From an uncultured Candidatus Saccharibacteria bacterium (GTDB lineage: Bacteria > Patescibacteriota > Andersenbacteria > UBA10190): DNA of 64,000 nt. The notes under the pieces are model-generated. The model was given only the letters and a program-made list of their open reading frames with translations, was not told the DNA's origin and did not search any database. Within the stretch, counting starts at the first letter, position 1, and every line of letters begins with the position of its first letter. The DNA lies in assembly GCA_964450915.1 (NCBI GenBank), contig CAYVFG010000002.1, positions 5,379 through 69,378 of the forward strand, read 5' to 3'. The translations under genes and the position numbers were made by a program. Below, piece by piece: positions 1 through 64,000 of the stretch.

Positions 1-675
1 GCTTGCTCCTCCGAATTGCGGAATAATCCAGAGCATGATTGCATATGCTATTGCGCACGCAATTCCGATTGCCCCCCACCATGCAATTGGCTTCTTGAAT
101 GGAAGAAGTGCCGGCAAGCAGATCAATAATGCAAATAATGCTGTTGGCGCGACGTATTGCCAATCGTTTTGGCGGTTATGAGCAAGGGTGAGTATTGCTC
201 GCCATACAGGAACTCTCTCTACAAGCGCAAGCGACAAATCTTCTTTGCTTTCCCCAAATCTCACGCCTACGGGATTTTTGATTGTTGACTGCCGCGCAGA
301 ATATTCTATTTTAATCGGAGTATCTGCCGGAATCGGCGCATCCGGGAAGTTGATGTATGTAAATCGATCGTCATGAATATCTTGCGGGCGGATTGTCTGA
401 GAAATTAAGACAGTATTTGATAATGTGTTGTATATCGTTACGGTAACGGGTGCAAGCTCTTTTGCATGATAGAGATTTACTAGTATTGTCCCCAATCCGA
501 TGATATTAGATTGAGTGGTTAATTGCTGAGATGCGGTGTGCCCGGTAAATAGCGGTGCATGGGTTACGTATGAATCGATGCCGGATGATACAGCCCGATG
601 CTGAGTAACTGGGATAAAAAAAGATCCGAGTATCAGAATGAGCCCGCCTGCAACAAAGAGAACTTTTTTATTCAT
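1..675 (-). CDS. Partial CDS (3' end beyond window start). Membrane-anchored protein: N-terminal TM helix (MNKKVLFVAGGLILILGSFF), a periplasmic beta-rich domain of about 175 aa, then C-terminal TM helices. Not in the ORF track because no stop codon lies inside the window.
   Basis: I translated the minus strand by hand from the ATG at 675 and it reads through position 1 with no stop. The architecture matches the N-terminal module seen on 56552..57793 and 18347..20728. Confidence 0.5.
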   Translation of the reverse strand, partial: MNKKVLFVAGGLILILGSFFIPVTQHRAVSSGIDSYVTHAPLFTGHTASQQLTTQSNIIGLGTILVNLYHAKELAPVTVTIYNTLSNTVLISQTIRPQDIHDDRFTYINFPDAPIPADTPIKIEYSARQSTIKNPVGVRFGESKEDLSLALVERVPVWRAILTLAHNRQNDWQYVAPTALFALLICLPALLPFKKPIAWWGAIGIACAIAYAIMLWIIPQFGGAS

Positions 676-711
676 TTCTCGAGTATAGCAGTTTTTGGTA
701 CTGTTTGAAGT

Positions 712-2586
712 ATGTGTGGAATAGCTGGAATATGGAATACGAATGGTGCTCGCATTACGGAGGGGGCCGCGATTGGCATGCAGCAGTCGCTGATGCATCG
801 CGGACCGGACTCATCTGGCATCTATGAAGGGGAGGGTGTTGCGTTGGTGCATACTCGACTTTCCATTATTGACCTTACGGATAATGGTGCACAGCCGTTT
901 ATTTCGGAAGATTCCCGATACGTGCTTGTGTTCAACGGAGAAATTTATAACTATCAAGAATTACGTGAGCAATTTTTTCATGATCAGGTCTTTCGTTCAG
1001 AATCTGATACTGAGGTGCTGCTCTATATGCTGGTTCGGTTTGGAACATCTGCATTCCAGTATTTGCGAGGAATGTTTGCAGTTGCATTTTATGACACGCA
1101 GGAGAAAAAGATGATTGTAGCAAGAGACGCTTTTGGTAAAAAACCTCTGTATTACTATCAATCTGGGGATATTTTTGTATTTGCTTCAGAGTCAAAGGCG
1201 ATTCTCGCGTCTGCGTATGTGTCGGCGCAACTGGATACCAGTGTTGTTGCGCCCTATTTTTTACACGAGTACTGCCCATTTCCCAAGTCAGGATTTGAGG
1301 GCATAGTATCGGTAGGTGCGGGCCACTATATGGAAATTACGCAGGCAGGTACGCATAGCTCTGCCTGGTGGAAGCCAGAAATTCTCCCCAAGCATCATGT
1401 GTCGTTCAAAAAAGCATTATCCACTTTTGATGAATTGCTTGGGAATGCAGTGGCAAGAAGAATGGTAGCAGATGTTCCTGTGGGATTATTTTTGAGCGGG
1501 GGGCTCGATTCGAGTACGATCGCCTGGTATATGAGGCGGATAAAAACGAGTGGCGAAATCCACTCATGCTCCGTGGCCTTTGATGATGATACGTTTAATG
1601 AAGAGCACATCGCGTCTCAAGTTGCCCATAATTCTGATCTTACTCATCATCGCATCCTATTTACGAAAGATTCTTTTTTGCAGTCAGTCGATGAACTTAT
1701 CCCACTCCTCGACATCCCCTTCGCAGATTCTTCGCTATTGCCTACGTATGCAGTCAGCAAGCTAGCAAGGCAATACATGAAAGTTGTCCTTGATGGGGAC
1801 GGGAGCGATGAATTGCTTGGGGGCTACGGTACGTTTAATGCGCATGAAGTTGCACATAAGCTTTCTTGGATTCCAAGTGATGCGTGGGGCGCCATCGGGC
1901 AGGGGGTCGATACTGTATTTTCTGTATCGCACTCATATTTCTCCCTCGATTTCAAAATCAAATCATTTTTACGAGGCGTATCGTATCCTCCAATGCGAAA
2001 TCTTCAAGTATGGCTCGGGGCATTTACGGAACATGAGATATCAGAGCTTCTCATTAAGAAGGATGATGCTCGAAATGTGTTTGAGTTTGTAGATTCAATA
2101 CAGTATCCGGCCACGGCTGATAATTTTGAGAAAGCTTCGCTGTATCATATAGCAAGCTACCTTTCTGAAGACATTCTAGTGAAACTGGATAGGGCAACGA
2201 TGGCCGTGGGGCTAGAAGCAAGAACCCCGTTTTTGGACACCGATGTAGCAGAGTTTCTTCTTCGTCTTCCGTCCTCCTATAAGAAGAATAAGAGAATTCT
2301 TCGAGAACTCATGCGAGGCAGATTGCCAGACATTGTCGTCACGAGAAAGAAGCAGGGATTTGGCATTCCGATTTCCTCTTGGTTTGCACATGACTTACTT
2401 CCGTTTGTTGAACGAGTGTTATCGCCAGAGGCTGTCGCGGAAGTTGGATTATTTAACTATCAATATATTCGCATTATTATTGATGAGCATCGCAGTATGA
2501 AGCACGACCACAGGAAAAAAATATGGTCACTCATAGCATTTCAGCTGTGGTACGAATACTGGATATTGGAAAAAAAGAGAGCATGA
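712..2586 (+). CDS. asnB: Asparagine synthetase (glutamine-hydrolysing) family protein. In this context it is likely a sugar or uronate amidotransferase.
   Basis: MCGIAG N-terminus with Cys2 nucleophile (class II glutamine amidotransferase). SGGLDSS PP-loop ATP pyrophosphatase motif. 624 aa, typical AsnB length. Confidence 0.9.
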   Translation: MCGIAGIWNTNGARITEGAAIGMQQSLMHRGPDSSGIYEGEGVALVHTRLSIIDLTDNGAQPFISEDSRYVLVFNGEIYNYQELREQFFHDQVFRSESDTEVLLYMLVRFGTSAFQYLRGMFAVAFYDTQEKKMIVARDAFGKKPLYYYQSGDIFVFASESKAILASAYVSAQLDTSVVAPYFLHEYCPFPKSGFEGIVSVGAGHYMEITQAGTHSSAWWKPEILPKHHVSFKKALSTFDELLGNAVARRMVADVPVGLFLSGGLDSSTIAWYMRRIKTSGEIHSCSVAFDDDTFNEEHIASQVAHNSDLTHHRILFTKDSFLQSVDELIPLLDIPFADSSLLPTYAVSKLARQYMKVVLDGDGSDELLGGYGTFNAHEVAHKLSWIPSDAWGAIGQGVDTVFSVSHSYFSLDFKIKSFLRGVSYPPMRNLQVWLGAFTEHEISELLIKKDDARNVFEFVDSIQYPATADNFEKASLYHIASYLSEDILVKLDRATMAVGLEARTPFLDTDVAEFLLRLPSSYKKNKRILRELMRGRLPDIVVTRKKQGFGIPISSWFAHDLLPFVERVLSPEAVAEVGLFNYQYIRIIIDEHRSMKHDHRKKIWSLIAFQLWYEYWILEKKRA

Positions 2587-2590
2587 TAGA

Positions 2591-4012
2591 ATGCAGTATA
2601 TGAACCTAGCTCGCGGCATGATTATTGGATTAGCTGTGGTATTTATTGCTTTGCAGGCAGTGTGCCTCACTACAATTCCTGGATTAATGGGCGACGAGGC
2701 TCATGAGGGCGAGAATGTGTTCCATATGCTTGATCAGAAAAAGATGGAAGTGCGGGGGGAGCGGTCATACATTGGTGCGGGAATAGATTATGTTCGAATC
2801 CCGTTTGTTGGTGCGTTCGGATACACGCTGCTTGCATTGCGTAGCGTAACGTTTATTGCGTCGATCCTATTTTTTGTCATGAGCGCGTATTTGCTTGCTA
2901 AATATTTGGGCGCATATCAAAGCTTGATTCCTCTCATTTTTCTAACATTTTCTCCGATATATATTACTCAGCAGCGACTTTCTTGGGCGGTTACACTATT
3001 GCCATTATTCGCCGTTGCTACGATATGGCTTTTGCAGTCAACATGGAGACATAAGTTTTTATTAGCAGGATTTGTTGGCGGGCTCGGCCTCGCGAATCAC
3101 TTGTTGTTTTTGCCCACACTTGTTGCGATTATTATCTGCGCCATTATTTGTGCAATAAGAAAACCTCAAGCAATTCTGTCTGCATGGCCCTTCATCATCG
3201 GATTCATTGCAGGGTTTGCCATGCAATTTACTATTATTCAGCTGTATCCGGACGATCAGGGAAGCCAAAAGATGATTGCGGAAACTTTTTTTGATCGCAT
3301 CCATGCGCTGCCCACCTTATTTCCAGAGCTCGTCTCAGGATCGTCGTACATTGCCTCATATACCGGGCACGAATTAAATCCCATAGTCATGGCTGCTATT
3401 ACTTCTGCGCTTAGTATTCTTGCCATTTTTGCACTTACGATTTCGAAACACAAAAAAATTGCATGGATTATTGCGACTGCATTGATAATTCATACACTTG
3501 TTTTATTGCGGATCATAGACCGATTTAGTTTGCGATACATGACTGTGTTTACGTTTGGATTTTTAGTACTTTCCGGTATCGGTCTAGAGAGTATCGTTGC
3601 ATTTGCTCGCAAACGCAGGCCAATTATTGCTCCCATTATAACGTGGCTTGTATGCTCAGCTCTTGTGTTATGGGCCATATTCGGCATTGCGGTGCCATAT
3701 GCAAAGACAGGCGGGTCAACGAATGTATTCTCTCTTGGCAATAGAACGGATAGCGCCTCGGCATTAGTTGATACGCGTCAATTATTTGCATGTGTGAACA
3801 ATCTCGGGCCCGTAACATCGGAAAATGTTCATATCTATAACAGGCTGGAATTTTGGAGCAGGCAGTATCCTGGCGTGCAGTTTGTTGATGAGGATCATAA
3901 AAAGGAGGCGAGATATGCTGTCGACTATCGCATATCCGGGAATACGAAGGCAGGAATGCCAGGAACAATTTGTCCACAACTCACAAATTTTCGCATAACA
4001 GAGAGAAAATAA
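2591..4012 (+). CDS. Polytopic membrane glycosyltransferase, GT-C fold, PMT_2/ArnT-like.
   Basis: About 12 predicted TM helices. First loop carries GDEAHEGENVFHM, a DE motif of the ArnT/PMT family. Starts 5 nt after the asnB stop. Confidence 0.6.
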   Translation: MQYMNLARGMIIGLAVVFIALQAVCLTTIPGLMGDEAHEGENVFHMLDQKKMEVRGERSYIGAGIDYVRIPFVGAFGYTLLALRSVTFIASILFFVMSAYLLAKYLGAYQSLIPLIFLTFSPIYITQQRLSWAVTLLPLFAVATIWLLQSTWRHKFLLAGFVGGLGLANHLLFLPTLVAIIICAIICAIRKPQAILSAWPFIIGFIAGFAMQFTIIQLYPDDQGSQKMIAETFFDRIHALPTLFPELVSGSSYIASYTGHELNPIVMAAITSALSILAIFALTISKHKKIAWIIATALIIHTLVLLRIIDRFSLRYMTVFTFGFLVLSGIGLESIVAFARKRRPIIAPIITWLVCSALVLWAIFGIAVPYAKTGGSTNVFSLGNRTDSASALVDTRQLFACVNNLGPVTSENVHIYNRLEFWSRQYPGVQFVDEDHKKEARYAVDYRISGNTKAGMPGTICPQLTNFRITERK

Positions 4013-4028
4013 TACTTGTCAAAAACTA

Positions 4029-4058
4029 TTGACACTTTATATGTTGTGTCAGTATGCT
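4029..4058 (+). promoter_or_regulatory. Sigma70-like promoter: TTGACA, 18-nt spacer, TATGCT.
   Basis: Read directly: ttgaca at 4029-4034 and tatgct at 4053-4058. It sits upstream of the GC-rich 4116..4538 ORF. Confidence 0.35.
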
Positions 4059-4115
4059 AGCTATCACAGTTAGTTTGAGGGTGGTCCTTTTTAGTCAAAT
4101 TCAAGGAACGAAAAC

Positions 4116-4538
4116 GTGAAAACAATGGCTCGTTCGATTCAAGAATTGCCGCAGCGATTCGAAGCAAGGGCGCTATCCTCGTTGGGGCTGTACTCTGGTG
4201 CGTATCCCGGGTTACAGATCAAAGTGGATCCTGCTCTGCTGAACCTTCTGGAATGCACGCTTACGGATTCATCGATCTGCAAGCTCGGAGTCGCCGATCA
4301 CGACATCGTTCATGCGGACAGTCTGGGAGAGTTCGGTGATTGTGCTCTGGGAACGTGGGAGCATCTTTTTATTCATGGTCCGCTGCATCCTTCTCGCCAA
4401 GGATTCTTTGCTCCCGGATCTTCTGTTTTGGTTCCGAACGTCGGCCTGCATTTTCCAGCCATTCTCGGAAGAGAATTTCTGCTAATCAGGGAAGATGAAA
4501 TATTGCGCATGAAGGCAATCGTCGTTCTCGAAGCGTAG
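4116..4538 (+). CDS. Orphan hypothetical protein of 140 aa (GTG start, or ATG at 4125). Higher GC than its surroundings, and I do not recognise the family. A structured RNA is an alternative reading.
   Basis: Uninterrupted ORF bracketed by its own promoter-like element and a terminator hairpin. Composition is atypical for this locus. Confidence 0.35.
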   Translation: MKTMARSIQELPQRFEARALSSLGLYSGAYPGLQIKVDPALLNLLECTLTDSSICKLGVADHDIVHADSLGEFGDCALGTWEHLFIHGPLHPSRQGFFAPGSSVLVPNVGLHFPAILGREFLLIREDEILRMKAIVVLEA

Positions 4539-4562
4539 GCCCGCTGAAAATGGCGCGTGTTC

Positions 4563-4610
4563 GCCTCTGTAAGTATGGAAAGTTCCAGCTTGCAGAGGCT
4601 TCTTTTTTTT
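4563..4610 (+). terminator. Rho-independent terminator: stem gcctctg / cagaggc, a long loop, then a T-run (ttcttttttttat).
   Basis: Inverted repeat 4563-4569 / 4593-4599 followed by the T-tract 4600-4610. Confidence 0.45.
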
Positions 4611-4626
4611 ATGGTACACTTTTTGC

Positions 4627-6651
4627 ATGATTTTAGCGTTCTTAAAACGGCATAAAATAGACGCATATTTAGCAGTAGGACTGTTTCTTATTGCTTTTTT
4701 ACCAAGAGTATTGGGCTTGGGGGCGTTTTTGACTGCAGATGAAAAAAACTGGATCGGCAGATCGTATGAATTTGTGCGCGCATTTCATGATTTGCGATTT
4801 AATGACATGTTGCAGACGACTCACCCGGGAGTTACTACGCTATGGGTATCCGGTCTTGCGGTGATGGTTAAGTCGGCGATCTCACATGTCCAATTTGCGG
4901 ATACGAATTTGATTTATTTCGTGAAAATTACGCAATTTTCCATTGCGCTGGTAAACGCTCTCGCAATTCCTGCAATCTTCATTCTGCTATTGTTGGTACT
5001 AAGAAATCGTTTTCTTGCTGTTTTGGCAACGCTCTTTATTGCGCTCGACCCGTTCATTATAGGATATTCCAGAGTGGTTCATGTGGACGTGCTGATGGGG
5101 AGCTTTTTAACGCTTGCCGTACTAGCGAGCATGCTCTACGCCCGTCACCTTACTCGTCCATGGCTTGTTGCAAGCGCAGTGCTTTCCGTGCTGGCGATTC
5201 TCACAAAAATACCCGCTGTATTTATTTTGCCATTCATTATTGTTGCGCTGATTGCATATCATCCGGAAAAGATTATTTCGTGGCAATTTTTGCGTGATAG
5301 GGTTCGAGATGCTGTTACGTGGGTGCTCATGGGTGTTGTTATCACGCTTCTTATATGGCCCGCATTGCTGTGGGTGCCAAATCCTTCTGGAAACGTGCTG
5401 GAACTCAAGCGCGATATTTCTGATGCTGCCGTAACTCCTCATGACTCAAACGAGGATTATAACTTAGACGCAACGCACTATCCGTACGCATTACTCGATC
5501 GATCAAACCCAGTAACGCTCGTATTCGGAATAGTCGGACTCATGGGAGTAATTGTTCTTGTGGCAAAAAAGAAGGTTCCGCGAGAAATGCTGCTCATTGC
5601 AATATATTTGATCGGATTCGTTCTTATGATGACGCTTGGCGCGAAGAAAGGGGATAGATATATTATTGCCGCATTTTTTGCTCTCGACATATTGGCTGCG
5701 TATGGAGTTGTGTGGGTTGCATCGCTTGTGCCCACGCTCATAAAGCGCTTCAGGGGGAATGATAGAGTGTTTGCATTGCTTACAGTTGGGTATTTGTGCT
5801 TTATTGTACTGTCGTATCATCCATACGAAATTGCATATAGTAACCCGTTTTTTAAGGATAATTTGAGTCAGGAGTTAGGATGGGGCGAAGGGTTGGATCA
5901 GGTTGCTGCCTGGCTGAATACGAATCATCCTGACGCAGTTGTGGCTTCATGGTACCCGGAGGAGCTCGGAACGTTTACATCCGCTACGGTATTGCATATT
6001 AATGCGCACACGCAAAATCCGGTGAACTATATCGTCCTCTATCAGAATATGTTTGGCAGGTCCCCGGATTATTATTCAAATGATTTCATTGACGAATATT
6101 ACAAGAAGCAAATCCCTGTGTACGTTGCGAAAGTTGCGGGCAAAGAATATGCGTGGGTGTATGCAAAGCCAAGCTACACCAGCTCTGTTGGGGATTTGAA
6201 TGCGCAAACTGTTGCGATTCAGGAAATCGAAGTTACTCATAACGATATTGCTGGATTTCAGTTTTTGCCAGCGACGCATTTTGGAAAATCCGATACCGGG
6301 TCGTTTGCTATCAGTGTTTCTAAAACTTTAAACGGTCCTGTGCTATTTGCAACGAACATTTCAGTTACGGACGTAAAAGATACTCAATGGCAGCAGGTCT
6401 TGTTTCCTGATTCTCTCAAGATTGCAAAAGGCGATCATTTGTTTGTGAGCGTTCGAGGGGCTGGGACGACAGATCCGTATCCATCTGTGAGATATTCTCA
6501 AGCAGATATTCGAACTACGCCAATATATATCTCTCGAACTGGTAGTTCGCTTGAGGCGAAGCAAAAAACAGGAACAATGGCCATTCAATTGCTCTATCGC
6601 GATATTCAGGACAAGATTTCTACGGAACTAGAGGAAAAATTGCTGAAATAA
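4627..6651 (+). CDS. GT-C membrane glycosyltransferase, paralog family A. PMT_2/ArnT-like membrane domain plus a periplasmic C-terminal domain of about 280 aa.
   Basis: N-terminal PRVLGLGAFLTADEKNWIGRSYEF...HPGVTTLW. C-terminal GWGEGLDQVAAWLNTNHPDAVVASWY. Paralogous to 20725, 24710 and 36587. Confidence 0.65.
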   Translation: MILAFLKRHKIDAYLAVGLFLIAFLPRVLGLGAFLTADEKNWIGRSYEFVRAFHDLRFNDMLQTTHPGVTTLWVSGLAVMVKSAISHVQFADTNLIYFVKITQFSIALVNALAIPAIFILLLLVLRNRFLAVLATLFIALDPFIIGYSRVVHVDVLMGSFLTLAVLASMLYARHLTRPWLVASAVLSVLAILTKIPAVFILPFIIVALIAYHPEKIISWQFLRDRVRDAVTWVLMGVVITLLIWPALLWVPNPSGNVLELKRDISDAAVTPHDSNEDYNLDATHYPYALLDRSNPVTLVFGIVGLMGVIVLVAKKKVPREMLLIAIYLIGFVLMMTLGAKKGDRYIIAAFFALDILAAYGVVWVASLVPTLIKRFRGNDRVFALLTVGYLCFIVLSYHPYEIAYSNPFFKDNLSQELGWGEGLDQVAAWLNTNHPDAVVASWYPEELGTFTSATVLHINAHTQNPVNYIVLYQNMFGRSPDYYSNDFIDEYYKKQIPVYVAKVAGKEYAWVYAKPSYTSSVGDLNAQTVAIQEIEVTHNDIAGFQFLPATHFGKSDTGSFAISVSKTLNGPVLFATNISVTDVKDTQWQQVLFPDSLKIAKGDHLFVSVRGAGTTDPYPSVRYSQADIRTTPIYISRTGSSLEAKQKTGTMAIQLLYRDIQDKISTELEEKLLK

Positions 6652-6702
6652 AAAGAGCCATACAGGAATAAACGTTGTATGACTGATGTTGTGGGGCTGG
6701 GC

Positions 6703-7146
6703 TTATGTTGGGTCAACCCACTGAACTTCCAACTTCTTTGCGATCACCACGCAGAAGAGGCGGACTGTAATCAAGTCCCCGATGGTTGATATCTTAGGCT
6801 GCACGTAGTTCCAATTTGTAATAGTTGGGAACTTTTGTTGAGCCGCCTCCAGGATTTCGGGGGTTAATTCACCGGAAAGCTGCATGTCTTTGAAGCGACT
6901 GAGCGTGTGAGGATGGAAATCGGAGGAAGAGAGCTTGATGCTAAAGGTTCGTTCGAGACGGAATGCAATATCCAGGATATCGATGGATTCTCCACCGAGG
7001 TCATCCATAAACAACATATCCAAAGGCTTTTTTGTGGACTGGGCGAAGTCGTCATCGTCCAGGCCCAGGGCCTCCATGAGCACACCCTTTATAGCCAGAA
7101 AGATTGTTTCTGGCGTCCAAGTAGTCTGTTTTGATAGTGCCGGCAT
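6703..7146 (-). CDS. Carrier-protein-like protein (phosphopantetheine-attachment-type motif) with a C-terminal extension of about 75 aa.
   Basis: MDDLGGESIDILDIAFRLE resembles the ACP/PCP DLGxDSLD serine motif. Helix-1-like ETIFLAIKGVLMEALGLDDDDF. Stand-alone gene with its own promoter. Confidence 0.45.
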   Translation of the reverse strand: MPALSKQTTWTPETIFLAIKGVLMEALGLDDDDFAQSTKKPLDMLFMDDLGGESIDILDIAFRLERTFSIKLSSSDFHPHTLSRFKDMQLSGELTPEILEAAQQKFPTITNWNYVQPKISTIGDLITVRLFCVVIAKKLEVQWVDPT

Positions 7147-7199
7147 GACTATGACTCTCTTTCGTACCGTGGTGAAACGAACTGCGAAACCGTATACAT

Positions 7200-7229
7200 T
7201 TTTTACTACATAAATACTCTATTTGTCAA
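7200..7229 (-). promoter_or_regulatory. Sigma70-like promoter for the carrier-protein-like gene: TTGACA, 18-nt spacer, TAAAAA (read on the minus strand).
   Basis: Reverse complement of 7224-7229 is TTGACA and of 7200-7205 is TAAAAA. A GAAAGAGAG Shine-Dalgarno-like stretch lies about 10 nt before the ATG at 7146. Confidence 0.3.
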
Positions 7230-10021
7230 TATTTCTTTTTGTATGGGAATGGTATTGCGTATATGACCACGCATGCGATGATTCCTAGCACTGTGAGGAT
7301 TTCTGCAGTATGCACGGCGGGGGAGATGTATCTGAATGACACGATATGCGATCCTGCTGGTACTTGGGCTGCTTTAAACATGGTATCTGCTTTCATCTGA
7401 GGCGCTATCTTGCCGTCGATGTATGTTTGCCATTGGGGAAGCGTGCTATCCGTTACCACGAGGTATGCTGTTTTGTTTGTTGTTACTTGGACATCTACCC
7501 GTGTTTCTGTGTATGAGGTAATAGTTGCGGCAGCCTGCATTGTAATGTCCGGTTGATTATCGGTAAGATCGGGTGGTGTTGGAGCTGAAATATATACTAG
7601 TGACTTCGGATCAAAATCTTTGCTTCTCATTTGTGCTCGAATTTCATCATCCGCAGCAACGAGCGTTGCATGAGGCACCATAAATGCCTTTGGATATGCA
7701 TCTTTATTCTCGTATAATCGAACGTTACTGTCCCCAGTATCTGCAACATCAATAACTTTGTAGCCAGCATCAATCATAGGATCGTTTGTTTGTCCGTAAT
7801 CAAGTGATTGAGTGAAATGCGTAATACCAACGAGATTTACCAATGATCGATTCCGAGTGAGTGCGTGAACACCATCTCCATCGAACGCATCTGAATCATT
7901 TGCAAAGAATGAATCTACGAATTCTCGATAAGGGCGAATAGATAATGCCCCGATCCAGCGGGCGCTGGATGCACCTGCTACTGCTTGCATGTTGCGTACC
8001 AGCAAAGAGCTGTCTAAATCATGGGTAAGCGGATATTGCGCAGTATACTGAACGCTGAGAGGTTTTTTCGATACTGCTAGCTGTTTCGGAGTAGGGTTTT
8101 CAACTCTCATGAAGTAGGAGTCGGATTCATCGTTAATACTTGGGCTCATGAATAATTTCATGTTTGTATGTTCGGTGCTTGAAAATACAAGCATAAGATC
8201 TTTCTTGTTGCTTTCTGGTATTTGGGGGAAGCAGATTGTCTGATTTACTTTCTTAAATGCGTCTGCTGATGAAATGCTGGTGCGATACCATATCGTACCA
8301 GTTCGGCCGGATTGTACGGTAAGGTTTAGGTGAGAATTAGTATCGGAATCTGCCTGGATAGGTATAAGGAGACAGGATAAGTTTGACTGAAGAATGGTAA
8401 GTGGCTGATACACTGAAAATTTTGGAGATATATAATCAGAAAGCGTAATTTTTACATGAGGGTTGCCTGTGACGGGAAGATGTTCTGCTGCATACAGACG
8501 AGCAGGAAGTCCGGTATCGTGTTTGAATTCTTGGAGATCCTGAGCGAATGTAGATACTGCAAGCGCTTCGTGAGTTGCAACCCGAGGATTGTAATTCCAT
8601 CCGTATCCGATAAGGGTAATTGCTACTATCACTGGGATAGTCCAATAGAAAGTGCGGAATAATGAAACAATAACTGCAATAACCCCTACCGCTATCAGGA
8701 TAATAAAGCCGTGATTCCAGGAAAGACGTTCTGTCAGTATAGCCACAGCGTCTGTATTCTTCGTTGCGTATATCCAAAAGGGAAGAACGATAAGAAGAAA
8801 CGGCACCAGTATTGCGGAGAATGTTTTTGCTATTTTGGATGCTAGAGATGTTGATGCGTGTTCAATAATATCTTGCAACCCCGCAACAGCAAGTAACACC
8901 ATTCCAACGTCGAAAAAGAATACGAATCGTCCAACTACTCCTATGGTCTGAATGTAATGATTATTTACTAAAAATTGATACACAATCGAATATCGCCCAA
9001 GCATCAGGGTGATGCCAGTTACTACCAATATCAATCCAGATGTTCGTTCAATGCGCTTTGTGCGCCAATTGATTAGTGCAATACCTGCGAGCATGATCGG
9101 GATAATTCCGGTATATGCTGCTAATTCTTGAAATCCTTTCGGTCCGAAGTAATTATCGTGATCTCCAAATATGTAGGGGAAAATAAGAGTAATCGAGTCA
9201 TATGGGGGATAGCTGAATTCAAACAGCTCAGTGTAGGGCAAACCTGCTGCACGTTCTGTTTCCGGAACGAATTCTTGCAACGGCAGGATTGCTAAAGCGG
9301 AAAGGCAAACTCCCAAAATTCCCGCGAATATAGTGAGAGCGATTTTTTTACCAGCACCCTTTACGTTCTGTTTGATAGTTGGAATAAATGTGGTGAGCCC
9401 TAAAACCCCTGCTATGAAAAAGACGTACGCCACAACTTGCGGCTGCCCGCTCATTGCAATTGCTGCCGCGACGATTGCAAGAGTTGCTGAGTTTTTAACC
9501 GAGGGCTTTTTCAGTAACACATCTATTGTAATAAGCAACAATGGCAGAAGCATTGTGCTTGTATAGAAATTGACGTGATTCAAATGTCCGATAGAAAATC
9601 CGCAGTAGGCAAAGAGAACAGCACCTAGACTTGCAGCGGCGGGGTGGAATAGTCGCCTTCGCAAATAGGCGTACATGCACACACTGCCTATTAGGAAATA
9701 CAGAACAATAGACGCCTGAAGTAGGATGACAGGGGGTACATATAAAGCGCGCAAGATAAGGTGGATAGGGGTAAAGAAGCCCAGTTGACCCCATGCTAAC
9801 AGAGGCTGGCCGAATCCGAACTCGTTGCTCCACAGCGGCAGCTGCCAGTGATGTTGAAACTGCGCATAGACTGTTTCAATGGGGTAATAGATGATTTTAA
9901 GATCATCTAAAAAATACATTTGCTGGCCGGAAATAATTGGGCTGAAAAATACGAGCCAGCTTACAAGGACGAGTCCGATTCCAATAAATTGAGGCTTGAT
10001 ATTCATACGTTTATTTTTCAC
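7226..10021 (-). CDS. YfhO-family-like large membrane protein (931 aa) with a long periplasmic C-terminal domain.
   Basis: N-terminal region FFSPIISGQQMYFLDDLKIIYYPIETVY...LPLWSNEFGFGQPLLA resembles bacterial YfhO. Many TM helices. Overlaps the upstream gene by 11 nt. Confidence 0.6.
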   Translation of the reverse strand: MKNKRMNIKPQFIGIGLVLVSWLVFFSPIISGQQMYFLDDLKIIYYPIETVYAQFQHHWQLPLWSNEFGFGQPLLAWGQLGFFTPIHLILRALYVPPVILLQASIVLYFLIGSVCMYAYLRRRLFHPAAASLGAVLFAYCGFSIGHLNHVNFYTSTMLLPLLLITIDVLLKKPSVKNSATLAIVAAAIAMSGQPQVVAYVFFIAGVLGLTTFIPTIKQNVKGAGKKIALTIFAGILGVCLSALAILPLQEFVPETERAAGLPYTELFEFSYPPYDSITLIFPYIFGDHDNYFGPKGFQELAAYTGIIPIMLAGIALINWRTKRIERTSGLILVVTGITLMLGRYSIVYQFLVNNHYIQTIGVVGRFVFFFDVGMVLLAVAGLQDIIEHASTSLASKIAKTFSAILVPFLLIVLPFWIYATKNTDAVAILTERLSWNHGFIILIAVGVIAVIVSLFRTFYWTIPVIVAITLIGYGWNYNPRVATHEALAVSTFAQDLQEFKHDTGLPARLYAAEHLPVTGNPHVKITLSDYISPKFSVYQPLTILQSNLSCLLIPIQADSDTNSHLNLTVQSGRTGTIWYRTSISSADAFKKVNQTICFPQIPESNKKDLMLVFSSTEHTNMKLFMSPSINDESDSYFMRVENPTPKQLAVSKKPLSVQYTAQYPLTHDLDSSLLVRNMQAVAGASSARWIGALSIRPYREFVDSFFANDSDAFDGDGVHALTRNRSLVNLVGITHFTQSLDYGQTNDPMIDAGYKVIDVADTGDSNVRLYENKDAYPKAFMVPHATLVAADDEIRAQMRSKDFDPKSLVYISAPTPPDLTDNQPDITMQAAATITSYTETRVDVQVTTNKTAYLVVTDSTLPQWQTYIDGKIAPQMKADTMFKAAQVPAGSHIVSFRYISPAVHTAEILTVLGIIACVVIYAIPFPYKKKY

Positions 10022-12173
10022 TTTCTGGATAGTACGGAACGATACCCGTCATATTAATAATAATATCCCCCGCCTTCGCTGAAGCTTCGGCGGGCAAGCC
10101 TGCCAGAGAGTCTGCATATATAATATCTGCGTTCGGGTTTTTTGCATACAGTCTGAATAGATACGCATTTAAGCTTGTTTGTTGATCGGGGGTAATGCCT
10201 ATAATAATAATCCTTTTTTCTTGCGGCGTATTTGTTTCTTCATGAAGCAATTGCCGATATGCATATTGGGTATATGCGGATTGTTCGCGGGCAAAACGTG
10301 TAAGGTTCTGATCTCGGGCAACTACAAAGCCGTATATGCATACAAGTATAAATAGCGCATACCAAATACCATTCCATTTTTTAGGGATGATGCGTTGTGC
10401 TATTGCAACGATTGCGAGGCTGGTTCCGAAGATTGCAAGCGTTAACCATCGAGAGCGCCAATCACTAGTAAATAGAAGAAACGGCCCAACGAACAGTAAC
10501 CACCAAAGATAACTAAATACTAGAATATTCCTTGTGCGCGCATGCTTCCAAAAAGCTACAATACTCGCTATCGCTACTACTATAATAATTACTCCCGGGT
10601 AATATGGACCGGCAGTTTTAAGCCGCCATAGTTCCAAGGTATTTGATAGAAACGATTCTAAGCGATTTGTATATGCAGTTTGCGGCCATAACCGCTGTTC
10701 TGCGGTAAAGCTGGTATATATAACGACATTTCGAACAATATTGATCGGATTTGCCGAGAGTGCGTATGTTTTGTCCGTATGCTTATGCTCGGGGAGCGTT
10801 GGGTCGCCAAGCATCGCCGTATTAACGACGAGGAATGCGCCTGCCATGAGTATGTAGGGCAATATATTGCCAAGTATGTGCTTGAGATTACGTTTTGAAA
10901 TTCCAGAAACAAGTTCGATGCCTGCGAGCGCAATCGGGAGAACGATGACGTATTCTTTTGAGAATAACGCAATAACAAACGAAATGATGCTGGCGTAGAA
11001 TATTTTTTTATTTCCCGAATCCTTCCATTTGAAATATAAAACAGCTGACAGCATTGCAAATATCGAAGCGAGCAAATCTTGCACAGAACTCCACCAGTAT
11101 AAAAGGCCTATTTTGGAACTGTGCGACATCCACAGAGCAACAGCAAGCAAGCTTGCTGAGCGAGAAGCTGTGATGCGATGTGCTAGTACGAATAAGCAGC
11201 ATGCTGTTCCTGCGAACAGCAACATATTCAAGAAGTAATACAAACCCGCATCGGGCGGGAGGACTAGGTGGAGCAAGAGCGGGTAGAGCGAAAAGCTTAT
11301 CGGCCTGTAAAAATCGAAACCAAACTGAGATGCCGGATCTGCGTCTGTGTATCTATGCGGAGTAAGGAGTAGCAATGGATTGTGCTGCCACAGCTGTGCG
11401 ACCCGAACAAGAATGGGTACATCGTCGCTATAAAAAAATAAATGTGTTGCAGGCCAATATAGTACAAGCGATGTAATAATTATGATCGCAAAGTATGCAT
11501 GATTTTTTCCATGCAATTTCATGTTTCTGTCTTTGATAACGGGGAGTTGCTGAAAAGTTTTTTGTCGCATGAGAAAAATTGCAGCTACGCATATCATGAC
11601 TCCGAGCCATACTCCTCTTTGATGCGGCAGCGCAAGCCATCGGACTAGTTGCAGCGCAATCGTTGGTTTTTCATACTCGATAAGGCCTAGTGATCCTTGT
11701 TTTTGTATCCCTGCTTGCGTCACGACGCTCGTAGGGTCGAGTGTTGCATCCGATTGATACGCAATTTTTATTGCGTGTGCTTTAGGAAGCTGCTGTGCGC
11801 TGATAGTAATGCTGTACTGCTTACCTGAGCTCATCGCTTGGCGTGGTAGCGCAATACGGCCAAGATTTTTTACTGGAACGTTTTGTTCGGAAATGATGCG
11901 ATTTTCAGAAATATCTTTAATACCTATATGGGCCAGGTCGTCTGGGTATTGAGATTCTGCATATAGGCCGATTGCAGAAAGGCCTCGAGAAGCTGCCGTA
12001 AATTCTTCTGTGAGTGGATATGCCGCAAATACCTGGTGTTTATGTGTGCTGTCGGGTGTTCTGTGTACTGCAGTACGCTCACTTGCGCGGATTGATAAAA
12101 CGTAGCATAGCGTAATGCTTAGTACAGCGAAAAGCGCTATTTTTGCCTGTTTTTGCCACTTTTTCATGTTCAA
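10011..12173 (-). CDS. Large membrane protein (720 aa): signal anchor, an N-terminal periplasmic module of about 200 aa, then about 12 TM helices. Probably GT-C-like.
   Basis: The hydrophobic pattern supports this layout. The N-terminal module carries the recurrent LTEEFTAASRGLSAIGLYAES motif shared with other proteins in the locus. Confidence 0.5.
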   Translation of the reverse strand: MNMKKWQKQAKIALFAVLSITLCYVLSIRASERTAVHRTPDSTHKHQVFAAYPLTEEFTAASRGLSAIGLYAESQYPDDLAHIGIKDISENRIISEQNVPVKNLGRIALPRQAMSSGKQYSITISAQQLPKAHAIKIAYQSDATLDPTSVVTQAGIQKQGSLGLIEYEKPTIALQLVRWLALPHQRGVWLGVMICVAAIFLMRQKTFQQLPVIKDRNMKLHGKNHAYFAIIIITSLVLYWPATHLFFYSDDVPILVRVAQLWQHNPLLLLTPHRYTDADPASQFGFDFYRPISFSLYPLLLHLVLPPDAGLYYFLNMLLFAGTACCLFVLAHRITASRSASLLAVALWMSHSSKIGLLYWWSSVQDLLASIFAMLSAVLYFKWKDSGNKKIFYASIISFVIALFSKEYVIVLPIALAGIELVSGISKRNLKHILGNILPYILMAGAFLVVNTAMLGDPTLPEHKHTDKTYALSANPINIVRNVVIYTSFTAEQRLWPQTAYTNRLESFLSNTLELWRLKTAGPYYPGVIIIVVAIASIVAFWKHARTRNILVFSYLWWLLFVGPFLLFTSDWRSRWLTLAIFGTSLAIVAIAQRIIPKKWNGIWYALFILVCIYGFVVARDQNLTRFAREQSAYTQYAYRQLLHEETNTPQEKRIIIIGITPDQQTSLNAYLFRLYAKNPNADIIYADSLAGLPAEASAKAGDIIINMTGIVPYYPESEK

Positions 12174-12220
12174 ACAGTAGCATGTATGAAGGAAGTACGT
12201 TAAGAGGCATACTTATTACC

Positions 12221-12835
12221 ATGCGCATTGCATGGTATGTATGTTTCATCACTTTGATCGTATTCGTATTTTTATACGCGTGGTATTTGCCTGCAAACAA
12301 TGCGAAACAACTTATTCTCGATTTGCCCGCGAACGGAATCAGCAAGAGTATTGCAGTTACGAATGATACGAAGATAGTTCAGGAGATTAGGCTAGAGCAA
12401 TCCGCAAATAGCATAGAATTGCCATTATGCGTTGGGCAGCCTAGTGCACCTGGAATGATTCATCTTACTGTTCTCAAGGATAGCAAGGTTATTACGGGAC
12501 AGGATCAGTATATTGAACCAGATATTGTATTTGCGTTGCCTGGTGCGGGAATTTCTGGGGATGTTACGCTTGAATTTGTATTTTCCGGAATAGAAAAGAA
12601 TAGCGATATTGCCATTCCTACTGCATTCGGAAAATATGCGAATTTGTCAGGGACGGTTACGCAATATGTATTGCAAGGCAATCAGTGGAAATCAGTTGAT
12701 ACCAGAAACGGCAATATTGCATTGACGCTGTACCATATTCCGCCAAAAAATCATGTATTTGCGATGGTAGAGTCATTTATAGTACCAATGATCGGAATAA
12801 TCGTATTCATAATTCTATGCGCAAAGAATTTGTAA
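12221..12835 (+). CDS. Membrane-anchored protein: N-terminal TM, a beta-rich periplasmic module, and a C-terminal TM. The track ORF begins at 12143, but the likely start is Met27 at 12221.
   Basis: AAGAGG lies 13 nt upstream of the ATG at 12221. The module motif KIVQEIRLEQSANSIELPLCVGQ...GMIHLTVLKD is shared with 18347, 56552 and 10011. Confidence 0.5.
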   Translation: MRIAWYVCFITLIVFVFLYAWYLPANNAKQLILDLPANGISKSIAVTNDTKIVQEIRLEQSANSIELPLCVGQPSAPGMIHLTVLKDSKVITGQDQYIEPDIVFALPGAGISGDVTLEFVFSGIEKNSDIAIPTAFGKYANLSGTVTQYVLQGNQWKSVDTRNGNIALTLYHIPPKNHVFAMVESFIVPMIGIIVFIILCAKNL

Positions 12836-14550
12836 TTATTTCGCTTGTTGGATTGCTGCTTGCAGGTATTGCGACGGCGCCATTATATGTTCATCCCGAA
12901 TATATAAGCAATCATGGTGATATCAATCGAGGATTGATATATAACGCAATTGCGAAGCGAGATATACTGAGCGGCCATCTGCCTGCGTGGAATCAATACA
13001 TTTGCGGAGGCATGCCGCTTGTGGGCGATTTGGAATCGTGGTTTCTGCATCCGATATTTTTCCTGACCTTTCCGTTTCCCGAGGTATTGGCGATGAAGAT
13101 AGGGTATACGCTGGTACTTTTCAGCTCGTTTGTGGGCTTTTATGCATTGGCTCGAATTATTTTAAAATTCAAGATTACAGGTGCTGCGCTGTTTGCAATA
13201 ATTGTAGCGTTTGGCGGGTACATCTCAGCGCACTTAGCAGAAGGGTATTACGTATGGACAGCAAGCGCATACGTGCCATGGTTTTTGTTGTCCGCCATGT
13301 TGGCATTGAGAAATTTGAAATTCATCCCGTTTGCCGGATTGATGCTCGCATTCATGTTTGGAGCAGGAAGTATGCATCTAGCCGTATACAGCATGCTTTT
13401 TATAGGGATTATATATGCATTCCCTATGGCTGAAAGCAAATTTTTCCGACGCGTTACACTATGGCTGGCGATCGGCGCGTTTTTCGTAATCCTATCTGCC
13501 GCAAAGCTTCTCCCGGCGCTTTCCCTTCTTACGGCAACCAGTTCCAGAGAAGGATTTGCGCCCGCTATTACAATGCTTCCGGAAATACTATTTGGCAGAG
13601 GATTGCTTGGGCCGGTCATGCAGGCCGGGCAAATAATTCGATGGGGAGAATTCGACGAATATATCGGAATGCTTACGGGAACTGTGGCTGTTATCGGCGC
13701 CAGCATATTTCGAAAAAGGCTATGGCATGCATACAAAGCATTTTTGGTCGCGAGCATTATAATGGCAGTTATTGCATTTTTGCCGTTACCGATTACGCAT
13801 GGATTTATCAGTCATGTTTTTGATTTATTCCGCATGCCAAGCAGGGTGTTGCTGTTTGCGGTATTTGGGATCGCGCTTGTTGCAGGATACGCAGTTGACG
13901 CAATTGCTTTGCCTCGAGGTGTTTTTGCGATAAAAGCGTTGATACTGCTTGTTATTACGCTGGATCTTCTTTCGAACGACATAACGCTTTTTTCTCGAAC
14001 GTTTACGGTGCCTCTTCCGGAAAAGCATGCGGAGACAACGTTTCAGCGAGTCAGCCATGCGTACACTTCTGGGGATGAGGTGTATTATCGGGCAATATAT
14101 TTGGATTTTCTGGAAAATAGAGGGACGAAGGATGTGTGCAGGTTTTATCAAGCGGGGCCGTTTAGTAGATCAATTGACGAAACGGATCCGAGGTATATCT
14201 CTCAAGGAGAAATATATTTGGATGATGCAAAATCCGGAACCGTCTCATATACAATGAATACCAGGAGCGAATATAGTATTCACGCAAACATTCAGTCAGC
14301 AACGCGAATTATCATTAATCAAAATTATTATCCGGGCTGGGTGGCAAGTTCCGGGCAAAGAGTTGAAAATTATCATGGCGTTATCGCTATTTCTGTCGTG
14401 CCTGGAATATATGATATTACGCTGAGGTACAATCCGAATACGGTGTATTGGGGAATGGGAATATCTGCGCTTGGTTTTTTGATTGGCTTGCTGGTGATTA
14501 TGAGAAGATCTGGTCGTACCACTGGCGATACCAATCAACAAACCTCTTAG
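12817..14550 (+). CDS. YfhO-family-like membrane protein (577 aa).
   Basis: SGHLPAWNQYICGGMPLVGD near the N-terminus is a YfhO-like motif. About 14 TM helices. Overlaps the preceding gene by 19 nt in another frame. Confidence 0.6.
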   Translation: MRKEFVIISLVGLLLAGIATAPLYVHPEYISNHGDINRGLIYNAIAKRDILSGHLPAWNQYICGGMPLVGDLESWFLHPIFFLTFPFPEVLAMKIGYTLVLFSSFVGFYALARIILKFKITGAALFAIIVAFGGYISAHLAEGYYVWTASAYVPWFLLSAMLALRNLKFIPFAGLMLAFMFGAGSMHLAVYSMLFIGIIYAFPMAESKFFRRVTLWLAIGAFFVILSAAKLLPALSLLTATSSREGFAPAITMLPEILFGRGLLGPVMQAGQIIRWGEFDEYIGMLTGTVAVIGASIFRKRLWHAYKAFLVASIIMAVIAFLPLPITHGFISHVFDLFRMPSRVLLFAVFGIALVAGYAVDAIALPRGVFAIKALILLVITLDLLSNDITLFSRTFTVPLPEKHAETTFQRVSHAYTSGDEVYYRAIYLDFLENRGTKDVCRFYQAGPFSRSIDETDPRYISQGEIYLDDAKSGTVSYTMNTRSEYSIHANIQSATRIIINQNYYPGWVASSGQRVENYHGVIAISVVPGIYDITLRYNPNTVYWGMGISALGFLIGLLVIMRRSGRTTGDTNQQTS

Positions 14551-15460
14551 CCCCTTCTTCTATTGGAGTTGTCGGATTGTAATGTAGATCCTTTTTTGCA
14601 TTTGAAATATCAGCCAGGGTGCTTGAGATTTCTCCTGGCAATAAGTCTGCTATTTTTACAATTGCCTTTTTCCCGATCGCAGATTCGAACGCCGCAACCA
14701 TGCGAGGAAGCTTAACCCCGTCAGATTCGCCAAGATTATATACATGATAGCCATGTACGTTATCGAATGCAGATATGACGCCCTGAATAATATCGTCGAT
14801 GTAGGTAAAGTCTCTGCTTGTTCCTTCTCCTCGCAGTACAATTTCTTCTCCGTTCATAATTGCTTTCGTGAATGCAAATGGCGCCATTTCCGGCCTACCC
14901 CATGGGCCATATACGGTAAAGAATCTCAAGCAGGTTGTAGGTACGCCATATAAATGATGCCAGGTGTAGGCGAGTGCTTCTGTTGCTACTTTTGTTGCTG
15001 CGTACGGAGAAATCGGGTGCATAATATTCATATCCTCTCGAAATGGCAACTCCTTTTGGCCTCCGTATACGGAAGAGCTTGATGCGATCACTATCTTTTC
15101 TATCTTATTTTTTTGCGCAGCTTCTAGCACTGACGCAGTTCCCGTAACGTTTGAGTTTGTATATGTGAGAGGAGATTGGATGCTTCTTGGGATTGCTGCC
15201 CATGCACCCAAATGAATAATTGCAGTGATGCCATGTTCTTGGATAGTGCGCGTCACAAGCGCTTCGTCACAAAAATCTCCACGTACAAGAGTAACTGCTT
15301 CTTCCGGCTCAAACATATTCGCTACGCGCGCCTCTTTTAAGCGAGGATCGTATCGGTCGTTAAAATCATCAATAAGAACCACACTATCACCGCGATTAAG
15401 AAGTGCTCGCGCCGTATGCGATCCGATGAATCCCGCCCCACCAGTTATTAGAATATTCAT
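14498..15460 (-). CDS. NAD-dependent epimerase/dehydratase (extended SDR), UDP-glucuronate 4-epimerase-like.
   Basis: MNILITGGAGFIGSH Rossmann motif. DDFNDRYDPRLKEARV is typical of UDP-uronate 4-epimerases. YxxxK is present. Confidence 0.85.
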   Translation of the reverse strand: MNILITGGAGFIGSHTARALLNRGDSVVLIDDFNDRYDPRLKEARVANMFEPEEAVTLVRGDFCDEALVTRTIQEHGITAIIHLGAWAAIPRSIQSPLTYTNSNVTGTASVLEAAQKNKIEKIVIASSSSVYGGQKELPFREDMNIMHPISPYAATKVATEALAYTWHHLYGVPTTCLRFFTVYGPWGRPEMAPFAFTKAIMNGEEIVLRGEGTSRDFTYIDDIIQGVISAFDNVHGYHVYNLGESDGVKLPRMVAAFESAIGKKAIVKIADLLPGEISSTLADISNAKKDLHYNPTTPIEEGAKRFVDWYRQWYDQIFS

Positions 15461-15461
15461 A

Positions 15462-16496
15462 TTAAAATATATTTTTGATTACTCCTAAAATTCCTTGTTT
15501 CCACGGAACTCGATGAGATACGCCGCTTTTATTTTGAAAATCTTTCAAATGCGCAACGTACCAATCGTAATTTTTGACAAGCGCTTGCTTGTTGGAAAAC
15601 CTCGGGGCGTATCCTAATTGCTTCTCCGCTTTTTCTATAGATACAAAGGAATCTACTGACGCCGTTTCGTATACCCACTTATACAATGGGGAAATATGCA
15701 AGGCTTCCAAGATTCGCAGCGTCCAAATCATGGGAGCAGCCGGAAAGCCGATGATGCGCTTTCCGTGGCCGGCCTTATCGAGTACGGCTTGATAATCTTC
15801 CTTCATGGTCGTGTATTCTTTTGCTCCAATATTGTATGTATCGTTTGCAACGGATTCGTCGATTGTCATACACAAATAAATTGCGTCGCACAAATCGTCT
15901 ACGTCGAGAAGCTGATATTTGTTATTTCCCATGCCGATCATCGGGAAATTATGGCCTGTTAATGCCCAATCATAAAACAGTGCAAATACCCCCAGTCTCT
16001 CGGGGCCAACGAATGATTTTGGACGGATAACGGATACGCATTTACCTTGAGCGCGGAATTTTTCGCATTCTTGCTCCGCTAGGATTTTTGCTTCGCCGTA
16101 TGCGCCAACTCCTTGAAGCTTGTCTGTTTCATACAGCGGGTGATGATCCGGGATCCCGTACACTGCAGTAGAAGAAATATGCACAACTCGCTGTACGCCA
16201 TGCTCGAATGCCGAGGCAAGAACGTTTCTTGTTCCATCCACGTCGGTACTGTAAATATCCTCTTTCGAATAGAGCGGGAGCGCTGCGGCGCAATGCACTA
16301 CGATGTCTACGCCGGGCATTGCTGCATCAAGGTCGGATTTATCTCGAATATCTTTTTTAACAACGGTTATCTGGCCTCGTTCCGGATAATCGAAATCGGC
16401 AATATCGTATGAAATGACATTATGCCCTTTTGCAAGTAAGTATCTTGTTAGGTTGATGCCTAAAAACCCCGCTCCGCCTGTGATAAGAATTTTCAT
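15462..16496 (-). CDS. NAD-dependent epimerase/dehydratase (extended SDR). Start trimmed to MKILITGGAGF; the track ORF extends 58 codons further upstream.
   Basis: GGAGFLG Rossmann motif. ATG at 16496 confirmed on the minus strand. HISSTAVYG...YGEAK catalytic region. Confidence 0.85.
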   Translation of the reverse strand: MKILITGGAGFLGINLTRYLLAKGHNVISYDIADFDYPERGQITVVKKDIRDKSDLDAAMPGVDIVVHCAAALPLYSKEDIYSTDVDGTRNVLASAFEHGVQRVVHISSTAVYGIPDHHPLYETDKLQGVGAYGEAKILAEQECEKFRAQGKCVSVIRPKSFVGPERLGVFALFYDWALTGHNFPMIGMGNNKYQLLDVDDLCDAIYLCMTIDESVANDTYNIGAKEYTTMKEDYQAVLDKAGHGKRIIGFPAAPMIWTLRILEALHISPLYKWVYETASVDSFVSIEKAEKQLGYAPRFSNKQALVKNYDWYVAHLKDFQNKSGVSHRVPWKQGILGVIKNIF

Positions 16497-16573
16497 ATAT
16501 CTGCAGTATACACAAGATGTAGTATGATGAAAGCATGGGAATTTTATTGCTGTATGAGGGAATATTGGATTCC

Positions 16574-17806
16574 ATGCATAAAAGAATTTTTGGCGTAACG
16601 ATGGGTCCAAAGACAATTGAGTTCTTAAAGCAATTGCACTGGTCGATGATTGGGGGAGTTGTTGCAGCAATTATTTCATTTGCAGTTTCAGTTTGGGCCG
16701 GACGCGTTCTTGGAACAGATCAGTATGGGCAGTACAGCTTCGCAGTGGCGACTGCGCAACTTATTGCATTGTTTATTACATGGAGTTTTGAAATTGCGAT
16801 TGTGCGCGCGCTTGCTTTTACAAGGGAAGATGCATCCAGCCAGAACTACATTATCTCTTCTGCGATTTTATTTTTAATTGTCACGATCGTATTGGCTAAC
16901 CTTGTTTCCTACCTTCTGCCGTTTCCATTCTTGAAAGGTATTGTTATGGCGTTTGCAACGGTGCTTGCTATCAAGCAGCTATTCGACGGAATGATGCGCG
17001 GACTAGGATTGTTCGGCTACCAGGCTGTCGGAAAAGTTATTGAGGCATGTGCGGTGCTTAGCGTCTTTGCCTTTATGGCGTACGAAGGGCTGCACTCATA
17101 TACATATTACCTGCTTGCCTCGTTACTCGGAGGATTCTGCCTCATCTTGTGGTACTCGGTGCGGATTCGATTCGATGCATCTTTCAAGCAGATTTCTCAT
17201 TCTGCATTTCAGGTATTGTGGACATACGGATCGCGCGCAATCATTTGGCTCGTACTATCGACCGTGCTTGGGTTTGCCGCAAAGTTTATTATCAAATATG
17301 AGCTGGGGAATCAATTTCTCGGACAGTTTGCGGCATATAACATGGTATCGATTACGGTAATGACATTTTTGGGAGGATTAATTGCCAACGTATTTTTCCC
17401 TGTTGCAGTCCAAGAAGGGGACAGTGAAGAAATGTGGAAGCGAATGCGCAAGGGAACGCTTGTGGGAGCATTGCCGTTATTAATTGCTGGTATTTTTATC
17501 ACAAATACCGCCGTAGCCTTATATGGGGATGCGTATTACCTCTCGCTTTGGTTCGGCGCCGGTATGGCTGTTATCGCCGTTATTCAATTTTTTACGGGCA
17601 TGTACTGGTGGGCTATCGCAAGCGATGGCGTGATTGGCGTGCGGTATATGGCGTTTCATAGCGCAGTTGGCGGACTCATATTCGTAGCGGCTCTGGCTAC
17701 GCTTCTTCATATGTATATGCTGTGGGGAATTATCATGAGCTACGGCCTCTGGAGTTTGTATGCTTGCGCCGTTATTTATAGGTGGCGAGTTATATTAAAG
17801 CACTAA
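16574..17806 (+). CDS. Polysaccharide biosynthesis protein, oligosaccharide flippase (Wzx-like, MOP superfamily).
   Basis: About 12 to 14 TM helices and the N-terminal pattern typical of Polysacc_synt-family proteins. Start chosen at Met14, with GAGGG 13 nt upstream. Confidence 0.6.
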   Translation: MHKRIFGVTMGPKTIEFLKQLHWSMIGGVVAAIISFAVSVWAGRVLGTDQYGQYSFAVATAQLIALFITWSFEIAIVRALAFTREDASSQNYIISSAILFLIVTIVLANLVSYLLPFPFLKGIVMAFATVLAIKQLFDGMMRGLGLFGYQAVGKVIEACAVLSVFAFMAYEGLHSYTYYLLASLLGGFCLILWYSVRIRFDASFKQISHSAFQVLWTYGSRAIIWLVLSTVLGFAAKFIIKYELGNQFLGQFAAYNMVSITVMTFLGGLIANVFFPVAVQEGDSEEMWKRMRKGTLVGALPLLIAGIFITNTAVALYGDAYYLSLWFGAGMAVIAVIQFFTGMYWWAIASDGVIGVRYMAFHSAVGGLIFVAALATLLHMYMLWGIIMSYGLWSLYACAVIYRWRVILKH

Positions 17807-18318
17807 GCGCCGCATTGATGCTCTTGTCCTCCGCATACTCTGTATAACGTTTTTCCATTTTCGTGAAGAATTCTAAAATTGAATTTCCTGTGTTCGTCTT
17901 CGTCGAAAAATACACCATCCTTTGCTTGTGATTCCAATTGGGCTTGCAGATAAAAGGATGTAACAATATTTTTCTCGATGCCGGTAATGCAGTATGAATA
18001 CACGAATCCTTTGGACTCTCTTACGTCGTGTGGAATTGCATCAATGAATTGCTCGCGCAATAAAGGGGATGACTCCCCAAAAAACCAGCTATCCTTGCTA
18101 CTTTGCGTACAACCGATTGTGTGAATAGTTGCGGCAGGGTAGCTATTATGAGCATTAAAATATTGTTCAGCGCTTCGTTTTATGTTTGCAATATCTTGTT
18201 TGCGTAAATCATCTCGAACTACGGAACGGGCATAGAGAATGCTATGTGCGCCAAGTGCCGCAAGGACAACGGCTAAAGAAATGACGGAAATGAGCTCGTA
18301 CCGTATTTGTTTTGTCAT
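17803..18318 (-). CDS. Membrane-anchored protein with a type IV pilin / pseudopilin-like N-terminal domain. The prepilin cleavage motif is degenerate.
   Basis: TM helix, then ARSVVRDDLRKQDIANIKRSAEQYFNAHNSYP. This matches the pilin-like pattern (ARD..R.SD...I..AL..Y.....YP). Confidence 0.4.
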   Translation of the reverse strand: MTKQIRYELISVISLAVVLAALGAHSILYARSVVRDDLRKQDIANIKRSAEQYFNAHNSYPAATIHTIGCTQSSKDSWFFGESSPLLREQFIDAIPHDVRESKGFVYSYCITGIEKNIVTSFYLQAQLESQAKDGVFFDEDEHRKFNFRILHENGKTLYRVCGGQEHQCGA

Positions 18319-18346
18319 ATAGAGATATGTTACAAGATAAAGGAAT

Positions 18347-20728
18347 ATGCATACAGGGGCATTTTTAAAACTATTTACGTATGTTCGGTCATATCCCGTA
18401 GTAGTTTTATTCTGCCTGTTTCTTATTGTGATTGCATGCTACCTTGCCGCGCCTATTTCATACAGCCGCATAATCCCAGCTCCGCAAGGCGAAAATGATC
18501 GATTGTATTTTGGGGGCGCGAAAGTCGTGTCCCAAGAATTTATTCCGCACACCGGGTTGTCGGAAATTAACGTTCCGGTAGGAAGCGCCGATCATCCTAA
18601 GACTCCTCTTATATTGCATATTCGAAAATCAGCTGACAGTAGTGACATTGTGGCCATACCGCTCTTCTCGCTACAAAATGAAACTGCAAAGTTCAGATTC
18701 AATCCGATACTGCTGCCGCCTTCTCGTTTAGTGTGGATTATTGAGGCTCCGCACGCTGCAGGAAATTCGTTTTGGACATATCGCGAACAGGATGTCACGG
18801 CGTTTCCGGAAGGCCACACATATCAAAATAACAGATCCGTTAAAGGTAATATCGGATTTTCGGAGGTATGGACATATCCAAGATTCGCAGCAATTATTCA
18901 TACATTTAAAACATCGTCAGGGCATGGATTTGCTCCATTCGAATATGCCAGCGCGTACGCGGGGATTGCGGCACTTGCGGGTGCTATGCTGCTGAAGCGA
19001 CGAAACATAGCCGAAAAAACTATTGTGCTATGGTGCATTGCACTTGGAATAGCTCTGCATATATGGCTCGCCCTCACCACGCCCGTTATTATTGATGAAG
19101 GCGCTTATATTCAGGATATATTGCAGGCATCGCACCATCTGCTCCCGTTCCGAGATTTTCTTACAAAAGGCCCCGCATACCTATTTATATTGTGGTTGTG
19201 GAGTTTTATAGTGCCGCACACCGTTGTTGCATGGAGGCTCCTCTCGGCAATCTTATGGGCATTGGGGACGTGGTGGTTTTGGCAGCTTGCAATTGAATTT
19301 GATTTGCAGAAACGCTCTCGACTTCTCGCGACTGCGGCATTCGGCATTATGCCGGCATCAATAGCGCTGAGTACGCCTTTGTTGCTCGAAACCGCAAGTA
19401 TCCCAATTTCTCTGTTAGGGCTTTTATGCATCATCCGATCAGCAAAAAAATCTTCCTGGAAACTTGCAGCGCTTGCAGGGGCAGTGTTTGCAATGGCATT
19501 TTTCGTGCGTGTTACTGCTGCTATTCCCGCATGTATTGCATTGATCGCGCTTCTCGTGTTTGCTAAAAAACAATTCAAAATAAAGTTAGCAGGTGCGTAT
19601 ATTGCAACTGGGCTTTTATTATTCGGTCTGATGTTCTGCTCGAGTGTGGCAATTATGGGCATTCATAAAGCATCCGTCGTGGTAAATATGGAAGCTCTCC
19701 TTATTTCTCAGAATCGCCAGCAGAATGTTCAAGTTTCTGATGCGCCCAGCGACCCTGCGTTTAGAACTATTATTATTCAATCTCGATTGCTATGGAGAAC
19801 TGGTGTTTTGTTTGTTGCGTCGCTTTTCTTAATTCCTCTCCTGCTTATTGATCGTCGAAGAATTCTACTGTCGTTTTCCATTTTTACTGCCCTGTTCTTT
19901 GCATGCAGATACGTTGTTCTTACGTTGTACGATACCGGGTTTTTGTTGCCGAAACACTTCGCCACCTCAGTACCGTTTATATTGATTATGATTATTGGAG
20001 TCCCGCTCCTTACTGCGTTCGCGGCGTTTTTCTATAATCGAACCGAAAAGATGCGAGACCACTCAACACAAGCCCTTTTCGTCATACTATTCTTGGTATG
20101 GCTTGCGTTCTCGGGGTACGCGTATGCAAAATATGGAAGATTTCGTCAAAGTTACCTTACTGAATTCATCCCTCAGCTGGCACTCTTTTTCGGAGTCGGG
20201 TTTCATTTCCTATTTACTACTTGGAGTGCCATAAGGCCCGTATGGCTTTCTCGGCTACTCACTGGCGGGATGTTGTTTTTAATGGGCGCAGGCGTATATC
20301 AAGGGTATGCAATGGCTGAGATGTTCCCGCATACCGGTACGGTGGATCAGGGAAGTCTCGTTCGTATTGTGAGGCTTATTCAAGAAAATGTTCCAAAAGG
20401 GGATATGATCTTTACTGCCCAGCCGGTAGCAACTGCGTTTTCTGAGCGACAGATCATGTTCGGGTATTCTCATCCCGGGTGGTATCGGGAAGCTATGTTC
20501 GGTACCGTTTCTGTAGAATTACGGAATCTATTATTCAGGACTCCTGAGGCGATAACCGATTATTTAAAACATGAAGCTGAATTCGTGCTGACGGATAGCA
20601 GAACAAATGAAATCTATTTCGATGGATATCCGGAGCGTGCTGCTATCCTGAAACAGGATTTTGAAGAAATTTCCTCCACTATAAACGAAACTGCAGGAGA
20701 TACGTACACCCTTTACCGTCGGCGCTAA
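18347..20728 (+). CDS. GT-C membrane glycosyltransferase, paralog family B. It carries an extra N-terminal anchor plus beta-rich module of about 220 aa.
   Basis: IIDEGAYIQDILQASHHLLPFRDF is a PMT_2 DE motif. C-terminal FTAQPVATAFS...HPGWY is shared with 22977. Confidence 0.6.
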   Translation: MHTGAFLKLFTYVRSYPVVVLFCLFLIVIACYLAAPISYSRIIPAPQGENDRLYFGGAKVVSQEFIPHTGLSEINVPVGSADHPKTPLILHIRKSADSSDIVAIPLFSLQNETAKFRFNPILLPPSRLVWIIEAPHAAGNSFWTYREQDVTAFPEGHTYQNNRSVKGNIGFSEVWTYPRFAAIIHTFKTSSGHGFAPFEYASAYAGIAALAGAMLLKRRNIAEKTIVLWCIALGIALHIWLALTTPVIIDEGAYIQDILQASHHLLPFRDFLTKGPAYLFILWLWSFIVPHTVVAWRLLSAILWALGTWWFWQLAIEFDLQKRSRLLATAAFGIMPASIALSTPLLLETASIPISLLGLLCIIRSAKKSSWKLAALAGAVFAMAFFVRVTAAIPACIALIALLVFAKKQFKIKLAGAYIATGLLLFGLMFCSSVAIMGIHKASVVVNMEALLISQNRQQNVQVSDAPSDPAFRTIIIQSRLLWRTGVLFVASLFLIPLLLIDRRRILLSFSIFTALFFACRYVVLTLYDTGFLLPKHFATSVPFILIMIIGVPLLTAFAAFFYNRTEKMRDHSTQALFVILFLVWLAFSGYAYAKYGRFRQSYLTEFIPQLALFFGVGFHFLFTTWSAIRPVWLSRLLTGGMLFLMGAGVYQGYAMAEMFPHTGTVDQGSLVRIVRLIQENVPKGDMIFTAQPVATAFSERQIMFGYSHPGWYREAMFGTVSVELRNLLFRTPEAITDYLKHEAEFVLTDSRTNEIYFDGYPERAAILKQDFEEISSTINETAGDTYTLYRRR

Positions 20729-22167
20729 CGCTTGAATATCCACACGTACGGGAGGCCGTTGATAGTGACAATATGATCGGGTGTTTTGTTGCTCTGCAGA
20801 TAGTTATTTACAATATCTGTTTCAGGGGCGTCGGCACCTCGTTCAAACATGGACCGATATATTACTACATAGTCAGCGTTAGAGTCGTCGATGTGCGTTA
20901 TAGGGTCAACCTGGCCATTGTAAAAGTATTGGAACACGCTTCCGTAATATGACAGTACTTTAGCTCCTGGATGATTCGTTTGTATCCATGCAGCAGCTTG
21001 TTCCAACCCTTCCCCCCAGCCGAGCTTATGCTGTGCCTCAATCGGATATAGTCGGTTATACTGAGCCAAATAATAGGGATATAAGCGAATATCGTCGATT
21101 GCTAAATATGCAATTGGAATCGCAATTGCCAGTAGAGCCCATCGTTTTGCGTATCGAAGGCCAAGGGGCGCGGCGATTACTAATGTCAGCATTGAAAATA
21201 ATACATATCGATCGCTTTTATCTGATCCAGTATTCAAAACGAATGCAAATATCGCCCCTGCGAACAAGAAGAATGTTACGGTAGCAGCGTGTCGAGATTT
21301 TCTGATATTCTTTAGTTGCCATAATCCAAATGGCAGCAATAGTGCTACTGGTACGGACATGCGGAAGAATATTTCTCGCGCATAGTACCAGGAGGCAGAC
21401 GTCGTTTGCTGTTCTCGTGTTCCTTCGGTATGCAGAGTTGCTCGGGTGAACAGCAAGTTCCACACCTTATCGGCATGAAACCATAGCGCTGGCCAAGCAA
21501 TGAATACGGACAGTGCAAACACCCCTATCCATAAGCACGACAATCTAACAAGAGTTCTGAGTCTATGATTCTTCTTCCAATTTTTCCATACAATAATTGC
21601 CAATGCTGTTGGAATAAGGATGATGGCAAATATTTTTGTGAGCAGCGCGAATGCTCCAAAGATGGCGCTTGCAATAATATATCTTCGCTGAACACGGGGT
21701 GTTATAAATGCACATAACAGGCTGGCGATAGATGCAAGATAGAACAATGCGAGCAGTGCATCCGTGTGAGCTATTCTGCTATGTGCGATTAAAAACGGAT
21801 CGAGTGCAAGAAAGAATCCTGTAATGAGTCCCCAGCGCTTGCCGATGAGCAGTATAAGAAAATAGGTAATAATGACAATAAGGATGCTTGTTGCAAGCGC
21901 GATTGCTGTTTGGGCAGCTGCAAGGGATCGCCATGGGGTAGAAAATCCAATGAGCCAGGTTGTGGTAACGCCTGGCTGGCCTGCTATGAGCGTTCGTTCA
22001 AAATTCCCTACAGAAAGACCGTTTATAAATGTTGCTCCTCGAGACATCCAAAGAGGCTCATCTGTAGTAAGGATATGGCCTAATCCGACGAGGCGGGGAA
22101 TAAAGACTGTTGATAGGAATATGAGGCCCACTATATATTTCTTTGTGCGCTGATCCAGAAATTTCAT
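20725..22167 (-). CDS. GT-C membrane glycosyltransferase, paralog family A.
   Basis: PRLVGLGHILTTDEPLWMSRGATF...QPGVTTTW and LGWGEGLEQAAAWIQTNHPGAKVLSYY. Confidence 0.65.
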   Translation of the reverse strand: MKFLDQRTKKYIVGLIFLSTVFIPRLVGLGHILTTDEPLWMSRGATFINGLSVGNFERTLIAGQPGVTTTWLIGFSTPWRSLAAAQTAIALATSILIVIITYFLILLIGKRWGLITGFFLALDPFLIAHSRIAHTDALLALFYLASIASLLCAFITPRVQRRYIIASAIFGAFALLTKIFAIILIPTALAIIVWKNWKKNHRLRTLVRLSCLWIGVFALSVFIAWPALWFHADKVWNLLFTRATLHTEGTREQQTTSASWYYAREIFFRMSVPVALLLPFGLWQLKNIRKSRHAATVTFFLFAGAIFAFVLNTGSDKSDRYVLFSMLTLVIAAPLGLRYAKRWALLAIAIPIAYLAIDDIRLYPYYLAQYNRLYPIEAQHKLGWGEGLEQAAAWIQTNHPGAKVLSYYGSVFQYFYNGQVDPITHIDDSNADYVVIYRSMFERGADAPETDIVNNYLQSNKTPDHIVTINGLPYVWIFKR

Positions 22168-22184
22168 ATGATTGATGCTGGCGA

Positions 22185-22892
22185 CTATTTTCGCGCAACT
22201 GCAATAAAATGCAATGCGAATATTTTTTTCTTGTCGCTATGATTATCGAGCAAAATTGCCATTTCCCCAGTGATTTTGCTTATTTGAAATACGATTGGCC
22301 ATACAAGTGGAATGTGATATGTCATTCCGACTGCCGTTGTTGCAATAATTCCTTGCAAGAACGAAAACAAGCTGCCAGAGGGTTCAAGATGCTCAACGGT
22401 GAATCCTACGCGTTCGAGCAATGTTCGAAGTCCATACTTCGTGTATCGATAGAAATCATTTGGTTCGTTGTGCAGATACATAAGGTGGGGAATGGAGATC
22501 ACCAGCTTTCCTCCCGGTTTGAGTACTCGATAAATTTCTCGCAACGCTTTTTCTGGATCGGGAACATGCTCCAGCACCTCTGCAGAAAGGACGGTATCGA
22601 ATGATTCGTCTGCAATTGGCATGTCTTGAATATCGGATTGGTAATCTAGCTCTGGGTGAGTATTGAACACATCCATGCTTTTATATTCCTCGCAAAAAGG
22701 AAGCACCAAGTGGCGGTAAGAAAGTTTGCCAGCCCCTGCATCAAGTAATTTTCCGCGAATATTTTCTTTATTGAGAATCTTTTTAAAGTCTACTAAGAGG
22801 GAATATCCAAGAGCGCTTCGTTCCCAAAAGGCATCAGAGCCGGACAGATTGTCAGAAGATTTGCTCCAATTGCTTTTAATCTTGTCATACAT
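22185..22892 (-). CDS. Class I SAM-dependent methyltransferase.
   Basis: LDAGAGKLSY (motif I) and VLKPGGKLVIS (post II/III). Confidence 0.8.
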   Translation of the reverse strand: MYDKIKSNWSKSSDNLSGSDAFWERSALGYSLLVDFKKILNKENIRGKLLDAGAGKLSYRHLVLPFCEEYKSMDVFNTHPELDYQSDIQDMPIADESFDTVLSAEVLEHVPDPEKALREIYRVLKPGGKLVISIPHLMYLHNEPNDFYRYTKYGLRTLLERVGFTVEHLEPSGSLFSFLQGIIATTAVGMTYHIPLVWPIVFQISKITGEMAILLDNHSDKKKIFALHFIAVARK

Positions 22893-22976
22893 TGCTTGAG
22901 CATATCATGTGATTTTTTTAAAAAAAAGCCCAACGAGCTACTGTCTTTATCCCGGATGATTTGATATTATGTTTTT

Positions 22977-24494
22977 ATGAATTCAAGTACTGTTCGGTTT
23001 TTTAGCGTATTGGCTGTAGCGTCCTTCCTCCTCCATCTCTTTTTAATTCCCCAGCTCAATATCATCGAAGATGAGAGCGCATATATGCAAGACGCTGCTC
23101 AGATTACAGCCCACGTGCTCCCATTTCGAGATTTCGGCGGAACGAAGGGGCCGTTGTGGCTCGTCATCTTCCATGGATGGCAAAGCGCGTTCGGCCATTC
23201 CCTTCTTGCGACGAGACTCTTTTCTTCTCTCGCCCATATCGCGTCGATATTCTTACTATGGTATTTCATCAAAACATTTCGTGTTTCAGATAAAGTTGCA
23301 TACATTGCTACCGCATTGTGGGGGTTGTCTCCGGTTGTGGTGAGCTTAACTACCAATATTACGCATATTCCACTTGAGTTGGTATGCGTCTTTGCTGCGT
23401 TCCTGTGTCTTCGGCAGGCGCGATACCGATACTTCTTTTTGGCCGGCCTACTGCTATTTGCTGCGCTGCTCATGAGGGCTACTGCCATCGCCTTTATTCC
23501 TTCTGCGCTTATCCTCATTCTCATTCGTACCGACAGGTGGGCAGTATTGTGGCGCGTTGTTGTGGCCGGATTGATAGCTCTTCTTGCTACGCTTGCTGTC
23601 GTATATCCGCTCTACGGTTGGCCAAAAACGGCATTCTTCTTTAATGCGGATGCGACGCTGATTGCTAATAAACAACGAGCTGTATACGCAGTATCTCAAG
23701 GCTCCATGTTTGATATGATCTATCAGGCTATTCAACCGCTTAGGGATGATGGACTAAGCATTCTGCTACCGGCCCTTTTATTGCCGTTGGTGCTTATATG
23801 GAAAGCAATTCGAAAGACGCAATTTCCTGCAGGGCTTGTTATGTTAATTTTAGTTTGGATAGGAAGTTTTCTTGTGTTTTATAAAGGATGGGGAAGATCT
23901 CCTACGCCATTTTATCCGCTCGAGTCAATTGCCGCGTTATGCATTGCGGCTGCACTTTCCATAGAGCAAGTGCTTGCCTGGGGTGAGAGGTTCAAATATA
24001 AGCATCTGGTTTCCGATGCATTGCTGATATTATTTGCAGCAAATATATTACTTACGTTTCACACTATTCCCGATCATCAGTATCGCGGTACGGTTGAGGT
24101 TTCGGCTGCCGAAGATGTTGCAAAGTACCTGAAAGAAAATGTTCAGCCGGGAGAAAACGTATTTACTGCTCAGCCAGTGTTCGTATATTTTGCAAACCTG
24201 CCTCTATACGGAAGGTGGACGCATCCCGGATGGTATCTCTCTGAGCGCGCAGGATATTTGCCTACAGAAATCAGACGGGTATTTTTCCCCGATATGGATG
24301 TTCTTACGAAAAAAGTTGCCAAAGATGTGACATGGATCGTTCTGGATTGGCGTACGCAAGATGTGTACTTCAACGAAGGAAATCCGAAGACAGAAGGGTT
24401 GCGAACTCTTCTTGCAACGAAGTTTGAAGATCTCCAGCAAGTTTCGAATTCCGCCTCTCGCGATATTCACATCTATCATAGGATTAAAAAATAG
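22977..24494 (+). CDS. GT-C membrane glycosyltransferase, paralog family B.
   Basis: IIEDESAYMQDAAQITAHVLPFRDF and C-terminal FTAQPVFVYFANLPLYGRWTHPGWY. Confidence 0.6.
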   Translation: MNSSTVRFFSVLAVASFLLHLFLIPQLNIIEDESAYMQDAAQITAHVLPFRDFGGTKGPLWLVIFHGWQSAFGHSLLATRLFSSLAHIASIFLLWYFIKTFRVSDKVAYIATALWGLSPVVVSLTTNITHIPLELVCVFAAFLCLRQARYRYFFLAGLLLFAALLMRATAIAFIPSALILILIRTDRWAVLWRVVVAGLIALLATLAVVYPLYGWPKTAFFFNADATLIANKQRAVYAVSQGSMFDMIYQAIQPLRDDGLSILLPALLLPLVLIWKAIRKTQFPAGLVMLILVWIGSFLVFYKGWGRSPTPFYPLESIAALCIAAALSIEQVLAWGERFKYKHLVSDALLILFAANILLTFHTIPDHQYRGTVEVSAAEDVAKYLKENVQPGENVFTAQPVFVYFANLPLYGRWTHPGWYLSERAGYLPTEIRRVFFPDMDVLTKKVAKDVTWIVLDWRTQDVYFNEGNPKTEGLRTLLATKFEDLQQVSNSASRDIHIYHRIKK

Positions 24495-24500
24495 CACTAT

Positions 24501-24704
24501 ATGAAATACTTGATAGTAAAATATCTTTGCGTGAGCGTTATAGGTGCATCATTAAACTATTTCGGTGGGGTAGTGTTAAGTGACATTATGGGCATCAAAT
24601 ATTACATCGCAGGCGTCATTGTGCTTCCGGTATCGTTTTGTATCGGTTTTGTGCTGAATAAGTATTGGGTATTTAAAACTCCAGAAGTCGTAAACGATAA
24701 ATAA
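24501..24704 (+). CDS. Half-size GtrA-like small membrane protein (67 aa, 2 TM helices).
   Basis: N-terminal KYLCVSVIGASLNYFGG and C-terminal VSFCIGFVLNKYWVFK match the GtrA family terminal motifs. It starts 6 nt after the family-B GT-C stop. Confidence 0.45.
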   Translation: MKYLIVKYLCVSVIGASLNYFGGVVLSDIMGIKYYIAGVIVLPVSFCIGFVLNKYWVFKTPEVVNDK

Positions 24705-24709
24705 AATTA

Positions 24710-26188
24710 TTATTTCGTTTTATATATCCAAACGTACTGTTCTCCATTGAGAGTTATTATTTTCTCCGGCGTCTTTGAGGCATAGTCTTTCAATACTTTT
24801 GTTTCCCAACGTTCGGGAGCTCTGCCTTCCATTGTCCTGTACAGCACCACATAATCTGCGCCTATTTCTTCTGCAGATTCTTTTCCTAATCGTTCTGCCG
24901 AGGTAAATTGTCCTTTGAAATGATAGGCGAATGATCCTTCGTAGTAGGCGGCAACAAGGAGATGTTCTGCATTTGGTTTGGTATTTAAGTAGTACGCTGC
25001 AAGATCAAGCCCCTCGCCCCATCCCATCGTGCGCCCTTGTGCTACGGAGGAGAATAAGGGGTTTCTATATGCAAGAAGATAAGGGTGCAACCTGATTGCC
25101 TCATGTGCTTGAAAGCCTATTCCCGTAATGCACACTATGAGAATGATGTTTTTTAGATATTTTTGCTTTGCCATGGCGTACGCTGTGGCAATAGAAAGCG
25201 TTGTGAGAATATCGAAGCCCAGAAAGACGGGGAGCATGTATCGATCTCCTTTTTTGATGGAATACTGAATTTCAAGGAAGAACATAATGCAGTATGCGAT
25301 GCCCAGTATGAGAGGCAGGCGATATTTGCTCTGCTTCCATAATGCTACGGGAACAAGGATGATTCCGATGAGCTGCAGAGGAGTTGTCCATAGCAAGAAC
25401 GCTTGCGGATACCACCATGGCCCTAATGCGTGCACCTGCTGAGTGAAGTGTTCTGTGGTAAAAAATGTACGGCTGCCTTGCCATACGTATTGAATATTTG
25501 TAATGAGAGTAGGGAATATAAGAATTGCTGCGCCCAGCATGCAAGAAATGTATATTACTATACCTTTTTGTAAGTCTTTCCAAGAAATATTCTTTGATGC
25601 AAGCGCAATGATATTTGCTATCACAAAGTAGGGGAGAATCCCAAATGCGGAAAGTTTTGATAATAGGGCAAGGGCGGTAAATACTCCTGCCCACGCAATA
25701 TCACTTGATCGTTTTTCTTTTATCCACAGAAGATGTTGCAGAAATGCTGCGATCATAAATATGCTCAACAGCGCGTCCATCGCGAGCACGCGCGAGTGGG
25801 CAATGAGCATGGGGTTAAGCGCCAGTAAAAATCCGCCTAGCAGCGCTGGGGCATCTCCCCATAGTCTTCTGAGGAGATAGGATAAATACAGGATAAATAC
25901 TCCAACAAAGAGCGCCAGGGGCAATCTTTTTTCGCCCCAGGTTGGCGCATCTATGGTTGCTGCGGCAAGCCATTGGGTCGTAATCCCCGGATGGGGTTGT
26001 TGATATAAGCCTTTAAAATCACCTGTTTTGAGCGCTTCTTTAAACCCTATCGTATTCTTTTCCCACTGAGTTTCATCGGGGGATGTAAAGGCATCAAGCG
26101 TGGCAATTCGAGGCACGATTGCGGTTAAAATAAGGAGGAGATATAGGCTATAAAAAAGACGGTTATTCATGTGGACAGTATATACCAA
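24710..26188 (-). CDS. GT-C membrane glycosyltransferase, paralog family A.
   Basis: PRIATLDAFTSPDETQWEKNTIGF...HPGITTQW and MGWGEGLDLAAYYLNTKPNAEHLLVAAYY. Confidence 0.65.
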   Translation of the reverse strand: MVYTVHMNNRLFYSLYLLLILTAIVPRIATLDAFTSPDETQWEKNTIGFKEALKTGDFKGLYQQPHPGITTQWLAAATIDAPTWGEKRLPLALFVGVFILYLSYLLRRLWGDAPALLGGFLLALNPMLIAHSRVLAMDALLSIFMIAAFLQHLLWIKEKRSSDIAWAGVFTALALLSKLSAFGILPYFVIANIIALASKNISWKDLQKGIVIYISCMLGAAILIFPTLITNIQYVWQGSRTFFTTEHFTQQVHALGPWWYPQAFLLWTTPLQLIGIILVPVALWKQSKYRLPLILGIAYCIMFFLEIQYSIKKGDRYMLPVFLGFDILTTLSIATAYAMAKQKYLKNIILIVCITGIGFQAHEAIRLHPYLLAYRNPLFSSVAQGRTMGWGEGLDLAAYYLNTKPNAEHLLVAAYYEGSFAYHFKGQFTSAERLGKESAEEIGADYVVLYRTMEGRAPERWETKVLKDYASKTPEKIITLNGEQYVWIYKTK

Positions 26189-26208
26189 ATTAGTGCATAC
26201 TGTGATTT

Positions 26209-26934
26209 ATGGATGTACGAGAAGCATACGCACACTATCTATCAACCCACTTTGGACGATCGGGGCGTCAGGAGGACGAGAGTTTTTTATTTCAAGAACG
26301 GTACTTTAAGAAAAACTATTTGCCGTATCTTCCGAAAGATAAGAATGCCCGAATTATTGATTTGGGAACGGGATTAGGGCACGTGCTCTTTTTCCTCAAG
26401 CGTGCAGGATATAACAATATTTTAGGAGTTGACGTGGGCCACGAAGTGATTGAATTTTGCCACCAACATAAGTTCCCCGTAGTAGAAGAAGAAATTGTAA
26501 CGTGGCTCAAGCAGAATAAAGAATCTGCAGACGCATTGGTGCTTAATGACGTATTGGAACATCAGACGAAGCCTGAAATGTGGGCGATGCTTGAGGCGAT
26601 GCGTGCTGCGTTAAAGCCCGGAGGAGTTGTGCTAATCAAGGTTCCGAATATGGGAAACCCTCTATTGGGAAACGACAGCAGATATTTGGATATCACTCAT
26701 CAGAATGGATTTAACGAAAACAGCCTTCGCCAAGCGCTCTTCATGGCAAAGTATTCCAAAGTATTAGATGTGATTGGCCCGGATATTTATGTAACAACCG
26801 ACCCCATTGTTAATATTACTTGTCGCGCAATTGCGTTTGTATTAGATAAAATATTTTACGCAATTTTCAAGTTTTACGGACGTACGGATACGAAAATCTT
26901 CCGAAAAAACATTCTCGCTATCGCGCAGAAATAG
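26209..26934 (+). CDS. Class I SAM-dependent methyltransferase.
   Basis: IIDLGTGLGHV glycine-rich motif and LKPGGVVLIKVP. Confidence 0.75.
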   Translation: MDVREAYAHYLSTHFGRSGRQEDESFLFQERYFKKNYLPYLPKDKNARIIDLGTGLGHVLFFLKRAGYNNILGVDVGHEVIEFCHQHKFPVVEEEIVTWLKQNKESADALVLNDVLEHQTKPEMWAMLEAMRAALKPGGVVLIKVPNMGNPLLGNDSRYLDITHQNGFNENSLRQALFMAKYSKVLDVIGPDIYVTTDPIVNITCRAIAFVLDKIFYAIFKFYGRTDTKIFRKNILAIAQK

Positions 26935-28120
26935 CCTGCTTATAGGCTTTCGTAATCCGATCTGCTACAGAATCCCACGAGTAATCTTGGACTGCTTTTT
27001 CTCGAACGCTGGCAGCTAACGCTGTGCGCTTGTCGTCATTTTCCAGAAGCGTAATCATCGCGTTTGCAAGGCCGGAAGGATTTTCCAGGTTGTATACATA
27101 AATGCCAAGGTCTCCGAGTATTTCTCGATTGAGAACAGAGTCAAATGCGATCGTTGGAAGCCCCGCAGCCATGTAGTTATATATTTTCCCATTTGCTTCG
27201 GTTTGGGAGCGCTTGGGTGCAACTGCAATGTCCCCTAAGCGTAGATACTTTGGAGCATCTTCGTACACAACTCTTCCGGTTATCCTGACTACGTCACGTA
27301 GGCCCATTTCTTGCACTCGTTGTCGATAGTGTTCTTCGTTCGGGTATCCCATCAAAAGAAGGAATGCGTTGGGAACTTTTTTAAGCACTTCCGGAAATGC
27401 TTCCAGCAATATATCCACTCCTTTATGAGGAGATAATCCGCCCAAATAGACAATCACTTTTTTCCCTGAGGGAATTGCAAGATCGTGAACCAATTTCGGA
27501 TCGCGATCTCCCGGGGTGAATACTTCCGTGCTTACTCCGTCGTATGCAAGAAATATATTCTTCGGAGAAACGGCAAACTGACGTTCTAACTCATCTTGCA
27601 TTTCCGTTGATTGAACAAGCGCGGCGTCTGCTAAGTGGTCGATTGCTCGTTCAAGTCCGTACCACATGTTTTTCATCCAGGTTGTTTTGACCAAGGGGAA
27701 GTTATGGGCGATCAATTCCCCTGTAAGGCTTCCTTGCATGTCAAAGACCAAGGGAATACCGAGTATTTTTTTTAGCATCCAGCCTAGCACGGCGCCTTCA
27801 TGGAGGTGGGCATGGATCACGTCTGGTTTAAAGCTTCGTGCCGTTTTCCATGCGGTAAAGAATAAGAGTGGATCTACATAAAATTTGTGCCAAGATGGGC
27901 CCGGCCCAAGCTTTTTGTACCAGGGCACGGTAGTAGTTCGAACGATATCCAAGCCTTTTAAATCGCGGCCCAAATGATATGTTACTATTTTTACTTCATA
28001 CCCCTTTCTTTGTAGCGCATATGCCTGTTCCGCAATATGCATATGGCATCCCCGATCGGCGAAGAATGGGGTGGGGGCTACTACGAGAATGCGGCGAGGC
28101 TGATTACGAGACGGTTCCAT
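26918..28120 (-). CDS. GT4-family glycosyltransferase (GT-B, Glycos_transf_1).
   Basis: RILVVAPTPFFADRG N-terminal domain and a C-terminal EANGKIYNYMAAGLPTIA-type region. Confidence 0.85.
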   Translation of the reverse strand: MEPSRNQPRRILVVAPTPFFADRGCHMHIAEQAYALQRKGYEVKIVTYHLGRDLKGLDIVRTTTVPWYKKLGPGPSWHKFYVDPLLFFTAWKTARSFKPDVIHAHLHEGAVLGWMLKKILGIPLVFDMQGSLTGELIAHNFPLVKTTWMKNMWYGLERAIDHLADAALVQSTEMQDELERQFAVSPKNIFLAYDGVSTEVFTPGDRDPKLVHDLAIPSGKKVIVYLGGLSPHKGVDILLEAFPEVLKKVPNAFLLLMGYPNEEHYRQRVQEMGLRDVVRITGRVVYEDAPKYLRLGDIAVAPKRSQTEANGKIYNYMAAGLPTIAFDSVLNREILGDLGIYVYNLENPSGLANAMITLLENDDKRTALAASVREKAVQDYSWDSVADRITKAYKQAISAR

Positions 28121-28130
28121 ATGCTTCAGA

Positions 28131-29762
28131 TTAGCGGATATTTCGAATATCGTATATTTCTACCCGAGGCCCTGCGATATGCCAAAGCTGAGGAGAGATG
28201 CTGTATACTTTCTTTCCCTGGGTACGGATTTGATTGTAAAAAGCTTGGTAGGATGCAGTTGTTTCCGGAAATAGTTTTACTGACGTTGGGTCAAAATACC
28301 GATCAACGATCCTGCTATCCATTGCAATGTACTGCACTCCTTTTTCTTGAGTCCAATAAGAAAGAGGCTTTGCTCGATCATGGGATACCTCGGGGTCTTG
28401 GGCATTAAAATTCGCATACACTTCATCTATTCGAACTGTTTTGTAGTTCGGATCGCTCCAATCCAGAAGCCGAATGGGGGTGTGTTGGAGAATAATGCTT
28501 TCATGCGGAATATTCGCAAGAACCCACGCTACGGCTTTACTGTGTGTTGACCCCCCAGCATATGCAGCATCGAATCCTGCTGCAAAATATGCGGTATATA
28601 GAAGAAAGCTAATCGTGCCAATCCAAATAGCATACGTTGCTATTTTTATACGTGAGTATTTTTTCAAGAGTGCGTCGATTGCGTATGCAGCTAATAGCGT
28701 AAGTAGGGGAGTGAGTGGTAATAGGCGCTTTACTGCATAGAGCGGGAGACGGCCGATGATTGCGAGATACATGACGATTGAGGAGCCTCCAAGAATAACG
28801 AGAAGCGCCCAGTTGCGTGTTTTAATGAGGAGAAGGATGCCTACAAGCGCTAGAAGTATAATAACCGGAGTAGCCTCCCACCACAGCCCGGATACCGTAA
28901 ACGGCAAGCCCCAATCCGGAGACGATGTGGTAATCGGCCATATATAATCAGGGCGGGTATACCCTAAATCGCCTGCCGATCCTCGAAGTTGCAATTGATG
29001 ATAGATTGCGTAACTTTCTTTCCATTTTAAAAGCGTATACGGGGTTGCGCACGCAAAGCTGATCGGAATCAAGAGGATTGCGAGGATCAGCTTTTTAGAA
29101 ACAAGTGACGATATAGCAGAAGTTTTAGTTTCTACGCTCCGCATAATGTGCGCCAGGACGATGGCTATTCCTATGACAAACCCGGTATAATGAGTTGCTC
29201 CGCTTATACCGGTAAGAATTCCTGCGAGAACATACCATTTCATCGTTCCTAATTTCCATATTTGCAGTGCAGCAAAGAGTGCGCATGTGGCAACGAAGGT
29301 CAGCGGAATATCAACGTGCGCGTAGTGAGAATATTTCACGTGGAGAGGCAAAAATGCGATAAGGAGCGCAGCGATAAGACCAAGCCTCGGACTAGAAATT
29401 AATTTGCCTATTTTCCATACGACATATAACGTCGCTGTTCCGATAATTGCTGTCACAATGCGCGCGATGAGCGTATATATGTCTACGGACGTATCGGCGC
29501 TTGGGTACGGCATGTGCATCAAGGCAGGGGGAAGAAAGGCTACTCCGAGTATATAGTGATAGAAATGGGGATAGTATGATCCTTTTGGATACAACAACGG
29601 TACCTGTTTACCTTGAGCAAGCAGCACGGACGGAGTAATGACCTTATTTTCATCTGTATATATTTCATGGTTGATTCCCCACAGCCGTATAAAAAGCCCA
29701 ACTACCAGAATGCTAGCGAGAAGTATATTCATGAAATGGTATTTCTTTTGCGTATCTGCCAT
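28131..29762 (-). CDS. ArnT/PMT_2-like GT-C membrane glycosyltransferase. The start is either MADTQ at 29762 or MNILL at 29732.
   Basis: GINHEIYTDENKVITPS is a DE motif. About 12 TM helices. Tightly divergent from the Dpm1-like GT2 at 29779. Confidence 0.7.
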   Translation of the reverse strand: MADTQKKYHFMNILLASILVVGLFIRLWGINHEIYTDENKVITPSVLLAQGKQVPLLYPKGSYYPHFYHYILGVAFLPPALMHMPYPSADTSVDIYTLIARIVTAIIGTATLYVVWKIGKLISSPRLGLIAALLIAFLPLHVKYSHYAHVDIPLTFVATCALFAALQIWKLGTMKWYVLAGILTGISGATHYTGFVIGIAIVLAHIMRSVETKTSAISSLVSKKLILAILLIPISFACATPYTLLKWKESYAIYHQLQLRGSAGDLGYTRPDYIWPITTSSPDWGLPFTVSGLWWEATPVIILLALVGILLLIKTRNWALLVILGGSSIVMYLAIIGRLPLYAVKRLLPLTPLLTLLAAYAIDALLKKYSRIKIATYAIWIGTISFLLYTAYFAAGFDAAYAGGSTHSKAVAWVLANIPHESIILQHTPIRLLDWSDPNYKTVRIDEVYANFNAQDPEVSHDRAKPLSYWTQEKGVQYIAMDSRIVDRYFDPTSVKLFPETTASYQAFYNQIRTQGKKVYSISPQLWHIAGPRVEIYDIRNIR

Positions 29763-29778
29763 ACTGGCATCAGTATAT

Positions 29779-30495
29779 ATGATTACTTCACAGCGCACGA
29801 TTATTTTGATTCCGACCTATAACGAAGCCGAAAATATCGGTCTTATCCTTCGTCAAATTCAATCCGTGGATCCTGGCTTTAACGTATTGGTGTTAGATGA
29901 CAATTCTCCTGACGGGACAGCGCAGGTTGTGGAAGCATTTCATAAGGAGCATCCACCTGTTTCTGTATTAGTACGCACGAGCAATAGGGGGTTTGCTCAG
30001 TCATACCTCGATGGATTCAAGCGAGTATGTGCTGGAAGCGAATATGATGCCGTTATTACTATGGATGCTGATTTCTCGCATGAGCCAAAAGAATTACCGG
30101 AACTTCTTACGCTTTTAAATAACGGTGCAGATGTTGTGATCGGTTCTCGCTATGCAAAGCATCAGAAATTTCCGCATATTACATTGTGGCGCCGCATGAT
30201 GAGCCGATTTGCAAATGGGTATGTTCGCACGGTGCTTGGTATGCCAATCAGCGATTGCACTGCCGGGTTTATCGCGATGCGCACAGAGGCTCTTCGATCA
30301 TTGAATATGCAAGGCATACGGACAGAAGGATACGGATTTTTATTTCAGCTCAAGTACCGTGCCTATAAAAGCGGCCTTCGTTTAGCGGAACATCCGGTAG
30401 CATGGCCTGAGCGGCATCAAGGCAGCTCAAAAATGAATTTGAAACGGATATTCGAATCCTTCCTGTTGCCGTGGAAGATTAAATTCGGCTCTTAA
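29779..30495 (+). CDS. GT2 polyprenol-phosphate sugar synthase, Dpm1/GtrB-like. The track ORF starts at 29638; the likely start is MITSQ at 29779.
   Basis: IILIPTYNEAENIG and VLVLDDNSPDGT, ITMDADFSHEP DxD region, and GSRYAK. Confidence 0.8.
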   Translation: MITSQRTIILIPTYNEAENIGLILRQIQSVDPGFNVLVLDDNSPDGTAQVVEAFHKEHPPVSVLVRTSNRGFAQSYLDGFKRVCAGSEYDAVITMDADFSHEPKELPELLTLLNNGADVVIGSRYAKHQKFPHITLWRRMMSRFANGYVRTVLGMPISDCTAGFIAMRTEALRSLNMQGIRTEGYGFLFQLKYRAYKSGLRLAEHPVAWPERHQGSSKMNLKRIFESFLLPWKIKFGS

Positions 30496-31796
30496 GCAGC
30501 TTCAACTATTTCGAATTGAGGAAGTGGAACGATAAATTTTCCGCCTGCGTTGAGGTATTCCGCTTCTCGTGATTTGAATTCAGGTAAGAAATGCCACGGT
30601 AATATAAGGAAATAGTCTGGCTTTGCTGCTCGCGCTTCTTCTTCTGAGATGATAGGAATAAGCGTGCCTACCGTTTTCTTGCCCCATTTATCAGGATTTC
30701 TCTCGGCGGCAGCCGTAATGACGGTATGATCCAGTCCGAAGTATTGCAAAAGAGTGTTTCCTTTGGTGGATGCTCCATACACATATACCGTCTTTCCTTT
30801 TCCTGTTTCTTCCTTGATGAATGATGTGACCTTTTCTTTAATATCTTGCACTCCTTGCGCAAAGTCGTTATAGGGCGCTAATGTATCAAGCTGCATTGTT
30901 TTTTCTTGATTGCGAAGAGCGCCTACGCGATCTGCCGCTCCTTCAAATGGTACGATATTCGTATTTTCCTTGTGCGTAATATAGGTACGATAGCTACCAC
31001 CATTTACGTCGTTTAATTCTACGTCGATAACTTTCAGCTCGTGGCGCTCTAAAAGATTTTCGAGCGATAGCAGGGAGTAATATTCTAAATGTTCATGGCA
31101 GATGTTATCGAAAATGTTATCGAGAAGCATGCTTGGTAAATATGCCATTTGAATGATCCACAATCCGTCTTTATCAAGGCATGCAGCAGCATCTGAGGTG
31201 AATTTGTTTGGATCCTCCAGATCATAAAACATCGCAATACTGGTAATGACTTTTGCTTTTTTGTTATTTGATGCCTTTAAAAATGGTTCAGCAGAGAAAA
31301 AATCATTGATAACGGTAATATTCGGATCTTGCGCATAGGGCATGAGGTTCGTTGCAGGTTCAAATCCGATGCGCTTTAAATCTGGGGTTTCGTACGATTT
31401 TAATAACGTATTGTCGTTGCTGCCGGTGTCAATTACATAATCCCCAGTCTGGAGGTTGGCAAGCTGTGAAGCTTTTGTTGAAATATCCTTAAGGGCATCT
31501 TTCATGGTTTGATTAATTCCGGAGCGATACCAATAATTTCTGTACAGCGATCCTTGATCAGCAGTGTGTTTTAGTTGCAATAATCCGCATCCGCCTTCAG
31601 CAGCATTGCAAATAACAAGTTCCAATGGAGCACTCGCATTTTCTGTCATGGAGTCTACGAAATCTGAAATATATTGATTTCCTAACGAGAGCACGGGGGA
31701 TAGGGAATCGCTATTGCATACTCGGCAATTCATTACGACACGTACAGGAGCCTGCTCGGATGTTTGTACATTCGTTTTGTTCTTTTGAGTAGCCAT
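30492..31796 (-). CDS. Sugar C-methyltransferase-like protein, TcaB9/TylCIII-type: Zn-ribbon N-terminus plus SAM-MTase plus C-methyltransferase C-terminal domain.
   Basis: CRVCNSDSLSPVLSLGNQ (Cys-rich N-terminal zinc-binding motif), GFEPA, HEHLEYYS, and a VIDVELNDVNGGSYRTYI arrangement. These resemble NDP-hexose 3-C-methyltransferases. Confidence 0.7.
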   Translation of the reverse strand: MATQKNKTNVQTSEQAPVRVVMNCRVCNSDSLSPVLSLGNQYISDFVDSMTENASAPLELVICNAAEGGCGLLQLKHTADQGSLYRNYWYRSGINQTMKDALKDISTKASQLANLQTGDYVIDTGSNDNTLLKSYETPDLKRIGFEPATNLMPYAQDPNITVINDFFSAEPFLKASNNKKAKVITSIAMFYDLEDPNKFTSDAAACLDKDGLWIIQMAYLPSMLLDNIFDNICHEHLEYYSLLSLENLLERHELKVIDVELNDVNGGSYRTYITHKENTNIVPFEGAADRVGALRNQEKTMQLDTLAPYNDFAQGVQDIKEKVTSFIKEETGKGKTVYVYGASTKGNTLLQYFGLDHTVITAAAERNPDKWGKKTVGTLIPIISEEEARAAKPDYFLILPWHFLPEFKSREAEYLNAGGKFIVPLPQFEIVEAA

Positions 31797-31819
31797 TGTA
31801 ATATTGCTTTTAGTATTCC

Positions 31820-32488
31820 ATGAATAATAAAACTGAGCAAATTTGGGACGATGTGTGGCAGACTGGCGCTTCTGGCAATTTTATAACGACCATGCGCAAG
31901 ATATATAACACCATGCTTGGGAAGCTGGTATTGCCTCATGTATCCAGCGAAGGAAGAACGCTAGAGCTCGGATCCGGAACGGCCCAGCTTACACTTATGA
32001 TTGCTCCGCATATCAAAGAAGCGGTAGGGCTTGATATTTCATCAGAAGGGCTTGCCATTGCGTCCCGAGAACGCGATCGGCTCGGCATTAAAAACGCTAC
32101 GTTTGTAAAAGGGGATGTTCAAGACGTTCCGTTCAACCAAGAGTTTGATGTTGTGTGGAGCGCGGGATTAATTGAGCACTTTTTCGATCATGACATCGAT
32201 ATCGTTAGGCAACATATTAAGGCGGTAAAGCCGGGAGGAGTTGTGGTGATGAGCGTTCCGTACGCATATTCGCTCCATAGCCTGCATTATGCTCTCACTC
32301 GCCCAGCGCTTACTCGTCGTTTCTGGCCCTGGTCGCAGGAGCTGCATTTTCAAAAGTTTTATTCCAAACAAGATTTAATACATCTAGCAAAGCGGCTTGG
32401 ATTGCCTTATAAAGTATATTTCTTGCGCCCCTGGATGCTAGGATTGCCATTGGGGATTATTGTGCTAGAGATTCGGAATACGAAATAA
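31820..32488 (+). CDS. Class I SAM-dependent methyltransferase.
   Basis: LELGSGTAQLT motif I and VKPGGVVVMSVP. Confidence 0.8.
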   Translation: MNNKTEQIWDDVWQTGASGNFITTMRKIYNTMLGKLVLPHVSSEGRTLELGSGTAQLTLMIAPHIKEAVGLDISSEGLAIASRERDRLGIKNATFVKGDVQDVPFNQEFDVVWSAGLIEHFFDHDIDIVRQHIKAVKPGGVVVMSVPYAYSLHSLHYALTRPALTRRFWPWSQELHFQKFYSKQDLIHLAKRLGLPYKVYFLRPWMLGLPLGIIVLEIRNTK

Positions 32489-32534
32489 GGGGTTTTATTG
32501 CTGTTTCTCAGAAAGCTCAGTACAATCGCAGAAT

Positions 32535-33260
32535 ATGGATCAGTCTTCACGAAAGCCGAAAGTCATTGTTCTAGTGCCTTCGTATCGAGCCGGGAAGCAT
32601 GTGGTGGAAACGTATAACAGAATACCGAAAGAGGCTGTAGATGACATTATTATCGTAGATGATGCATCTCCCGATGATACGTTCGAATATGCAAAAACGT
32701 TGCCTGCAAAGGTATTTCGAAATGAAACAAACAAAGGATACGGAGGAAATATGAAAGTGTGCCTGCAGAAAGGGCTTGATGCAGGAGGAGATATTTTTAT
32801 TGAATTGCATGGAGACGGACAGTACGATGCAATGGATATTCCTCGAGCCGTTGCAGCTCTTCGTCCGACTGATGGCATGCTAATAGGAACTCGGGTAATT
32901 GCTTCGAATAAAGCGCTCCATAATGGGATGCCGCTCATCAAGTACGCGATGAATAAAATATTAACGTTTATTGCAAACGTTTTATTGGGCAGTAATTTAA
33001 CAGAGTTTCACTCCGGATTTCGCGTATATACTCGGAAGTTCTTAGAGACAGTCGATTTCGTCCATGATTCCGATGATCACTTGTTTAGCTTTGAAACAAT
33101 CGTCCAGGCATTGAAAGCCGGCTTTACAGTGGCAGAAATTCCTGTTGTTTGCACGTACTATGACGGGGTAACCCAGATGGGTCTCCGCAAGGGGGTAAAA
33201 TATACGCTCGAAATGCTCGGTACGGTACTTCTTTTTTCGATTGGAGTCCGCAAGAATTGA
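32535..33260 (+). CDS. GT2-family glycosyltransferase (Dpm1-like fold).
   Basis: VIVLVPSYRAGKHV and IIIVDDASPDDT; HGDGQYD as DxD-like. Confidence 0.8.
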   Translation: MDQSSRKPKVIVLVPSYRAGKHVVETYNRIPKEAVDDIIIVDDASPDDTFEYAKTLPAKVFRNETNKGYGGNMKVCLQKGLDAGGDIFIELHGDGQYDAMDIPRAVAALRPTDGMLIGTRVIASNKALHNGMPLIKYAMNKILTFIANVLLGSNLTEFHSGFRVYTRKFLETVDFVHDSDDHLFSFETIVQALKAGFTVAEIPVVCTYYDGVTQMGLRKGVKYTLEMLGTVLLFSIGVRKN

Positions 33261-33294
33261 ATTACAATCCGCCCTTATATATAATTGTTCGCAT

Positions 33295-34224
33295 ATGCCA
33301 AGAAAGCTTCCCTATGCGAAAGCCGTCATTACTGGAAGCACCGGTTTCGTCGGAGAGCGTTTAATGCTCGAATTGGCCTCCCGCGGAATTGAAGTCCACG
33401 GGCTTGCACTGGGAAAAAATAAAAATCTTGCTAAGGTGCGGGGCATTCATATGCACATAGGAGATATTACGGATAAAAAATCGATGCAACGCTTTATGAG
33501 AAAAGTCCGTCCGGAAGCTGTGTTTCATCTTGCTGCATACGGCACGTTTGTGAACGAGCAAGATGTTCAAAGAATGATTGATGTAAACATTAAAGGTGCT
33601 TCCATTCTTCTGGAAACCAGCAGGGAAGTTGGCTGCAAGGCATTTATTAGCACAAGTTCCGCGAAAGTGTATGCTACAGGACGCACTCCTATAAAAGAAC
33701 ATCAAGAAATGTTCCCGTGGGACAATTACGCTGTTACAAAGACTGGCGCGGAACTCTTCTGTAAGCTCTATTCCGAAAAACATTCCTTTCCCGTAACAAC
33801 ATTCCGACTATGTCCAGTGTACGGGCCTGGGGACGATCTATCACGATTTATTCCTACTGCAATCGGGGCTGTGATCAATAGCACTCCGTTTACCTGTTCG
33901 GTTGGTAGTCTCGTGCGCAATTTTACATATATTGATGACGCTATCGAAGCATTTATTCAAGCATCAAGAAGAATGAAGGGCACATATGAAGTATTTAATA
34001 TTGGGTATAAAAAGGCCCATTCGTTTAATGAAATTTTAAGTGCTATCCAAAAGGTTACAGGAAAAAAAATGGATATTATTGTTCCCCCGTCGAAGCAATT
34101 TGTTGATCATTCGTGGGTGCTCGATATGCAAAAAGCAGAAAAGGTATTGAAATGGAGGGGAAAAGTGTCGCTCATGGAAGGGATAGCTCGGACAGTTGGG
34201 TGGTATACTACGAAGGAACTATGA
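33295..34224 (+). CDS. NAD-dependent epimerase/dehydratase (extended SDR). The track ORF starts at TTG 33241; the likely ATG is 33295.
   Basis: VITGSTGFVGERL Rossmann motif and YAVTK catalytic pair. Confidence 0.8.
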   Translation: MPRKLPYAKAVITGSTGFVGERLMLELASRGIEVHGLALGKNKNLAKVRGIHMHIGDITDKKSMQRFMRKVRPEAVFHLAAYGTFVNEQDVQRMIDVNIKGASILLETSREVGCKAFISTSSAKVYATGRTPIKEHQEMFPWDNYAVTKTGAELFCKLYSEKHSFPVTTFRLCPVYGPGDDLSRFIPTAIGAVINSTPFTCSVGSLVRNFTYIDDAIEAFIQASRRMKGTYEVFNIGYKKAHSFNEILSAIQKVTGKKMDIIVPPSKQFVDHSWVLDMQKAEKVLKWRGKVSLMEGIARTVGWYTTKEL

Positions 34225-35795
34225 AATTATCTTCTTTCTTCGCGATGCTTACGCGGCCGCGGGTTATGTATATTCTTTTAGAAGCGTGCATCATCCTTTC
34301 GCTCGTTGGCGCCGTTGCAGGAGAAAGAACCATTATCGCCTCCCAGCGAAGAATTATGCCGGCAGGGGATGTATTTAATTTTCAAAGCATCGCACGAAAT
34401 ATCCGCTATTTTGATTATCCTATCCACGAGAAACGACTTCCGGGATATCCTCTAACCCTCTTGATTGGTACAGAACTTGGCTTTGACCCAACGCTTACTG
34501 GAATTGCTGTAAGTATTATGGCTTCTGCAGGAACAACTGTAGTGCTGTACTTGCTTGGCAGATATTTTAAATGGCCTCGATTACCGCTGGCTGCCGTTCT
34601 TCTGCTCACAAGCGTAGCCCCGCAGCTAACTATTAACGGCGTGCGCCCGCTTGCGGACAGTTATTTTCTATTCTTGATTGTTCTATCGGTATATATGGTC
34701 ACTGCTGCACGAGCAACAAAGGCGTGGGCTATTTGGACAGGACTTATCATCGCGCTGATGGTGTTTACACGATACGAAGGAGGCCCTACTGCAATACTGC
34801 TGCTATTGCTGCTCAGATTTAAGATGCCATGGCGCTTGGTTGGAATCGCTTCATTGCCGCTTCTGATTGCCGGGGTAGTATGGCTGCCGGTCTGGAGACA
34901 CGTGAACGGTTCGTTGAGTGAGTTCGGGTACGCAAAAGATGCGAAGCAAAATGCAAGCATCGAAACCCTCCCGGCTGATTACATGAAGATCGTTGACAGC
35001 TCTGGATTTGGGAAAGCTTGGACAATAGCTGACTTGTGGTCAAATGATAAACAAGTGCGTACGGAGGCAGGCCTGTTGTTTTCAGCTCCAGAATGGTGGC
35101 TAAGCGTGCTTGCAAGCTTCGGATTTATTTGGATTATTATTTCTCTGCGGAAAAAAGCTGCCCCGCTTCTTGTTGCGTTCATTTTGTATCCTGTACTTCC
35201 AGCGTGGTGGTTTACCTATAGTAGGTACGTTGCCCCGATGACCGCCTTTTATTATTTTTGCATGGCTGCAGGAGTGGTTGGGGTATGGCAAATTGTGCTG
35301 TGGATATTAAAGCGGGCGGGTAATCCTATAAAAGTTGCAACTGCTGTCTTGTTAGGATTTCTACTTATTCGTGCAGTGTTTGATGTTTCCCCCATTTTAT
35401 ACAAAGAGGCTGTTGCAAAGGGGCTCGAGAATAATGGAGTAGGATATTCTCTGTATACTGCGCTGCAATCTCTTCGCCATACTCCTGATCGAGTTGCTGT
35501 ATCTTTCGATTATCTCATGGCCTCTATGATGTTCGGCAGCGTGGACAGCCCCAAAGGCGGACTCAACGAAGGACGAGGAGTGTATCTTTCCAACAAACCG
35601 GATGCCACTCCTGCCCAGTTAGCACAATATTTACATGATAAGAAGATAAACATCCTGGTTGATAACGGAGAAAAAGAAGTAGCCCCCGTTGCTGAATATT
35701 TGAAAACTCACAACGAGATTGATCATACGCAAACGTTTACCTGGCCGAGACAAGATAAAAAAATCGACACAACATATCTTTATTACCTTAAATAA
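34221..35795 (+). CDS. Polytopic membrane protein, putative GT-C-like. Start at MKLSS with an ATGA overlap onto the upstream stop.
   Basis: About 12 TM helices and a periplasmic C-terminal region. Translationally coupled to the epimerase. Confidence 0.5.
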   Translation: MKLSSFFAMLTRPRVMYILLEACIILSLVGAVAGERTIIASQRRIMPAGDVFNFQSIARNIRYFDYPIHEKRLPGYPLTLLIGTELGFDPTLTGIAVSIMASAGTTVVLYLLGRYFKWPRLPLAAVLLLTSVAPQLTINGVRPLADSYFLFLIVLSVYMVTAARATKAWAIWTGLIIALMVFTRYEGGPTAILLLLLLRFKMPWRLVGIASLPLLIAGVVWLPVWRHVNGSLSEFGYAKDAKQNASIETLPADYMKIVDSSGFGKAWTIADLWSNDKQVRTEAGLLFSAPEWWLSVLASFGFIWIIISLRKKAAPLLVAFILYPVLPAWWFTYSRYVAPMTAFYYFCMAAGVVGVWQIVLWILKRAGNPIKVATAVLLGFLLIRAVFDVSPILYKEAVAKGLENNGVGYSLYTALQSLRHTPDRVAVSFDYLMASMMFGSVDSPKGGLNEGRGVYLSNKPDATPAQLAQYLHDKKINILVDNGEKEVAPVAEYLKTHNEIDHTQTFTWPRQDKKIDTTYLYYLK

Positions 35796-35804
35796 TCACA
35801 TTCT

Positions 35805-36590
35805 ATGTACAGTGGGGAGCGCATATTGCCGGAAAAAGTATTTAACGTTACATATCAACAGAGTCTTGTAGCATATGAATTTGCAGCAAAGTATTGTGAA
35901 GGCAAGACAGTGTTAGATGTTGCATCTGGGGAAGGATACGGAACATCGGTACTCGGAAAGAGCGCTTCTCGCGCAGTGGGGCTTGATTATAACAAGGCAG
36001 CTATCGATGAGGCTCGAAAAAACTATGCTACTGACACCGTTTCATTCGTTCAAGGCGACCTTCTCAATGCGCCAAGCGTGCTGAACGGGGAATTGTTCGA
36101 CGTAGTGTGCTGTTTCCAGACAATTGAGCATGTGTATAATCACGATGATTTTCTCAAATCGCTGATGGCTGTAACAAAACCGGGAGGATTAATCCTGGTA
36201 AGCACGCCTAATACAAATATGTTTCATAGCTTCAACCCCTATCACGTTCATGAAGTGGATGATGCGGAGATGAGAGATTTATTTGCTCGACATTTCAAAG
36301 AATCTACATTATATGGAGTGTTTGGAGATGAAAGTATTCTGCGGTACAGAACGGGGAAGCAAAAAATTTCCGATCTTATTCTTAGAATTGATTTCTTGAA
36401 AGCGCGCGATTGGATGCCAAAACCGCTGCTTAGGGCAGTGTATGCATTCGTATCACTTTTCTTGATTAAAAAAATAAGTTTCTGGAAGCACTCGAAAGAA
36501 GTGATGCGAGTAACTACGAAAAACTTTCGCGTAAGCGAAGAGGATATTGAACATAGTCTTGATTTTATTGCCGTTGCAAAGAATATATGA
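35805..36590 (+). CDS. Class I SAM-dependent methyltransferase.
   Basis: VLDVASGEGYGT motif I and TKPGGLILVSTP. Confidence 0.75.
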   Translation: MYSGERILPEKVFNVTYQQSLVAYEFAAKYCEGKTVLDVASGEGYGTSVLGKSASRAVGLDYNKAAIDEARKNYATDTVSFVQGDLLNAPSVLNGELFDVVCCFQTIEHVYNHDDFLKSLMAVTKPGGLILVSTPNTNMFHSFNPYHVHEVDDAEMRDLFARHFKESTLYGVFGDESILRYRTGKQKISDLILRIDFLKARDWMPKPLLRAVYAFVSLFLIKKISFWKHSKEVMRVTTKNFRVSEEDIEHSLDFIAVAKNI

Positions 36591-38155
36591 GTGAAAAGCG
36601 TGTCGTATGGATGCTGCTGATAGCCGCTATTTTTTTGCCAAGACTAATCGGTGCTGACTATTTTTTTATTCAAGACGAACAGCCATGGATTGACCGCTCT
36701 CAGACGTACTGGAATGCGTTGTCCTCGGGAGATTTTGTAGGGGCTGTTCAATACCCGCTATCAAATCATCCCGCAATTTCTCTCATGACCGTAGTGGGGC
36801 CGGTAATGAATCTGTACGGCACGTACCATGGCCTTCAGGGAACGTATGCCGATTGGCCCGTTGATGATAAGCGGGAAGCTGCAGTATGGGCGCGATACGC
36901 ATGGGGTATTGCATGCAGTATTGCGCTGCTTGCTCTCGTAAGAGTCGTAGCCAGTATGCAATTATTTAAAAACTCGAGATGGGCAGCAGGGCTCGTTGTT
37001 GTGCTATTCGGGTTGGAGCCGTGGATATTAGGAATTTCTCGCACGGTAAGTGTTGACGTTTTAATGAGTATAGGGGTGGTTGGCATGCTCGTATCTGCCG
37101 TTGTTGCTTTCGAGCGCAAAAATAGATTATGGGTTTGCATATCCGGCGCTTGGTTTGCATTAGCTTTTATTTCAAAATCGCCCGCGTTAATTACTGCGCC
37201 CATTGCGTTATTGCTCGCCAGCTTTGTTCCAGGTTTTTCAATGCGCGAAATGGGAAAACGCTCAATAGCATGGATAGGAAGTGCGTATTTTTCAATGATT
37301 ATTTTATGGCCCCCTTTTCTCTTTCATCCAATACAGCGGCTTATTGACGTGCTTGCGCGCGCAGAACTTCATTCTACGGTTCAGGAAGTTTATTACTGGC
37401 CAGGGGTTCATCCTCCGTTATTTATTTTCACCCTATCTGCATTCGCAACGATTGGATGTTTGCTATATATCTGGAATCGTCTGGCGGAAGTAAAGCAAAC
37501 AGGTTGGAATTTTTTTGCATTAGACATCGTATTATTGGCAGGTGTGTGGCATGGCCTCGTACTGCTGTACTTGCATGGCGATCAGGCTCGAAAAAATTTA
37601 CCAGTACTAGCATTGCTTGCGTTTATTGGAGCAATAGGCTGGGTATGGGTATTGCAACGGCGCAGAGTTGCAAAACCATTCATAGTAATAGGGCTCATCA
37701 TCTTGCAAGGCATATTTATGTGGCCATATTTTCCGCATGTCATAAGTTCATATAACATTCTTTTCCCCTCAGTGGGCGGGAAGAGACTATTAGTTGACGT
37801 AGGTAATAGCTCCCGCCTTATTGCTGATTATATTAATAGCAGCAATCCTAAAGAAGTATTTGCGATACCGATGGATAGCTTAGTTGTTCCTTATTTGGAT
37901 AGCAACAAGAGGGATGCAATACGCGGGTTTCCCTCAGAGGGCTACCTGAAAAATCTTGATCCTGCGGTAACAAAGATTATTATACCGATGAGTTTTCCTG
38001 CTCGAGTCAATTTTGATCCTACTACCAAGAATATTTTAAAAGATTTGGCTTCGTATAAGCCTGAAAAGACACTCTTTATTCGAGATATACCGATGTTTTA
38101 TGTATACACGCTTCATCCAATAGAATATACTTTACAGCATGAAACAGGCATATAG
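36587..38155 (+). CDS. GT-C membrane glycosyltransferase, paralog family A.
   Basis: PRLIGADYFFIQDEQPWIDRSQTYW...NHPAISLM. Overlaps the upstream stop by 4 nt. Confidence 0.65.
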   Translation: MSEKRVVWMLLIAAIFLPRLIGADYFFIQDEQPWIDRSQTYWNALSSGDFVGAVQYPLSNHPAISLMTVVGPVMNLYGTYHGLQGTYADWPVDDKREAAVWARYAWGIACSIALLALVRVVASMQLFKNSRWAAGLVVVLFGLEPWILGISRTVSVDVLMSIGVVGMLVSAVVAFERKNRLWVCISGAWFALAFISKSPALITAPIALLLASFVPGFSMREMGKRSIAWIGSAYFSMIILWPPFLFHPIQRLIDVLARAELHSTVQEVYYWPGVHPPLFIFTLSAFATIGCLLYIWNRLAEVKQTGWNFFALDIVLLAGVWHGLVLLYLHGDQARKNLPVLALLAFIGAIGWVWVLQRRRVAKPFIVIGLIILQGIFMWPYFPHVISSYNILFPSVGGKRLLVDVGNSSRLIADYINSSNPKEVFAIPMDSLVVPYLDSNKRDAIRGFPSEGYLKNLDPAVTKIIIPMSFPARVNFDPTTKNILKDLASYKPEKTLFIRDIPMFYVYTLHPIEYTLQHETGI

Positions 38156-40172
38156 AGACCATGTTTTTGCAATCCTATTATTTGGATTGCTTATTGTATG
38201 TATGACAATGCCGGTCGTACTTCATATGACCACCGCTGTGGCGGGAATTGGCGGAGATCCATGGCAGACCATGTGGCGTTTTACGGAAAAGGGGCAACAG
38301 GGGTTTGGTGGTTTTATGGGCGACGTATTAGGCAAGGGTGATCCGCAATTAGTTAATCTTTCCGTATGGCCGTGGATGCCAATTCATGCAGTGCTCGGAG
38401 AACCTACTGGATACAATACGATATTTCTTCTAAATTTCTTGCTTTCTGGATATGCAATGGCTTTGCTCGTTAGCATGCTTGTAAAAAAGCCTATTTTTTC
38501 TCCCGCACCCATTATGGCGGGGATTGCATACATGTTTGCGCCATATCATATTGCCCACAGTCTGGGGCATTTCGGGGCTATGCAATTGCAATGGGTTCCA
38601 TTTATTCTTGCCGCAACGCTTTCTTACATGAGAAATAAGAACATATGGAAAGTTGTATTAGTAAGTATGTTAGTAGTCCTTCAGGCGTGGGAAGAACACC
38701 ATTACGCCCTTTGGCTTGCGGTATTTGCGCTGATTGCGGCAGTGGTATATTGGCCAGCGCTCCGGGAAGCCTTCTCCGGCCAAGCACGGACGAAATCGCT
38801 AGTCAGCAGTATTGTTTTTATGGCGATCATACTCCTGGGAGTTGTTATTCCGAATATTCCCACGGTAAAGCTTGCAGACTCGGATTCTTCCGCGCTAGCA
38901 CTTGGCATCGATCAAACGACAAGATTTTCCGCAGACGTATTCGCCTTTATTACTCCGGCGCCGTTTCAGCCAATTTGGGGAGGCGTGTTTAATAATTTGT
39001 TTGGCCAATACTTTACAGGGAACACGGCAGAGTCCGTACAATATATTGGTATCGGCATATTAATTGCCGTTCTCTTTTTCAGGAAACATATTCCGCTATT
39101 GCAAAAACGGCTATGGTTTTGGACGCTTATTATGTTTGGAATCATTTCACTGGGGCCGGTACTTCACGTATTCGGACATGTAACTGCTATTTTGTTGCCA
39201 TATGCGCTCTTGGCAAAATTGCCCGTATTTTCTGCAATCCGAACAATTTCTCGTGCCGGGGCCTTCGTTACTATCGCCAGCTGCGTATTGTTCGGATGGG
39301 TAGTTGCCACGAACTACCATAGGCTGCGAACGTCATATATTATCAGCGGATTTTTGTTATTAGACTTTTTATTCATTCCGTTTCCGATGCAATCCGCTGT
39401 GTTGTCTCCGGCATATAGCATGCTTGCATCTGTTCCGGGCAGCAACATCGTTGAAATACCCGCGGCGACCAACTATGTAGCGGCATCGCGATCGCTGTAT
39501 GGCGAGACAATCGATCATAAGCAGGCAATCGGAAATATTGCCCTTGAACGCGGACAAAGTCAGGATGCATTTAATCTTGCAAAATCAGTGCCTGCTATTC
39601 GTCAACTACTATACCTGCGAACAACGGAGCTAGAACAAGACAGGCCCGAGTTCTTTACGCAAGACTTAAGAGAAACACTCCCGGATGCCATGACATGGCT
39701 TGATGCCTCTGCGATTTTGCTGCATACGGATTCCATTTCTCCCTCACAAAAAAATGCTGTGGAAAGATTTCTCGATGATCAAAATATATTTTCCAAAACA
39801 TCATTCGGAGATGCTGACGTATATATCCGCAATACACATACAAGCAGAAATACAGACGGCGTATTCTTGGTTCGCGGCGATGGGTTTGAAAATGTCGGCT
39901 ATGATCCTAAGCGCCTTGCTACATTTGCGGAAGTGCCTCGTGAGGCAACGGTTACTCTGGTGAACATAACAAACAAGCCCGTGCGAGTCGAGTTGTCATA
40001 CAGCACGCCGAGCGAATCGCAAGATTCTCTCATCCTTCGAGATAATCACGGGGACATTCTTGATAAAGCCAATATTACCGTTCAGCCCGGGCAAATGAAT
40101 GTAATATTTAAAAATACCGGGAACGCAAAGGCTATTATAGCGAACCCAGTGATGATCGTTACGGCTTTATGA
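38139..40172 (+). CDS. Large polytopic membrane protein (677 aa) with a C-terminal soluble domain of about 250 aa. Family unknown.
   Basis: About 13 TM helices and a GGDPWQTMWRF N-terminal loop. I cannot place the family. Confidence 0.45.
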   Translation: MKQAYRDHVFAILLFGLLIVCMTMPVVLHMTTAVAGIGGDPWQTMWRFTEKGQQGFGGFMGDVLGKGDPQLVNLSVWPWMPIHAVLGEPTGYNTIFLLNFLLSGYAMALLVSMLVKKPIFSPAPIMAGIAYMFAPYHIAHSLGHFGAMQLQWVPFILAATLSYMRNKNIWKVVLVSMLVVLQAWEEHHYALWLAVFALIAAVVYWPALREAFSGQARTKSLVSSIVFMAIILLGVVIPNIPTVKLADSDSSALALGIDQTTRFSADVFAFITPAPFQPIWGGVFNNLFGQYFTGNTAESVQYIGIGILIAVLFFRKHIPLLQKRLWFWTLIMFGIISLGPVLHVFGHVTAILLPYALLAKLPVFSAIRTISRAGAFVTIASCVLFGWVVATNYHRLRTSYIISGFLLLDFLFIPFPMQSAVLSPAYSMLASVPGSNIVEIPAATNYVAASRSLYGETIDHKQAIGNIALERGQSQDAFNLAKSVPAIRQLLYLRTTELEQDRPEFFTQDLRETLPDAMTWLDASAILLHTDSISPSQKNAVERFLDDQNIFSKTSFGDADVYIRNTHTSRNTDGVFLVRGDGFENVGYDPKRLATFAEVPREATVTLVNITNKPVRVELSYSTPSESQDSLILRDNHGDILDKANITVQPGQMNVIFKNTGNAKAIIANPVMIVTAL

Positions 40173-41326
40173 ATATTCTCTTTATAAATTTTGAGTATCC
40201 GCCCTTGGGCGGCGGAGGCGGAGTAATGACTGCGCAAATTGCTGAAGAACTTGCAAAGCACAATACAGTGCATGTCATTACGACAGCGTTTCGAGATACG
40301 AAAAAATATGAATTTGCAGATGGGGTGCACATACATCGCGTTGCCGTTATCGGCAGAACTGCAATGCCGACTGCTACGCTTATCTCCCTCCTTACTTTTG
40401 CACCATCCGCATTTTTCCGAGGACTGCAGCTTACAAAAAAGCATGCATTCGATGTTATAAATGCCCATTTTGTTATTCCTTCCGGTCTGCCTGCATTGTT
40501 GCTAGCAGGAATCCGCCATATTCCCCTTGTCGTAACTCTTGTCGGAGGAGATATCTACGATCCGTCGAAAGGAATTTCCCCGCATAAGCACGCTTTATTG
40601 CGGGCTGCAATCAGGTATATCGTCAGCCGAGCAGATGCGGTGACTGCAATTTCTCAGGATACGAAGCAGAGAGCGATCGAACTTCATGGAGTGAAAAAGC
40701 ATATCGATGTCATTCCGATCGGATTAGTACTTAATAAAACACCCGCCCTTCCTCGAGAATCTTTAGGATTTACTACGCAAGACTTTGTATGCGTTTCTAT
40801 AGGTCGGCTGGTACCAAGAAAGGGATACGAGACGCTTCTTGCTGCCTGGAAAGATATCAAAAATGCAAAATTGATTATTATCGGAGATGGGCCAATGAGG
40901 CGCGATTTGGAAGAACTTATCCGTCGGTACGAATTATCTGAACGGGTGCGGCTTGTCGGCTCTGTTTCAGAACAAGAAAAATACGGCATATTACGAGCAT
41001 CTGATTTGTATGTATCGACTGCCCAGCATGAAGGATTTGGCATTGTTTTTCTTGAAGCAATGTCTGCCGGGCTTCCTATTATTGCCGCAAACGATGGCGG
41101 CCAGAAAGATTTTCTCGAACATGGCAAACATGCCCTCTTGATTCCGCCCCATGATTCGCAGGCAGTAGTTCGCGCAATCGATGAATTGCATAAAGACGAG
41201 ACATTGCGAAACGAAATGTCTCGCCGAAATCTTGAAGATGTGCAGCATTACACCATTCACACGACCGCAGGAGCATTAGAAAAAAAATTACTTGAAACGA
41301 TTACCGCCTATGAACATCGCAATTGA
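40169..41326 (+). CDS. GT4-family glycosyltransferase.
   Basis: MNILFINFEYPPLGGGGGV N-terminus and EGFGIVFLEAMSAGLPIIA. Confidence 0.85.
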   Translation: MNILFINFEYPPLGGGGGVMTAQIAEELAKHNTVHVITTAFRDTKKYEFADGVHIHRVAVIGRTAMPTATLISLLTFAPSAFFRGLQLTKKHAFDVINAHFVIPSGLPALLLAGIRHIPLVVTLVGGDIYDPSKGISPHKHALLRAAIRYIVSRADAVTAISQDTKQRAIELHGVKKHIDVIPIGLVLNKTPALPRESLGFTTQDFVCVSIGRLVPRKGYETLLAAWKDIKNAKLIIIGDGPMRRDLEELIRRYELSERVRLVGSVSEQEKYGILRASDLYVSTAQHEGFGIVFLEAMSAGLPIIAANDGGQKDFLEHGKHALLIPPHDSQAVVRAIDELHKDETLRNEMSRRNLEDVQHYTIHTTAGALEKKLLETITAYEHRN

Positions 41327-42389
41327 AGCCCGAGCCATACATGCTGCCAGCGGCGGGATAAAATCATACGCTCAAAATATTATTGCCGAGCTGCAAAAAA
41401 ATCAGGAACTTACTTTAGATATTATAACCGGAGCAAAAGATTCTGCGACACCACTACGTTCGGAACTGCTTGTTCCATATTGGCTCAGCGGGCCAGTGGC
41501 AAAGCATGTTCGCGCAACAAATCCAGATATTGCGCACTTTACTAAAGCTGCAATTCCTCATAAAAAATATGTTCCTACGGTAGTCACTATATACGACGTT
41601 ATTCCTCTTCTCTTGCCTGAAACCCAGTCATTTTTGCGAAAAAAATATTGGCCAAAAACATTGCAATATGCTGCAACACATGCAGATAGCATTATTACAA
41701 TTTCCGATCAAAGCAAGCAGGATATCAGCAGGTTATTGCATGTTTCGGAATCTAAAATAACTGTTACGACATTGGCAGTTGATGCGACGCACTTTAAACC
41801 CTCCCCAATGACTGGCACTGATCCTTATATTCTATTCGTCGGGACGTGGGATGAGCGAAAGAATATAACAACACTCATACGGGCGTTTGAATTAATTGCG
41901 GACAAAATTCCGCACATGCTTATAATTGCGGGAAAGCCAGCGCATAAACAAGATGCATCTCAAGCATATGCACAGGCATCTGTATATGCAGATAGAATCA
42001 AGTTCCGTGAGAATGTTCCGTATGACGAATTGCCCACCTTATATAGCAATGCTGATATTTTCGTATGGCCTTCCATATACGAAGGATGGGGATTTCCTCC
42101 TCAGGAAGCGATGGCGTGCGGGACGCCGGTTATAGTGAGCAATGGGGGATCATTGCCGGAAGTAGTTGGCGATGCAGGGATGATCGTGCCATTTTCTACT
42201 GATACATTGCATGACAGGTTGCATGATCAGGATTTTACGAACAATCTTGCAAAACATATGGCTGAATTAATCGGCGATGAAGGTAAGAAAACAATGCTTG
42301 CCCAAAAAGGCCTCGCTCAAGCTATGAGGACAACATGGAAAGATGTTGCGGAAAAAACTACTGCACTATATACATCCCTTATAATATGA
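41310..42389 (+). CDS. GT4-family glycosyltransferase. Start at MNIAIEA.
   Basis: EGWGFPPQEAMACGTPVIVSN is a GT4 EX7E-type region. Overlaps the upstream gene by 17 nt. Confidence 0.85.
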   Translation: MNIAIEARAIHAASGGIKSYAQNIIAELQKNQELTLDIITGAKDSATPLRSELLVPYWLSGPVAKHVRATNPDIAHFTKAAIPHKKYVPTVVTIYDVIPLLLPETQSFLRKKYWPKTLQYAATHADSIITISDQSKQDISRLLHVSESKITVTTLAVDATHFKPSPMTGTDPYILFVGTWDERKNITTLIRAFELIADKIPHMLIIAGKPAHKQDASQAYAQASVYADRIKFRENVPYDELPTLYSNADIFVWPSIYEGWGFPPQEAMACGTPVIVSNGGSLPEVVGDAGMIVPFSTDTLHDRLHDQDFTNNLAKHMAELIGDEGKKTMLAQKGLAQAMRTTWKDVAEKTTALYTSLII

Positions 42390-43507
42390 AAAAAAACATT
42401 GCCATTATTACCAATGCAAAAGAAGATTCCGGGGTTGGCTCGCGCGCGCATCAGATTGCAGTACATATGCCCAAAAATGATGATTTCATATTTCATATGG
42501 TCATATTAGACGGCGGACGAAATGCGATATCCGTGGACGGGTCAATTACCGGTTCGATAGTAAAATGGCCGAGCATTCTTGGGACAAAAAGCATTTCCTG
42601 GATCCGTCTTGCAAAGAATATTCCTGCATTTGACGGATACGATTTATCCAATCAGACGCTCTCTTTTATAGCAAAAACGAAAACACCGTCCATCGTTACG
42701 GTTCATGACATTATAGAACTCACAAATCCACAGCATCCGCTTGCAAGACTTATAAACAAGCGCTTGCTTGATGGAGTCACGAAGGCAAGTCACATTATCG
42801 CTGTCTCTGAATACGTAAAAAGGGAAATAGTTCGCTATTTTGGAATTTCCGAGCAACAAATATCCGTTATATATAACGGGGTAAGTGAAGATTTTAAACC
42901 TATACAAGATTTCAAGAAGACAGTCGGATACCAAGAGGTTGCAAAAAAACTGCGATTGCCGATGGATAGCCCGATAATTCTTTCGGTAGGATCCGACCAT
43001 CCTCGAAAAAACCTTGCAGCAACTCTGCATGTTGTTGCAAAGCTTAAGGAACAATATCCGAACGTATTGCTTTTAAAAATTGGGGAACCAGGATTGCTCG
43101 ATGGGAGAAAAGAGTTTCTGCATATGGTTGATGAGTTGGAATTAAAAGACAATATTCGCATACTTGGAAAGGTTTCTCAGGAAATGCTACTAGACGCATA
43201 CCGCGTTGCCGATGCCTTACTCATGCCGTCGCATCAGGAAGGTTTTGGAATGCCTATACTCGAAGCAATGGCCTCTGGATGCCCTGTAGTATGCTCAAAC
43301 TCAAGCTCGTTGCCGGAAGTAGTCGGCAATGCAGGTATTATGCACGATCCAGACGATATTGAAGGGTATGCAAAAAGCATTTCGGAATTATTCGAAAGCG
43401 GGGGAATCAAAGAATCGTTTATAGCAAAAGGACTGCAGCGAAGCAAGCTGTTTTCCTGGAGTACTTCTGCGGAACAGACATTGGAGCTATATAAAAAATA
43501 TTTATGA
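42386..43507 (+). CDS. GT4-family glycosyltransferase. Start at MKKNIAII with an ATGA overlap.
   Basis: EGFGMPILEAMASGCPVVCSN. Confidence 0.8.
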   Translation: MKKNIAIITNAKEDSGVGSRAHQIAVHMPKNDDFIFHMVILDGGRNAISVDGSITGSIVKWPSILGTKSISWIRLAKNIPAFDGYDLSNQTLSFIAKTKTPSIVTVHDIIELTNPQHPLARLINKRLLDGVTKASHIIAVSEYVKREIVRYFGISEQQISVIYNGVSEDFKPIQDFKKTVGYQEVAKKLRLPMDSPIILSVGSDHPRKNLAATLHVVAKLKEQYPNVLLLKIGEPGLLDGRKEFLHMVDELELKDNIRILGKVSQEMLLDAYRVADALLMPSHQEGFGMPILEAMASGCPVVCSNSSSLPEVVGNAGIMHDPDDIEGYAKSISELFESGGIKESFIAKGLQRSKLFSWSTSAEQTLELYKKYL

Positions 43508-44733
43508 AAATTCTTTTTGTTTCAGCTCAATATCCTCCCGAATCAAAGGGTGGTGGAGAAATTTCAACACATATCATTGCACAAGGGTTAATTTCACTTG
43601 GGCATGAAGTACTTGTGGTTACAGACGGAGATCAAAAGGAGCGCAAAGTAGTCGACTCGGTTCCGGTGCAGATGATTCCTTTATTCTTGAGACAGAAACC
43701 CCTATTTGAACGCGCACAAAGCACAGCCTCGTACAGAATGTTTAAGCGGGCAATTAAAGACTGGCGCACATACGATATTATTCACGCGCACGACTTCAGA
43801 AGCGCACTGATGATATCACATTTAGAATCGCCAAAAGCAGTGGTTACGGCTCGCGACTATGCGCAAATATCCGGCTGCACGAATAATATTCAGTACAACG
43901 GAAATATCGAGCAAGGATGCCAAGGATTGCACGAGCTATGGCAATGCCATCGAGTGCATGAAGCATCGCTTGCCCGCAAACCTTTCAGAATTTGGCAATA
44001 TATGTATAATCGCGGATATCGAAAAAAAGCATTCGCCAGCTTTAGGCATCAGATTTTTATTTCGCACGCAGAAAAAAACGTTATTGCTCAGCATCAAGAT
44101 GTTGCAAAGCAGCATACGGGCGTTATCTACAACCCGATTGGAAAAGAATATCTTTCGAATCCTCTCGAGCAGGGCGTTTCCGGAAACATATTATATATGG
44201 GCCGAGTAGAGATGTATAAAGGCGTTCGATTGCTTTTGGAAGCGTGGAAGCGTGTTGCAAAAGAGTATCCGAAGGCTCACCTGACTATTGCAGGGAATGG
44301 AGCGCAACAAAAAGAATATGAACACCTGGCATCGCTATGGGGAATTGGATACAGGACGACATTCCTGCCGCATGTTCCGTATCATCGACTTCGATCGCTT
44401 ATAGATAAAGCGAGCATATTGATTGCCCCTCATTTGTGGGTGGAGCCTTTTGGCAGAACAATGCTAGAAGGTATGGCGCGTGGAAAAGTTGTTATAGCAA
44501 GCAATGTCGGAGGAGCAGTAGAGCTGATCGACAATCAAAAAACGGGAATATTATTTGAACGAGGCAACGTACCCGAACTAGAAGATGCGATTATTCAAGC
44601 ACTTACCATGGGCAAACTTGCGGTAACTCAAATGGGAAAAGATGCACGAAATGCCGCCGTAGAAAACTTTACACAAGAAAAAATTGCAAAGCAGCACGAG
44701 GAATTTTATAAAGAAATGTCTAGAAATAAATAA
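43504..44733 (+). CDS. GT4-family glycosyltransferase.
   Basis: MKILFVSAQYPPESKGGGE and EPFGRTMLEGMARGKVVIASN; ATGA overlap with the upstream stop. Confidence 0.85.
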   Translation: MKILFVSAQYPPESKGGGEISTHIIAQGLISLGHEVLVVTDGDQKERKVVDSVPVQMIPLFLRQKPLFERAQSTASYRMFKRAIKDWRTYDIIHAHDFRSALMISHLESPKAVVTARDYAQISGCTNNIQYNGNIEQGCQGLHELWQCHRVHEASLARKPFRIWQYMYNRGYRKKAFASFRHQIFISHAEKNVIAQHQDVAKQHTGVIYNPIGKEYLSNPLEQGVSGNILYMGRVEMYKGVRLLLEAWKRVAKEYPKAHLTIAGNGAQQKEYEHLASLWGIGYRTTFLPHVPYHRLRSLIDKASILIAPHLWVEPFGRTMLEGMARGKVVIASNVGGAVELIDNQKTGILFERGNVPELEDAIIQALTMGKLAVTQMGKDARNAAVENFTQEKIAKQHEEFYKEMSRNK

Positions 44734-44755
44734 CTGCGCCCCCGGAGGAACGCAG
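44721..44755 (-). terminator. Rho-independent terminator for the minus-strand operon: hairpin ctgcg...cgcag, then TTATTTATTTCT on the minus strand.
   Basis: Inverted repeat 44734-44738 / 44751-44755 with a GC-rich loop. The T-tract appears on the minus strand at 44721-44733, overlapping the stop of the plus-strand GT4. Confidence 0.4.
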
Positions 44756-44775
44756 AAGTTCAAAGCCCAATGCCA

Positions 44776-44895
44776 CTACTTGCCAGCCTGTTTTCTTTGC
44801 TTCATGCAAATAATGCACAGGCACACGAGAATCACGATCAGCGCCAACCAGTAACGTAGACTTGCAGTGCGGAAAGCATCGATCACGGTTTCCAT
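44776..44895 (-). CDS. Unannotated small single-TM protein of 39 aa (METVIDAFRTASLRYWLALIVILVCLCIICMKQRKQAGK).
   Basis: Translated by hand. AAAGGGG Shine-Dalgarno about 7 nt upstream of the ATG at 44895. It lies 39 nt downstream of the GT9 gene and is followed by the terminator above. Confidence 0.3.
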   Translation of the reverse strand: METVIDAFRTASLRYWLALIVILVCLCIICMKQRKQAGK

Positions 44896-44934
44896 GGCAG
44901 CCCCTTTGAGAAAAGACCAGAACACCCGGAACTA

Positions 44935-46005
44935 TTATAGGACGTATTGCGATGATTTGTCAAGCACTTGCTTTACTGAAATAGCTAGCATCGATGGGTG
45001 GGGAGTATTGCCAAAACTGGGCGCTGATTCAGTATTATATACTGGCACTGTTTCCGGAGCTCGCAGAACAACACTATGATGGCTTCTCGGGCCTGTCTGC
45101 CGTTCGTCTGTGGGGCCGAAGAGGCTAATTGTTGGGATATCCAGAGCTGACGCTATATGCATAAGTCCAGAGTCGTTTGAAATAAATAGTTTGCAATGCT
45201 TCATAATTCCAGCAGTTGTAAGGAGGGGGGCCGTGATATGAAATGCGATTGCCGGCGCCTGTTGGTTTATCATATCTGCAAGTTCTCTTTTTTGCTGCTC
45301 TTCATCGCTCCCTCCAAAAATGAGAAATACGCTATTTGGATTCCGTTCATATAAGGCACGCGCAACTTCTGCAAAGCGATCGATTGGCCAGCGTTTCCAG
45401 GCAAAACCTTGCGCCGATCCCGGATGAAACCCGATAAAAATAGGAGAGGGGCTGATATTGTAACCGAGTGACTTTAAAGCATGCTGCGCTTCTTGCATGT
45501 TGTTTTCTGGAATTTCAAAATCATACGTTTCAAACGTTATAGGTTGATGCAATATAGATCCTGCCAATTCGAGGTTTTGTTCAATATCATGCACGAGAGG
45601 TTTTTCAGTAATCGCTTGCGTAAGAAAATTTTTAGCATGCTGCCTGCCTCGAAGCGGGTATGCGTGGCCAATGCGAACTGGAATTCCTGATAAAAATAAG
45701 TACAACGCGCTTTTTAGCAATTGGCCTGGAGACAAAACAATGCCCATATCAAAATGATGCGCACGAAGCGTAAGGATATTCTTTATATGCTGCACAACAG
45801 TAGTCTTAATGGGCAATTCAATAACACAGTCAATATACGACTGCGCTTCCGCAATGCTCTTTGTACCTCGAGGAGCAACCCATACGGTAATATGCCAGGC
45901 AGGATGCGCATCTTTGACAGCTTTTATCGCGGGCAATTGCATGATCAAATTGCCGATTCCCGAAAGAGAAAGGTAGAGAACCGCTTTATGTTCTGAATTC
46001 TTCAT
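44935..46005 (-). CDS. GT9-family glycosyltransferase (ADP-heptose:LPS heptosyltransferase-like).
   Basis: LSGIGNLIM N-terminal motif and GSDEEQ...NDSGLMHIA C-terminal region, both typical of GT9. Confidence 0.8.
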   Translation of the reverse strand: MKNSEHKAVLYLSLSGIGNLIMQLPAIKAVKDAHPAWHITVWVAPRGTKSIAEAQSYIDCVIELPIKTTVVQHIKNILTLRAHHFDMGIVLSPGQLLKSALYLFLSGIPVRIGHAYPLRGRQHAKNFLTQAITEKPLVHDIEQNLELAGSILHQPITFETYDFEIPENNMQEAQHALKSLGYNISPSPIFIGFHPGSAQGFAWKRWPIDRFAEVARALYERNPNSVFLIFGGSDEEQQKRELADMINQQAPAIAFHITAPLLTTAGIMKHCKLFISNDSGLMHIASALDIPTISLFGPTDERQTGPRSHHSVVLRAPETVPVYNTESAPSFGNTPHPSMLAISVKQVLDKSSQYVL

Positions 46006-47131
46006 ACAGTGATTGCAGGGTTGCGATGGAATGATCCCATGAGTATGTAGTACGTACCAATTCCGCAGAAAAATCAGTAAGGTGCAAAGCTAGCTGCGGA
46101 ATTTTAATAATAGAAACAACGTTTTGCACAAGCTCTTTTTTATTGGAAAATAATAGCCCTGCCTTATTCTTAGGAACAACATACGGAATAGCCGTAGATT
46201 CTCGGGCTACAATCGGAAGGCCTGCAGCCATAGCTTCTGCGAGCACAATCCCGAATGCTTCGTAGTTTGATGCATGAATAAATACGTCCGCATGCTGAAG
46301 AGCTGCTATAACATCCTCGTCGGTGGCTTTTCCGAAATAGTGAACTGCGTCCGCTATCCCTAGCTTTTCAGCAATTATTTCCAATTCTTTTTTATACCCG
46401 AAATCTTCACCGATGATAACCAGGCAGGCGTTGGGAATTTGCTTTCGAATTTCGGGCAACGCCCTGACAGTATCTTGCAAGCCCTTAGATTTTGCTATGC
46501 GAGAAATTGAAAGAAGAATTGTTCCCGAGATATTTCGAGATAAAAACGGATTTTCTCGTTTTTCGGAAAATAATTTCATATCGACACCCGGCGGAATATG
46601 AACAAATCGTTTTACATTGTATCCGGCGCTTATAATCAGCTGTTTTTCATATTCAGATATAACAGCAACGGCATCTGCCTGTTCGAATGTTTTTCGACCG
46701 ATTAATGCATCATAAACTTTCCAGGCAGGTTTACGCCGAATGCTATTGGTGTAGTAAATGGGATGAAATATAAACGGTATTTTATGCTTATGCGCGTATC
46801 GAGCAGTTGCATCCGCTGGCTGATACCAGTATCCGTACGAATGCAAAATATCTGGCTTATGATGACCAATATAGTAATTCAAAGCTTGCAAACGAGGGTA
46901 TGAAACAAACGGGGTCTTAGAAACAAATAATCGCTGCACATACGCAGGGTCATCGAGCAATGCGTCGGGATTAAGATATGAAATAGGCCCATGTGTGCGC
47001 ATTGCGCTTGTAAGCACGCGAACATCCATATCCTTTTCAACATCCCGCGTTTTTTGCACGATGCTTTGAATATATTTTTCAGCGCCTCCCGATGCAGGGG
47101 GATACCGAAGTGCCGTGTGAAGAATTCTCAT
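45986..47131 (-). CDS. GT4-family glycosyltransferase.
   Basis: MRILHTALRYPPASGGAEK and EAFGIVLAEAMAAGLPIVA. Confidence 0.85.
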   Translation of the reverse strand: MRILHTALRYPPASGGAEKYIQSIVQKTRDVEKDMDVRVLTSAMRTHGPISYLNPDALLDDPAYVQRLFVSKTPFVSYPRLQALNYYIGHHKPDILHSYGYWYQPADATARYAHKHKIPFIFHPIYYTNSIRRKPAWKVYDALIGRKTFEQADAVAVISEYEKQLIISAGYNVKRFVHIPPGVDMKLFSEKRENPFLSRNISGTILLSISRIAKSKGLQDTVRALPEIRKQIPNACLVIIGEDFGYKKELEIIAEKLGIADAVHYFGKATDEDVIAALQHADVFIHASNYEAFGIVLAEAMAAGLPIVARESTAIPYVVPKNKAGLLFSNKKELVQNVVSIIKIPQLALHLTDFSAELVRTTYSWDHSIATLQSLYEEFRT

Positions 47132-47910
47132 AATGCGTTATATTTTTGCCCCATTTCAAACTCATAATATGCCGATAGAGCGCACCATACAATGCCTTGC
47201 CAGCCATCCAAGATACCCTTTCTATACAGAGACAATTTCATAAACTGCTTTAATGCGAGATAATAGGGGAGGATAAAACTTTTCGAGACAGCTTTACCAG
47301 AACGGTGAGTATTTGTTTTTTGCATTTCTTGCGCATCGAGCGTCGTATAGCGATGCATCTTATGTAAATATGCCCCTATGCTTGTATACGATTGGTGAAT
47401 AATAGGCGCTGATATTTCTCCAGATATTCCATCTTTATATTTCGCCTGAGAATTCGAACCGGAATACATCATCTTTTCATGAACATGAGCATCGTTCCAG
47501 TGCGCCAGTGTTTTCTGAATCAAGCGCGGATTATGCCCCACGAGATGCGTCATGCGTTTCCCGAGAAAAATATCTTGTATAGTGATCCAATATACGCTGC
47601 ATGTAGTCTCTAGAATATCGCCTAATACTTTTTGGAGTTCCGGCGACACCCGTTCGTCCGCATCAAGAAAGAGCACCCAGTTGCACGTAGTTTGCGCAGC
47701 CCCGAAGTTTTTCTGCGATCCGTATCCGTCCCAGTGCCGAGTGATTACATTTGCACCAAGCTTTTTTGCTATGCTTGTCGTTTCATCAGTACTATGCGCA
47801 TCAATAACGATAACTTCTTGTGCAAATTCCACAGACGCAATGCAGTCAGCAATGTTCTCTTGCTCATTTTTTGTAATAATCACAACGGAAATAGGAAGTT
47901 TATTTTGCAT
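47128..47910 (-). CDS. GT2-family glycosyltransferase (WaaE/KdtX-like core-type).
   Basis: ISVVIITKNEQENI, VIDAHSTDET and LFLDADE as DxD. Confidence 0.8.
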   Translation of the reverse strand: MQNKLPISVVIITKNEQENIADCIASVEFAQEVIVIDAHSTDETTSIAKKLGANVITRHWDGYGSQKNFGAAQTTCNWVLFLDADERVSPELQKVLGDILETTCSVYWITIQDIFLGKRMTHLVGHNPRLIQKTLAHWNDAHVHEKMMYSGSNSQAKYKDGISGEISAPIIHQSYTSIGAYLHKMHRYTTLDAQEMQKTNTHRSGKAVSKSFILPYYLALKQFMKLSLYRKGILDGWQGIVWCALSAYYEFEMGQKYNAL

Positions 47911-48562
47911 ATCGTTTCATAATATTTCTTATCGTATCAATTTCGATCGGAAGCGAAGTAATAAAATCCAAATGCGCTTCAAGATCGTCCAGGTATACGA
48001 AATGTTTCATATCGCTATGAGAGTTTCTAACCATATGGAATGTTTCTATGATCCATTTTCCGCGCAGATAGGCAAGAAGGGAGTATGCATTTGCCCGAGC
48101 AACGCTGAAATTGTTCTTTGTATAGTTTATCGTTTTTAATTCAAATGGTTTTTTAGGGGGGAGTGTTTCGAGTCCGAATTTTACTGTTCTGCCTGCAGTA
48201 AAATATGTTTGAGCCGCAGAAATTACGTCGTCGTTATATGCTCCGCCAGGATACACGATGCTGTTTGCACTAAGCGCTTCATGTGACATTTGCAATTCTT
48301 GCTGCATATCTTGAATAGGCATGGCTGCAAGATTGTTATGCGTAACGCCGTGTCCTGCAAGCTCGTGGCCGTATGCCTCTGCGCTTTTTTTCCAATCGGC
48401 AATGCTGGCTACCGGCTCATTGGCAATCGTTTTATGTTCCGGAGAGGTTGGCACGGCAAAGACTGCACGTACATTATATTGTTGCAACAATGGCAGCACT
48501 TGCTGGCGCACATCTTCGTACCCGTCATCAAAGACAAGCGTAATTGCTCCTCGATTCTTCAT
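47900..48562 (-). CDS. Polysaccharide deacetylase (CE4, NodB homology domain).
   Basis: ITLVFDDGY (TFDDG motif) and ELAGHGVTH. Confidence 0.8.
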   Translation of the reverse strand: MKNRGAITLVFDDGYEDVRQQVLPLLQQYNVRAVFAVPTSPEHKTIANEPVASIADWKKSAEAYGHELAGHGVTHNNLAAMPIQDMQQELQMSHEALSANSIVYPGGAYNDDVISAAQTYFTAGRTVKFGLETLPPKKPFELKTINYTKNNFSVARANAYSLLAYLRGKWIIETFHMVRNSHSDMKHFVYLDDLEAHLDFITSLPIEIDTIRNIMKRYAK

Positions 48563-49734
48563 ATTGCCATGATATATGCTAATACTTTTTCACTAGCCGT
48601 GCCGTCTGTTGTTGTAATCATTTTCTTGACTGTAATAGCGCGGTTAGACTGTTTCTCAGTTGGGTTTGTAAGCGACATTGCGATATCTTCTACTAGTTGC
48701 TTTGACGATGTTGCTATATGCGTTGCTCCGTCAGAAACTAGGTCGGCATAATGCTGTTGAAAATCTCGATAGACCATGCTTCTGTACCAGTTCCACCAGT
48801 CAAACTTTATTCCATATTTAGCGTTCACAATCGGAATGTCTGCAATCATAGATTCTAATGCAACAGTCGAAGAATGATTCACAAGCACGCCCGCGTGCAT
48901 GAACACGCCAATCAAAAAATAAATATCTTGTTCCGTAGGGGAGTATCGAAACGATTGCAGAGAAATACCTTCTTTTCTGCCCGGAGAAAATCTCACCGTA
49001 ACGCCATATTGATTGAAATTTTCATATTTTTCCAATACTCCTCCCGGATGCACCGATGCATACAAGTAGGGATTGTTCGGGATTTTTTTCTCATCGATGC
49101 CGTTTTTAATTTCTTTCACAATGTATTCCATCGGATATAGCTCCGTAGTTGCAATATGGATAAATGGTCTGAGTAAATCCGTAAAACCAAAAGCGCCGTA
49201 TACTGTTTCTTTGTTCGCAATCTTATCTGTATGTGCAAAGTAATCCATGCGCGGAGCGCCGATGATTGCAATGCGATCTTCCAAGACTTCTGGAAATACT
49301 CGCATTAAGTGTTCTTTCATCATGCTATTCCAGACAACGAATCGATCTGCGATCGCAACAGGGATATTATTTTTCAATAGTCGTTCTATCTTCCATACGT
49401 TGTCCCAACTTGCGATAAACGTTACTGTTGCAATATTCATTTTCTTTGCAATACGAAGAATGGGTTCGTCGAGAGCATCATGACCAACCGTATTAGTAAT
49501 CACCCGATCTGGCTGAATTGCGGAAAATAATTCTGTATGCTCAGCATCGTTTTTTGGATTTTCGTGAAAGATAAACTTCTGCCCAAATTCCGGAAATACT
49601 TGGTCAGATATGCTTGCAGCAGGGGTTATAATATGCACTTCTGCAATATCGTTTTGTGCCTCTAGGTGCCGTCGCAATGGTAATACAAGCTCTCGTATAT
49701 GATATCCGCTCGGTACGGAAAATAGCAGTTTCAT
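48559..49734 (-). CDS. Uncharacterised GT-B-fold-like enzyme. A TagF-like glycerophosphotransferase or capsule-type transferase is possible.
   Basis: Two-lobed alpha/beta pattern of about 390 aa with conserved His/Asp positions. No confident family assignment from sequence alone. Confidence 0.35.
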   Translation of the reverse strand: MKLLFSVPSGYHIRELVLPLRRHLEAQNDIAEVHIITPAASISDQVFPEFGQKFIFHENPKNDAEHTELFSAIQPDRVITNTVGHDALDEPILRIAKKMNIATVTFIASWDNVWKIERLLKNNIPVAIADRFVVWNSMMKEHLMRVFPEVLEDRIAIIGAPRMDYFAHTDKIANKETVYGAFGFTDLLRPFIHIATTELYPMEYIVKEIKNGIDEKKIPNNPYLYASVHPGGVLEKYENFNQYGVTVRFSPGRKEGISLQSFRYSPTEQDIYFLIGVFMHAGVLVNHSSTVALESMIADIPIVNAKYGIKFDWWNWYRSMVYRDFQQHYADLVSDGATHIATSSKQLVEDIAMSLTNPTEKQSNRAITVKKMITTTDGTASEKVLAYIMAI

Positions 49735-51878
49735 GGCTTTATAGTGGCACGTTTTGCCCTTTTTCGCAATAACGCAATTACGAGCGCGCCACAGGTGGCA
49801 AGCGATACAAATGCGCCAATTCTAATGGTTGTTTGCCTGTATTTCATCACAATGTCGTGACGACCTGCTGGCACTTGAATACTTCTAAAAAAGAGCGGCG
49901 ATTTTTGAATTAGCACTTCTTTACCATCAACATACGCGTGCCAATTTGGATAGTAGGCATCACGAACTATGAGCGTAGTATCCGAGATTGAATTTGTTTG
50001 TAATGCTAACTGCGATGGCCCTTCGGAAATAAGCTGCACCGCCCCAGAGGATAGTTCAAATCTCGGTTTTGGATGCAATGCTTGGATAGACACTTGGGTA
50101 CTAGGTTCTTGCGCAAGCACAGCGCCAATATTTAATTCGCGTGCCAATTCCATATTTTCTATTTCATTGGGATTATTCGGATGCAATTGCGACGTTGCAT
50201 TGGTTACCTCTTGCATATCAAGCGATGCCGGCCATTCGACGCCGTATATCCCAAACTGCGCGGACATCATGGGTAATAGCAAGTTTTTCTGTTGCTCGCG
50301 AATTGCAGTATTTGCACGAGACGATGGGTCTGTAAAATATGCTCCCGTATCCCCGCCATCCCGCAGAGCATACACGCGGGCTTGGTGCGCTATAACATTT
50401 TGAGGTAATTGCTGTATAGTTGCGGGTGACTGCAAAATAGATTGCCAGGGAAGAGTCGGGGTCGTCGTATATGCAATAATTACGAGATCTAGGGCAGATA
50501 GAATAAGAATGATTTTTCTGCCGCGCTTATGGCCGATGGCAAACGGCAATGCAATAAGGGAAATAATTGCAATTGACGTGTACGGCGAGGCGAGAGAAAC
50601 ACTCGAAACTTTTGCGCTTGCAAACATCGATTGCAATTTAGTCAAAGATGGCATTGGTGCGAAAAATAAAGCAATATTTGCAATGAATATTGCAGCAAGA
50701 ATAATTCCAGATGCGGCTGCAAAAAGCTTCTGCGCAGATTTACCATTTTTCCATACCGCATCAAATCCGAGTCCTGCGAATATGCTCAGCGAAAATGTTG
50801 TAAATAATAGCCAACGAGCAGGGGCGGAGAAAATCCACAACGACGGCTCTATCTGAAGCAGTCGAAACGGGGATAGTGAACCGAGAGCTAGGAGAAAAGA
50901 TATGCTACCAAGCCATGTGAAAAATGTATTTGTTGGACGCTTTATCGCTACATACCAAGTTGCCAACATTAACGGAATCACCCCGATATAAAATCCATAT
51001 TCGATTTCTAGTCGCTTTCCCCAATACGTATTATCGTTGCCATAAAATCGTGGAAATAAAAGGGTTGGTAGGTTATAGATTGGGTAGCTGAATTGATTCG
51101 CCGTTGTAACATTAAATGCGCCACCAGTACCCCTACTGGATAGTTTTGATAATTCATACGTTGGAAATAATTGGATAGCAGAAAACAAAAAAACGCCGAG
51201 GGCAATAATTATTATGGGCACTGCGGTGCGCAATAGAGCCCCTCCTCTTCCTTTTACTTGCAAATACGCCCCGTACGCCAATCCAACTGCCATCATGAGA
51301 AATGGAATTTGAATTTGGCCGATCAAGAATGGAATGGCGAATAAAAGAACTAGCACGGCAATATTTTTTGGAGATATTTTTTGCTTAGAGAATATAATAT
51401 GCACTGCAAGCATCTGCCACGGGAACCACGCAACTGCCAAGAAAATATTCAGGTGTGTTTCGTGCTGCCATACGAATTGCGATAACGAAAAAGAAAGCGC
51501 CGTCAGCGCGCTTGCTTCTTTGGACATGCCGAGTTTGCGCGCAAATAGAAACGTTCCGATTGCAAGCATCGCCACATGCAATACAAGCGCAAGCGGAAGC
51601 TCGAGCGACACAGGAAATAAGCGAAGCAAGAATAAAACAGGATAAAAAAATCCGATTTGGGCGGCTGCGATAACCGGGAATCCAAACGATACCGCAGGAT
51701 CCCAGGCAGGAATATGACCCTTGAGTTCTTCTGTATGGAAAAAAGATTCTAACGGGATAAACACGTCTCTCATATCGCCGATTGCAGGATACTGGTTAAA
51801 TAAAAACGGCAAAAAGGGGAGAAGTGCTACCAGAGGAACAACAATCAGCCATGTATTCGCTTTCATATACATGACCAT
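49731..51878 (-). CDS. YfhO-family-like large membrane protein (715 aa).
   Basis: LPFLPFLFNQYPAIGDMRDVFIPLESFFH...HIPAWDPAVSFGFPV is YfhO-like, with a long C-terminal periplasmic domain. Confidence 0.6.
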   Translation of the reverse strand: MVMYMKANTWLIVVPLVALLPFLPFLFNQYPAIGDMRDVFIPLESFFHTEELKGHIPAWDPAVSFGFPVIAAAQIGFFYPVLFLLRLFPVSLELPLALVLHVAMLAIGTFLFARKLGMSKEASALTALSFSLSQFVWQHETHLNIFLAVAWFPWQMLAVHIIFSKQKISPKNIAVLVLLFAIPFLIGQIQIPFLMMAVGLAYGAYLQVKGRGGALLRTAVPIIIIALGVFLFSAIQLFPTYELSKLSSRGTGGAFNVTTANQFSYPIYNLPTLLFPRFYGNDNTYWGKRLEIEYGFYIGVIPLMLATWYVAIKRPTNTFFTWLGSISFLLALGSLSPFRLLQIEPSLWIFSAPARWLLFTTFSLSIFAGLGFDAVWKNGKSAQKLFAAASGIILAAIFIANIALFFAPMPSLTKLQSMFASAKVSSVSLASPYTSIAIISLIALPFAIGHKRGRKIILILSALDLVIIAYTTTPTLPWQSILQSPATIQQLPQNVIAHQARVYALRDGGDTGAYFTDPSSRANTAIREQQKNLLLPMMSAQFGIYGVEWPASLDMQEVTNATSQLHPNNPNEIENMELARELNIGAVLAQEPSTQVSIQALHPKPRFELSSGAVQLISEGPSQLALQTNSISDTTLIVRDAYYPNWHAYVDGKEVLIQKSPLFFRSIQVPAGRHDIVMKYRQTTIRIGAFVSLATCGALVIALLRKRAKRATIKP

Positions 51879-51896
51879 AGTATCTCATTGGCGTGT

Positions 51897-51932
51897 AAAT
51901 AATAAAAGCGCAGATGCGTTAGTTCTGCGCTT
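51897..51932 (-). terminator. Perfect Rho-independent terminator on the minus strand: stem AAGCGCAGA / TCTGCGCTT, a 9-nt loop, then TTATTATTT.
   Basis: Inverted repeat 51906-51914 / 51924-51932. The A-run 51897-51905 on the plus strand is the T-tract on the minus strand. Confidence 0.5.
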
Positions 51933-51943
51933 GTGGTTATCGT

Positions 51944-52096
51944 TTACTCCTTGTGATTAAGCGGCCTCCTTGCTTCGTTCGTGTGGCTACACTGCACGCC
52001 ACTCGGGTCTCGCACGGTTTCGGTGCACTGGACTCGAATAAGCGTTAAGCCAATCTGCTCTTTTGCCTCCCAACGATCTCTTTGCTGCCTGCTCAT
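51944..52096 (-). other. GC-rich element containing a 50-codon ORF (MSRQQRDRWEAKEQIGLTLIRVQCTETVRDPSGVQCSHTNEARRPLNHKE) with an AAAGGG Shine-Dalgarno. It could instead be a structured sRNA.
   Basis: Translated by hand. It lies between the GT2 stop (52171) and the terminator, and its composition differs from the flanking genes. Confidence 0.2.
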
Positions 52097-52170
52097 ATCG
52101 GCCCTTTAAAGTACAAAAAACTCAAACTCCACCAGAGCAATATGATAAGCTAGAACTATCTAATTGTCAA

Positions 52171-52875
52171 TTACCCAAATAGCCGTAACTTCCAAACCAA
52201 CAAGAATGCTTCACGGATAATGGCCTTGCTCATCTTAGATTGGCCTTCTCTGCGTTCCGTAAAAATAATGGGCACTTCTTTTATTTTTTTCTTCATCTTC
52301 CATGTTCGATGATTCATTTCTACTTGAAAACCATATCCATCAGCGCGCACGGTTGAGAGGTTAAGTGCTCTGAGTGTTTCTGCGCGCCATGACTTGAATC
52401 CTCCCGTTACATCCTTATAGGGCATACCTGTAATAGCGCTTGCATATACATTGCCGAAGACGCTAATAAGCAATCTGGGTAATGGCCAGTTAATAACACT
52501 GATACCGTGCGAGTATCGGGAGCCGATTACTAAATCCGCCTCTTGTAATCCGTGCAATAAACGAGAAACGTCTTTCGGGTCATGGGAAAAATCAGCATCC
52601 ATTTGAACGATAGCGTCAGCCCCGTGTTCTAAGGCATACGTAAACGCATGCACATATGCTGCGCCTAGCCCTTGTTTTTTCTCTCGGACAATAAGATGCA
52701 ATAAGGGATATGTTTCTTGCAATGCTCGAACAATATTCTGTGTACCATCCGGAGAATTATCATCCACAATCAGCACGCTCAAATTTGGAATATTCTGAGC
52801 GAACAGATCATGAATCATCTGATCAATATTTCCTTTTTCGTTATATGTTGGAATGACGACCCACGGTGATTTCAT
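52171..52875 (-). CDS. GT2 polyprenol-phosphate sugar synthase, Dpm1/GtrB-like.
   Basis: VVIPTYNEKGNI, LIVDDNSPDGT, QMDADFSHDP and GSRYSHG. Paralog of 29779..30495. Confidence 0.85.
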   Translation of the reverse strand: MKSPWVVIPTYNEKGNIDQMIHDLFAQNIPNLSVLIVDDNSPDGTQNIVRALQETYPLLHLIVREKKQGLGAAYVHAFTYALEHGADAIVQMDADFSHDPKDVSRLLHGLQEADLVIGSRYSHGISVINWPLPRLLISVFGNVYASAITGMPYKDVTGGFKSWRAETLRALNLSTVRADGYGFQVEMNHRTWKMKKKIKEVPIIFTERREGQSKMSKAIIREAFLLVWKLRLFG

Positions 52876-53927
52876 ATAGCTGGATTATGCACCATATCGG
52901 TCAACACTGCCATAATTTCATCTACCGTAATGACGGATAGACAGCTTTTTGTAGCTTGCTTGCCTGGCATATTCCAGTCAATATAGCCCTGATTTTTCCA
53001 TTCTTGGGACGTGAGATTAATCTGCGTAGACCCTTCTTTTAAAAAGCCCATTTTATAACCCGTAGGCCCAAGCAATGTGCGATGTTTTTTTGCATCATCG
53101 GCAATATATTCATTCAAGAAATATGCCGGATCCGCTCGATGCAAAGGCTGGTCGCAAATAAGGGTAATCACTGGCAAACCCACTGCTGCCGCAAAGTGCA
53201 ACGGACCAGAAAGCACGCCGATAGCGGCATCGCAATAGGTAAGTGTTGCAATATTTTCACGCAACGTAAGCGGGCGGCCCTGATACTCATGGACATATTT
53301 GCCGCCAAACCAAATCGGTGGAGCGCCGTATGTTGAGGTAATTCGTTGCTCTAATGCAGAAATCCTGTCAGCATTCCAACCTCGAGTCGTTCTCCCTTCA
53401 AGTCCCTCAAGCAGCACTATTCTTGGGTGCGGATATTTACTCATTACTTCTCGAGCAACTGCGCGATCATCCTCAGATAGGTATAGCTTATAATTCGTAT
53501 TAGATTCTTCCGGCAATTCCACCACGTCATACATTTTTTTCATCGGATTTTCATCTTGCTCAATGCCTAAATCTAATTCATATACGCCGTCGTACTTATT
53601 CGACGACTTTTCTTGCTCATAATACTTCTTGCTCCACGTAGGAATACGGCGCCCCTCTTCTATGCATATCGACCCGGAAAGCGACATATGCTTTTCATCA
53701 AAATGCACCAGTGTATCGATATGGGGATTTTCCAGCATGAGAGCGATGCAAAAACCGCTTTGATTCCTCTTCCCATAGAGATTCTTCTTATTTTTAAATC
53801 CCCAAGCAGTAACAAATGTAATGTGGCAATCCGGATATTTCTTTTTTAACGTTTCAAGTATCGGGGGGACGAAGAAGACCATATCGCCCATGTTTCCTAC
53901 ATGTTTAATAAGAAATTTTTTACTCAT
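52872..53927 (-). CDS. GT9-family glycosyltransferase (heptosyltransferase-like).
   Basis: HVGNMGDMVFFVPP N-terminal motif and VLSGPLHFAAAVGLPVITL C-terminal region. Confidence 0.7.
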   Translation of the reverse strand: MSKKFLIKHVGNMGDMVFFVPPILETLKKKYPDCHITFVTAWGFKNKKNLYGKRNQSGFCIALMLENPHIDTLVHFDEKHMSLSGSICIEEGRRIPTWSKKYYEQEKSSNKYDGVYELDLGIEQDENPMKKMYDVVELPEESNTNYKLYLSEDDRAVAREVMSKYPHPRIVLLEGLEGRTTRGWNADRISALEQRITSTYGAPPIWFGGKYVHEYQGRPLTLRENIATLTYCDAAIGVLSGPLHFAAAVGLPVITLICDQPLHRADPAYFLNEYIADDAKKHRTLLGPTGYKMGFLKEGSTQINLTSQEWKNQGYIDWNMPGKQATKSCLSVITVDEIMAVLTDMVHNPAI

Positions 53928-55008
53928 GATGAATCGTTGAAGCTAATTCTTCTAACCGTTTTTTCGACTCCGCATAATTATACTTTTTCAGTCGCTCCTG
54001 AGCCGTCCGCACAACTTCGCTGTAATATGAATCATCTTGCAGCAACTGCGTGCCTTGCAATACAAGCTGTTCCAAAGCGGTTGTATCTGTTGCGGTTAAT
54101 TTAGGGAATAAATCGTCCTGTCCGTCGGAATTTGCTCCGATACTCGGGGTGCCTACTGCGGCGCAGTCAACTTGGACACGGCCGCGAGTGAACGTATAAT
54201 CCGTATTAATTACGAGCATCGCTTTCGAAAGCATTTCTAAATGTTCTTGCCAGGGGGTAAACGGAATGATGTCGTATTGCGCACCTTTGAGCTCAGATAC
54301 ATCAAGTTCCATATCTTCGACAGCAGACATTTGGATTCGGTATTGTGGGAATTTTCCTTGTAACTTTTTTGCCACGACCTCTCCTAGTATGATATTTTTC
54401 CTATCTGTTACGCCTGCAACATAAATAACATTTCTCTTGTTATTTCTGGTTTTAAACTTTTGTGATGCAAATTCAACAGGATATGGTTGAGGCAAATATT
54501 CAACACGCACAGCGCCCGCAACTTCCTGCCAGGCATCCTTCGTACTCTCAACAATAGTTAAAAATATATCGCACTGCTGTATAAAGTGTATTATTTCTTG
54601 CTTCTTTTCCGGCGCGCTCTCCCATACATCTTTGAGAATCCCATACGGCTGAGTCGGCACGCCTAAAATCGTAATATCTGGATACGTTACACGAAGTTTT
54701 TTTAGAAAATTCACCATCTCATGCCCATCGCTTAGCTGATAAACAACCAGCAGAGTATCGAATTTTTCAAAATAGCTCATATCATAAGACGAAGGCCATG
54801 AACCGGTGAGGCGTTTCATAATTTTCCTGTATATACCCGGCATGAAATAGGTGAGGGGGATATGCTCTCCTTTCAGAGCTGACACGTAGCATCCAAAACT
54901 CGTCGGATCGATTTCTTTTATCGGATCGCATACGTAGTTTGGGCGAGCATCGCTATGGCGCCATATCTGCTTTGTTTTGCTTGAATATTCTACGACAGCG
55001 AAGTTCAT
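53920..55008 (-). CDS. GT-B-like glycosyltransferase. It is divergent and the family is uncertain.
   Basis: C-terminal VQVDCAAVGTPSIGANSDGQDDLFP resembles a nucleotide-sugar-binding region of GT-B enzymes. Confidence 0.4.
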   Translation of the reverse strand: MNFAVVEYSSKTKQIWRHSDARPNYVCDPIKEIDPTSFGCYVSALKGEHIPLTYFMPGIYRKIMKRLTGSWPSSYDMSYFEKFDTLLVVYQLSDGHEMVNFLKKLRVTYPDITILGVPTQPYGILKDVWESAPEKKQEIIHFIQQCDIFLTIVESTKDAWQEVAGAVRVEYLPQPYPVEFASQKFKTRNNKRNVIYVAGVTDRKNIILGEVVAKKLQGKFPQYRIQMSAVEDMELDVSELKGAQYDIIPFTPWQEHLEMLSKAMLVINTDYTFTRGRVQVDCAAVGTPSIGANSDGQDDLFPKLTATDTTALEQLVLQGTQLLQDDSYYSEVVRTAQERLKKYNYAESKKRLEELASTIHHE

Positions 55009-56555
55009 ACTGTTTTTTTCTTATATATTTTTGCCGTAATAATATCAATAACCTCATGCATCTCTTCCAATTTCCATGCATACGCACAAACACTGTATAT
55101 AACGATTCCTACGACAAGCGGAATGGCTATTTCGACAGCGCTATTAAATGCAACGAATGGTCGAATTGCCCAAACGGCTGCACATGCAACTGCCGTAATG
55201 ATAATTATTTTCACGTATGCGATGTGCTTAAAAATATAATGCAGTCCAGAAATAGACTTCGTAAGATACAGGTAGTAGAGAAAAGCTGACGATAGGGGAA
55301 CAAGAGATGACGCAAGCGCTAATCCTGCAACGCCCATATGGGGCACAAGCAACGCAAACAATGCCATTGCTACAACTTGCGATGCAATAGTAACAGCAAC
55401 GGCGGTGCGGGTTTGCTTAAGCGCTAAAATTGCGTGTCCGAGTACGGAGCTAATTCCTGTTGTAGTAAGACCGAGAACGAGATAGAGCAGTGCAAGGCTG
55501 GTAAGGTTCGCATCGGTATCGGTGAAAGATCCGTGATGATAAATAACGTCGACGATAGGGTGACGCAATAATGCTACCGTAATAATGAGCGGGAGCGTCG
55601 TAAATACTATCAACCTCATTGACCTGCCGATCGTTGTTCGCATGCCGGCAGTATCCAACGTGCTGGCCTTTTCGGAAAGCAGGGGATAAATAACGAGCGT
55701 TACCGAGTTGATAAATATAATAGTTATTAATTGAGTGATTTTTTCTGCAAACTTAAGCGCAGACAAACTTCCTTCTTCCAAACCAGAAACCAATACTCTG
55801 TATACAAGCCCTGCGCCCTGCGTCGCAATAACGGAGAATATAAACGGATACACAAGATGAAACAGCGAACGCAGCGCCGGATCTTTAAGCCGTACAAAAA
55901 ATCGATACCGCATGCCTTCTTTGAGCAATCCCCACACAAGAAGGCCGAGCTGGACGATTGAACCTACAACAACGCCTACGGCGAGAGCGTAGATGCCGAT
56001 ACTGTGAACAAATAGCATAATACATAGAATGGATATGCTTGGAGCAACGATTCGGAGCAATGCCGGCAATCCAAAATGTTTCAGCGATTGCAGCATCGAT
56101 GTGGCAAATTCGACCATGAATAAAAAGAAAAAAGACGGCAATAAAACTTGCAGTAGGTGAGACGTAAGCTGAGTAGTTGCAGAATCAAACCCAGGCGCTA
56201 TAAGACGCACAAATTGCGTGCTGAAGAAAAATACAATTGAAATTAAAATAATATATATAAGCCCTATCGTATTCGTAATATTGAGCGCTAAATCCCACGC
56301 GCCTTGTTTATTGTTCTTGGTTAATCGATCGATGAATAGCGGAATGAAAATTGCAGTGACGGATCCGCCCATGAGCATCTTTGAGAGCAAATCGGATGTT
56401 GATTGCGCCATAAAGAATGCATCCGTTTGATGACCTGCACCGTAGTAATACGCGACTATGAGCTGCAGTACGAATCCGAACAGCGCACCAAGAGATGCCG
56501 TTATTCCGATAATGCCTGCATTTTTTGCAGTGTGCTGGAATTCGCTTTTGCTCAT
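55005..56555 (-). CDS. murJ: MurJ/MviN-family flippase (MOP superfamily).
   Basis: N-terminal GAGHQTDAFFMAQSTSDLLSKML matches the MurJ G..TDAFF signature. About 14 TM helices across 516 aa. Confidence 0.65.
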   Translation of the reverse strand: MSKSEFQHTAKNAGIIGITASLGALFGFVLQLIVAYYYGAGHQTDAFFMAQSTSDLLSKMLMGGSVTAIFIPLFIDRLTKNNKQGAWDLALNITNTIGLIYIILISIVFFFSTQFVRLIAPGFDSATTQLTSHLLQVLLPSFFFLFMVEFATSMLQSLKHFGLPALLRIVAPSISILCIMLFVHSIGIYALAVGVVVGSIVQLGLLVWGLLKEGMRYRFFVRLKDPALRSLFHLVYPFIFSVIATQGAGLVYRVLVSGLEEGSLSALKFAEKITQLITIIFINSVTLVIYPLLSEKASTLDTAGMRTTIGRSMRLIVFTTLPLIITVALLRHPIVDVIYHHGSFTDTDANLTSLALLYLVLGLTTTGISSVLGHAILALKQTRTAVAVTIASQVVAMALFALLVPHMGVAGLALASSLVPLSSAFLYYLYLTKSISGLHYIFKHIAYVKIIIITAVACAAVWAIRPFVAFNSAVEIAIPLVVGIVIYSVCAYAWKLEEMHEVIDIITAKIYKKKTV

Positions 56556-57793
56556 AGCGGAGCTCCGTATGCAAGCGTTACAGAAGCTACATGCATAAAA
56601 TCAAGCAACGCAATAATTACCAGCAACGCAAGAAAAACTTGTACAAAACGATCGTTTTTACCAATAAATTGCTGCATCTTATGCAATCCAAGCGACGCAA
56701 ACCATGCAATGCACCATGCTACAGGAATCCATGCACCCAAAGATAACGTTATAAGCAATGCAACGCCCACGAACAGATCAATGACCACTCTATTGCGAGT
56801 AGTTCTAGTAAGGCAATAGAGCAATACGGCAATCCCAATACAAGCAAAAAATATGGCAAAGAATCCGACGTATGCGCCAGCGGCATGAGAAACCTTGATT
56901 TGATTCGGATCAATGAGAGCGTCCTTGAAAGATAACTTCGTAATTGCGGTATGTGTTGCAACCAGGGCTAACGGTAGCCACGTCGAACACGCGACAATGC
57001 ATGCTCCAAAGAGTGCGGACAAGCGCGATCTGCCAACAATGCGAAACACCCACCATGCTATCAGCAATACCCCGAATACGAGTAGGCCATATAGGGCCAT
57101 GCTTGTCGTACTCCCAATAGCAGACAGTCCCTGCAATCCGGCAATGGCAATAAGAAGAAGGTGATCGCGCAAGAGTGGGCGCCTTTGCAGGAATGGAAAT
57201 GCAATGAGGGCAAGCCCTGCTAGCACAACGATTCCGCCAACTTGCTTAATGAGCGCTGGATGCAATACTTCATCTGCCGTATATGCAAAGGGATACTGTT
57301 GCGGCGCCCCATCAATGAAAAAGTGAACCTCTTCTCCGGAAAAATCGTTATCGAATGTCCTATTTCTAAGCGCAATGTCCGTTGAAATAGAATCTGAAAC
57401 CGTTACATGAATGCGAAGAGTTTCATCCTGAGCGCTTGCAACAGGATGATCAAATATAAACTGGGTGGGAACAGTTTGATCGATATATAGCGAATTAACA
57501 GTTGCAGTCTCCAGCACAGTGTCGCCGCGCATCAGCTGAAGAGTAATAATTCCTGTGTGATGCAATAACGGATGCAGAGGCAGGAAATATATTCCTACTC
57601 GGGAAATAATTTTATTATGAATAACAGCATCTTGGTCATACGAAACACCTGCTTGCATCGGTACGAGATACTTCGACTCTTCAGTAGGAGTTAATTTTAT
57701 AAATTGCTCATCTGTTTTTATCGTGAAAAAAGAAGCCCCAAGCGCTATAAGAGCGATTCCGATTGCTAGCTTGATTATTCCCATCTTATTCAT
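56552..57793 (-). CDS. Membrane protein: signal anchor, a periplasmic beta-rich module of about 180 aa, then about 7 TM helices. The start is MNKMGIIKL at 57793; the track ORF starts at 57832.
   Basis: An ATGA overlap with the upstream small ORF supports the 57793 start. Module motif DEQFIKLTPTEESKYLVPMQAG...GIITLQLMRGD. Confidence 0.5.
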   Translation of the reverse strand: MNKMGIIKLAIGIALIALGASFFTIKTDEQFIKLTPTEESKYLVPMQAGVSYDQDAVIHNKIISRVGIYFLPLHPLLHHTGIITLQLMRGDTVLETATVNSLYIDQTVPTQFIFDHPVASAQDETLRIHVTVSDSISTDIALRNRTFDNDFSGEEVHFFIDGAPQQYPFAYTADEVLHPALIKQVGGIVVLAGLALIAFPFLQRRPLLRDHLLLIAIAGLQGLSAIGSTTSMALYGLLVFGVLLIAWWVFRIVGRSRLSALFGACIVACSTWLPLALVATHTAITKLSFKDALIDPNQIKVSHAAGAYVGFFAIFFACIGIAVLLYCLTRTTRNRVVIDLFVGVALLITLSLGAWIPVAWCIAWFASLGLHKMQQFIGKNDRFVQVFLALLVIIALLDFMHVASVTLAYGAPL

Positions 57794-57969
57794 ATGCGCG
57801 TTCTTATATAATACATCGTCACAAACATACAAGCAGCGGCTGCTAACGCAGGAAATACGAGCACTGAGAACGTAGCAGGGTGCAGGTAGCGGGCATACGC
57901 CACAATGCTGGCAGAAATGATGAATGCGATACCTAGCAGCAAATCTATATTTCTCTTTCGCGATTCCAT
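57790..57969 (-). CDS. Unannotated small 2-TM membrane protein of 59 aa (MESRKRNIDLLLGIAFIISASIVAYARYLHPATFSVLVFPALAAAACMFVTMYYIRTRI).
   Basis: Translated by hand. Its stop TGA overlaps the ATG of the downstream gene (ATGA). It is just below the track's 60-aa cut-off. Confidence 0.3.
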   Translation of the reverse strand: MESRKRNIDLLLGIAFIISASIVAYARYLHPATFSVLVFPALAAAACMFVTMYYIRTRI

Positions 57970-58505
57970 AGGCTTTTTATATAATCCTTTGTCTGAGACA
58001 TAGTAGGCATCACTGGATATACCCTAGCATGAATGTCGCTTACGCTCCATTGAACAGGTTCCCCGTCCGTAAACAGCATCATATCGATAGACTGGTTTGT
58101 ATCCTGAAACGATGCAGTAACTGGGAATAGCAATGTTTTCGTTTGCAATCCTGCCTTGTCTACATCTTTATTGTAGAGCTGTTCCTTATCATACCCAAGC
58201 CAAAATACGCCATTTCGGACGCCTAAGTCTATCGTATTTGCATGCTCGGGATTAAACGTGATAGTTATGGCAATCTCTTTTCCAAATACAGGAGAATTTA
58301 TAAATACATCTGCATGCGCTAAGGATTCTAAAATATGCGTAGTATTATCTTGAATAGGGTAGGGGATAGCATGTATGGTTTCCAATGGAGCAATGTTTAC
58401 CGGCCCCGAATACAAAATAGGGCGAATATATATAGCGCCCGTAATGATAAGCGCCAACAATATGCAGATGCTGCTATTTGCGAATAATCGATTTTGCATA
58501 CGCAA
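57945..58505 (-). CDS. Membrane-anchored hypothetical protein (186 aa) with an N-terminal TM helix and a beta-rich domain.
   Basis: N-terminal hydrophobic helix SSICILLALIITGAIYI. No recognised catalytic motif. Confidence 0.45.
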   Translation of the reverse strand: MRMQNRLFANSSICILLALIITGAIYIRPILYSGPVNIAPLETIHAIPYPIQDNTTHILESLAHADVFINSPVFGKEIAITITFNPEHANTIDLGVRNGVFWLGYDKEQLYNKDVDKAGLQTKTLLFPVTASFQDTNQSIDMMLFTDGEPVQWSVSDIHARVYPVMPTMSQTKDYIKSLWNREREI

Positions 58506-59904
58506 TATCTTTCTCAGTAATTTCTTGTATAAGCCAAAGAACTATAACGAAGAGTAATCCTAGGAGCACATATTGCCCGAGAAGCGCAATGCCTGACACT
58601 TTCCAAAAATATGTCGGCAATACAGCACATACGGTTGCGACGCAGACATTCACAGTGCTGCGCACAGGAAATGAGATCTTGAATACTTGAAAGGTATACA
58701 CTCCCAATGCAATAAGCCCAAGAGCCCCAGCAATGGTTGTTTGCCATGCCGCACCAATAAGGCCGTACATGGGAATCAGGAACATGCCCAACACGGCGCT
58801 TGTAACTATCATCGCACCTGTTATATACAATCCAACCTTTGCCTTGCCGGCACCGGCGACTATGTTCGCTAGGAGCAAATAGAACGACAAGCAGCCGAGC
58901 CCGAGCATTAATATCGTTAAAATAGGCGCTGCTTGGATATACTTGGTTGAGAAAAATAGTATCACAAGCCCCTTGCTTGTTGCGGACGCAAGAACGATGC
59001 TCGGAACGATGAGAATGATCAGGTATCTCAATGCATCTTTGATAAATTGGATAGCTTTATCGTGGTCTGCCCCGGGGCGAGTGAGCGCCGCCACACTCGG
59101 AAGCAACACGAACGATAATCCTTGTAGCAGCATGTATGAAATCCTTGAAAGCGTTACGGCAGCATTGTAGTATCCGGCAAGGACGTCATTTTTGAGCATC
59201 GCTTTCACCATGAATAAGTCTTGGCTCATCAAAATTTGCAAGCCAACCAAGATAATCGCATACGTGCCGGCAAACGAAAGAAACGATCGCACATGAATGG
59301 CATGCCCCTCGCTTTTTGGAATATTCCGTGTCCAATACCATCCAAGAATTGCAGCAATGATTCCGCCAATTGCGAATCCTGCCAGCGCGCCGTAGAGAGA
59401 AAAGAAATAGAGCAACGCCAGCGCGCCGCACAATTTTGCAATTGCATATATAGAGGTTAAAAATGCCTGCGCATTAAAACGATGCATGCCGCTCAAAAAT
59501 TGAACATAAATTGGATAGAACGCCTGGAAAAAGATAATGACCGAAACAAACAGGACATATAAACTCAAATGAGGATCGTGCAAGGCAAACGCAATAAGAG
59601 GTGAGGCAAGAGCTAGCAGCAACGACAGCCCGATACTGATTAAGAGCTGGAGCCGAAGCGCGTGCGACAGTATCGACTTCGCATGCTGCGGATCCTGGGC
59701 AACGAATTTTGAAACGGCGCTTGGCACTCCAAGAGTCAAAATCATTCCAAAAATTGTTTGAATAGAGAGCACCACACCGTATATTCCATACTCCGCCGGT
59801 CCGAGTAATCGCCCAATTAATACATGCGTTGCATAACCAAACAGCAGCACGATTGCCTGAGCTACCATTAACGCAATTGCTCCTGTTAATTTTGTCTGTT
59901 TCAT
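58474..59904 (-). CDS. Polysaccharide biosynthesis protein / Wzx-like flippase (MOP superfamily).
   Basis: About 14 TM helices with the Polysacc_synt-like layout. GAIALMVAQAIVLLFGYATHVLIGRLLGPAEYGIYG N-terminus. Confidence 0.7.
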   Translation of the reverse strand: MKQTKLTGAIALMVAQAIVLLFGYATHVLIGRLLGPAEYGIYGVVLSIQTIFGMILTLGVPSAVSKFVAQDPQHAKSILSHALRLQLLISIGLSLLLALASPLIAFALHDPHLSLYVLFVSVIIFFQAFYPIYVQFLSGMHRFNAQAFLTSIYAIAKLCGALALLYFFSLYGALAGFAIGGIIAAILGWYWTRNIPKSEGHAIHVRSFLSFAGTYAIILVGLQILMSQDLFMVKAMLKNDVLAGYYNAAVTLSRISYMLLQGLSFVLLPSVAALTRPGADHDKAIQFIKDALRYLIILIVPSIVLASATSKGLVILFFSTKYIQAAPILTILMLGLGCLSFYLLLANIVAGAGKAKVGLYITGAMIVTSAVLGMFLIPMYGLIGAAWQTTIAGALGLIALGVYTFQVFKISFPVRSTVNVCVATVCAVLPTYFWKVSGIALLGQYVLLGLLFVIVLWLIQEITEKDIAYAKSIIRK

Positions 59905-62180
59905 AGGCCGAGCGCTATTAGATCGATGCCAATTGTTTTATGCATCGGATTATCTATAGTAAGCGTGATAAATCCTCTGTCGTCAATATGGGCTTGTTCC
60001 GGCGAGAGGGTGATAGCTTGCTGCACTTCATTACTCAGGCTTATTTTCTCACCGGATGTCGCAATAACAGAAAGGCCTGAAACGGGTGCCGTAAGGCGAA
60101 TGACGAACTGCAATTCCGAATCATTCGGCCATATTTTTTGCACATAATCTGCAACGTTAAATTCAAGCGGGATATACGGGGACGATGTCTGCCTGTAGGT
60201 TATATGTTTTATTGCTTTTGGGTCAGAAAGTTCCGGAGTGCGAATACTTGCTTCCAAATGTTCGAACGCATCTTCATCATCGCCGATATCGTTTGCAAGG
60301 GTTGTAGGTTTTAGCAAAAAATCACAAAGCGAATCTGCGCTGCATGACGAATCCGTATTTTTTATTTTATATATGCCAGCATTGTCAGCAATGTTTACTT
60401 CTTGCAACAGAGGGTTATGGGCAAATGCGAATTCGGACGATCCGGCAATACCGGTGACATAGCCTACAGAATGCTTCGCAAGTAGATTTGCTATTTCCGG
60501 GAGAGAGCCCAATGCAAATATTTTTTCATAATCCAATTGATTGATATACAGGTTATTTCGAATAGCAGATTGGCCGGCTTCGTTCATCTGCGTTTGCAAA
60601 TCTGAAGATATTCTCGTAAACATCGGGTGACCCGATAGCACGAACCAGGAAGCGGATCGCTTATTATAATCGTCAATTAAAATTCCCATACCCGATTTAT
60701 CCTGAGCGAGACGAGAAATTACATATTGCTGATCGCTCGTGAGCGTTGAATTTGTTCGAACGCTATGGCTTATGGATCCGAACGCCTTCTGAGTAGAAGA
60801 GATGGTTGCAGCAAGAACAATAACTATCGTAATGGCGAATAGAGATTTTTTTCTTCCGGCAATGCTCCAAAAGAAGTACGCCCCCAGAATAGAGAACGGA
60901 ACTGCGATGTAAAACAATGCCCTGATCGGCGGAATATCTATGCCGAGATTCGGCCCTTGTGATAGCGCAAACATAGCAAGCGCCATGATGCAAAATATAA
61001 TGTGCAAAGGATTCGTGCGGCGCTTGCGTGTGGCTTGGATAAGAAGCAGCACCAGTCCGAATAAACCCGCAAAAAACCACACAGTCCCCATAGTGCTTGG
61101 ATAGTCTGTAATATTGGGCAGCAAATTTGCCAAATGTGGGTGAAGGGTGAAAATTGACGGAATTTTCTTAATCAGCCCAAAAGCAATTGCAAAGAATATT
61201 GCCGCAGCAATACCGATAATCGCCCCAGCTGAAACGTGCCAGTGACTGCGTATTCCATTTTTAATATCCTTGCTGTGAATAATGGCCAATGTAATTCCGC
61301 CAAATAGAAACGCAAACGCTCCGATAAATGCTGAGAATTGATGGGTGAAAAATAGAGCAATTGCGCAGGTAAAGAACAATACGATGTCCGTCCACTTACG
61401 CCTTGCCACAAACGAAAGCGCCAGCAATATCATTCCAAACAAGAAAAACTCTCCGAATGAGTTTTGAAAGTGATACCCGGGTTCTCGCAAGTATCGCAAA
61501 AATCGAAACTGCGTAAGCAGGAGGATGATGCTAAGTAACGGCAACAACATATATTTCTTTTTTGGAAAAAGCTCTTGCGTAAGCGCCCCGGCAATCCACG
61601 CAACAGCAATCGCCGAGACAATAGAAAAAATACTAATCGTAAGAAGGGGAAGTGCCGATACTCGCATTACGAACGCAGACACGCCGTGCAAGCCGGGAGT
61701 ATAGAAATCAACCGGATCGCGATTTAATAGGGCAAAAGATTTGCTGTAATCGGGGAGATGGTTGGTTGCAATAGAATCCTGCGCCCAAATAATAGTTTTT
61801 TGAACGTCGCCAGTTGGCAAACCGTCTTGAATAAATAAAAATGGAACAATAAAGAAAGAGGAAAGCAATACCACACCCAGCACCACGGCGAGTACGCGCG
61901 CCATATTCATATAGGAATATATTTCTTTTTTGAAAACGAGCGAAGCAAACAATCCGACAATAGCTATTCCTGCAAAACTATACGCGACAGGAATACCCAC
62001 CAATAATCCGAGCATCAGAGCAATAATGTTTATCCCTAAGCTCCACAAGAGAATCCGCGCACCTTTGGAAAATACTTCGGTGCTATTTCGAATTTTTATA
62101 AAAAATATTCCGGGTATAAAAAACGGCAAAAATGCTGCAACAACAGCCCAAATAGCTTGTACTATACTCATACCAAACAA
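59901..62180 (-). CDS. Large polytopic membrane protein (759 aa, about 15 TM helices) with a soluble C-terminal domain of about 280 aa. Candidate GT-C or polymerase-like protein.
   Basis: Long multi-TM N-terminal region. I recognise no family motif. It sits in the operon between a GT4 and a flippase. Confidence 0.45.
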   Translation of the reverse strand: MFGMSIVQAIWAVVAAFLPFFIPGIFFIKIRNSTEVFSKGARILLWSLGINIIALMLGLLVGIPVAYSFAGIAIVGLFASLVFKKEIYSYMNMARVLAVVLGVVLLSSFFIVPFLFIQDGLPTGDVQKTIIWAQDSIATNHLPDYSKSFALLNRDPVDFYTPGLHGVSAFVMRVSALPLLTISIFSIVSAIAVAWIAGALTQELFPKKKYMLLPLLSIILLLTQFRFLRYLREPGYHFQNSFGEFFLFGMILLALSFVARRKWTDIVLFFTCAIALFFTHQFSAFIGAFAFLFGGITLAIIHSKDIKNGIRSHWHVSAGAIIGIAAAIFFAIAFGLIKKIPSIFTLHPHLANLLPNITDYPSTMGTVWFFAGLFGLVLLLIQATRKRRTNPLHIIFCIMALAMFALSQGPNLGIDIPPIRALFYIAVPFSILGAYFFWSIAGRKKSLFAITIVIVLAATISSTQKAFGSISHSVRTNSTLTSDQQYVISRLAQDKSGMGILIDDYNKRSASWFVLSGHPMFTRISSDLQTQMNEAGQSAIRNNLYINQLDYEKIFALGSLPEIANLLAKHSVGYVTGIAGSSEFAFAHNPLLQEVNIADNAGIYKIKNTDSSCSADSLCDFLLKPTTLANDIGDDEDAFEHLEASIRTPELSDPKAIKHITYRQTSSPYIPLEFNVADYVQKIWPNDSELQFVIRLTAPVSGLSVIATSGEKISLSNEVQQAITLSPEQAHIDDRGFITLTIDNPMHKTIGIDLIALGL

Positions 62181-63319
62181 TTATAATATACCTTTGCAGT
62201 TTCTTGATACGAATACTCTTCACCTTTTTCATACAGCGCCCTTTTATCTTCTTCCGAAATAGGATGCTGCAACAGATCTATAATATGATGCGCATATTCT
62301 CGAGCATCTCCCGCAGAAGCGAAAAACTTGCTATGCAAACTTTCGGGAAGAATAATGGGGCGAATCCCTATATTGCTTGTAACAATAGGTATGCCAGAGA
62401 CGCATGCAAGCATTGCGCGATAGCTGCTTTTTGCACGATTTACGATACTGTCATCTATCGGATCAACGATAATAGTTGTTTTTGCAGTAATTTCTGAAAT
62501 ATCTGCATCAGAAAATCGACCAAACCATTCAACGTAGCGTTCTACATTCTTTTCAGAAAATATTTTTCGCAATTCCTGCTCATCGTCCCCGGATCCCGCA
62601 ATAAGCATTGTTGCATCGGGAATTTCTTTTCGTACTTGCTGCAATATTTCTGGCAACATAAAAACCAAGTGCCCAGATGATGCCGAAATGCTGCCGATAT
62701 AGGTGATGACGTTATTCGAGCGATCAAGACCAGCCTCCGCCTGCTGGGCTTCGGCGGTTAAACCGGTAGGGATTAATGTTATTGGCACATCTTTTTGCGC
62801 AATTGCACGCATATGGTCTACGAGAAACGGTGTTGCGGCAATAATGTTCTGCGCCATTACACTTGCTCTTCGTTCTGCCCAATGCAGTACCGCGCGCTCG
62901 GACAAGCTCGATACAACATTTGCAAATAATTCAAAATCATCTACATCTAAAACAACTTTAGTTTTGATAAATATTCGAGCAAGAGATACGGCAAATACAT
63001 TCTCCGGAAGCGGCTTTACGATTACTATAACGTCCGGACGAATACTCAGTAACGATTGCAAAGCACGAATGGCATTGCCAAGCATTAAGAATAACAATGC
63101 GGCTCCGCGTTTTCGCTTTTTTCCTTCAGCTGTTCGTGCAAACGGATTCTTGCCAACACTCACAACGCTCAACCCGTCGATTTGCGGCGTTTCGCCCTCA
63201 TCATGCACCAGCAGCGTCACATCGTTGCCCATTCGGGCAATTTCTTTTGCAACAGGGATAATTCGCCCGATAAGCGTGGACTGAACGATCGATTGCGTTG
63301 TAACAAAAGCGATCTTCAT
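62168..63319 (-). CDS. GT4-family glycosyltransferase.
   Basis: MKIAFVTTQS N-terminal domain and VSGIPIVTSNIG C-terminal region. Confidence 0.8.
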   Translation of the reverse strand: MKIAFVTTQSIVQSTLIGRIIPVAKEIARMGNDVTLLVHDEGETPQIDGLSVVSVGKNPFARTAEGKKRKRGAALLFLMLGNAIRALQSLLSIRPDVIVIVKPLPENVFAVSLARIFIKTKVVLDVDDFELFANVVSSLSERAVLHWAERRASVMAQNIIAATPFLVDHMRAIAQKDVPITLIPTGLTAEAQQAEAGLDRSNNVITYIGSISASSGHLVFMLPEILQQVRKEIPDATMLIAGSGDDEQELRKIFSEKNVERYVEWFGRFSDADISEITAKTTIIVDPIDDSIVNRAKSSYRAMLACVSGIPIVTSNIGIRPIILPESLHSKFFASAGDAREYAHHIIDLLQHPISEEDKRALYEKGEEYSYQETAKVYYNCLV

Positions 63320-64000
63320 GCGACTGCTGCAACACGATTCTTTTCCTGCTTGCTAATTCTCGTTATAAGGGGAAGTATTGCTAGCGCAGATTTTATTAGA
63401 GTTACGGTATCAAGCTTGCTCCCGTCTTTTGATTCCCATGCGATAGGGAAGTTGTGAGTGGTGTATCCTCTGCGGATAGATCGATATGCGATCTCCGTAT
63501 CGAATAGCCATCTGTTTTCTTCCAAATCTTTATACAAATCTTGCGCTACTTCTTTTTTATATCCCTTAAAACCGCACATCGTGTCAATATCTCCGAAGCC
63601 GAACAGCCTCATGTACGCGCGATTTAAATATCCGGAAAGAGATCGCAATGCGGAATGCCGCTCCATCACAGAGCCTGGGAGCCACCTGCTTCCGATAGCG
63701 ATATCGTATCCCTCCAATGCCGCTATCATTTTTGGCAATTCAGAAATATCAGTAGCACCGTCTGCGTCCATGAATACTATATGATCGCCAGTTGCAGCCA
63801 GTACGCCTGCTTTTACTGCGGCGCCTTTTCCCATATTCTGCGGTTGAGAAATGACGAAAAATCCGGGAATACCAGAACCTGCTTGCCGTGCTGTTTCTTG
63901 CGTGTTATCCGTACTCCCATCATCAACAATTAATACTTCAGAAATTTGCGTCGGGTGCGCAGAGCAGTAAGAAGCAATTGATACTAGAAACGGCTGGAGC
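63316..64000 (-). CDS. GT2 polyprenol-phosphate sugar synthase-like (GtrB/Dpm1-like), partial. The N-terminus lies beyond the window end; the track shows only the internal Met at 63834.
   Basis: I extended the reading frame upstream by hand. It reads ...VLIVDDGSTDNTQETARQAGSGIPGFFVISQPQNMGKGAAVKAG...FMDADGATD with no stop up to position 64000. Confidence 0.8.
   Translation of the reverse strand, partial: LQPFLVSIASYCSAHPTQISEVLIVDDGSTDNTQETARQAGSGIPGFFVISQPQNMGKGAAVKAGVLAATGDHIVFMDADGATDISELPKMIAALEGYDIAIGSRWLPGSVMERHSALRSLSGYLNRAYMRLFGFGDIDTMCGFKGYKKEVAQDLYKDLEENRWLFDTEIAYRSIRRGYTTHNFPIAWESKDGSKLDTVTLIKSALAILPLITRISKQEKNRVAAVA

Follow-up and report, generated by a model that had tools for sequence, protein, structure and literature searches.

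A conserved half-size GtrA-family protein encoded beside a GT-C glycosyltransferase in a patescibacterial surface glycan cluster

Introduction

The gtrABC prophage cassettes of Shigella, Salmonella and E. coli (CPS-53 yfdG-yfdH-yfdI) combine a small membrane protein of the GtrA family, 120 aa in length with four transmembrane (TM) helices, and an integral-membrane transferase that uses polyprenyl-phosphate sugars. The lipid-phosphate sugar donor comes from a GT2 enzyme, GtrB, which carries two C-terminal TM helices, and glycosylation is extracytoplasmic. In E. coli K-12 the CPS-53 genes overlap, in the order gtrA-gtrB-gtrC.

GtrA-family proteins also serve GT-C enzymes on bacterial chromosomes. 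In Gram-positive bacteria, teichoic acids are glycosylated by a GT2 (CsbB/GtlA), the four-helix GtcA and a GT-C enzyme (YfhO/GtlB); a single GtcA can act in two or more pathways (PMC7389260). In mycobacteria, the gene of the four-helix protein Rv3789 is linked to the GT-C arabinosyltransferase AftA, whose decaprenyl-phosphate-arabinose donor derives from PRPP. Rv3789 has been proposed as an anchor for AftA (PMC7389260, PMC12992685). Three-component systems of GT2, GtrA and GT-C have precedent (PMC11127046, PMC8035078, PMC7389260), whilst flippase activity has not been demonstrated experimentally for any GtrA protein (PMC7389260, PMC11127046).

In the type-III Dol-P-Man synthase of Pyrococcus furiosus (PfDPMS, PDB 5mlz), a catalytic domain is joined to a GtrA-like TM domain made of two helix pairs, which are alike in sequence and pack with pseudo-twofold symmetry (PMC5526996). 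In the human enzyme these parts are separate proteins, and DPM1, which has no TM helices, relies on two 2-TM proteins, DPM2 and DPM3 (PMC5526996).

Results

We analysed a 64 kb stretch of DNA (the window) from an uncultured, ultra-small bacterium of the Patescibacteria (CPR), which constitutes a large gene cluster for cell-envelope and cell-surface glycans. MurJ, two Wzx-like MOP transporters and YfhO-like proteins are also encoded in the window. No phage genes were found in the window, in agreement with the non-phage context given by the first-pass annotation. Such a context is not new in itself for a GtrA protein and a GT-C enzyme, as the pairings of GtcA with YfhO-type enzymes and of Rv3789 with AftA are well known (PMC7389260, PMC8035078, PMC11127046).

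Three ORFs on the plus strand were the starting point, and their coordinates were borne out: B1 (18347..20728, 793 aa), B2 (22977..24494, 505 aa) and a short ORF that we call mini-GtrA (24501..24704, 67 aa). The first-pass annotation had described B1 and B2 as paralogous GT-C enzymes with common motifs, and this description held. With 29.3 bits (B1) and 34.3 bits (B2), both proteins passed the gathering cutoff of Pfam PMT_2 (26.1 bits), and each was the other's best match among 18 large membrane proteins encoded in the window. BLASTP aligned the two at 25 % identity over the C-terminal 161 aa (E 7e-20) and at 28 % identity over the membrane core (E 5e-17). The motifs IIDEGAYIQD (IIEDESAYMQD in the paralogue), LPFRDF, FTAQPV and HPGWY were common to B1 and B2 and, within the window, confined to them. 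B1 differs in architecture, with an N-terminal TM helix and an extension of ~200 aa of unknown fold preceding the GT-C core; its catalytic-loop motif IIDEGAY lies at residues 248-254, and FTAQP (689) and HPGW (709) belong to the C-terminal domain that it shares with B2. B1 orthologues of 778-798 aa occupy the same place in four related loci (L001, L005, L006 and L054).

Alignment columns from 37 homologues of B2 showed invariant D32, E33, Y36, D39 and Q42 in the first outer loop, and invariant FTxQP and HxGWY in the C-terminal alpha/beta domain. The AlphaFold2 model of B2 (pLDDT 89.8, pTM 0.90) matched only GT-C enzymes among its best 43 Foldseek hits in the PDB, including STT3 (1e-8), ArnT (1.6e-7), AglB, ALG12, PglB and AftA. 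Based on the PMT_2 scores, the model matches and the invariant D32-E33 in the first loop, we assign the paralogues B1 and B2 to the GT-C glycosyltransferases, in the structural class of ArnT, PMT and STT3, whose members act at the outer face of the membrane and use sugar donors linked to polyprenyl phosphate.

The ATG of mini-GtrA lies 6 nt beyond the TAG stop codon of B2 (24492-24494), and the two genes are probably co-transcribed and translationally coupled. The stop codon of mini-GtrA is 5 nt from that of a convergent gene (24710..26188, minus strand), which leaves no room for the remainder of a GtrA profile. The convergent gene encodes a 492 aa GT-C enzyme (PMT_2, 39.1 bits) of a different family, A, which in our comparison of the window's membrane proteins also contains those starting at 4627, 20725 and 36587. 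Upstream of B2, and divergently transcribed from it, is MTase235 (22185..22892, minus strand), a class I SAM methyltransferase of 235 aa (Pfam Methyltransf_11, E 1e-18).

The 67 aa protein matched PF04138 (GtrA_DPMS_TM) significantly, at 35.5 bits against a cutoff of 26.1 (E 1.3e-8). The GtrA-like label of the first-pass annotation is therefore correct as to family membership, but the match spans profile positions 1-56 of 117, and the protein is a single 2-TM repeat, half of a normal four-helix GtrA. No second GtrA-like ORF was found in the 64 kb window; a full-length GtrA may be encoded elsewhere in the genome, of which this is the portion seen. Eleven sequenced homologues of 63-67 aa each have a stop codon within the contig, and an alignment of homologues showed 27 invariant columns. 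In comparisons between homologues dN was 0.14-0.25, dS was saturated and dN/dS, where computable, was 0.06-0.09. Given the conserved length, the in-contig stop codons and the low dN/dS, mini-GtrA is a real, conserved gene under purifying selection.

The single-repeat architecture extends beyond this locus, as complete proteins of 59-100 aa with one repeat formed ~23 clusters at 50 % identity. An HMM of the mini-protein gave two tandem full-length matches in 105 of 106 full-length GtrA representatives, and hhalign aligned the N-terminal with the C-terminal halves of GtrA proteins over 72 columns (probability 99.5 %, E 2.4e-23). The four-helix GtrA domain is thus a tandem duplication, and mini-GtrA itself scored about equally on the HMMs of the two halves. 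AlphaFold2 modelled mini-GtrA as a hairpin of two helices (2-30 and 34-57; pLDDT 82.7), both ends of which are predicted to face the cytoplasm. The best fold matches of this model in the PDB were to the TM domain of PfDPMS (probability 0.98-0.99, TM-score 0.75-0.79, rmsd 1.3 Å).

Three GT2 enzymes of the window, none with a TM segment by hydropathy, were considered as sources of a lipid-linked donor. GT2a (29779..30495, plus strand) is a protein of 238 aa when started at an internal Met of the ORF 29638..30495, and its orthologues at related loci are 238-239 aa in length. Its best PDB sequence match was the catalytic domain of PfDPMS (5mlz, chain residues 22-240, E 1.1e-29), followed by ArnC. 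The match ends roughly where the GtrA-like TM domain of PfDPMS begins (native residue 230, about chain residue 252 with an inferred tag offset of 22 residues). This polyprenyl-phosphate hexose synthase-like protein is a candidate for the enzyme that makes the lipid-linked donor. GT2b (32535..33260, plus strand, 241 aa) was weakly closest to the PpgS, AglJ and dolichyl-P-hexose transferase models, the NCBIfam PpgS match (E 9e-19) falling well below the equivalog cutoff. GT2c (52171..52875, minus strand, 234 aa; Pfam GT2, E 3e-30) is a DPMS-like paralogue of GT2a, with which it shares the motifs MDADFSH and GxSKM. The GT2 genes are 5-28 kb from mini-GtrA, and none adjoins it.

To place the B2/mini-GtrA pair in a wider context, we compared 11 B2 loci including the window. 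Linkage of the two genes in relatives, which the first-pass annotation had singled out for checking, was found in seven (the window, L001, L002, L005, L006, L051 and L056), with B2 followed on the same strand by mini-GtrA at a spacing of -4 to +26 nt. In L005 the pair is retained despite a different downstream gene. At the other four loci (L052-L055), no mini-GtrA was found near B2 in fetched flanks of 3-5 kb on each side, although B2 orthologues are present (56-65 % identity in L052, L054 and L055; 44 % in L053). The linkage is patchy, so that B2 does not strictly need a mini-protein encoded beside it. A divergent MTase235 orthologue, 235 aa in length (239 aa in L002), lies upstream of B2 at all 11 loci. 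B1 never has an adjoining mini-GtrA.

A second arrangement was seen at seven loci (L007, L009, L010, L011, L023, L051 and L056), where mini-GtrA is adjacent to, and usually overlaps, a gene for a methyltransferase of ~185 aa (MTase185). These methyltransferases are orthologues (53-88 % identity). The first five of these loci have no B2, whilst L051 and L056 show the composite order B2-mini-MTase185. No MTase185 orthologue was found in the window, where the best match showed 29-33 % identity over 60-90 aa. The mini-GtrA and B2 trees are incongruent.

Discussion

The locus resembles the gtrABC cassettes in having a GtrA-family membrane protein, an integral-membrane transferase that would use polyprenyl-phosphate sugars, a candidate GT2 source of lipid-phosphate donor and a probable extracytoplasmic site of glycosylation. 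However, the proposal that it recreates their GtrC-plus-GtrA arrangement failed. The GT-C gene here precedes a mini-GtrA of 67 aa and two TM helices, with no adjacent GtrB-type GT2; GT2a, GT2b and GT2c all lack the C-terminal helices of GtrB, the prophage context is absent, and BLAST detected no significant similarity of B1, B2 or mini-GtrA to YfdI, YfdH or YfdG.

The GtcA systems are likewise chromosomal and non-phage, with a GtrA-family protein that serves GT-C enzymes, and YfhO-like proteins are encoded in the window too. By published residue numbers rather than by alignment, Y8, N19, N53, V57 and F58 of mini-GtrA are in register with Y24, N35, N69, V73 and F74 of GtcA, but R95 and N132, which are essential in GtcA, belong to its second repeat and have no separate counterpart in mini-GtrA. 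Rv3789 and AftA offer a similar linkage, with AftA among the fold matches of B2, and the debate over flippase versus anchor (PMC7389260, PMC12992685) applies equally here; their donor pathway is unrelated to the DPMS-like GT2s of the window. PfDPMS is matched piecewise, GT2a corresponding to its catalytic domain and mini-GtrA to one of its TM helix pairs, and the division into separate proteins recalls human DPM1, DPM2 and DPM3. Unlike in those enzymes, the catalytic and TM genes are ~5 kb apart, there is a single kind of 2-TM unit, and that unit has no Pfam similarity to DPM2 or DPM3. The polar-pocket residues of PfDPMS are reported to be absent from GtrA proteins (PMC12992685), and mini-GtrA has G49 at the position of PfDPMS R341 (alignment mapped to native numbering with the assumed 22-residue tag offset).

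On balance, we lean towards a three-component system of extracytoplasmic glycosylation, in which a half-GtrA homodimer handles polyprenyl-phosphate sugars. In this scheme GT2a, GT2c and possibly GT2b would load a sugar onto polyprenyl phosphate on the inner side of the membrane. Two copies of mini-GtrA would pair in parallel to form a four-helix, pseudo-twofold GtrA module, which would bind the lipid-linked sugar and hand it on, either flipping it or only docking and presenting it; in sister lineages, the small methyltransferase coupled to mini-GtrA may act on the sugar at this point. B2, and possibly other GT-C enzymes, would then attach the sugar to a glycan of the cell surface. The data above establish that the gene is real, the family of each part, the repeat architecture, purifying selection and the counts of gene neighbours; we infer the homodimer, lipid-sugar handling, flipping, the GT2 and GT-C partners and the identity of sugar and acceptor. 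The scheme also draws on the match of GT2a to PfDPMS, the close spacing of B2 and mini-GtrA at seven loci and the known three-component systems. The parallel dimer is plausible given the helix-pair symmetry of PfDPMS and the lack of a second GtrA-like ORF in the window. A loose analogy, from an unrelated fold, is the coexistence of the single-repeat SemiSWEETs with the tandem-duplicated SWEETs; SemiSWEET homodimers are structurally proven, and mini-GtrA would be expected to reach the full architecture likewise. Counting against the proposal, MurJ and the Wzx-like transporters could do any flipping, four B2 loci lack a nearby mini-GtrA, MTase185 modules exist (five without B2), the two trees disagree, the GT2 genes are distant and a full-length GtrA is possible elsewhere.

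Mini-GtrA could instead assist cytoplasmic enzymes, as their membrane adaptor or as a substrate-docking subunit, and would then be no flippase and have no specific tie to B2; we consider this reading possible but clearly less probable. Its partner would be MTase185 in sister lineages and, in the window, MTase235 or the TM-less DPMS-like GT2s, by analogy with DPM2 and DPM3 serving DPM1; its position after B2 would reflect insertion of a mini-plus-methyltransferase module that later lost the methyltransferase. The seven adjacencies with orthologous methyltransferases, the composite loci and the B2 loci without mini-GtrA are consistent with this, as are the domain organization of PfDPMS, the dependence of DPM1 on separate 2-TM proteins (PMC5526996) and fusions of GtrA domains to a class I methyltransferase (P0032), a GT4 (P0110) and GT2s (P0061, P0112). 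Yet mini-GtrA is strongly conserved in the window where MTase185 is absent, no GT2 adjoins it, and DPM2 and DPM3 gave no Pfam matches even at E ≤ 1. In addition, PfDPMS deprived of its TM domain is still active and membrane-bound, so that the need for an anchor is not obvious (PMC5526996).

The tight same-strand coupling at seven loci, its persistence in L005 and the anchor model for Rv3789 and AftA (PMC7389260, PMC12992685) would also fit a dedicated accessory subunit that recruits or stabilizes B2, or adds two helices to its bundle. We regard this as unlikely, as B2 orthologues occur without mini-GtrA in the fetched flanks of four loci, mini-GtrA occurs without B2 at five, the paralogue B1 is never paired with it and the phylogenies are incongruent. 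Half the normal length and abutting a convergent gene, mini-GtrA might even look like what is left of a decaying full-length gtrA, truncated by its neighbour, or like a chance ORF. This reading is effectively refuted by the 27 invariant columns at saturated synonymous divergence, the low dN/dS, a length that stays constant at 11 or more loci whose downstream genes differ and the ~23 clusters of complete single-repeat proteins; the near-equal scores on both half-HMMs show it to be more than a clipped N-terminus.

Under the three-component reading that we favour, the pathway itself is ordinary, and the half-size GtrA is its unusual, minimal and rare new part.

A conserved half-size GtrA protein

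The 67 aa protein encoded downstream of the glycosyltransferase gene B2 (mini-protein; 24501..24704, + strand) had been described in the first-pass annotation as GtrA-like. The assignment stands for family membership, as the protein matches PF04138 (GtrA_DPMS_TM, IPR007267) above cutoff (35.5 bits against 26.1, E 1.3e-8), but not for the domain as a whole, as the match covers only profile positions 1–56 of 117. The mini-protein falls short of a full GtrA domain, which comprises four TM helices in two tandem hairpin repeats over ~117 positions, and its AlphaFold2 model is a hairpin of two helices. A PF04138 match is precomputed for all seven of its close homologs. The convergent gene on the other side ends 5 nt past the mini-protein stop codon, and so leaves no room for a second GtrA half. 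All three ORFs of the locus had been placed correctly, and the reported 6 nt gap is exact, with the B2 stop codon TAG at 24492–24494 and the mini-protein ATG at 24501.

Homologs of 63–67 aa, with stop codons inside contigs, were found at no fewer than (at least) 11 other loci, and 27 columns are invariant amongst the homologs. We observed dN of 0.14–0.25 with saturated dS, and dN/dS of 0.06–0.09 where dS was estimable. This conservation and the dN/dS values rule out the mini-protein as a truncated pseudogene. A fusion or readthrough product of B2 and the mini-protein was also rejected, as the two frames differ in four relatives' loci (L001, L002, L006 and L051). Only in the window do the two genes share one frame, with TAG cac tat ATG between them (24492–24503); because the relatives differ, the shared frame looks coincidental.

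Searched by sequence against solved structures, the mini-protein gave only a non-significant match (E 2.6), to the TM domain of PfDPMS, the Pyrococcus furiosus Dol-P-Man synthase (5mlz). The same domain came first when the mini-protein model was compared by fold, and the Foldseek ranking was consistent despite E-values of 0.6–1.1, which are not significant at this length. A six-frame hmmsearch of the window with all filters off revealed no second GtrA-like ORF for a heterodimer, and a promoter/terminator scan of 22100–26300 gave nothing above background. The register of the mini-protein with GtcA residues was inferred from published residue numbers.

The GtrA domain as a duplicated two-helix unit

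The mini-protein profile, searched against 1.84 billion representative proteins, recovered 142 relatives. Tandem double matches to the mini-protein HMM, each spanning nearly the whole model, were present in 105 of the 106 relatives of 110–190 aa, and the N-halves of full-length GtrAs matched the C-halves with 99.5% probability (E 2.4e-23). Judged from the double matches and the homology of the two halves, the GtrA domain, with its four helices, consists of two tandem copies of a two-helix unit, and the mini-protein is one such unit on its own. The duplication agrees with the TM domain of PfDPMS, the only solved GtrA-like structure, in which two helix pairs of mutually similar sequence pack together in a pseudo-twofold arrangement (PMC5526996). 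The N-half and C-half HMMs give the mini-protein similar scores, the C-half one being slightly ahead in this clade; it is not simply a clipped N-terminal half, and may be either ancestral-like or a secondary reduction. Patescibacteria are likewise the source of its nearest full-length relatives.

Complete single-repeat proteins of 59–100 aa form ~23 clusters at 50% identity, all of them rare and metagenomic. It is possible, if on balance unlikely, that these proteins are a natural ‘semi-GtrA’ class: a minimal homodimeric polyprenyl-phosphate-sugar module, ancestral by tandem duplication to both the four-helix GtrA and the archaeal DPMS TM domain. In that case, a peptide of ~60 residues, short enough for chemical synthesis, would carry lipid-sugar translocation or hand-off activity, and the unit would have been reused in ultra-small bacteria as a plug-in partner of GT-C enzymes, methyltransferases and GT2/GT4 enzymes. 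On half-size GtrA proteins or internal GtrA duplication, our literature search returned only the similarity of TMD1 and TMD2 of PfDPMS (PMC5526996) and a passing mention of ‘2 to 4 TMHs’ (PMC12992685). A free-standing single-repeat GtrA under selection, and its methyltransferase-coupled form, appear to be undescribed.

Remoter single-repeat GtrA-like proteins, of 69–76 aa and with an N-terminal ‘HKxTLPKA’ extension, were seen at L029:4941-5156 and in the context of protein P0010. They sit among very small genes, and the L029 neighbours include those for an MCM helicase, an HNH endonuclease and TnpB; the setting may be archaeal, or viral/mobile.

Gene neighbourhood in relatives

The proposed linkage of GT-C and GtrA genes in related genomes was borne out in part. 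Across 11 B2-ortholog loci (44–81% identity), the mini-protein gene lies directly 3′ of B2 on the same strand in seven (window, L001, L002, L005, L006, L051 and L056), at a spacing of −4 to +26 nt, and was missing from the fetched flanks (3–5 kb each side) of four (L052, L053, L054 and L055). The linkage is lineage-limited, and B2 is not the only partner of the mini-protein. A methyltransferase of 235 aa (239 aa in L002) is encoded divergently, upstream of B2, at all 11 loci; this gene (MTase235; 22185–22892, − strand) is tied to B2 more tightly than the mini-protein gene is. It should be noted that the locus searches used one pattern (A3), which finds only proteins with the ...LNKYWVF motif, and that the family counts are underestimates.

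Seven loci carry a two-gene module of a single-repeat GtrA of 59–63 aa, homologous to the mini-protein, and a class I methyltransferase of ~185 aa (MTase185), with an overlap that is usually ~14 nt (L051:6581-7322, L056:4524-5256, L010:2740-3469, L011:6001-6733, L009:1889-2636, L023:3124-3853 and L007:195-1034). The MTase185 proteins of the seven loci are mutual orthologs (53–88% identity). The module has no adjoining B2 in five of the seven, and a composite B2–mini-protein–MTase185 arrangement is found in L051 and L056. No MTase185 ortholog was detected in the window, where only distant matches to MTase235 were obtained. The mini-proteins split into two types, ‘solo’ and ‘methyltransferase-coupled’, and their relationships depart from the B2 tree. 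Exchange of the slot 3′ of B2, or loss of the methyltransferase on more than one occasion, seems to have taken place.

The window B2 is 74% identical to its ortholog in L056 and 66% to that in L006; the corresponding values for the mini-protein (24501–24704) are 59% (L056:4524-4715) and 79% (L006:7251-7454). At L053:6784-9996, the most distant B2 ortholog compared (44% identity, 578 aa) is followed not by the mini-protein but by an SGNH/AlgX-like protein, a 74 aa ORF and a carbamoyltransferase, which points to another set of glycan-tailoring genes in that lineage.

Full GtrA domains are fused to a GT4 (P0110), a class I methyltransferase (P0032) and GT2s (P0061 and P0112) amongst the proteins of the profile search, and these fusions suggest that enzymes acting on lipid-linked substrates use the GtrA domain as a general membrane module. 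The P0032 fusion was not accepted as a specific Rosetta stone, because the methyltransferase domain in it is only remotely similar to MTase185 or MTase235 (27% identity, E 8e-6); the link between GtrA and methyltransferases through P0032 holds at the level of domain families only.

The family-B glycosyltransferases

B1 (18347..20728, + strand, 793 aa) and B2 (22977..24494, + strand, 505 aa) had been proposed as a paralog pair, and our analysis confirmed this: the motifs cited for them are present in both, and the two are reciprocal best hits in a comparison of 18 large membrane proteins from the window. BLASTP aligns them in two blocks, the membrane core (28% identity, E 5e-17) and a C-terminal domain (161 residues, 25% identity, E 7e-20). 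Within the window, the DE.AY, FTAQP and HPGW motifs are confined to B1 and B2; family A (genes starting at 4627, 20725, 24710 and 36587) is separate, and the YfhO-like family also stands apart.

Both proteins score above the PF13231 (PMT_2) gathering cutoff of 26.1 bits (B1, 29.3 bits; B2, 34.3 bits). The AlphaFold2 model of B2, built from 37 homologs, reached a pLDDT of 89.8 and a pTM of 0.90, and in the fold comparison, made for B2 only, the top 43 Foldseek PDB matches were GT-C enzymes without exception. These included STT3/OST, ArnT (TM-score 0.61), AglB, ALG12, PglB and DPY19, as well as AftA, ALG9, AftB, PimE, PMT and Emb. D32, E33 and D39 of B2, acidic residues of the first extracytoplasmic loop directly after TM1, do not vary across 37 family-B sequences, B1 among them, and neither do Y36 and Q42, just past the first helix; this invariant site is the catalytic acidic-loop position of the GT-C class. 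A C-terminal alpha/beta domain with invariant FTxQP and HxGWY motifs follows the last helix in both B1 and B2. From the fold class and the DPMS-like GT2s of the cluster, we infer that the GT-Cs use a polyprenyl-phosphate-linked sugar donor.

B1 residues 1–235 (18347–19050) comprise an N-terminal TM anchor and ~200 residues that are absent from B2 and have no family match, and the size of B1 is conserved in orthologs (778–798 aa). Divergent from B1 lies a gene for a 171 aa protein with one N-terminal TM helix (17803–18318, − strand), kept in position in L001, L005, L006 and L054 (172–175 aa). Its sole match was a weak, sub-threshold one to the Rv0361 C-terminal domain.

The GT2 enzymes and comparison with known systems

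GtrA proteins are assumed to be flippases for lipid-linked sugars in O-antigen seroconversion, teichoic-acid glycosylation and mycobacterial arabinan synthesis, and the linkage of GT-C and GtrA genes outside phages is textbook knowledge. The first-pass annotation had seen the GtrC-plus-GtrA arrangement recreated here in a non-phage context. The context is indeed not that of a phage: all ORFs of the window with a Pfam match belong to glycan synthesis or the envelope, the remainder are without a match, and no phage or tRNA genes were found in the 64 kb. The gtrABC arrangement itself is not reproduced, given that the order is GT-C then mini-protein, no GtrB-type GT2 is adjacent and phage context is lacking. 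The gtrABC cassette of CPS-53 (yfdG-yfdH-yfdI) has overlapping genes, whereas the window has no contiguous A-B-C order, and no significant sequence similarity was detected between B1, B2 or the mini-protein and the E. coli gtr proteins. The resemblance to gtrABC, as to the GtcA/YfhO and Rv3789/AftA systems, is functional.

GtrB of gtrABC has two C-terminal TM helices, which are missing from the window enzymes GT2a (29779..30495), GT2b (32535..33260) and GT2c (52171..52875). None has a hydrophobic segment, and their maximum 19-residue hydropathy is 1.1–1.4, compared with 2.33 for E. coli GtrB. GT2a aligns with E. coli GtrB over the first 120 residues only (24% identity, E 2e-10). It matches 5mlz with E 1.1e-29 in the catalytic domain only, with ArnC second-best, and the match ends at PfDPMS chain residue 240, roughly the start of the GtrA-like TM domain (native residue 230 is approximately chain residue 252 by our inferred tag offset). 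In this cluster, one gene therefore supplies the catalytic part of PfDPMS and another supplies half of its TM part. GT2a is the TM-less DPMS-type GT2 expected of a split synthase, and the split parts recall human DPM1 with its separate two-helix DPM2 and DPM3 (PMC5526996). The mini-protein has no DPM2 or DPM3 Pfam match at E ≤ 1, the GT2a and mini-protein genes are not adjacent, and the GT2 nearest to the mini-protein is ~5 kb away.

The window as a whole is a single glycan super-cluster, in which a CPR-type genome has invested very heavily. It encodes five GT-Cs above the PMT_2 cutoff, two more below threshold and two or three YfhO-like proteins, together with approximately eight GT4s, six GT2s, one GT9, approximately seven methyltransferases, four epimerase/dehydratases, one deacetylase and a TagF-like protein. 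MurJ (55005..56555) and two Wzx-like transporters (16535..17806 and 58474..59904) are alternative flippases. Six large ORFs of 473–759 aa have no Pfam match (2591-4012, 10011-12173, 12817-14550, 34113-35795, 38139-40172 and 59901-62180) and may be further unrecognised GT-C-like enzymes; at least that at 12817..14550 is related to the YfhO-like 49731..51878 (BLASTP E 3e-11).

Proposed mechanism

Together, the components probably form a three-part extracytoplasmic glycosylation system. TM-less DPMS-like GT2s would load polyprenyl phosphate; a parallel homodimer of the mini-protein would restore the four-helix module, bind the lipid-linked sugar and hand it on; and B2, perhaps with other GT-Cs, would transfer the sugar outside the membrane. 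A parallel dimer is predicted because the GtrA repeats are homologous and co-oriented, the halves of PfDPMS are pseudo-symmetric and no second unit is encoded nearby.

With a pseudogene excluded, two other roles for the mini-protein have to be weighed against this scheme. The flipping of polyprenyl-phosphate sugars has been demonstrated for no GtrA-family member (PMC7389260, PMC11127046), and flipping of the lipid, or only docking and presenting it, are both candidate roles across the whole family (PMC7389260, PMC11127046, PMC12992685). A general docking role, the main rival, is favoured by the pairing of mini-proteins with methyltransferases and by the GtrA domain fusions; we regard it as a tentative alternative, and a somewhat doubtful one. 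The four B2 loci with no mini-protein in their fetched flanks tell against an accessory role specific to B2. Our preferred reading is still the three-component system, with the mini-protein dimer handing on the lipid-linked sugar.

Significance

The locus is otherwise a standard extracytoplasmic glycosylation system, and two leads arise from it: the GtrA family consists of a duplicated two-helix unit, and free single units persist under selection. To our knowledge, neither an activity nor a stand-alone structure has been reported for any GtrA-family protein. The single units are the smallest possible test object for GtrA activity, with a symmetric dimer predicted as the working form. In this CPR genome, the PfDPMS-type enzyme comes in two pieces, a catalytic protein that has no TM helices and a half-TM module encoded apart from it. 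The half-module is found next to a methyltransferase just as readily as next to a GT-C, which argues for a general role in lipid-carrier presentation over a strict flippase role.

Follow-up and report, generated by a model that had tools for sequence, protein, structure and literature searches.

Bacterial short open reading frames (sORFs) of up to about 50 codons that are missed by annotation pipelines are a known class. Also well-described are transcription attenuators of the trpL or pyrL type, which operate through a leader peptide, and extended −10 (TGn) promoters that drive leaderless mRNAs, examples of which are found in the Actinobacteria, Deinococcus, and others. The CsbB/GtrB and YfhO/GtrC proteins belong to multi-component transmembrane glycosylation systems, according to the portions of three reports considered here (PMC5836110, PMC7389260, PMC8035078). 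The window analyzed in this work, by which we mean the whole stretch of 64,000 nucleotides of DNA, resembles such systems in that a Dpm1-like GT2 lies beside a YfhO-family GT-C, the likeness to what those portions describe being one of genomic context only (PMC5836110, PMC7389260, PMC8035078).

The two genes are separated by 292 nt on the minus strand and form part of a tightly packed cluster of mostly overlapping minus-strand genes for envelope polymers, comprising MurJ, GT9-like, GT2, YfhO, TagF-like, and polysaccharide deacetylase proteins. The cluster spans 44935-63834 (minus strand), its TagF-like member carries a glycerophosphotransferase domain, and it looks like a teichoic-acid-like or similar envelope-polymer pathway of a CPR bacterium. 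A search with the YfhO-like protein against one genome per species returned matches only in Candidatus Andersenbacteria and other CPR (Patescibacteria-type) MAGs, the top match (78% identity) being on the contig here designated L001, and the window is accordingly assigned to Candidatus Andersenbacteria. The gap between the genes had been characterized in a preliminary description as distinctly GC-rich, which is true of a 150-nt core (54% GC, the 99th percentile of 150-nt windows) but not of the 292 nt as a whole, for which the GC content of 46.2% compares with a window mean of 44.2% and falls at the 72nd percentile.

We consider this 292-nt element most likely to be an unannotated 50-codon protein gene, restricted to one clade and furnished with a promoter and a terminator of its own. 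In combination with a compact promoter for the YfhO-like gene, such a self-contained small-protein gene would explain the gap, a reading to which we assign a probability of roughly 60%. The features on which it rests are as follows.

52171-52875, minus strand: Dpm1-like GT2 gene (Pfam Glycos_transf_2), with stop codon TAA at 52171-52173
52165-52170, minus strand: −35 hexamer TTGACA of promoter P1, its first base directly after the GT2 stop, invariant in four variants
52142-52147, minus strand: −10 hexamer TATCAT of P1, which is TACGAT in relatives
52097-52135, minus strand: predicted 5' UTR of the small gene, ~39 nt, with SD-like AAAGGG at 52102-52107
51944-52096, minus strand: small protein gene of 50 codons plus TAA, MSRQQRDRWEAKEQIGLTLIRVQCTETVRDPSGVQCSHTNEARRPLNHKE, with AAAGGG 5 nt upstream of the ATG
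51897-51932, minus strand: intrinsic terminator, a 9-bp stem (51924-51932 / 51906-51914) with a loop of 9 nt, then the U-tract TTTTATTATTT as far as 51897
51879-51887, minus strand: candidate promoter P2 of the YfhO-like gene, an extended −10 element TGaGATACT ending 6 nt before the ATG at 51872
49731-51872, minus strand: YfhO-like GT-C gene (Pfam YfhO), start reassigned to the ATG at 51870-51872

The conservation of the element in related genomes, a point raised in the preliminary description, extends to four distinct variants and is confined to the window's own clade, the members of which share 89-96% mutual identity in a tree of two upstream proteins. Carriers are the window itself, to which four Logan contigs (L007-L010) are 100% identical, together with L001, L016/L023, and L022, where L023 equals L016 across the aligned element. 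A further contig, L019, ends 14 nt into the promoter.

That promoter, P1, was absent from the preliminary description. It reads TTGACA-17-TATCAT (52170-52142) and scores 11/12 against the sigma-70 consensus. The spacing of its hexamers would place the start of transcription at ~52134-52136, and as a strong sigma-70 promoter abutting the GT2 stop, P1 would drive the synthesis of a ~240-nt RNA with a 39-nt leader. The presence of P1, an ORF, and a hairpin in succession thus argues for a self-contained unit of ~240 nt. Identity over promoter and UTR is 77% between the window and L001 and 95% between L001 and L016, whereas neighboring genes are 34-65% identical at synonymous sites. Such conservation outside the ORF exceeds the needs of a minimal promoter, SD, and terminator, which counts somewhat against the small-gene reading.

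The embedded 50-codon ORF and its AAAGGG Shine-Dalgarno motif, which had been reported previously, are present at 51944-52096, and the frame is intact in all four distinct variants with evidence of constraint at the level of codons. Start and stop positions are the same in each, the window being distinguished from the other three by an in-frame indel of 9 nt. Nei-Gojobori dN/dS values in the ORF frame were 0.23, 0.18, and 0.08 for three pairs of variants, as against 0.56-1.8 in the other two sense frames, and the third codon position accounted for 15/31, 17/33, 6/8, and 7/10 of the differences in pairwise comparisons. In a permutation analysis, the observed substitutions were re-placed at random sites of the same base, and outcomes with equally few amino acid changes and no stop codon were counted. 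The resulting p values were 0.013 (window versus L001), 0.012 (L001 versus L016), and 0.0017 (L001 versus L022), with a per-pair range of 0.0017-0.016, and these statistics rest on few substitutions because three of the four distinct variants are mutually close. Synonymous divergence of the ORF (pS 0.475) matches the neutral rate of the neighboring genes (0.48-0.66), from which it follows that the constraint acts on the protein and not on RNA pairing. The frame therefore has the characteristics of a genuine sORF in that it stays open across diverged orthologues and shows a frame-specific synonymous excess.

Comparison of the sense and antisense frames among the variants revealed no second frame that was both open and constrained. 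An antisense frame mirroring the wobble positions was discarded as a gene because it contains stops, as was the plus-strand 42-aa ORF listed at 51981-52109, which is interrupted by stops in relatives. Another antisense frame is open in both L001 and L016 but is interrupted by a stop in the window; its dN/dS is ~0.8-1.1.

In many respects, this gene is a typical sORF. It shares with known examples a short reading frame with its own promoter, RBS-like motif, and terminator; it has been overlooked by gene callers on most contigs; and it is conserved only in close relatives, where it is detected by codon-level conservation. Gene callers passed over it on window-type contigs, whereas in one ENA assembly a 47-aa gene (P0122) was called at the ORF. 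It differs from known examples in encoding a 50-aa protein without a homologue in described families and in belonging to an uncultivated CPR host.

An alternative view of the same unit, related to one of the options offered in the preliminary description, is that the ~240-nt transcript is a structured riboregulator, either a non-coding or a dual-function sRNA, with the ORF incidental or secondary. A strong promoter and terminator bracketing a GC-rich core would suit such an RNA, as would untranslated parts that are 77-95% identical, far above neutral expectation. Rfam, however, gave nothing in 51879-52170 even at E ≤ 10, and Rfam 15 yielded no match at the gathering threshold across the whole window; ARAGORN found no tRNA or tmRNA. 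Folding of the single sequence was little different from that of shuffled sequences (z = −1.1), and the consensus fold compared with column shuffles gave z = −1.4 with the terminator included and 0.0 without it. Six compensatory pairs were counted against 2.3 ± 1.2 in shuffles, a comparison made on the very four sequences that had supplied the structure. Covariation without the terminator reached p ~0.02-0.04, again with the fold taken from the same sequences, and was not significant for the ORF alone. By our own tally, L022-specific changes at paired positions keep the pair in 7/8 cases, L022 having been outside the derivation of the structure. The combination of neutral synonymous sites with constrained replacement sites is, in contrast, what a protein would be expected to show and a structured RNA would not. 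We therefore regard a riboregulator as quite unlikely and, given that the fold derives from the sequences on which it was assessed, retain a structured or dual-function mRNA as a minor possibility only.

Within the ORF, an imperfect 13-bp hairpin (52001-52039, minus strand) stays paired across the variants despite several wobble changes, one C-G pair that becomes U-A, and one A-U pair that passes through A-C to G-C, although two terminal or intermediate pairs break. The maintenance of pairing through the A-U to A-C to G-C series can be counted in favor of a functional RNA; alone, the hairpin is not significant.

Returning to the small-protein gene, its downstream boundary is clearly marked. 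The claim that a perfect 9-bp hairpin followed by a U-tract lies here was well-founded, and the structure is conserved in all variants. The inverted repeat, AAGCGCAGA / TCTGCGCTT, is perfect over 9 nt and is followed by TTATTATTT; the stem includes 5 G-C pairs, and the hairpin has an energy of −9.9 kcal/mol, or −13.3 kcal/mol with an A/U extension. It occurs once within the 64-kb window. All nine stem pairs are kept in every variant, with three of them varying on one side only. A terminator scan with a loop limit of 8 omitted this hairpin because its loop is 9 nt in length. With a stable GC-rich hairpin and a U-tract on the transcribed strand, the structure is that of an intrinsic terminator, and it supports the view that the element is a discrete unit with a genuine, conserved terminator at its end; from it we infer both the 3' end of the transcript and the efficiency of termination. 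The hairpin would end the small-gene transcript together with anything reading in from the MurJ...GT2 operon and would not function as an attenuator of YfhO. The gap of ~20 nt previously reported to separate the terminator from the YfhO-like start is also correct: the last base of the U-tract, 51897, precedes the listed ATG at 51878 by 18 nt and the conserved ATG at 51872 by 24 nt.

The arrangement nevertheless invites comparison with the trpL and pyrL attenuators, in which a structural gene is likewise closely preceded, on its own strand, by a short ORF and then an intrinsic terminator, and attenuation had indeed been suggested for this locus. Translation of the small ORF would then control termination at the hairpin ahead of the YfhO-like gene. 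The geometry is suggestive, with a terminator on the same strand as YfhO and 24 nt before its start, an ORF stop 11 nt before the stem such that a terminating ribosome could touch the 5' arm, and strong conservation of both the leader and the post-terminator region. The distance from stop to stem, however, is not constant, the window having 11 nt and the other variants 15 nt, and the consensus fold contains no conserved alternative pairing with either arm of the terminator. No antiterminator alternative, and hence no mutually exclusive pair of structures coupled to translation, was found. Unlike a leader peptide, the product is selected along its whole length, with a frame-specific dN/dS of 0.08-0.23, and contains no run of repeated regulatory codons. 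The element is, moreover, dispensable in relatives, in that other, more distant Andersenbacteria carry the gene pair without it, and the YfhO-like gene has a promoter-like element (P2) of its own. Attenuation thus appears rather unlikely.

The candidate promoter P2 bears directly on the statement that the short gap leaves no room for a conventional promoter. This overlooked TGaGATACT (51879-51887), which ends 6 nt before the ATG at 51872. The latter is the sole ATG common to all variants, the codon at 51878 being ATA in L001 and that at 51866 being ATA in L016, and the longest-ORF start at 51878 is therefore probably wrong. On the identical contigs, a gene caller had placed the start of the YfhO-like gene at 51866. 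The block CAATGAGATACTA is invariant in the four variants, although their neutral sites have diverged by ~50%, and is also retained in L013-15. The latter contigs have lost the hairpin's 5' arm and have an upstream neighbor in the opposite orientation, yet the P2 block is present. It cannot be part of a terminator there, and YfhO must have a promoter of its own. A related motif, TGcCATTAT, followed by 6 nt and then ATG, is found after the GT2 gene in L017.

Similar arrangements recur elsewhere in the window. A TGn-extended −10 followed by 6 nt and an ATG, without an SD, is also present at the genes starting at 4627(+), 22892(−), and 22977(+), whereas a TGn-extended motif at such spacing precedes 1.1% of all ATGs in the window. 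Allowing for spacings of 4-9 nt, a −10-like hexamer precedes the ATG of 8/13 operon-leading genes compared with 14.8% of all ATGs. The SD core was detected at 2/36 ordinary genes, as against 10.9% at random positions. Inspection of the operon-leading starts at 4627(+), 22892(−), 22977(+), 16535(+), 32535(+), 15460(−), and others showed no SD and, at 5-8 nt upstream of the ATG, a −10 hexamer with or without a TGn extension. The near-absence of SD motifs in the window fits the reported absence of the anti-SD motif from many Parcubacteria (PMC9297842). Together, these data suggest that leaderless mRNAs may be the norm in this Andersenbacteria genome.

In its TGn, its hexamer with A2 and T6, the 6 nt that separate it from the ATG, and its lack of an SD, P2 conforms to the extended −10 promoters of leaderless mRNAs described in other bacteria, and the recurrence of its layout at other operon-leading genes of the window adds to the resemblance. 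It departs from them in lying directly against the preceding U-tract and in being recognized here from sequence alone. The shared layout, the conservation, and the scarcity of SD motifs lead us to read TGaGATACT as a putative promoter that would give a leaderless YfhO mRNA. Transcription from P2, right after the U-tract, would start at or within 1-2 bases of the A of the ATG at 51872, and YfhO and the following genes would be transcribed from P2 with a contribution from any read-through, the latter not being required. The motif could instead be a translation signal. No −35 is recognizable for it, and its −10 hexamer agrees with the consensus at only 4/6 positions; a search for a −35/−10 promoter between the terminator and the ATG found none scoring at least 9/12, and candidates for a −35 upstream of TATTAT in the U-tract, judged by eye, match only 2-3 of 6 positions.

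These shortcomings lend some weight to the proposal, made in the preliminary description, that the YfhO-like gene is expressed by read-through. P2 would then not be a promoter at all, YfhO and the later genes would depend on a leaky terminator, and P1 would act as an internal booster. The genes 3' of the YfhO-like gene are intact and tightly packed, and the terminator may be imperfect, given its loop of 9 nt and the interruption of its U-tract (UUUUAUUAUUU). It is difficult to reconcile this proposal, however, with a P2 motif that is invariant across lineages showing ~50% neutral divergence, is spaced exactly as at other leaderless-type genes, and persists in L013-15 despite the loss of the hairpin's 5' arm and an upstream gene of opposite orientation. 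We consider dependence on read-through unlikely. The observations made in the preliminary description (the terminator, the ORF, and the gap of ~20 nt) have therefore largely stood, whereas their interpretation in terms of an absent promoter, a riboregulator, or attenuation mostly has not.

Outside the clade of the window, the junction between the GT2 and YfhO-like genes is highly variable. The element is absent from L002, L003, L005, L006, L012, and L017, which have the same flanking genes, and in L002, L003, L006, and L012 the GT2 and YfhO genes overlap or abut. Since distant relatives differ at this position, the element is a clade-specific occupant of a variable junction and not, as far as the compared sequences indicate, a general regulatory feature of GT2-YfhO pairs. 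The small-protein unit would have arisen in the ancestor of one small Andersenbacteria clade.

Other occupants were encountered among the relatives. L005 carries a different GC-rich palindromic insert at 5925-6010, L017 (3205-3240) and L018 have another gene at the junction, and L020 (904-1101) and L021 (779-969) have other genes just after the GT2 stop. An opposite-strand gene for a 77-aa coiled-coil-like protein is present in L013-15 (3205-3690 in L013). In L011, an unrelated 115-aa ORF occupies the region 3200-3690 together with a TTGACA-17-TACAGT promoter and a homologue of the window's terminator. None of the ORFs in these junction inserts has a credible Pfam or PHROGs match. On the L011 contig (logan SRR30809810_90732, 15.5 kb), the shared terminator closes the GT2 operon, and convergent genes come next; a YfhO-like protein of 75% identity, P0128, is encoded on a contig of equal length (15,527 nt), apparently this one, in which case the GT2-YfhO pair would be separated.

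The terminator that closes the unrelated L011 cassette is 87% identical to that of the window over 38 nt, and in a blastn comparison the L011 cassette shared no other homology with the window element. It is conceivable that the junction is a conserved “expression slot” that repeatedly captures or creates orphan genes beside the envelope-glycosylation enzymes, the 50-aa protein or its structured, conserved mRNA then perhaps directly modulating the YfhO-type glycosyltransferase. The basis for this idea is the presence in sister lineages of a TTGACA-type promoter and a homologous terminator around unrelated ORFs (50 aa here, 115 aa in L011), with the opposite-strand 77-aa gene of a third lineage (L013-15) in the same slot; we regard it as speculative and of low probability.

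Lineage restriction, the different inserts at the junction in related genomes, and a protein without homologues might equally be expected of a decaying remnant of an inserted gene or mobile element that has no present function. Decay is at odds with the purifying selection on the ORF and its flanking signals. Furthermore, there are no terminal inverted repeats or target duplications, the sole inverted repeat being the terminator, and no second copy in the window, so that neither the copy number nor any transposon hallmark points to a mobile element or MITE. Searches of viral and JGI metagenome collections with exact DNA patterns (the SD/start block and the post-terminator motif) returned 0 matches. 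A non-functional remnant is thus very improbable, and we return to the small-protein gene and its product.

No candidates emerged from a word-indexed protein search with the 50-aa ORF. A full HMMER scan of 1.84 billion representatives recovered only the 47-aa orthologue P0122 and two tandem-repeat artefacts, P0121 and P0123, which were rejected as homologues because their scores arose from 31 and 4 repeated weak matches, and comparison with Pfam, PHROGs, and PDB sequences at E ≤ 10 gave no credible match. Across the variants, 30/50 positions are invariant, including two cysteines, and there is no membrane segment. AlphaFold2, run on two sequences, predicts a helix at residues 3-29, with a pLDDT of ~85 over residues 1-20 and a disordered tail (<50). 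The RNA from P1 would therefore encode a soluble 50-aa protein with an N-terminal helix of ~27 residues, two conserved cysteines, and a disordered tail. Tryptic peptides of the protein include WEAKEQIGLTLIR and DPSGVQCSHTNEAR.

The predicted solubility sets this protein apart from the many characterized small proteins that are single-pass membrane proteins. Lacking a membrane segment, it is not a flippase of the GtrA/GtcA type, which distinguishes the locus from the CsbB/GtrB-YfhO/GtrC systems, and the portions of the three reports on those systems considered here describe no comparable small partner (PMC5836110, PMC7389260, PMC8035078). Our guess, from gene position only, is that this small protein assists or regulates the envelope-glycosylation module from the cytoplasm. 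Should it indeed act on a CsbB/YfhO-type module, that system would gain a new accessory.

For annotation, the analysis adds one clade-restricted small protein to the pool of unannotated sORFs and, for a YfhO-family gene of a CPR genome, corrects both the start codon and the model of transcription. The lesson in terms of method is that the absence of “room for a promoter” is an unsafe inference in this organism. Promoters of the −10 or extended −10 type that abut the start codon appear to serve its operon-leading genes, and SD motifs are nearly absent, so gaps of 20-30 nt can hold a complete promoter.

A second unit of this kind, located at 44734-44963 (minus strand) at the 3' end of the same cluster, has a perfect promoter, an AAAGGGG motif, a 39-aa ORF, and a terminator, arranged as follows.

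44963-44934, minus strand: promoter TTGACA-18-TATAAT, overlapping the end of the GT9-like gene
ATG at 44895, minus strand: 39-aa ORF, METVIDAFRTASLRYWLALIVILVCLCIICMKQRKQAGK, with one hydrophobic helix
44755-44734, minus strand: terminator

Among the window genes examined, only these two small-ORF units combine a −35/−10 promoter with a long leader and an SD-like motif, and the exclusiveness of that combination supports the reading of both as genuine leadered small genes.
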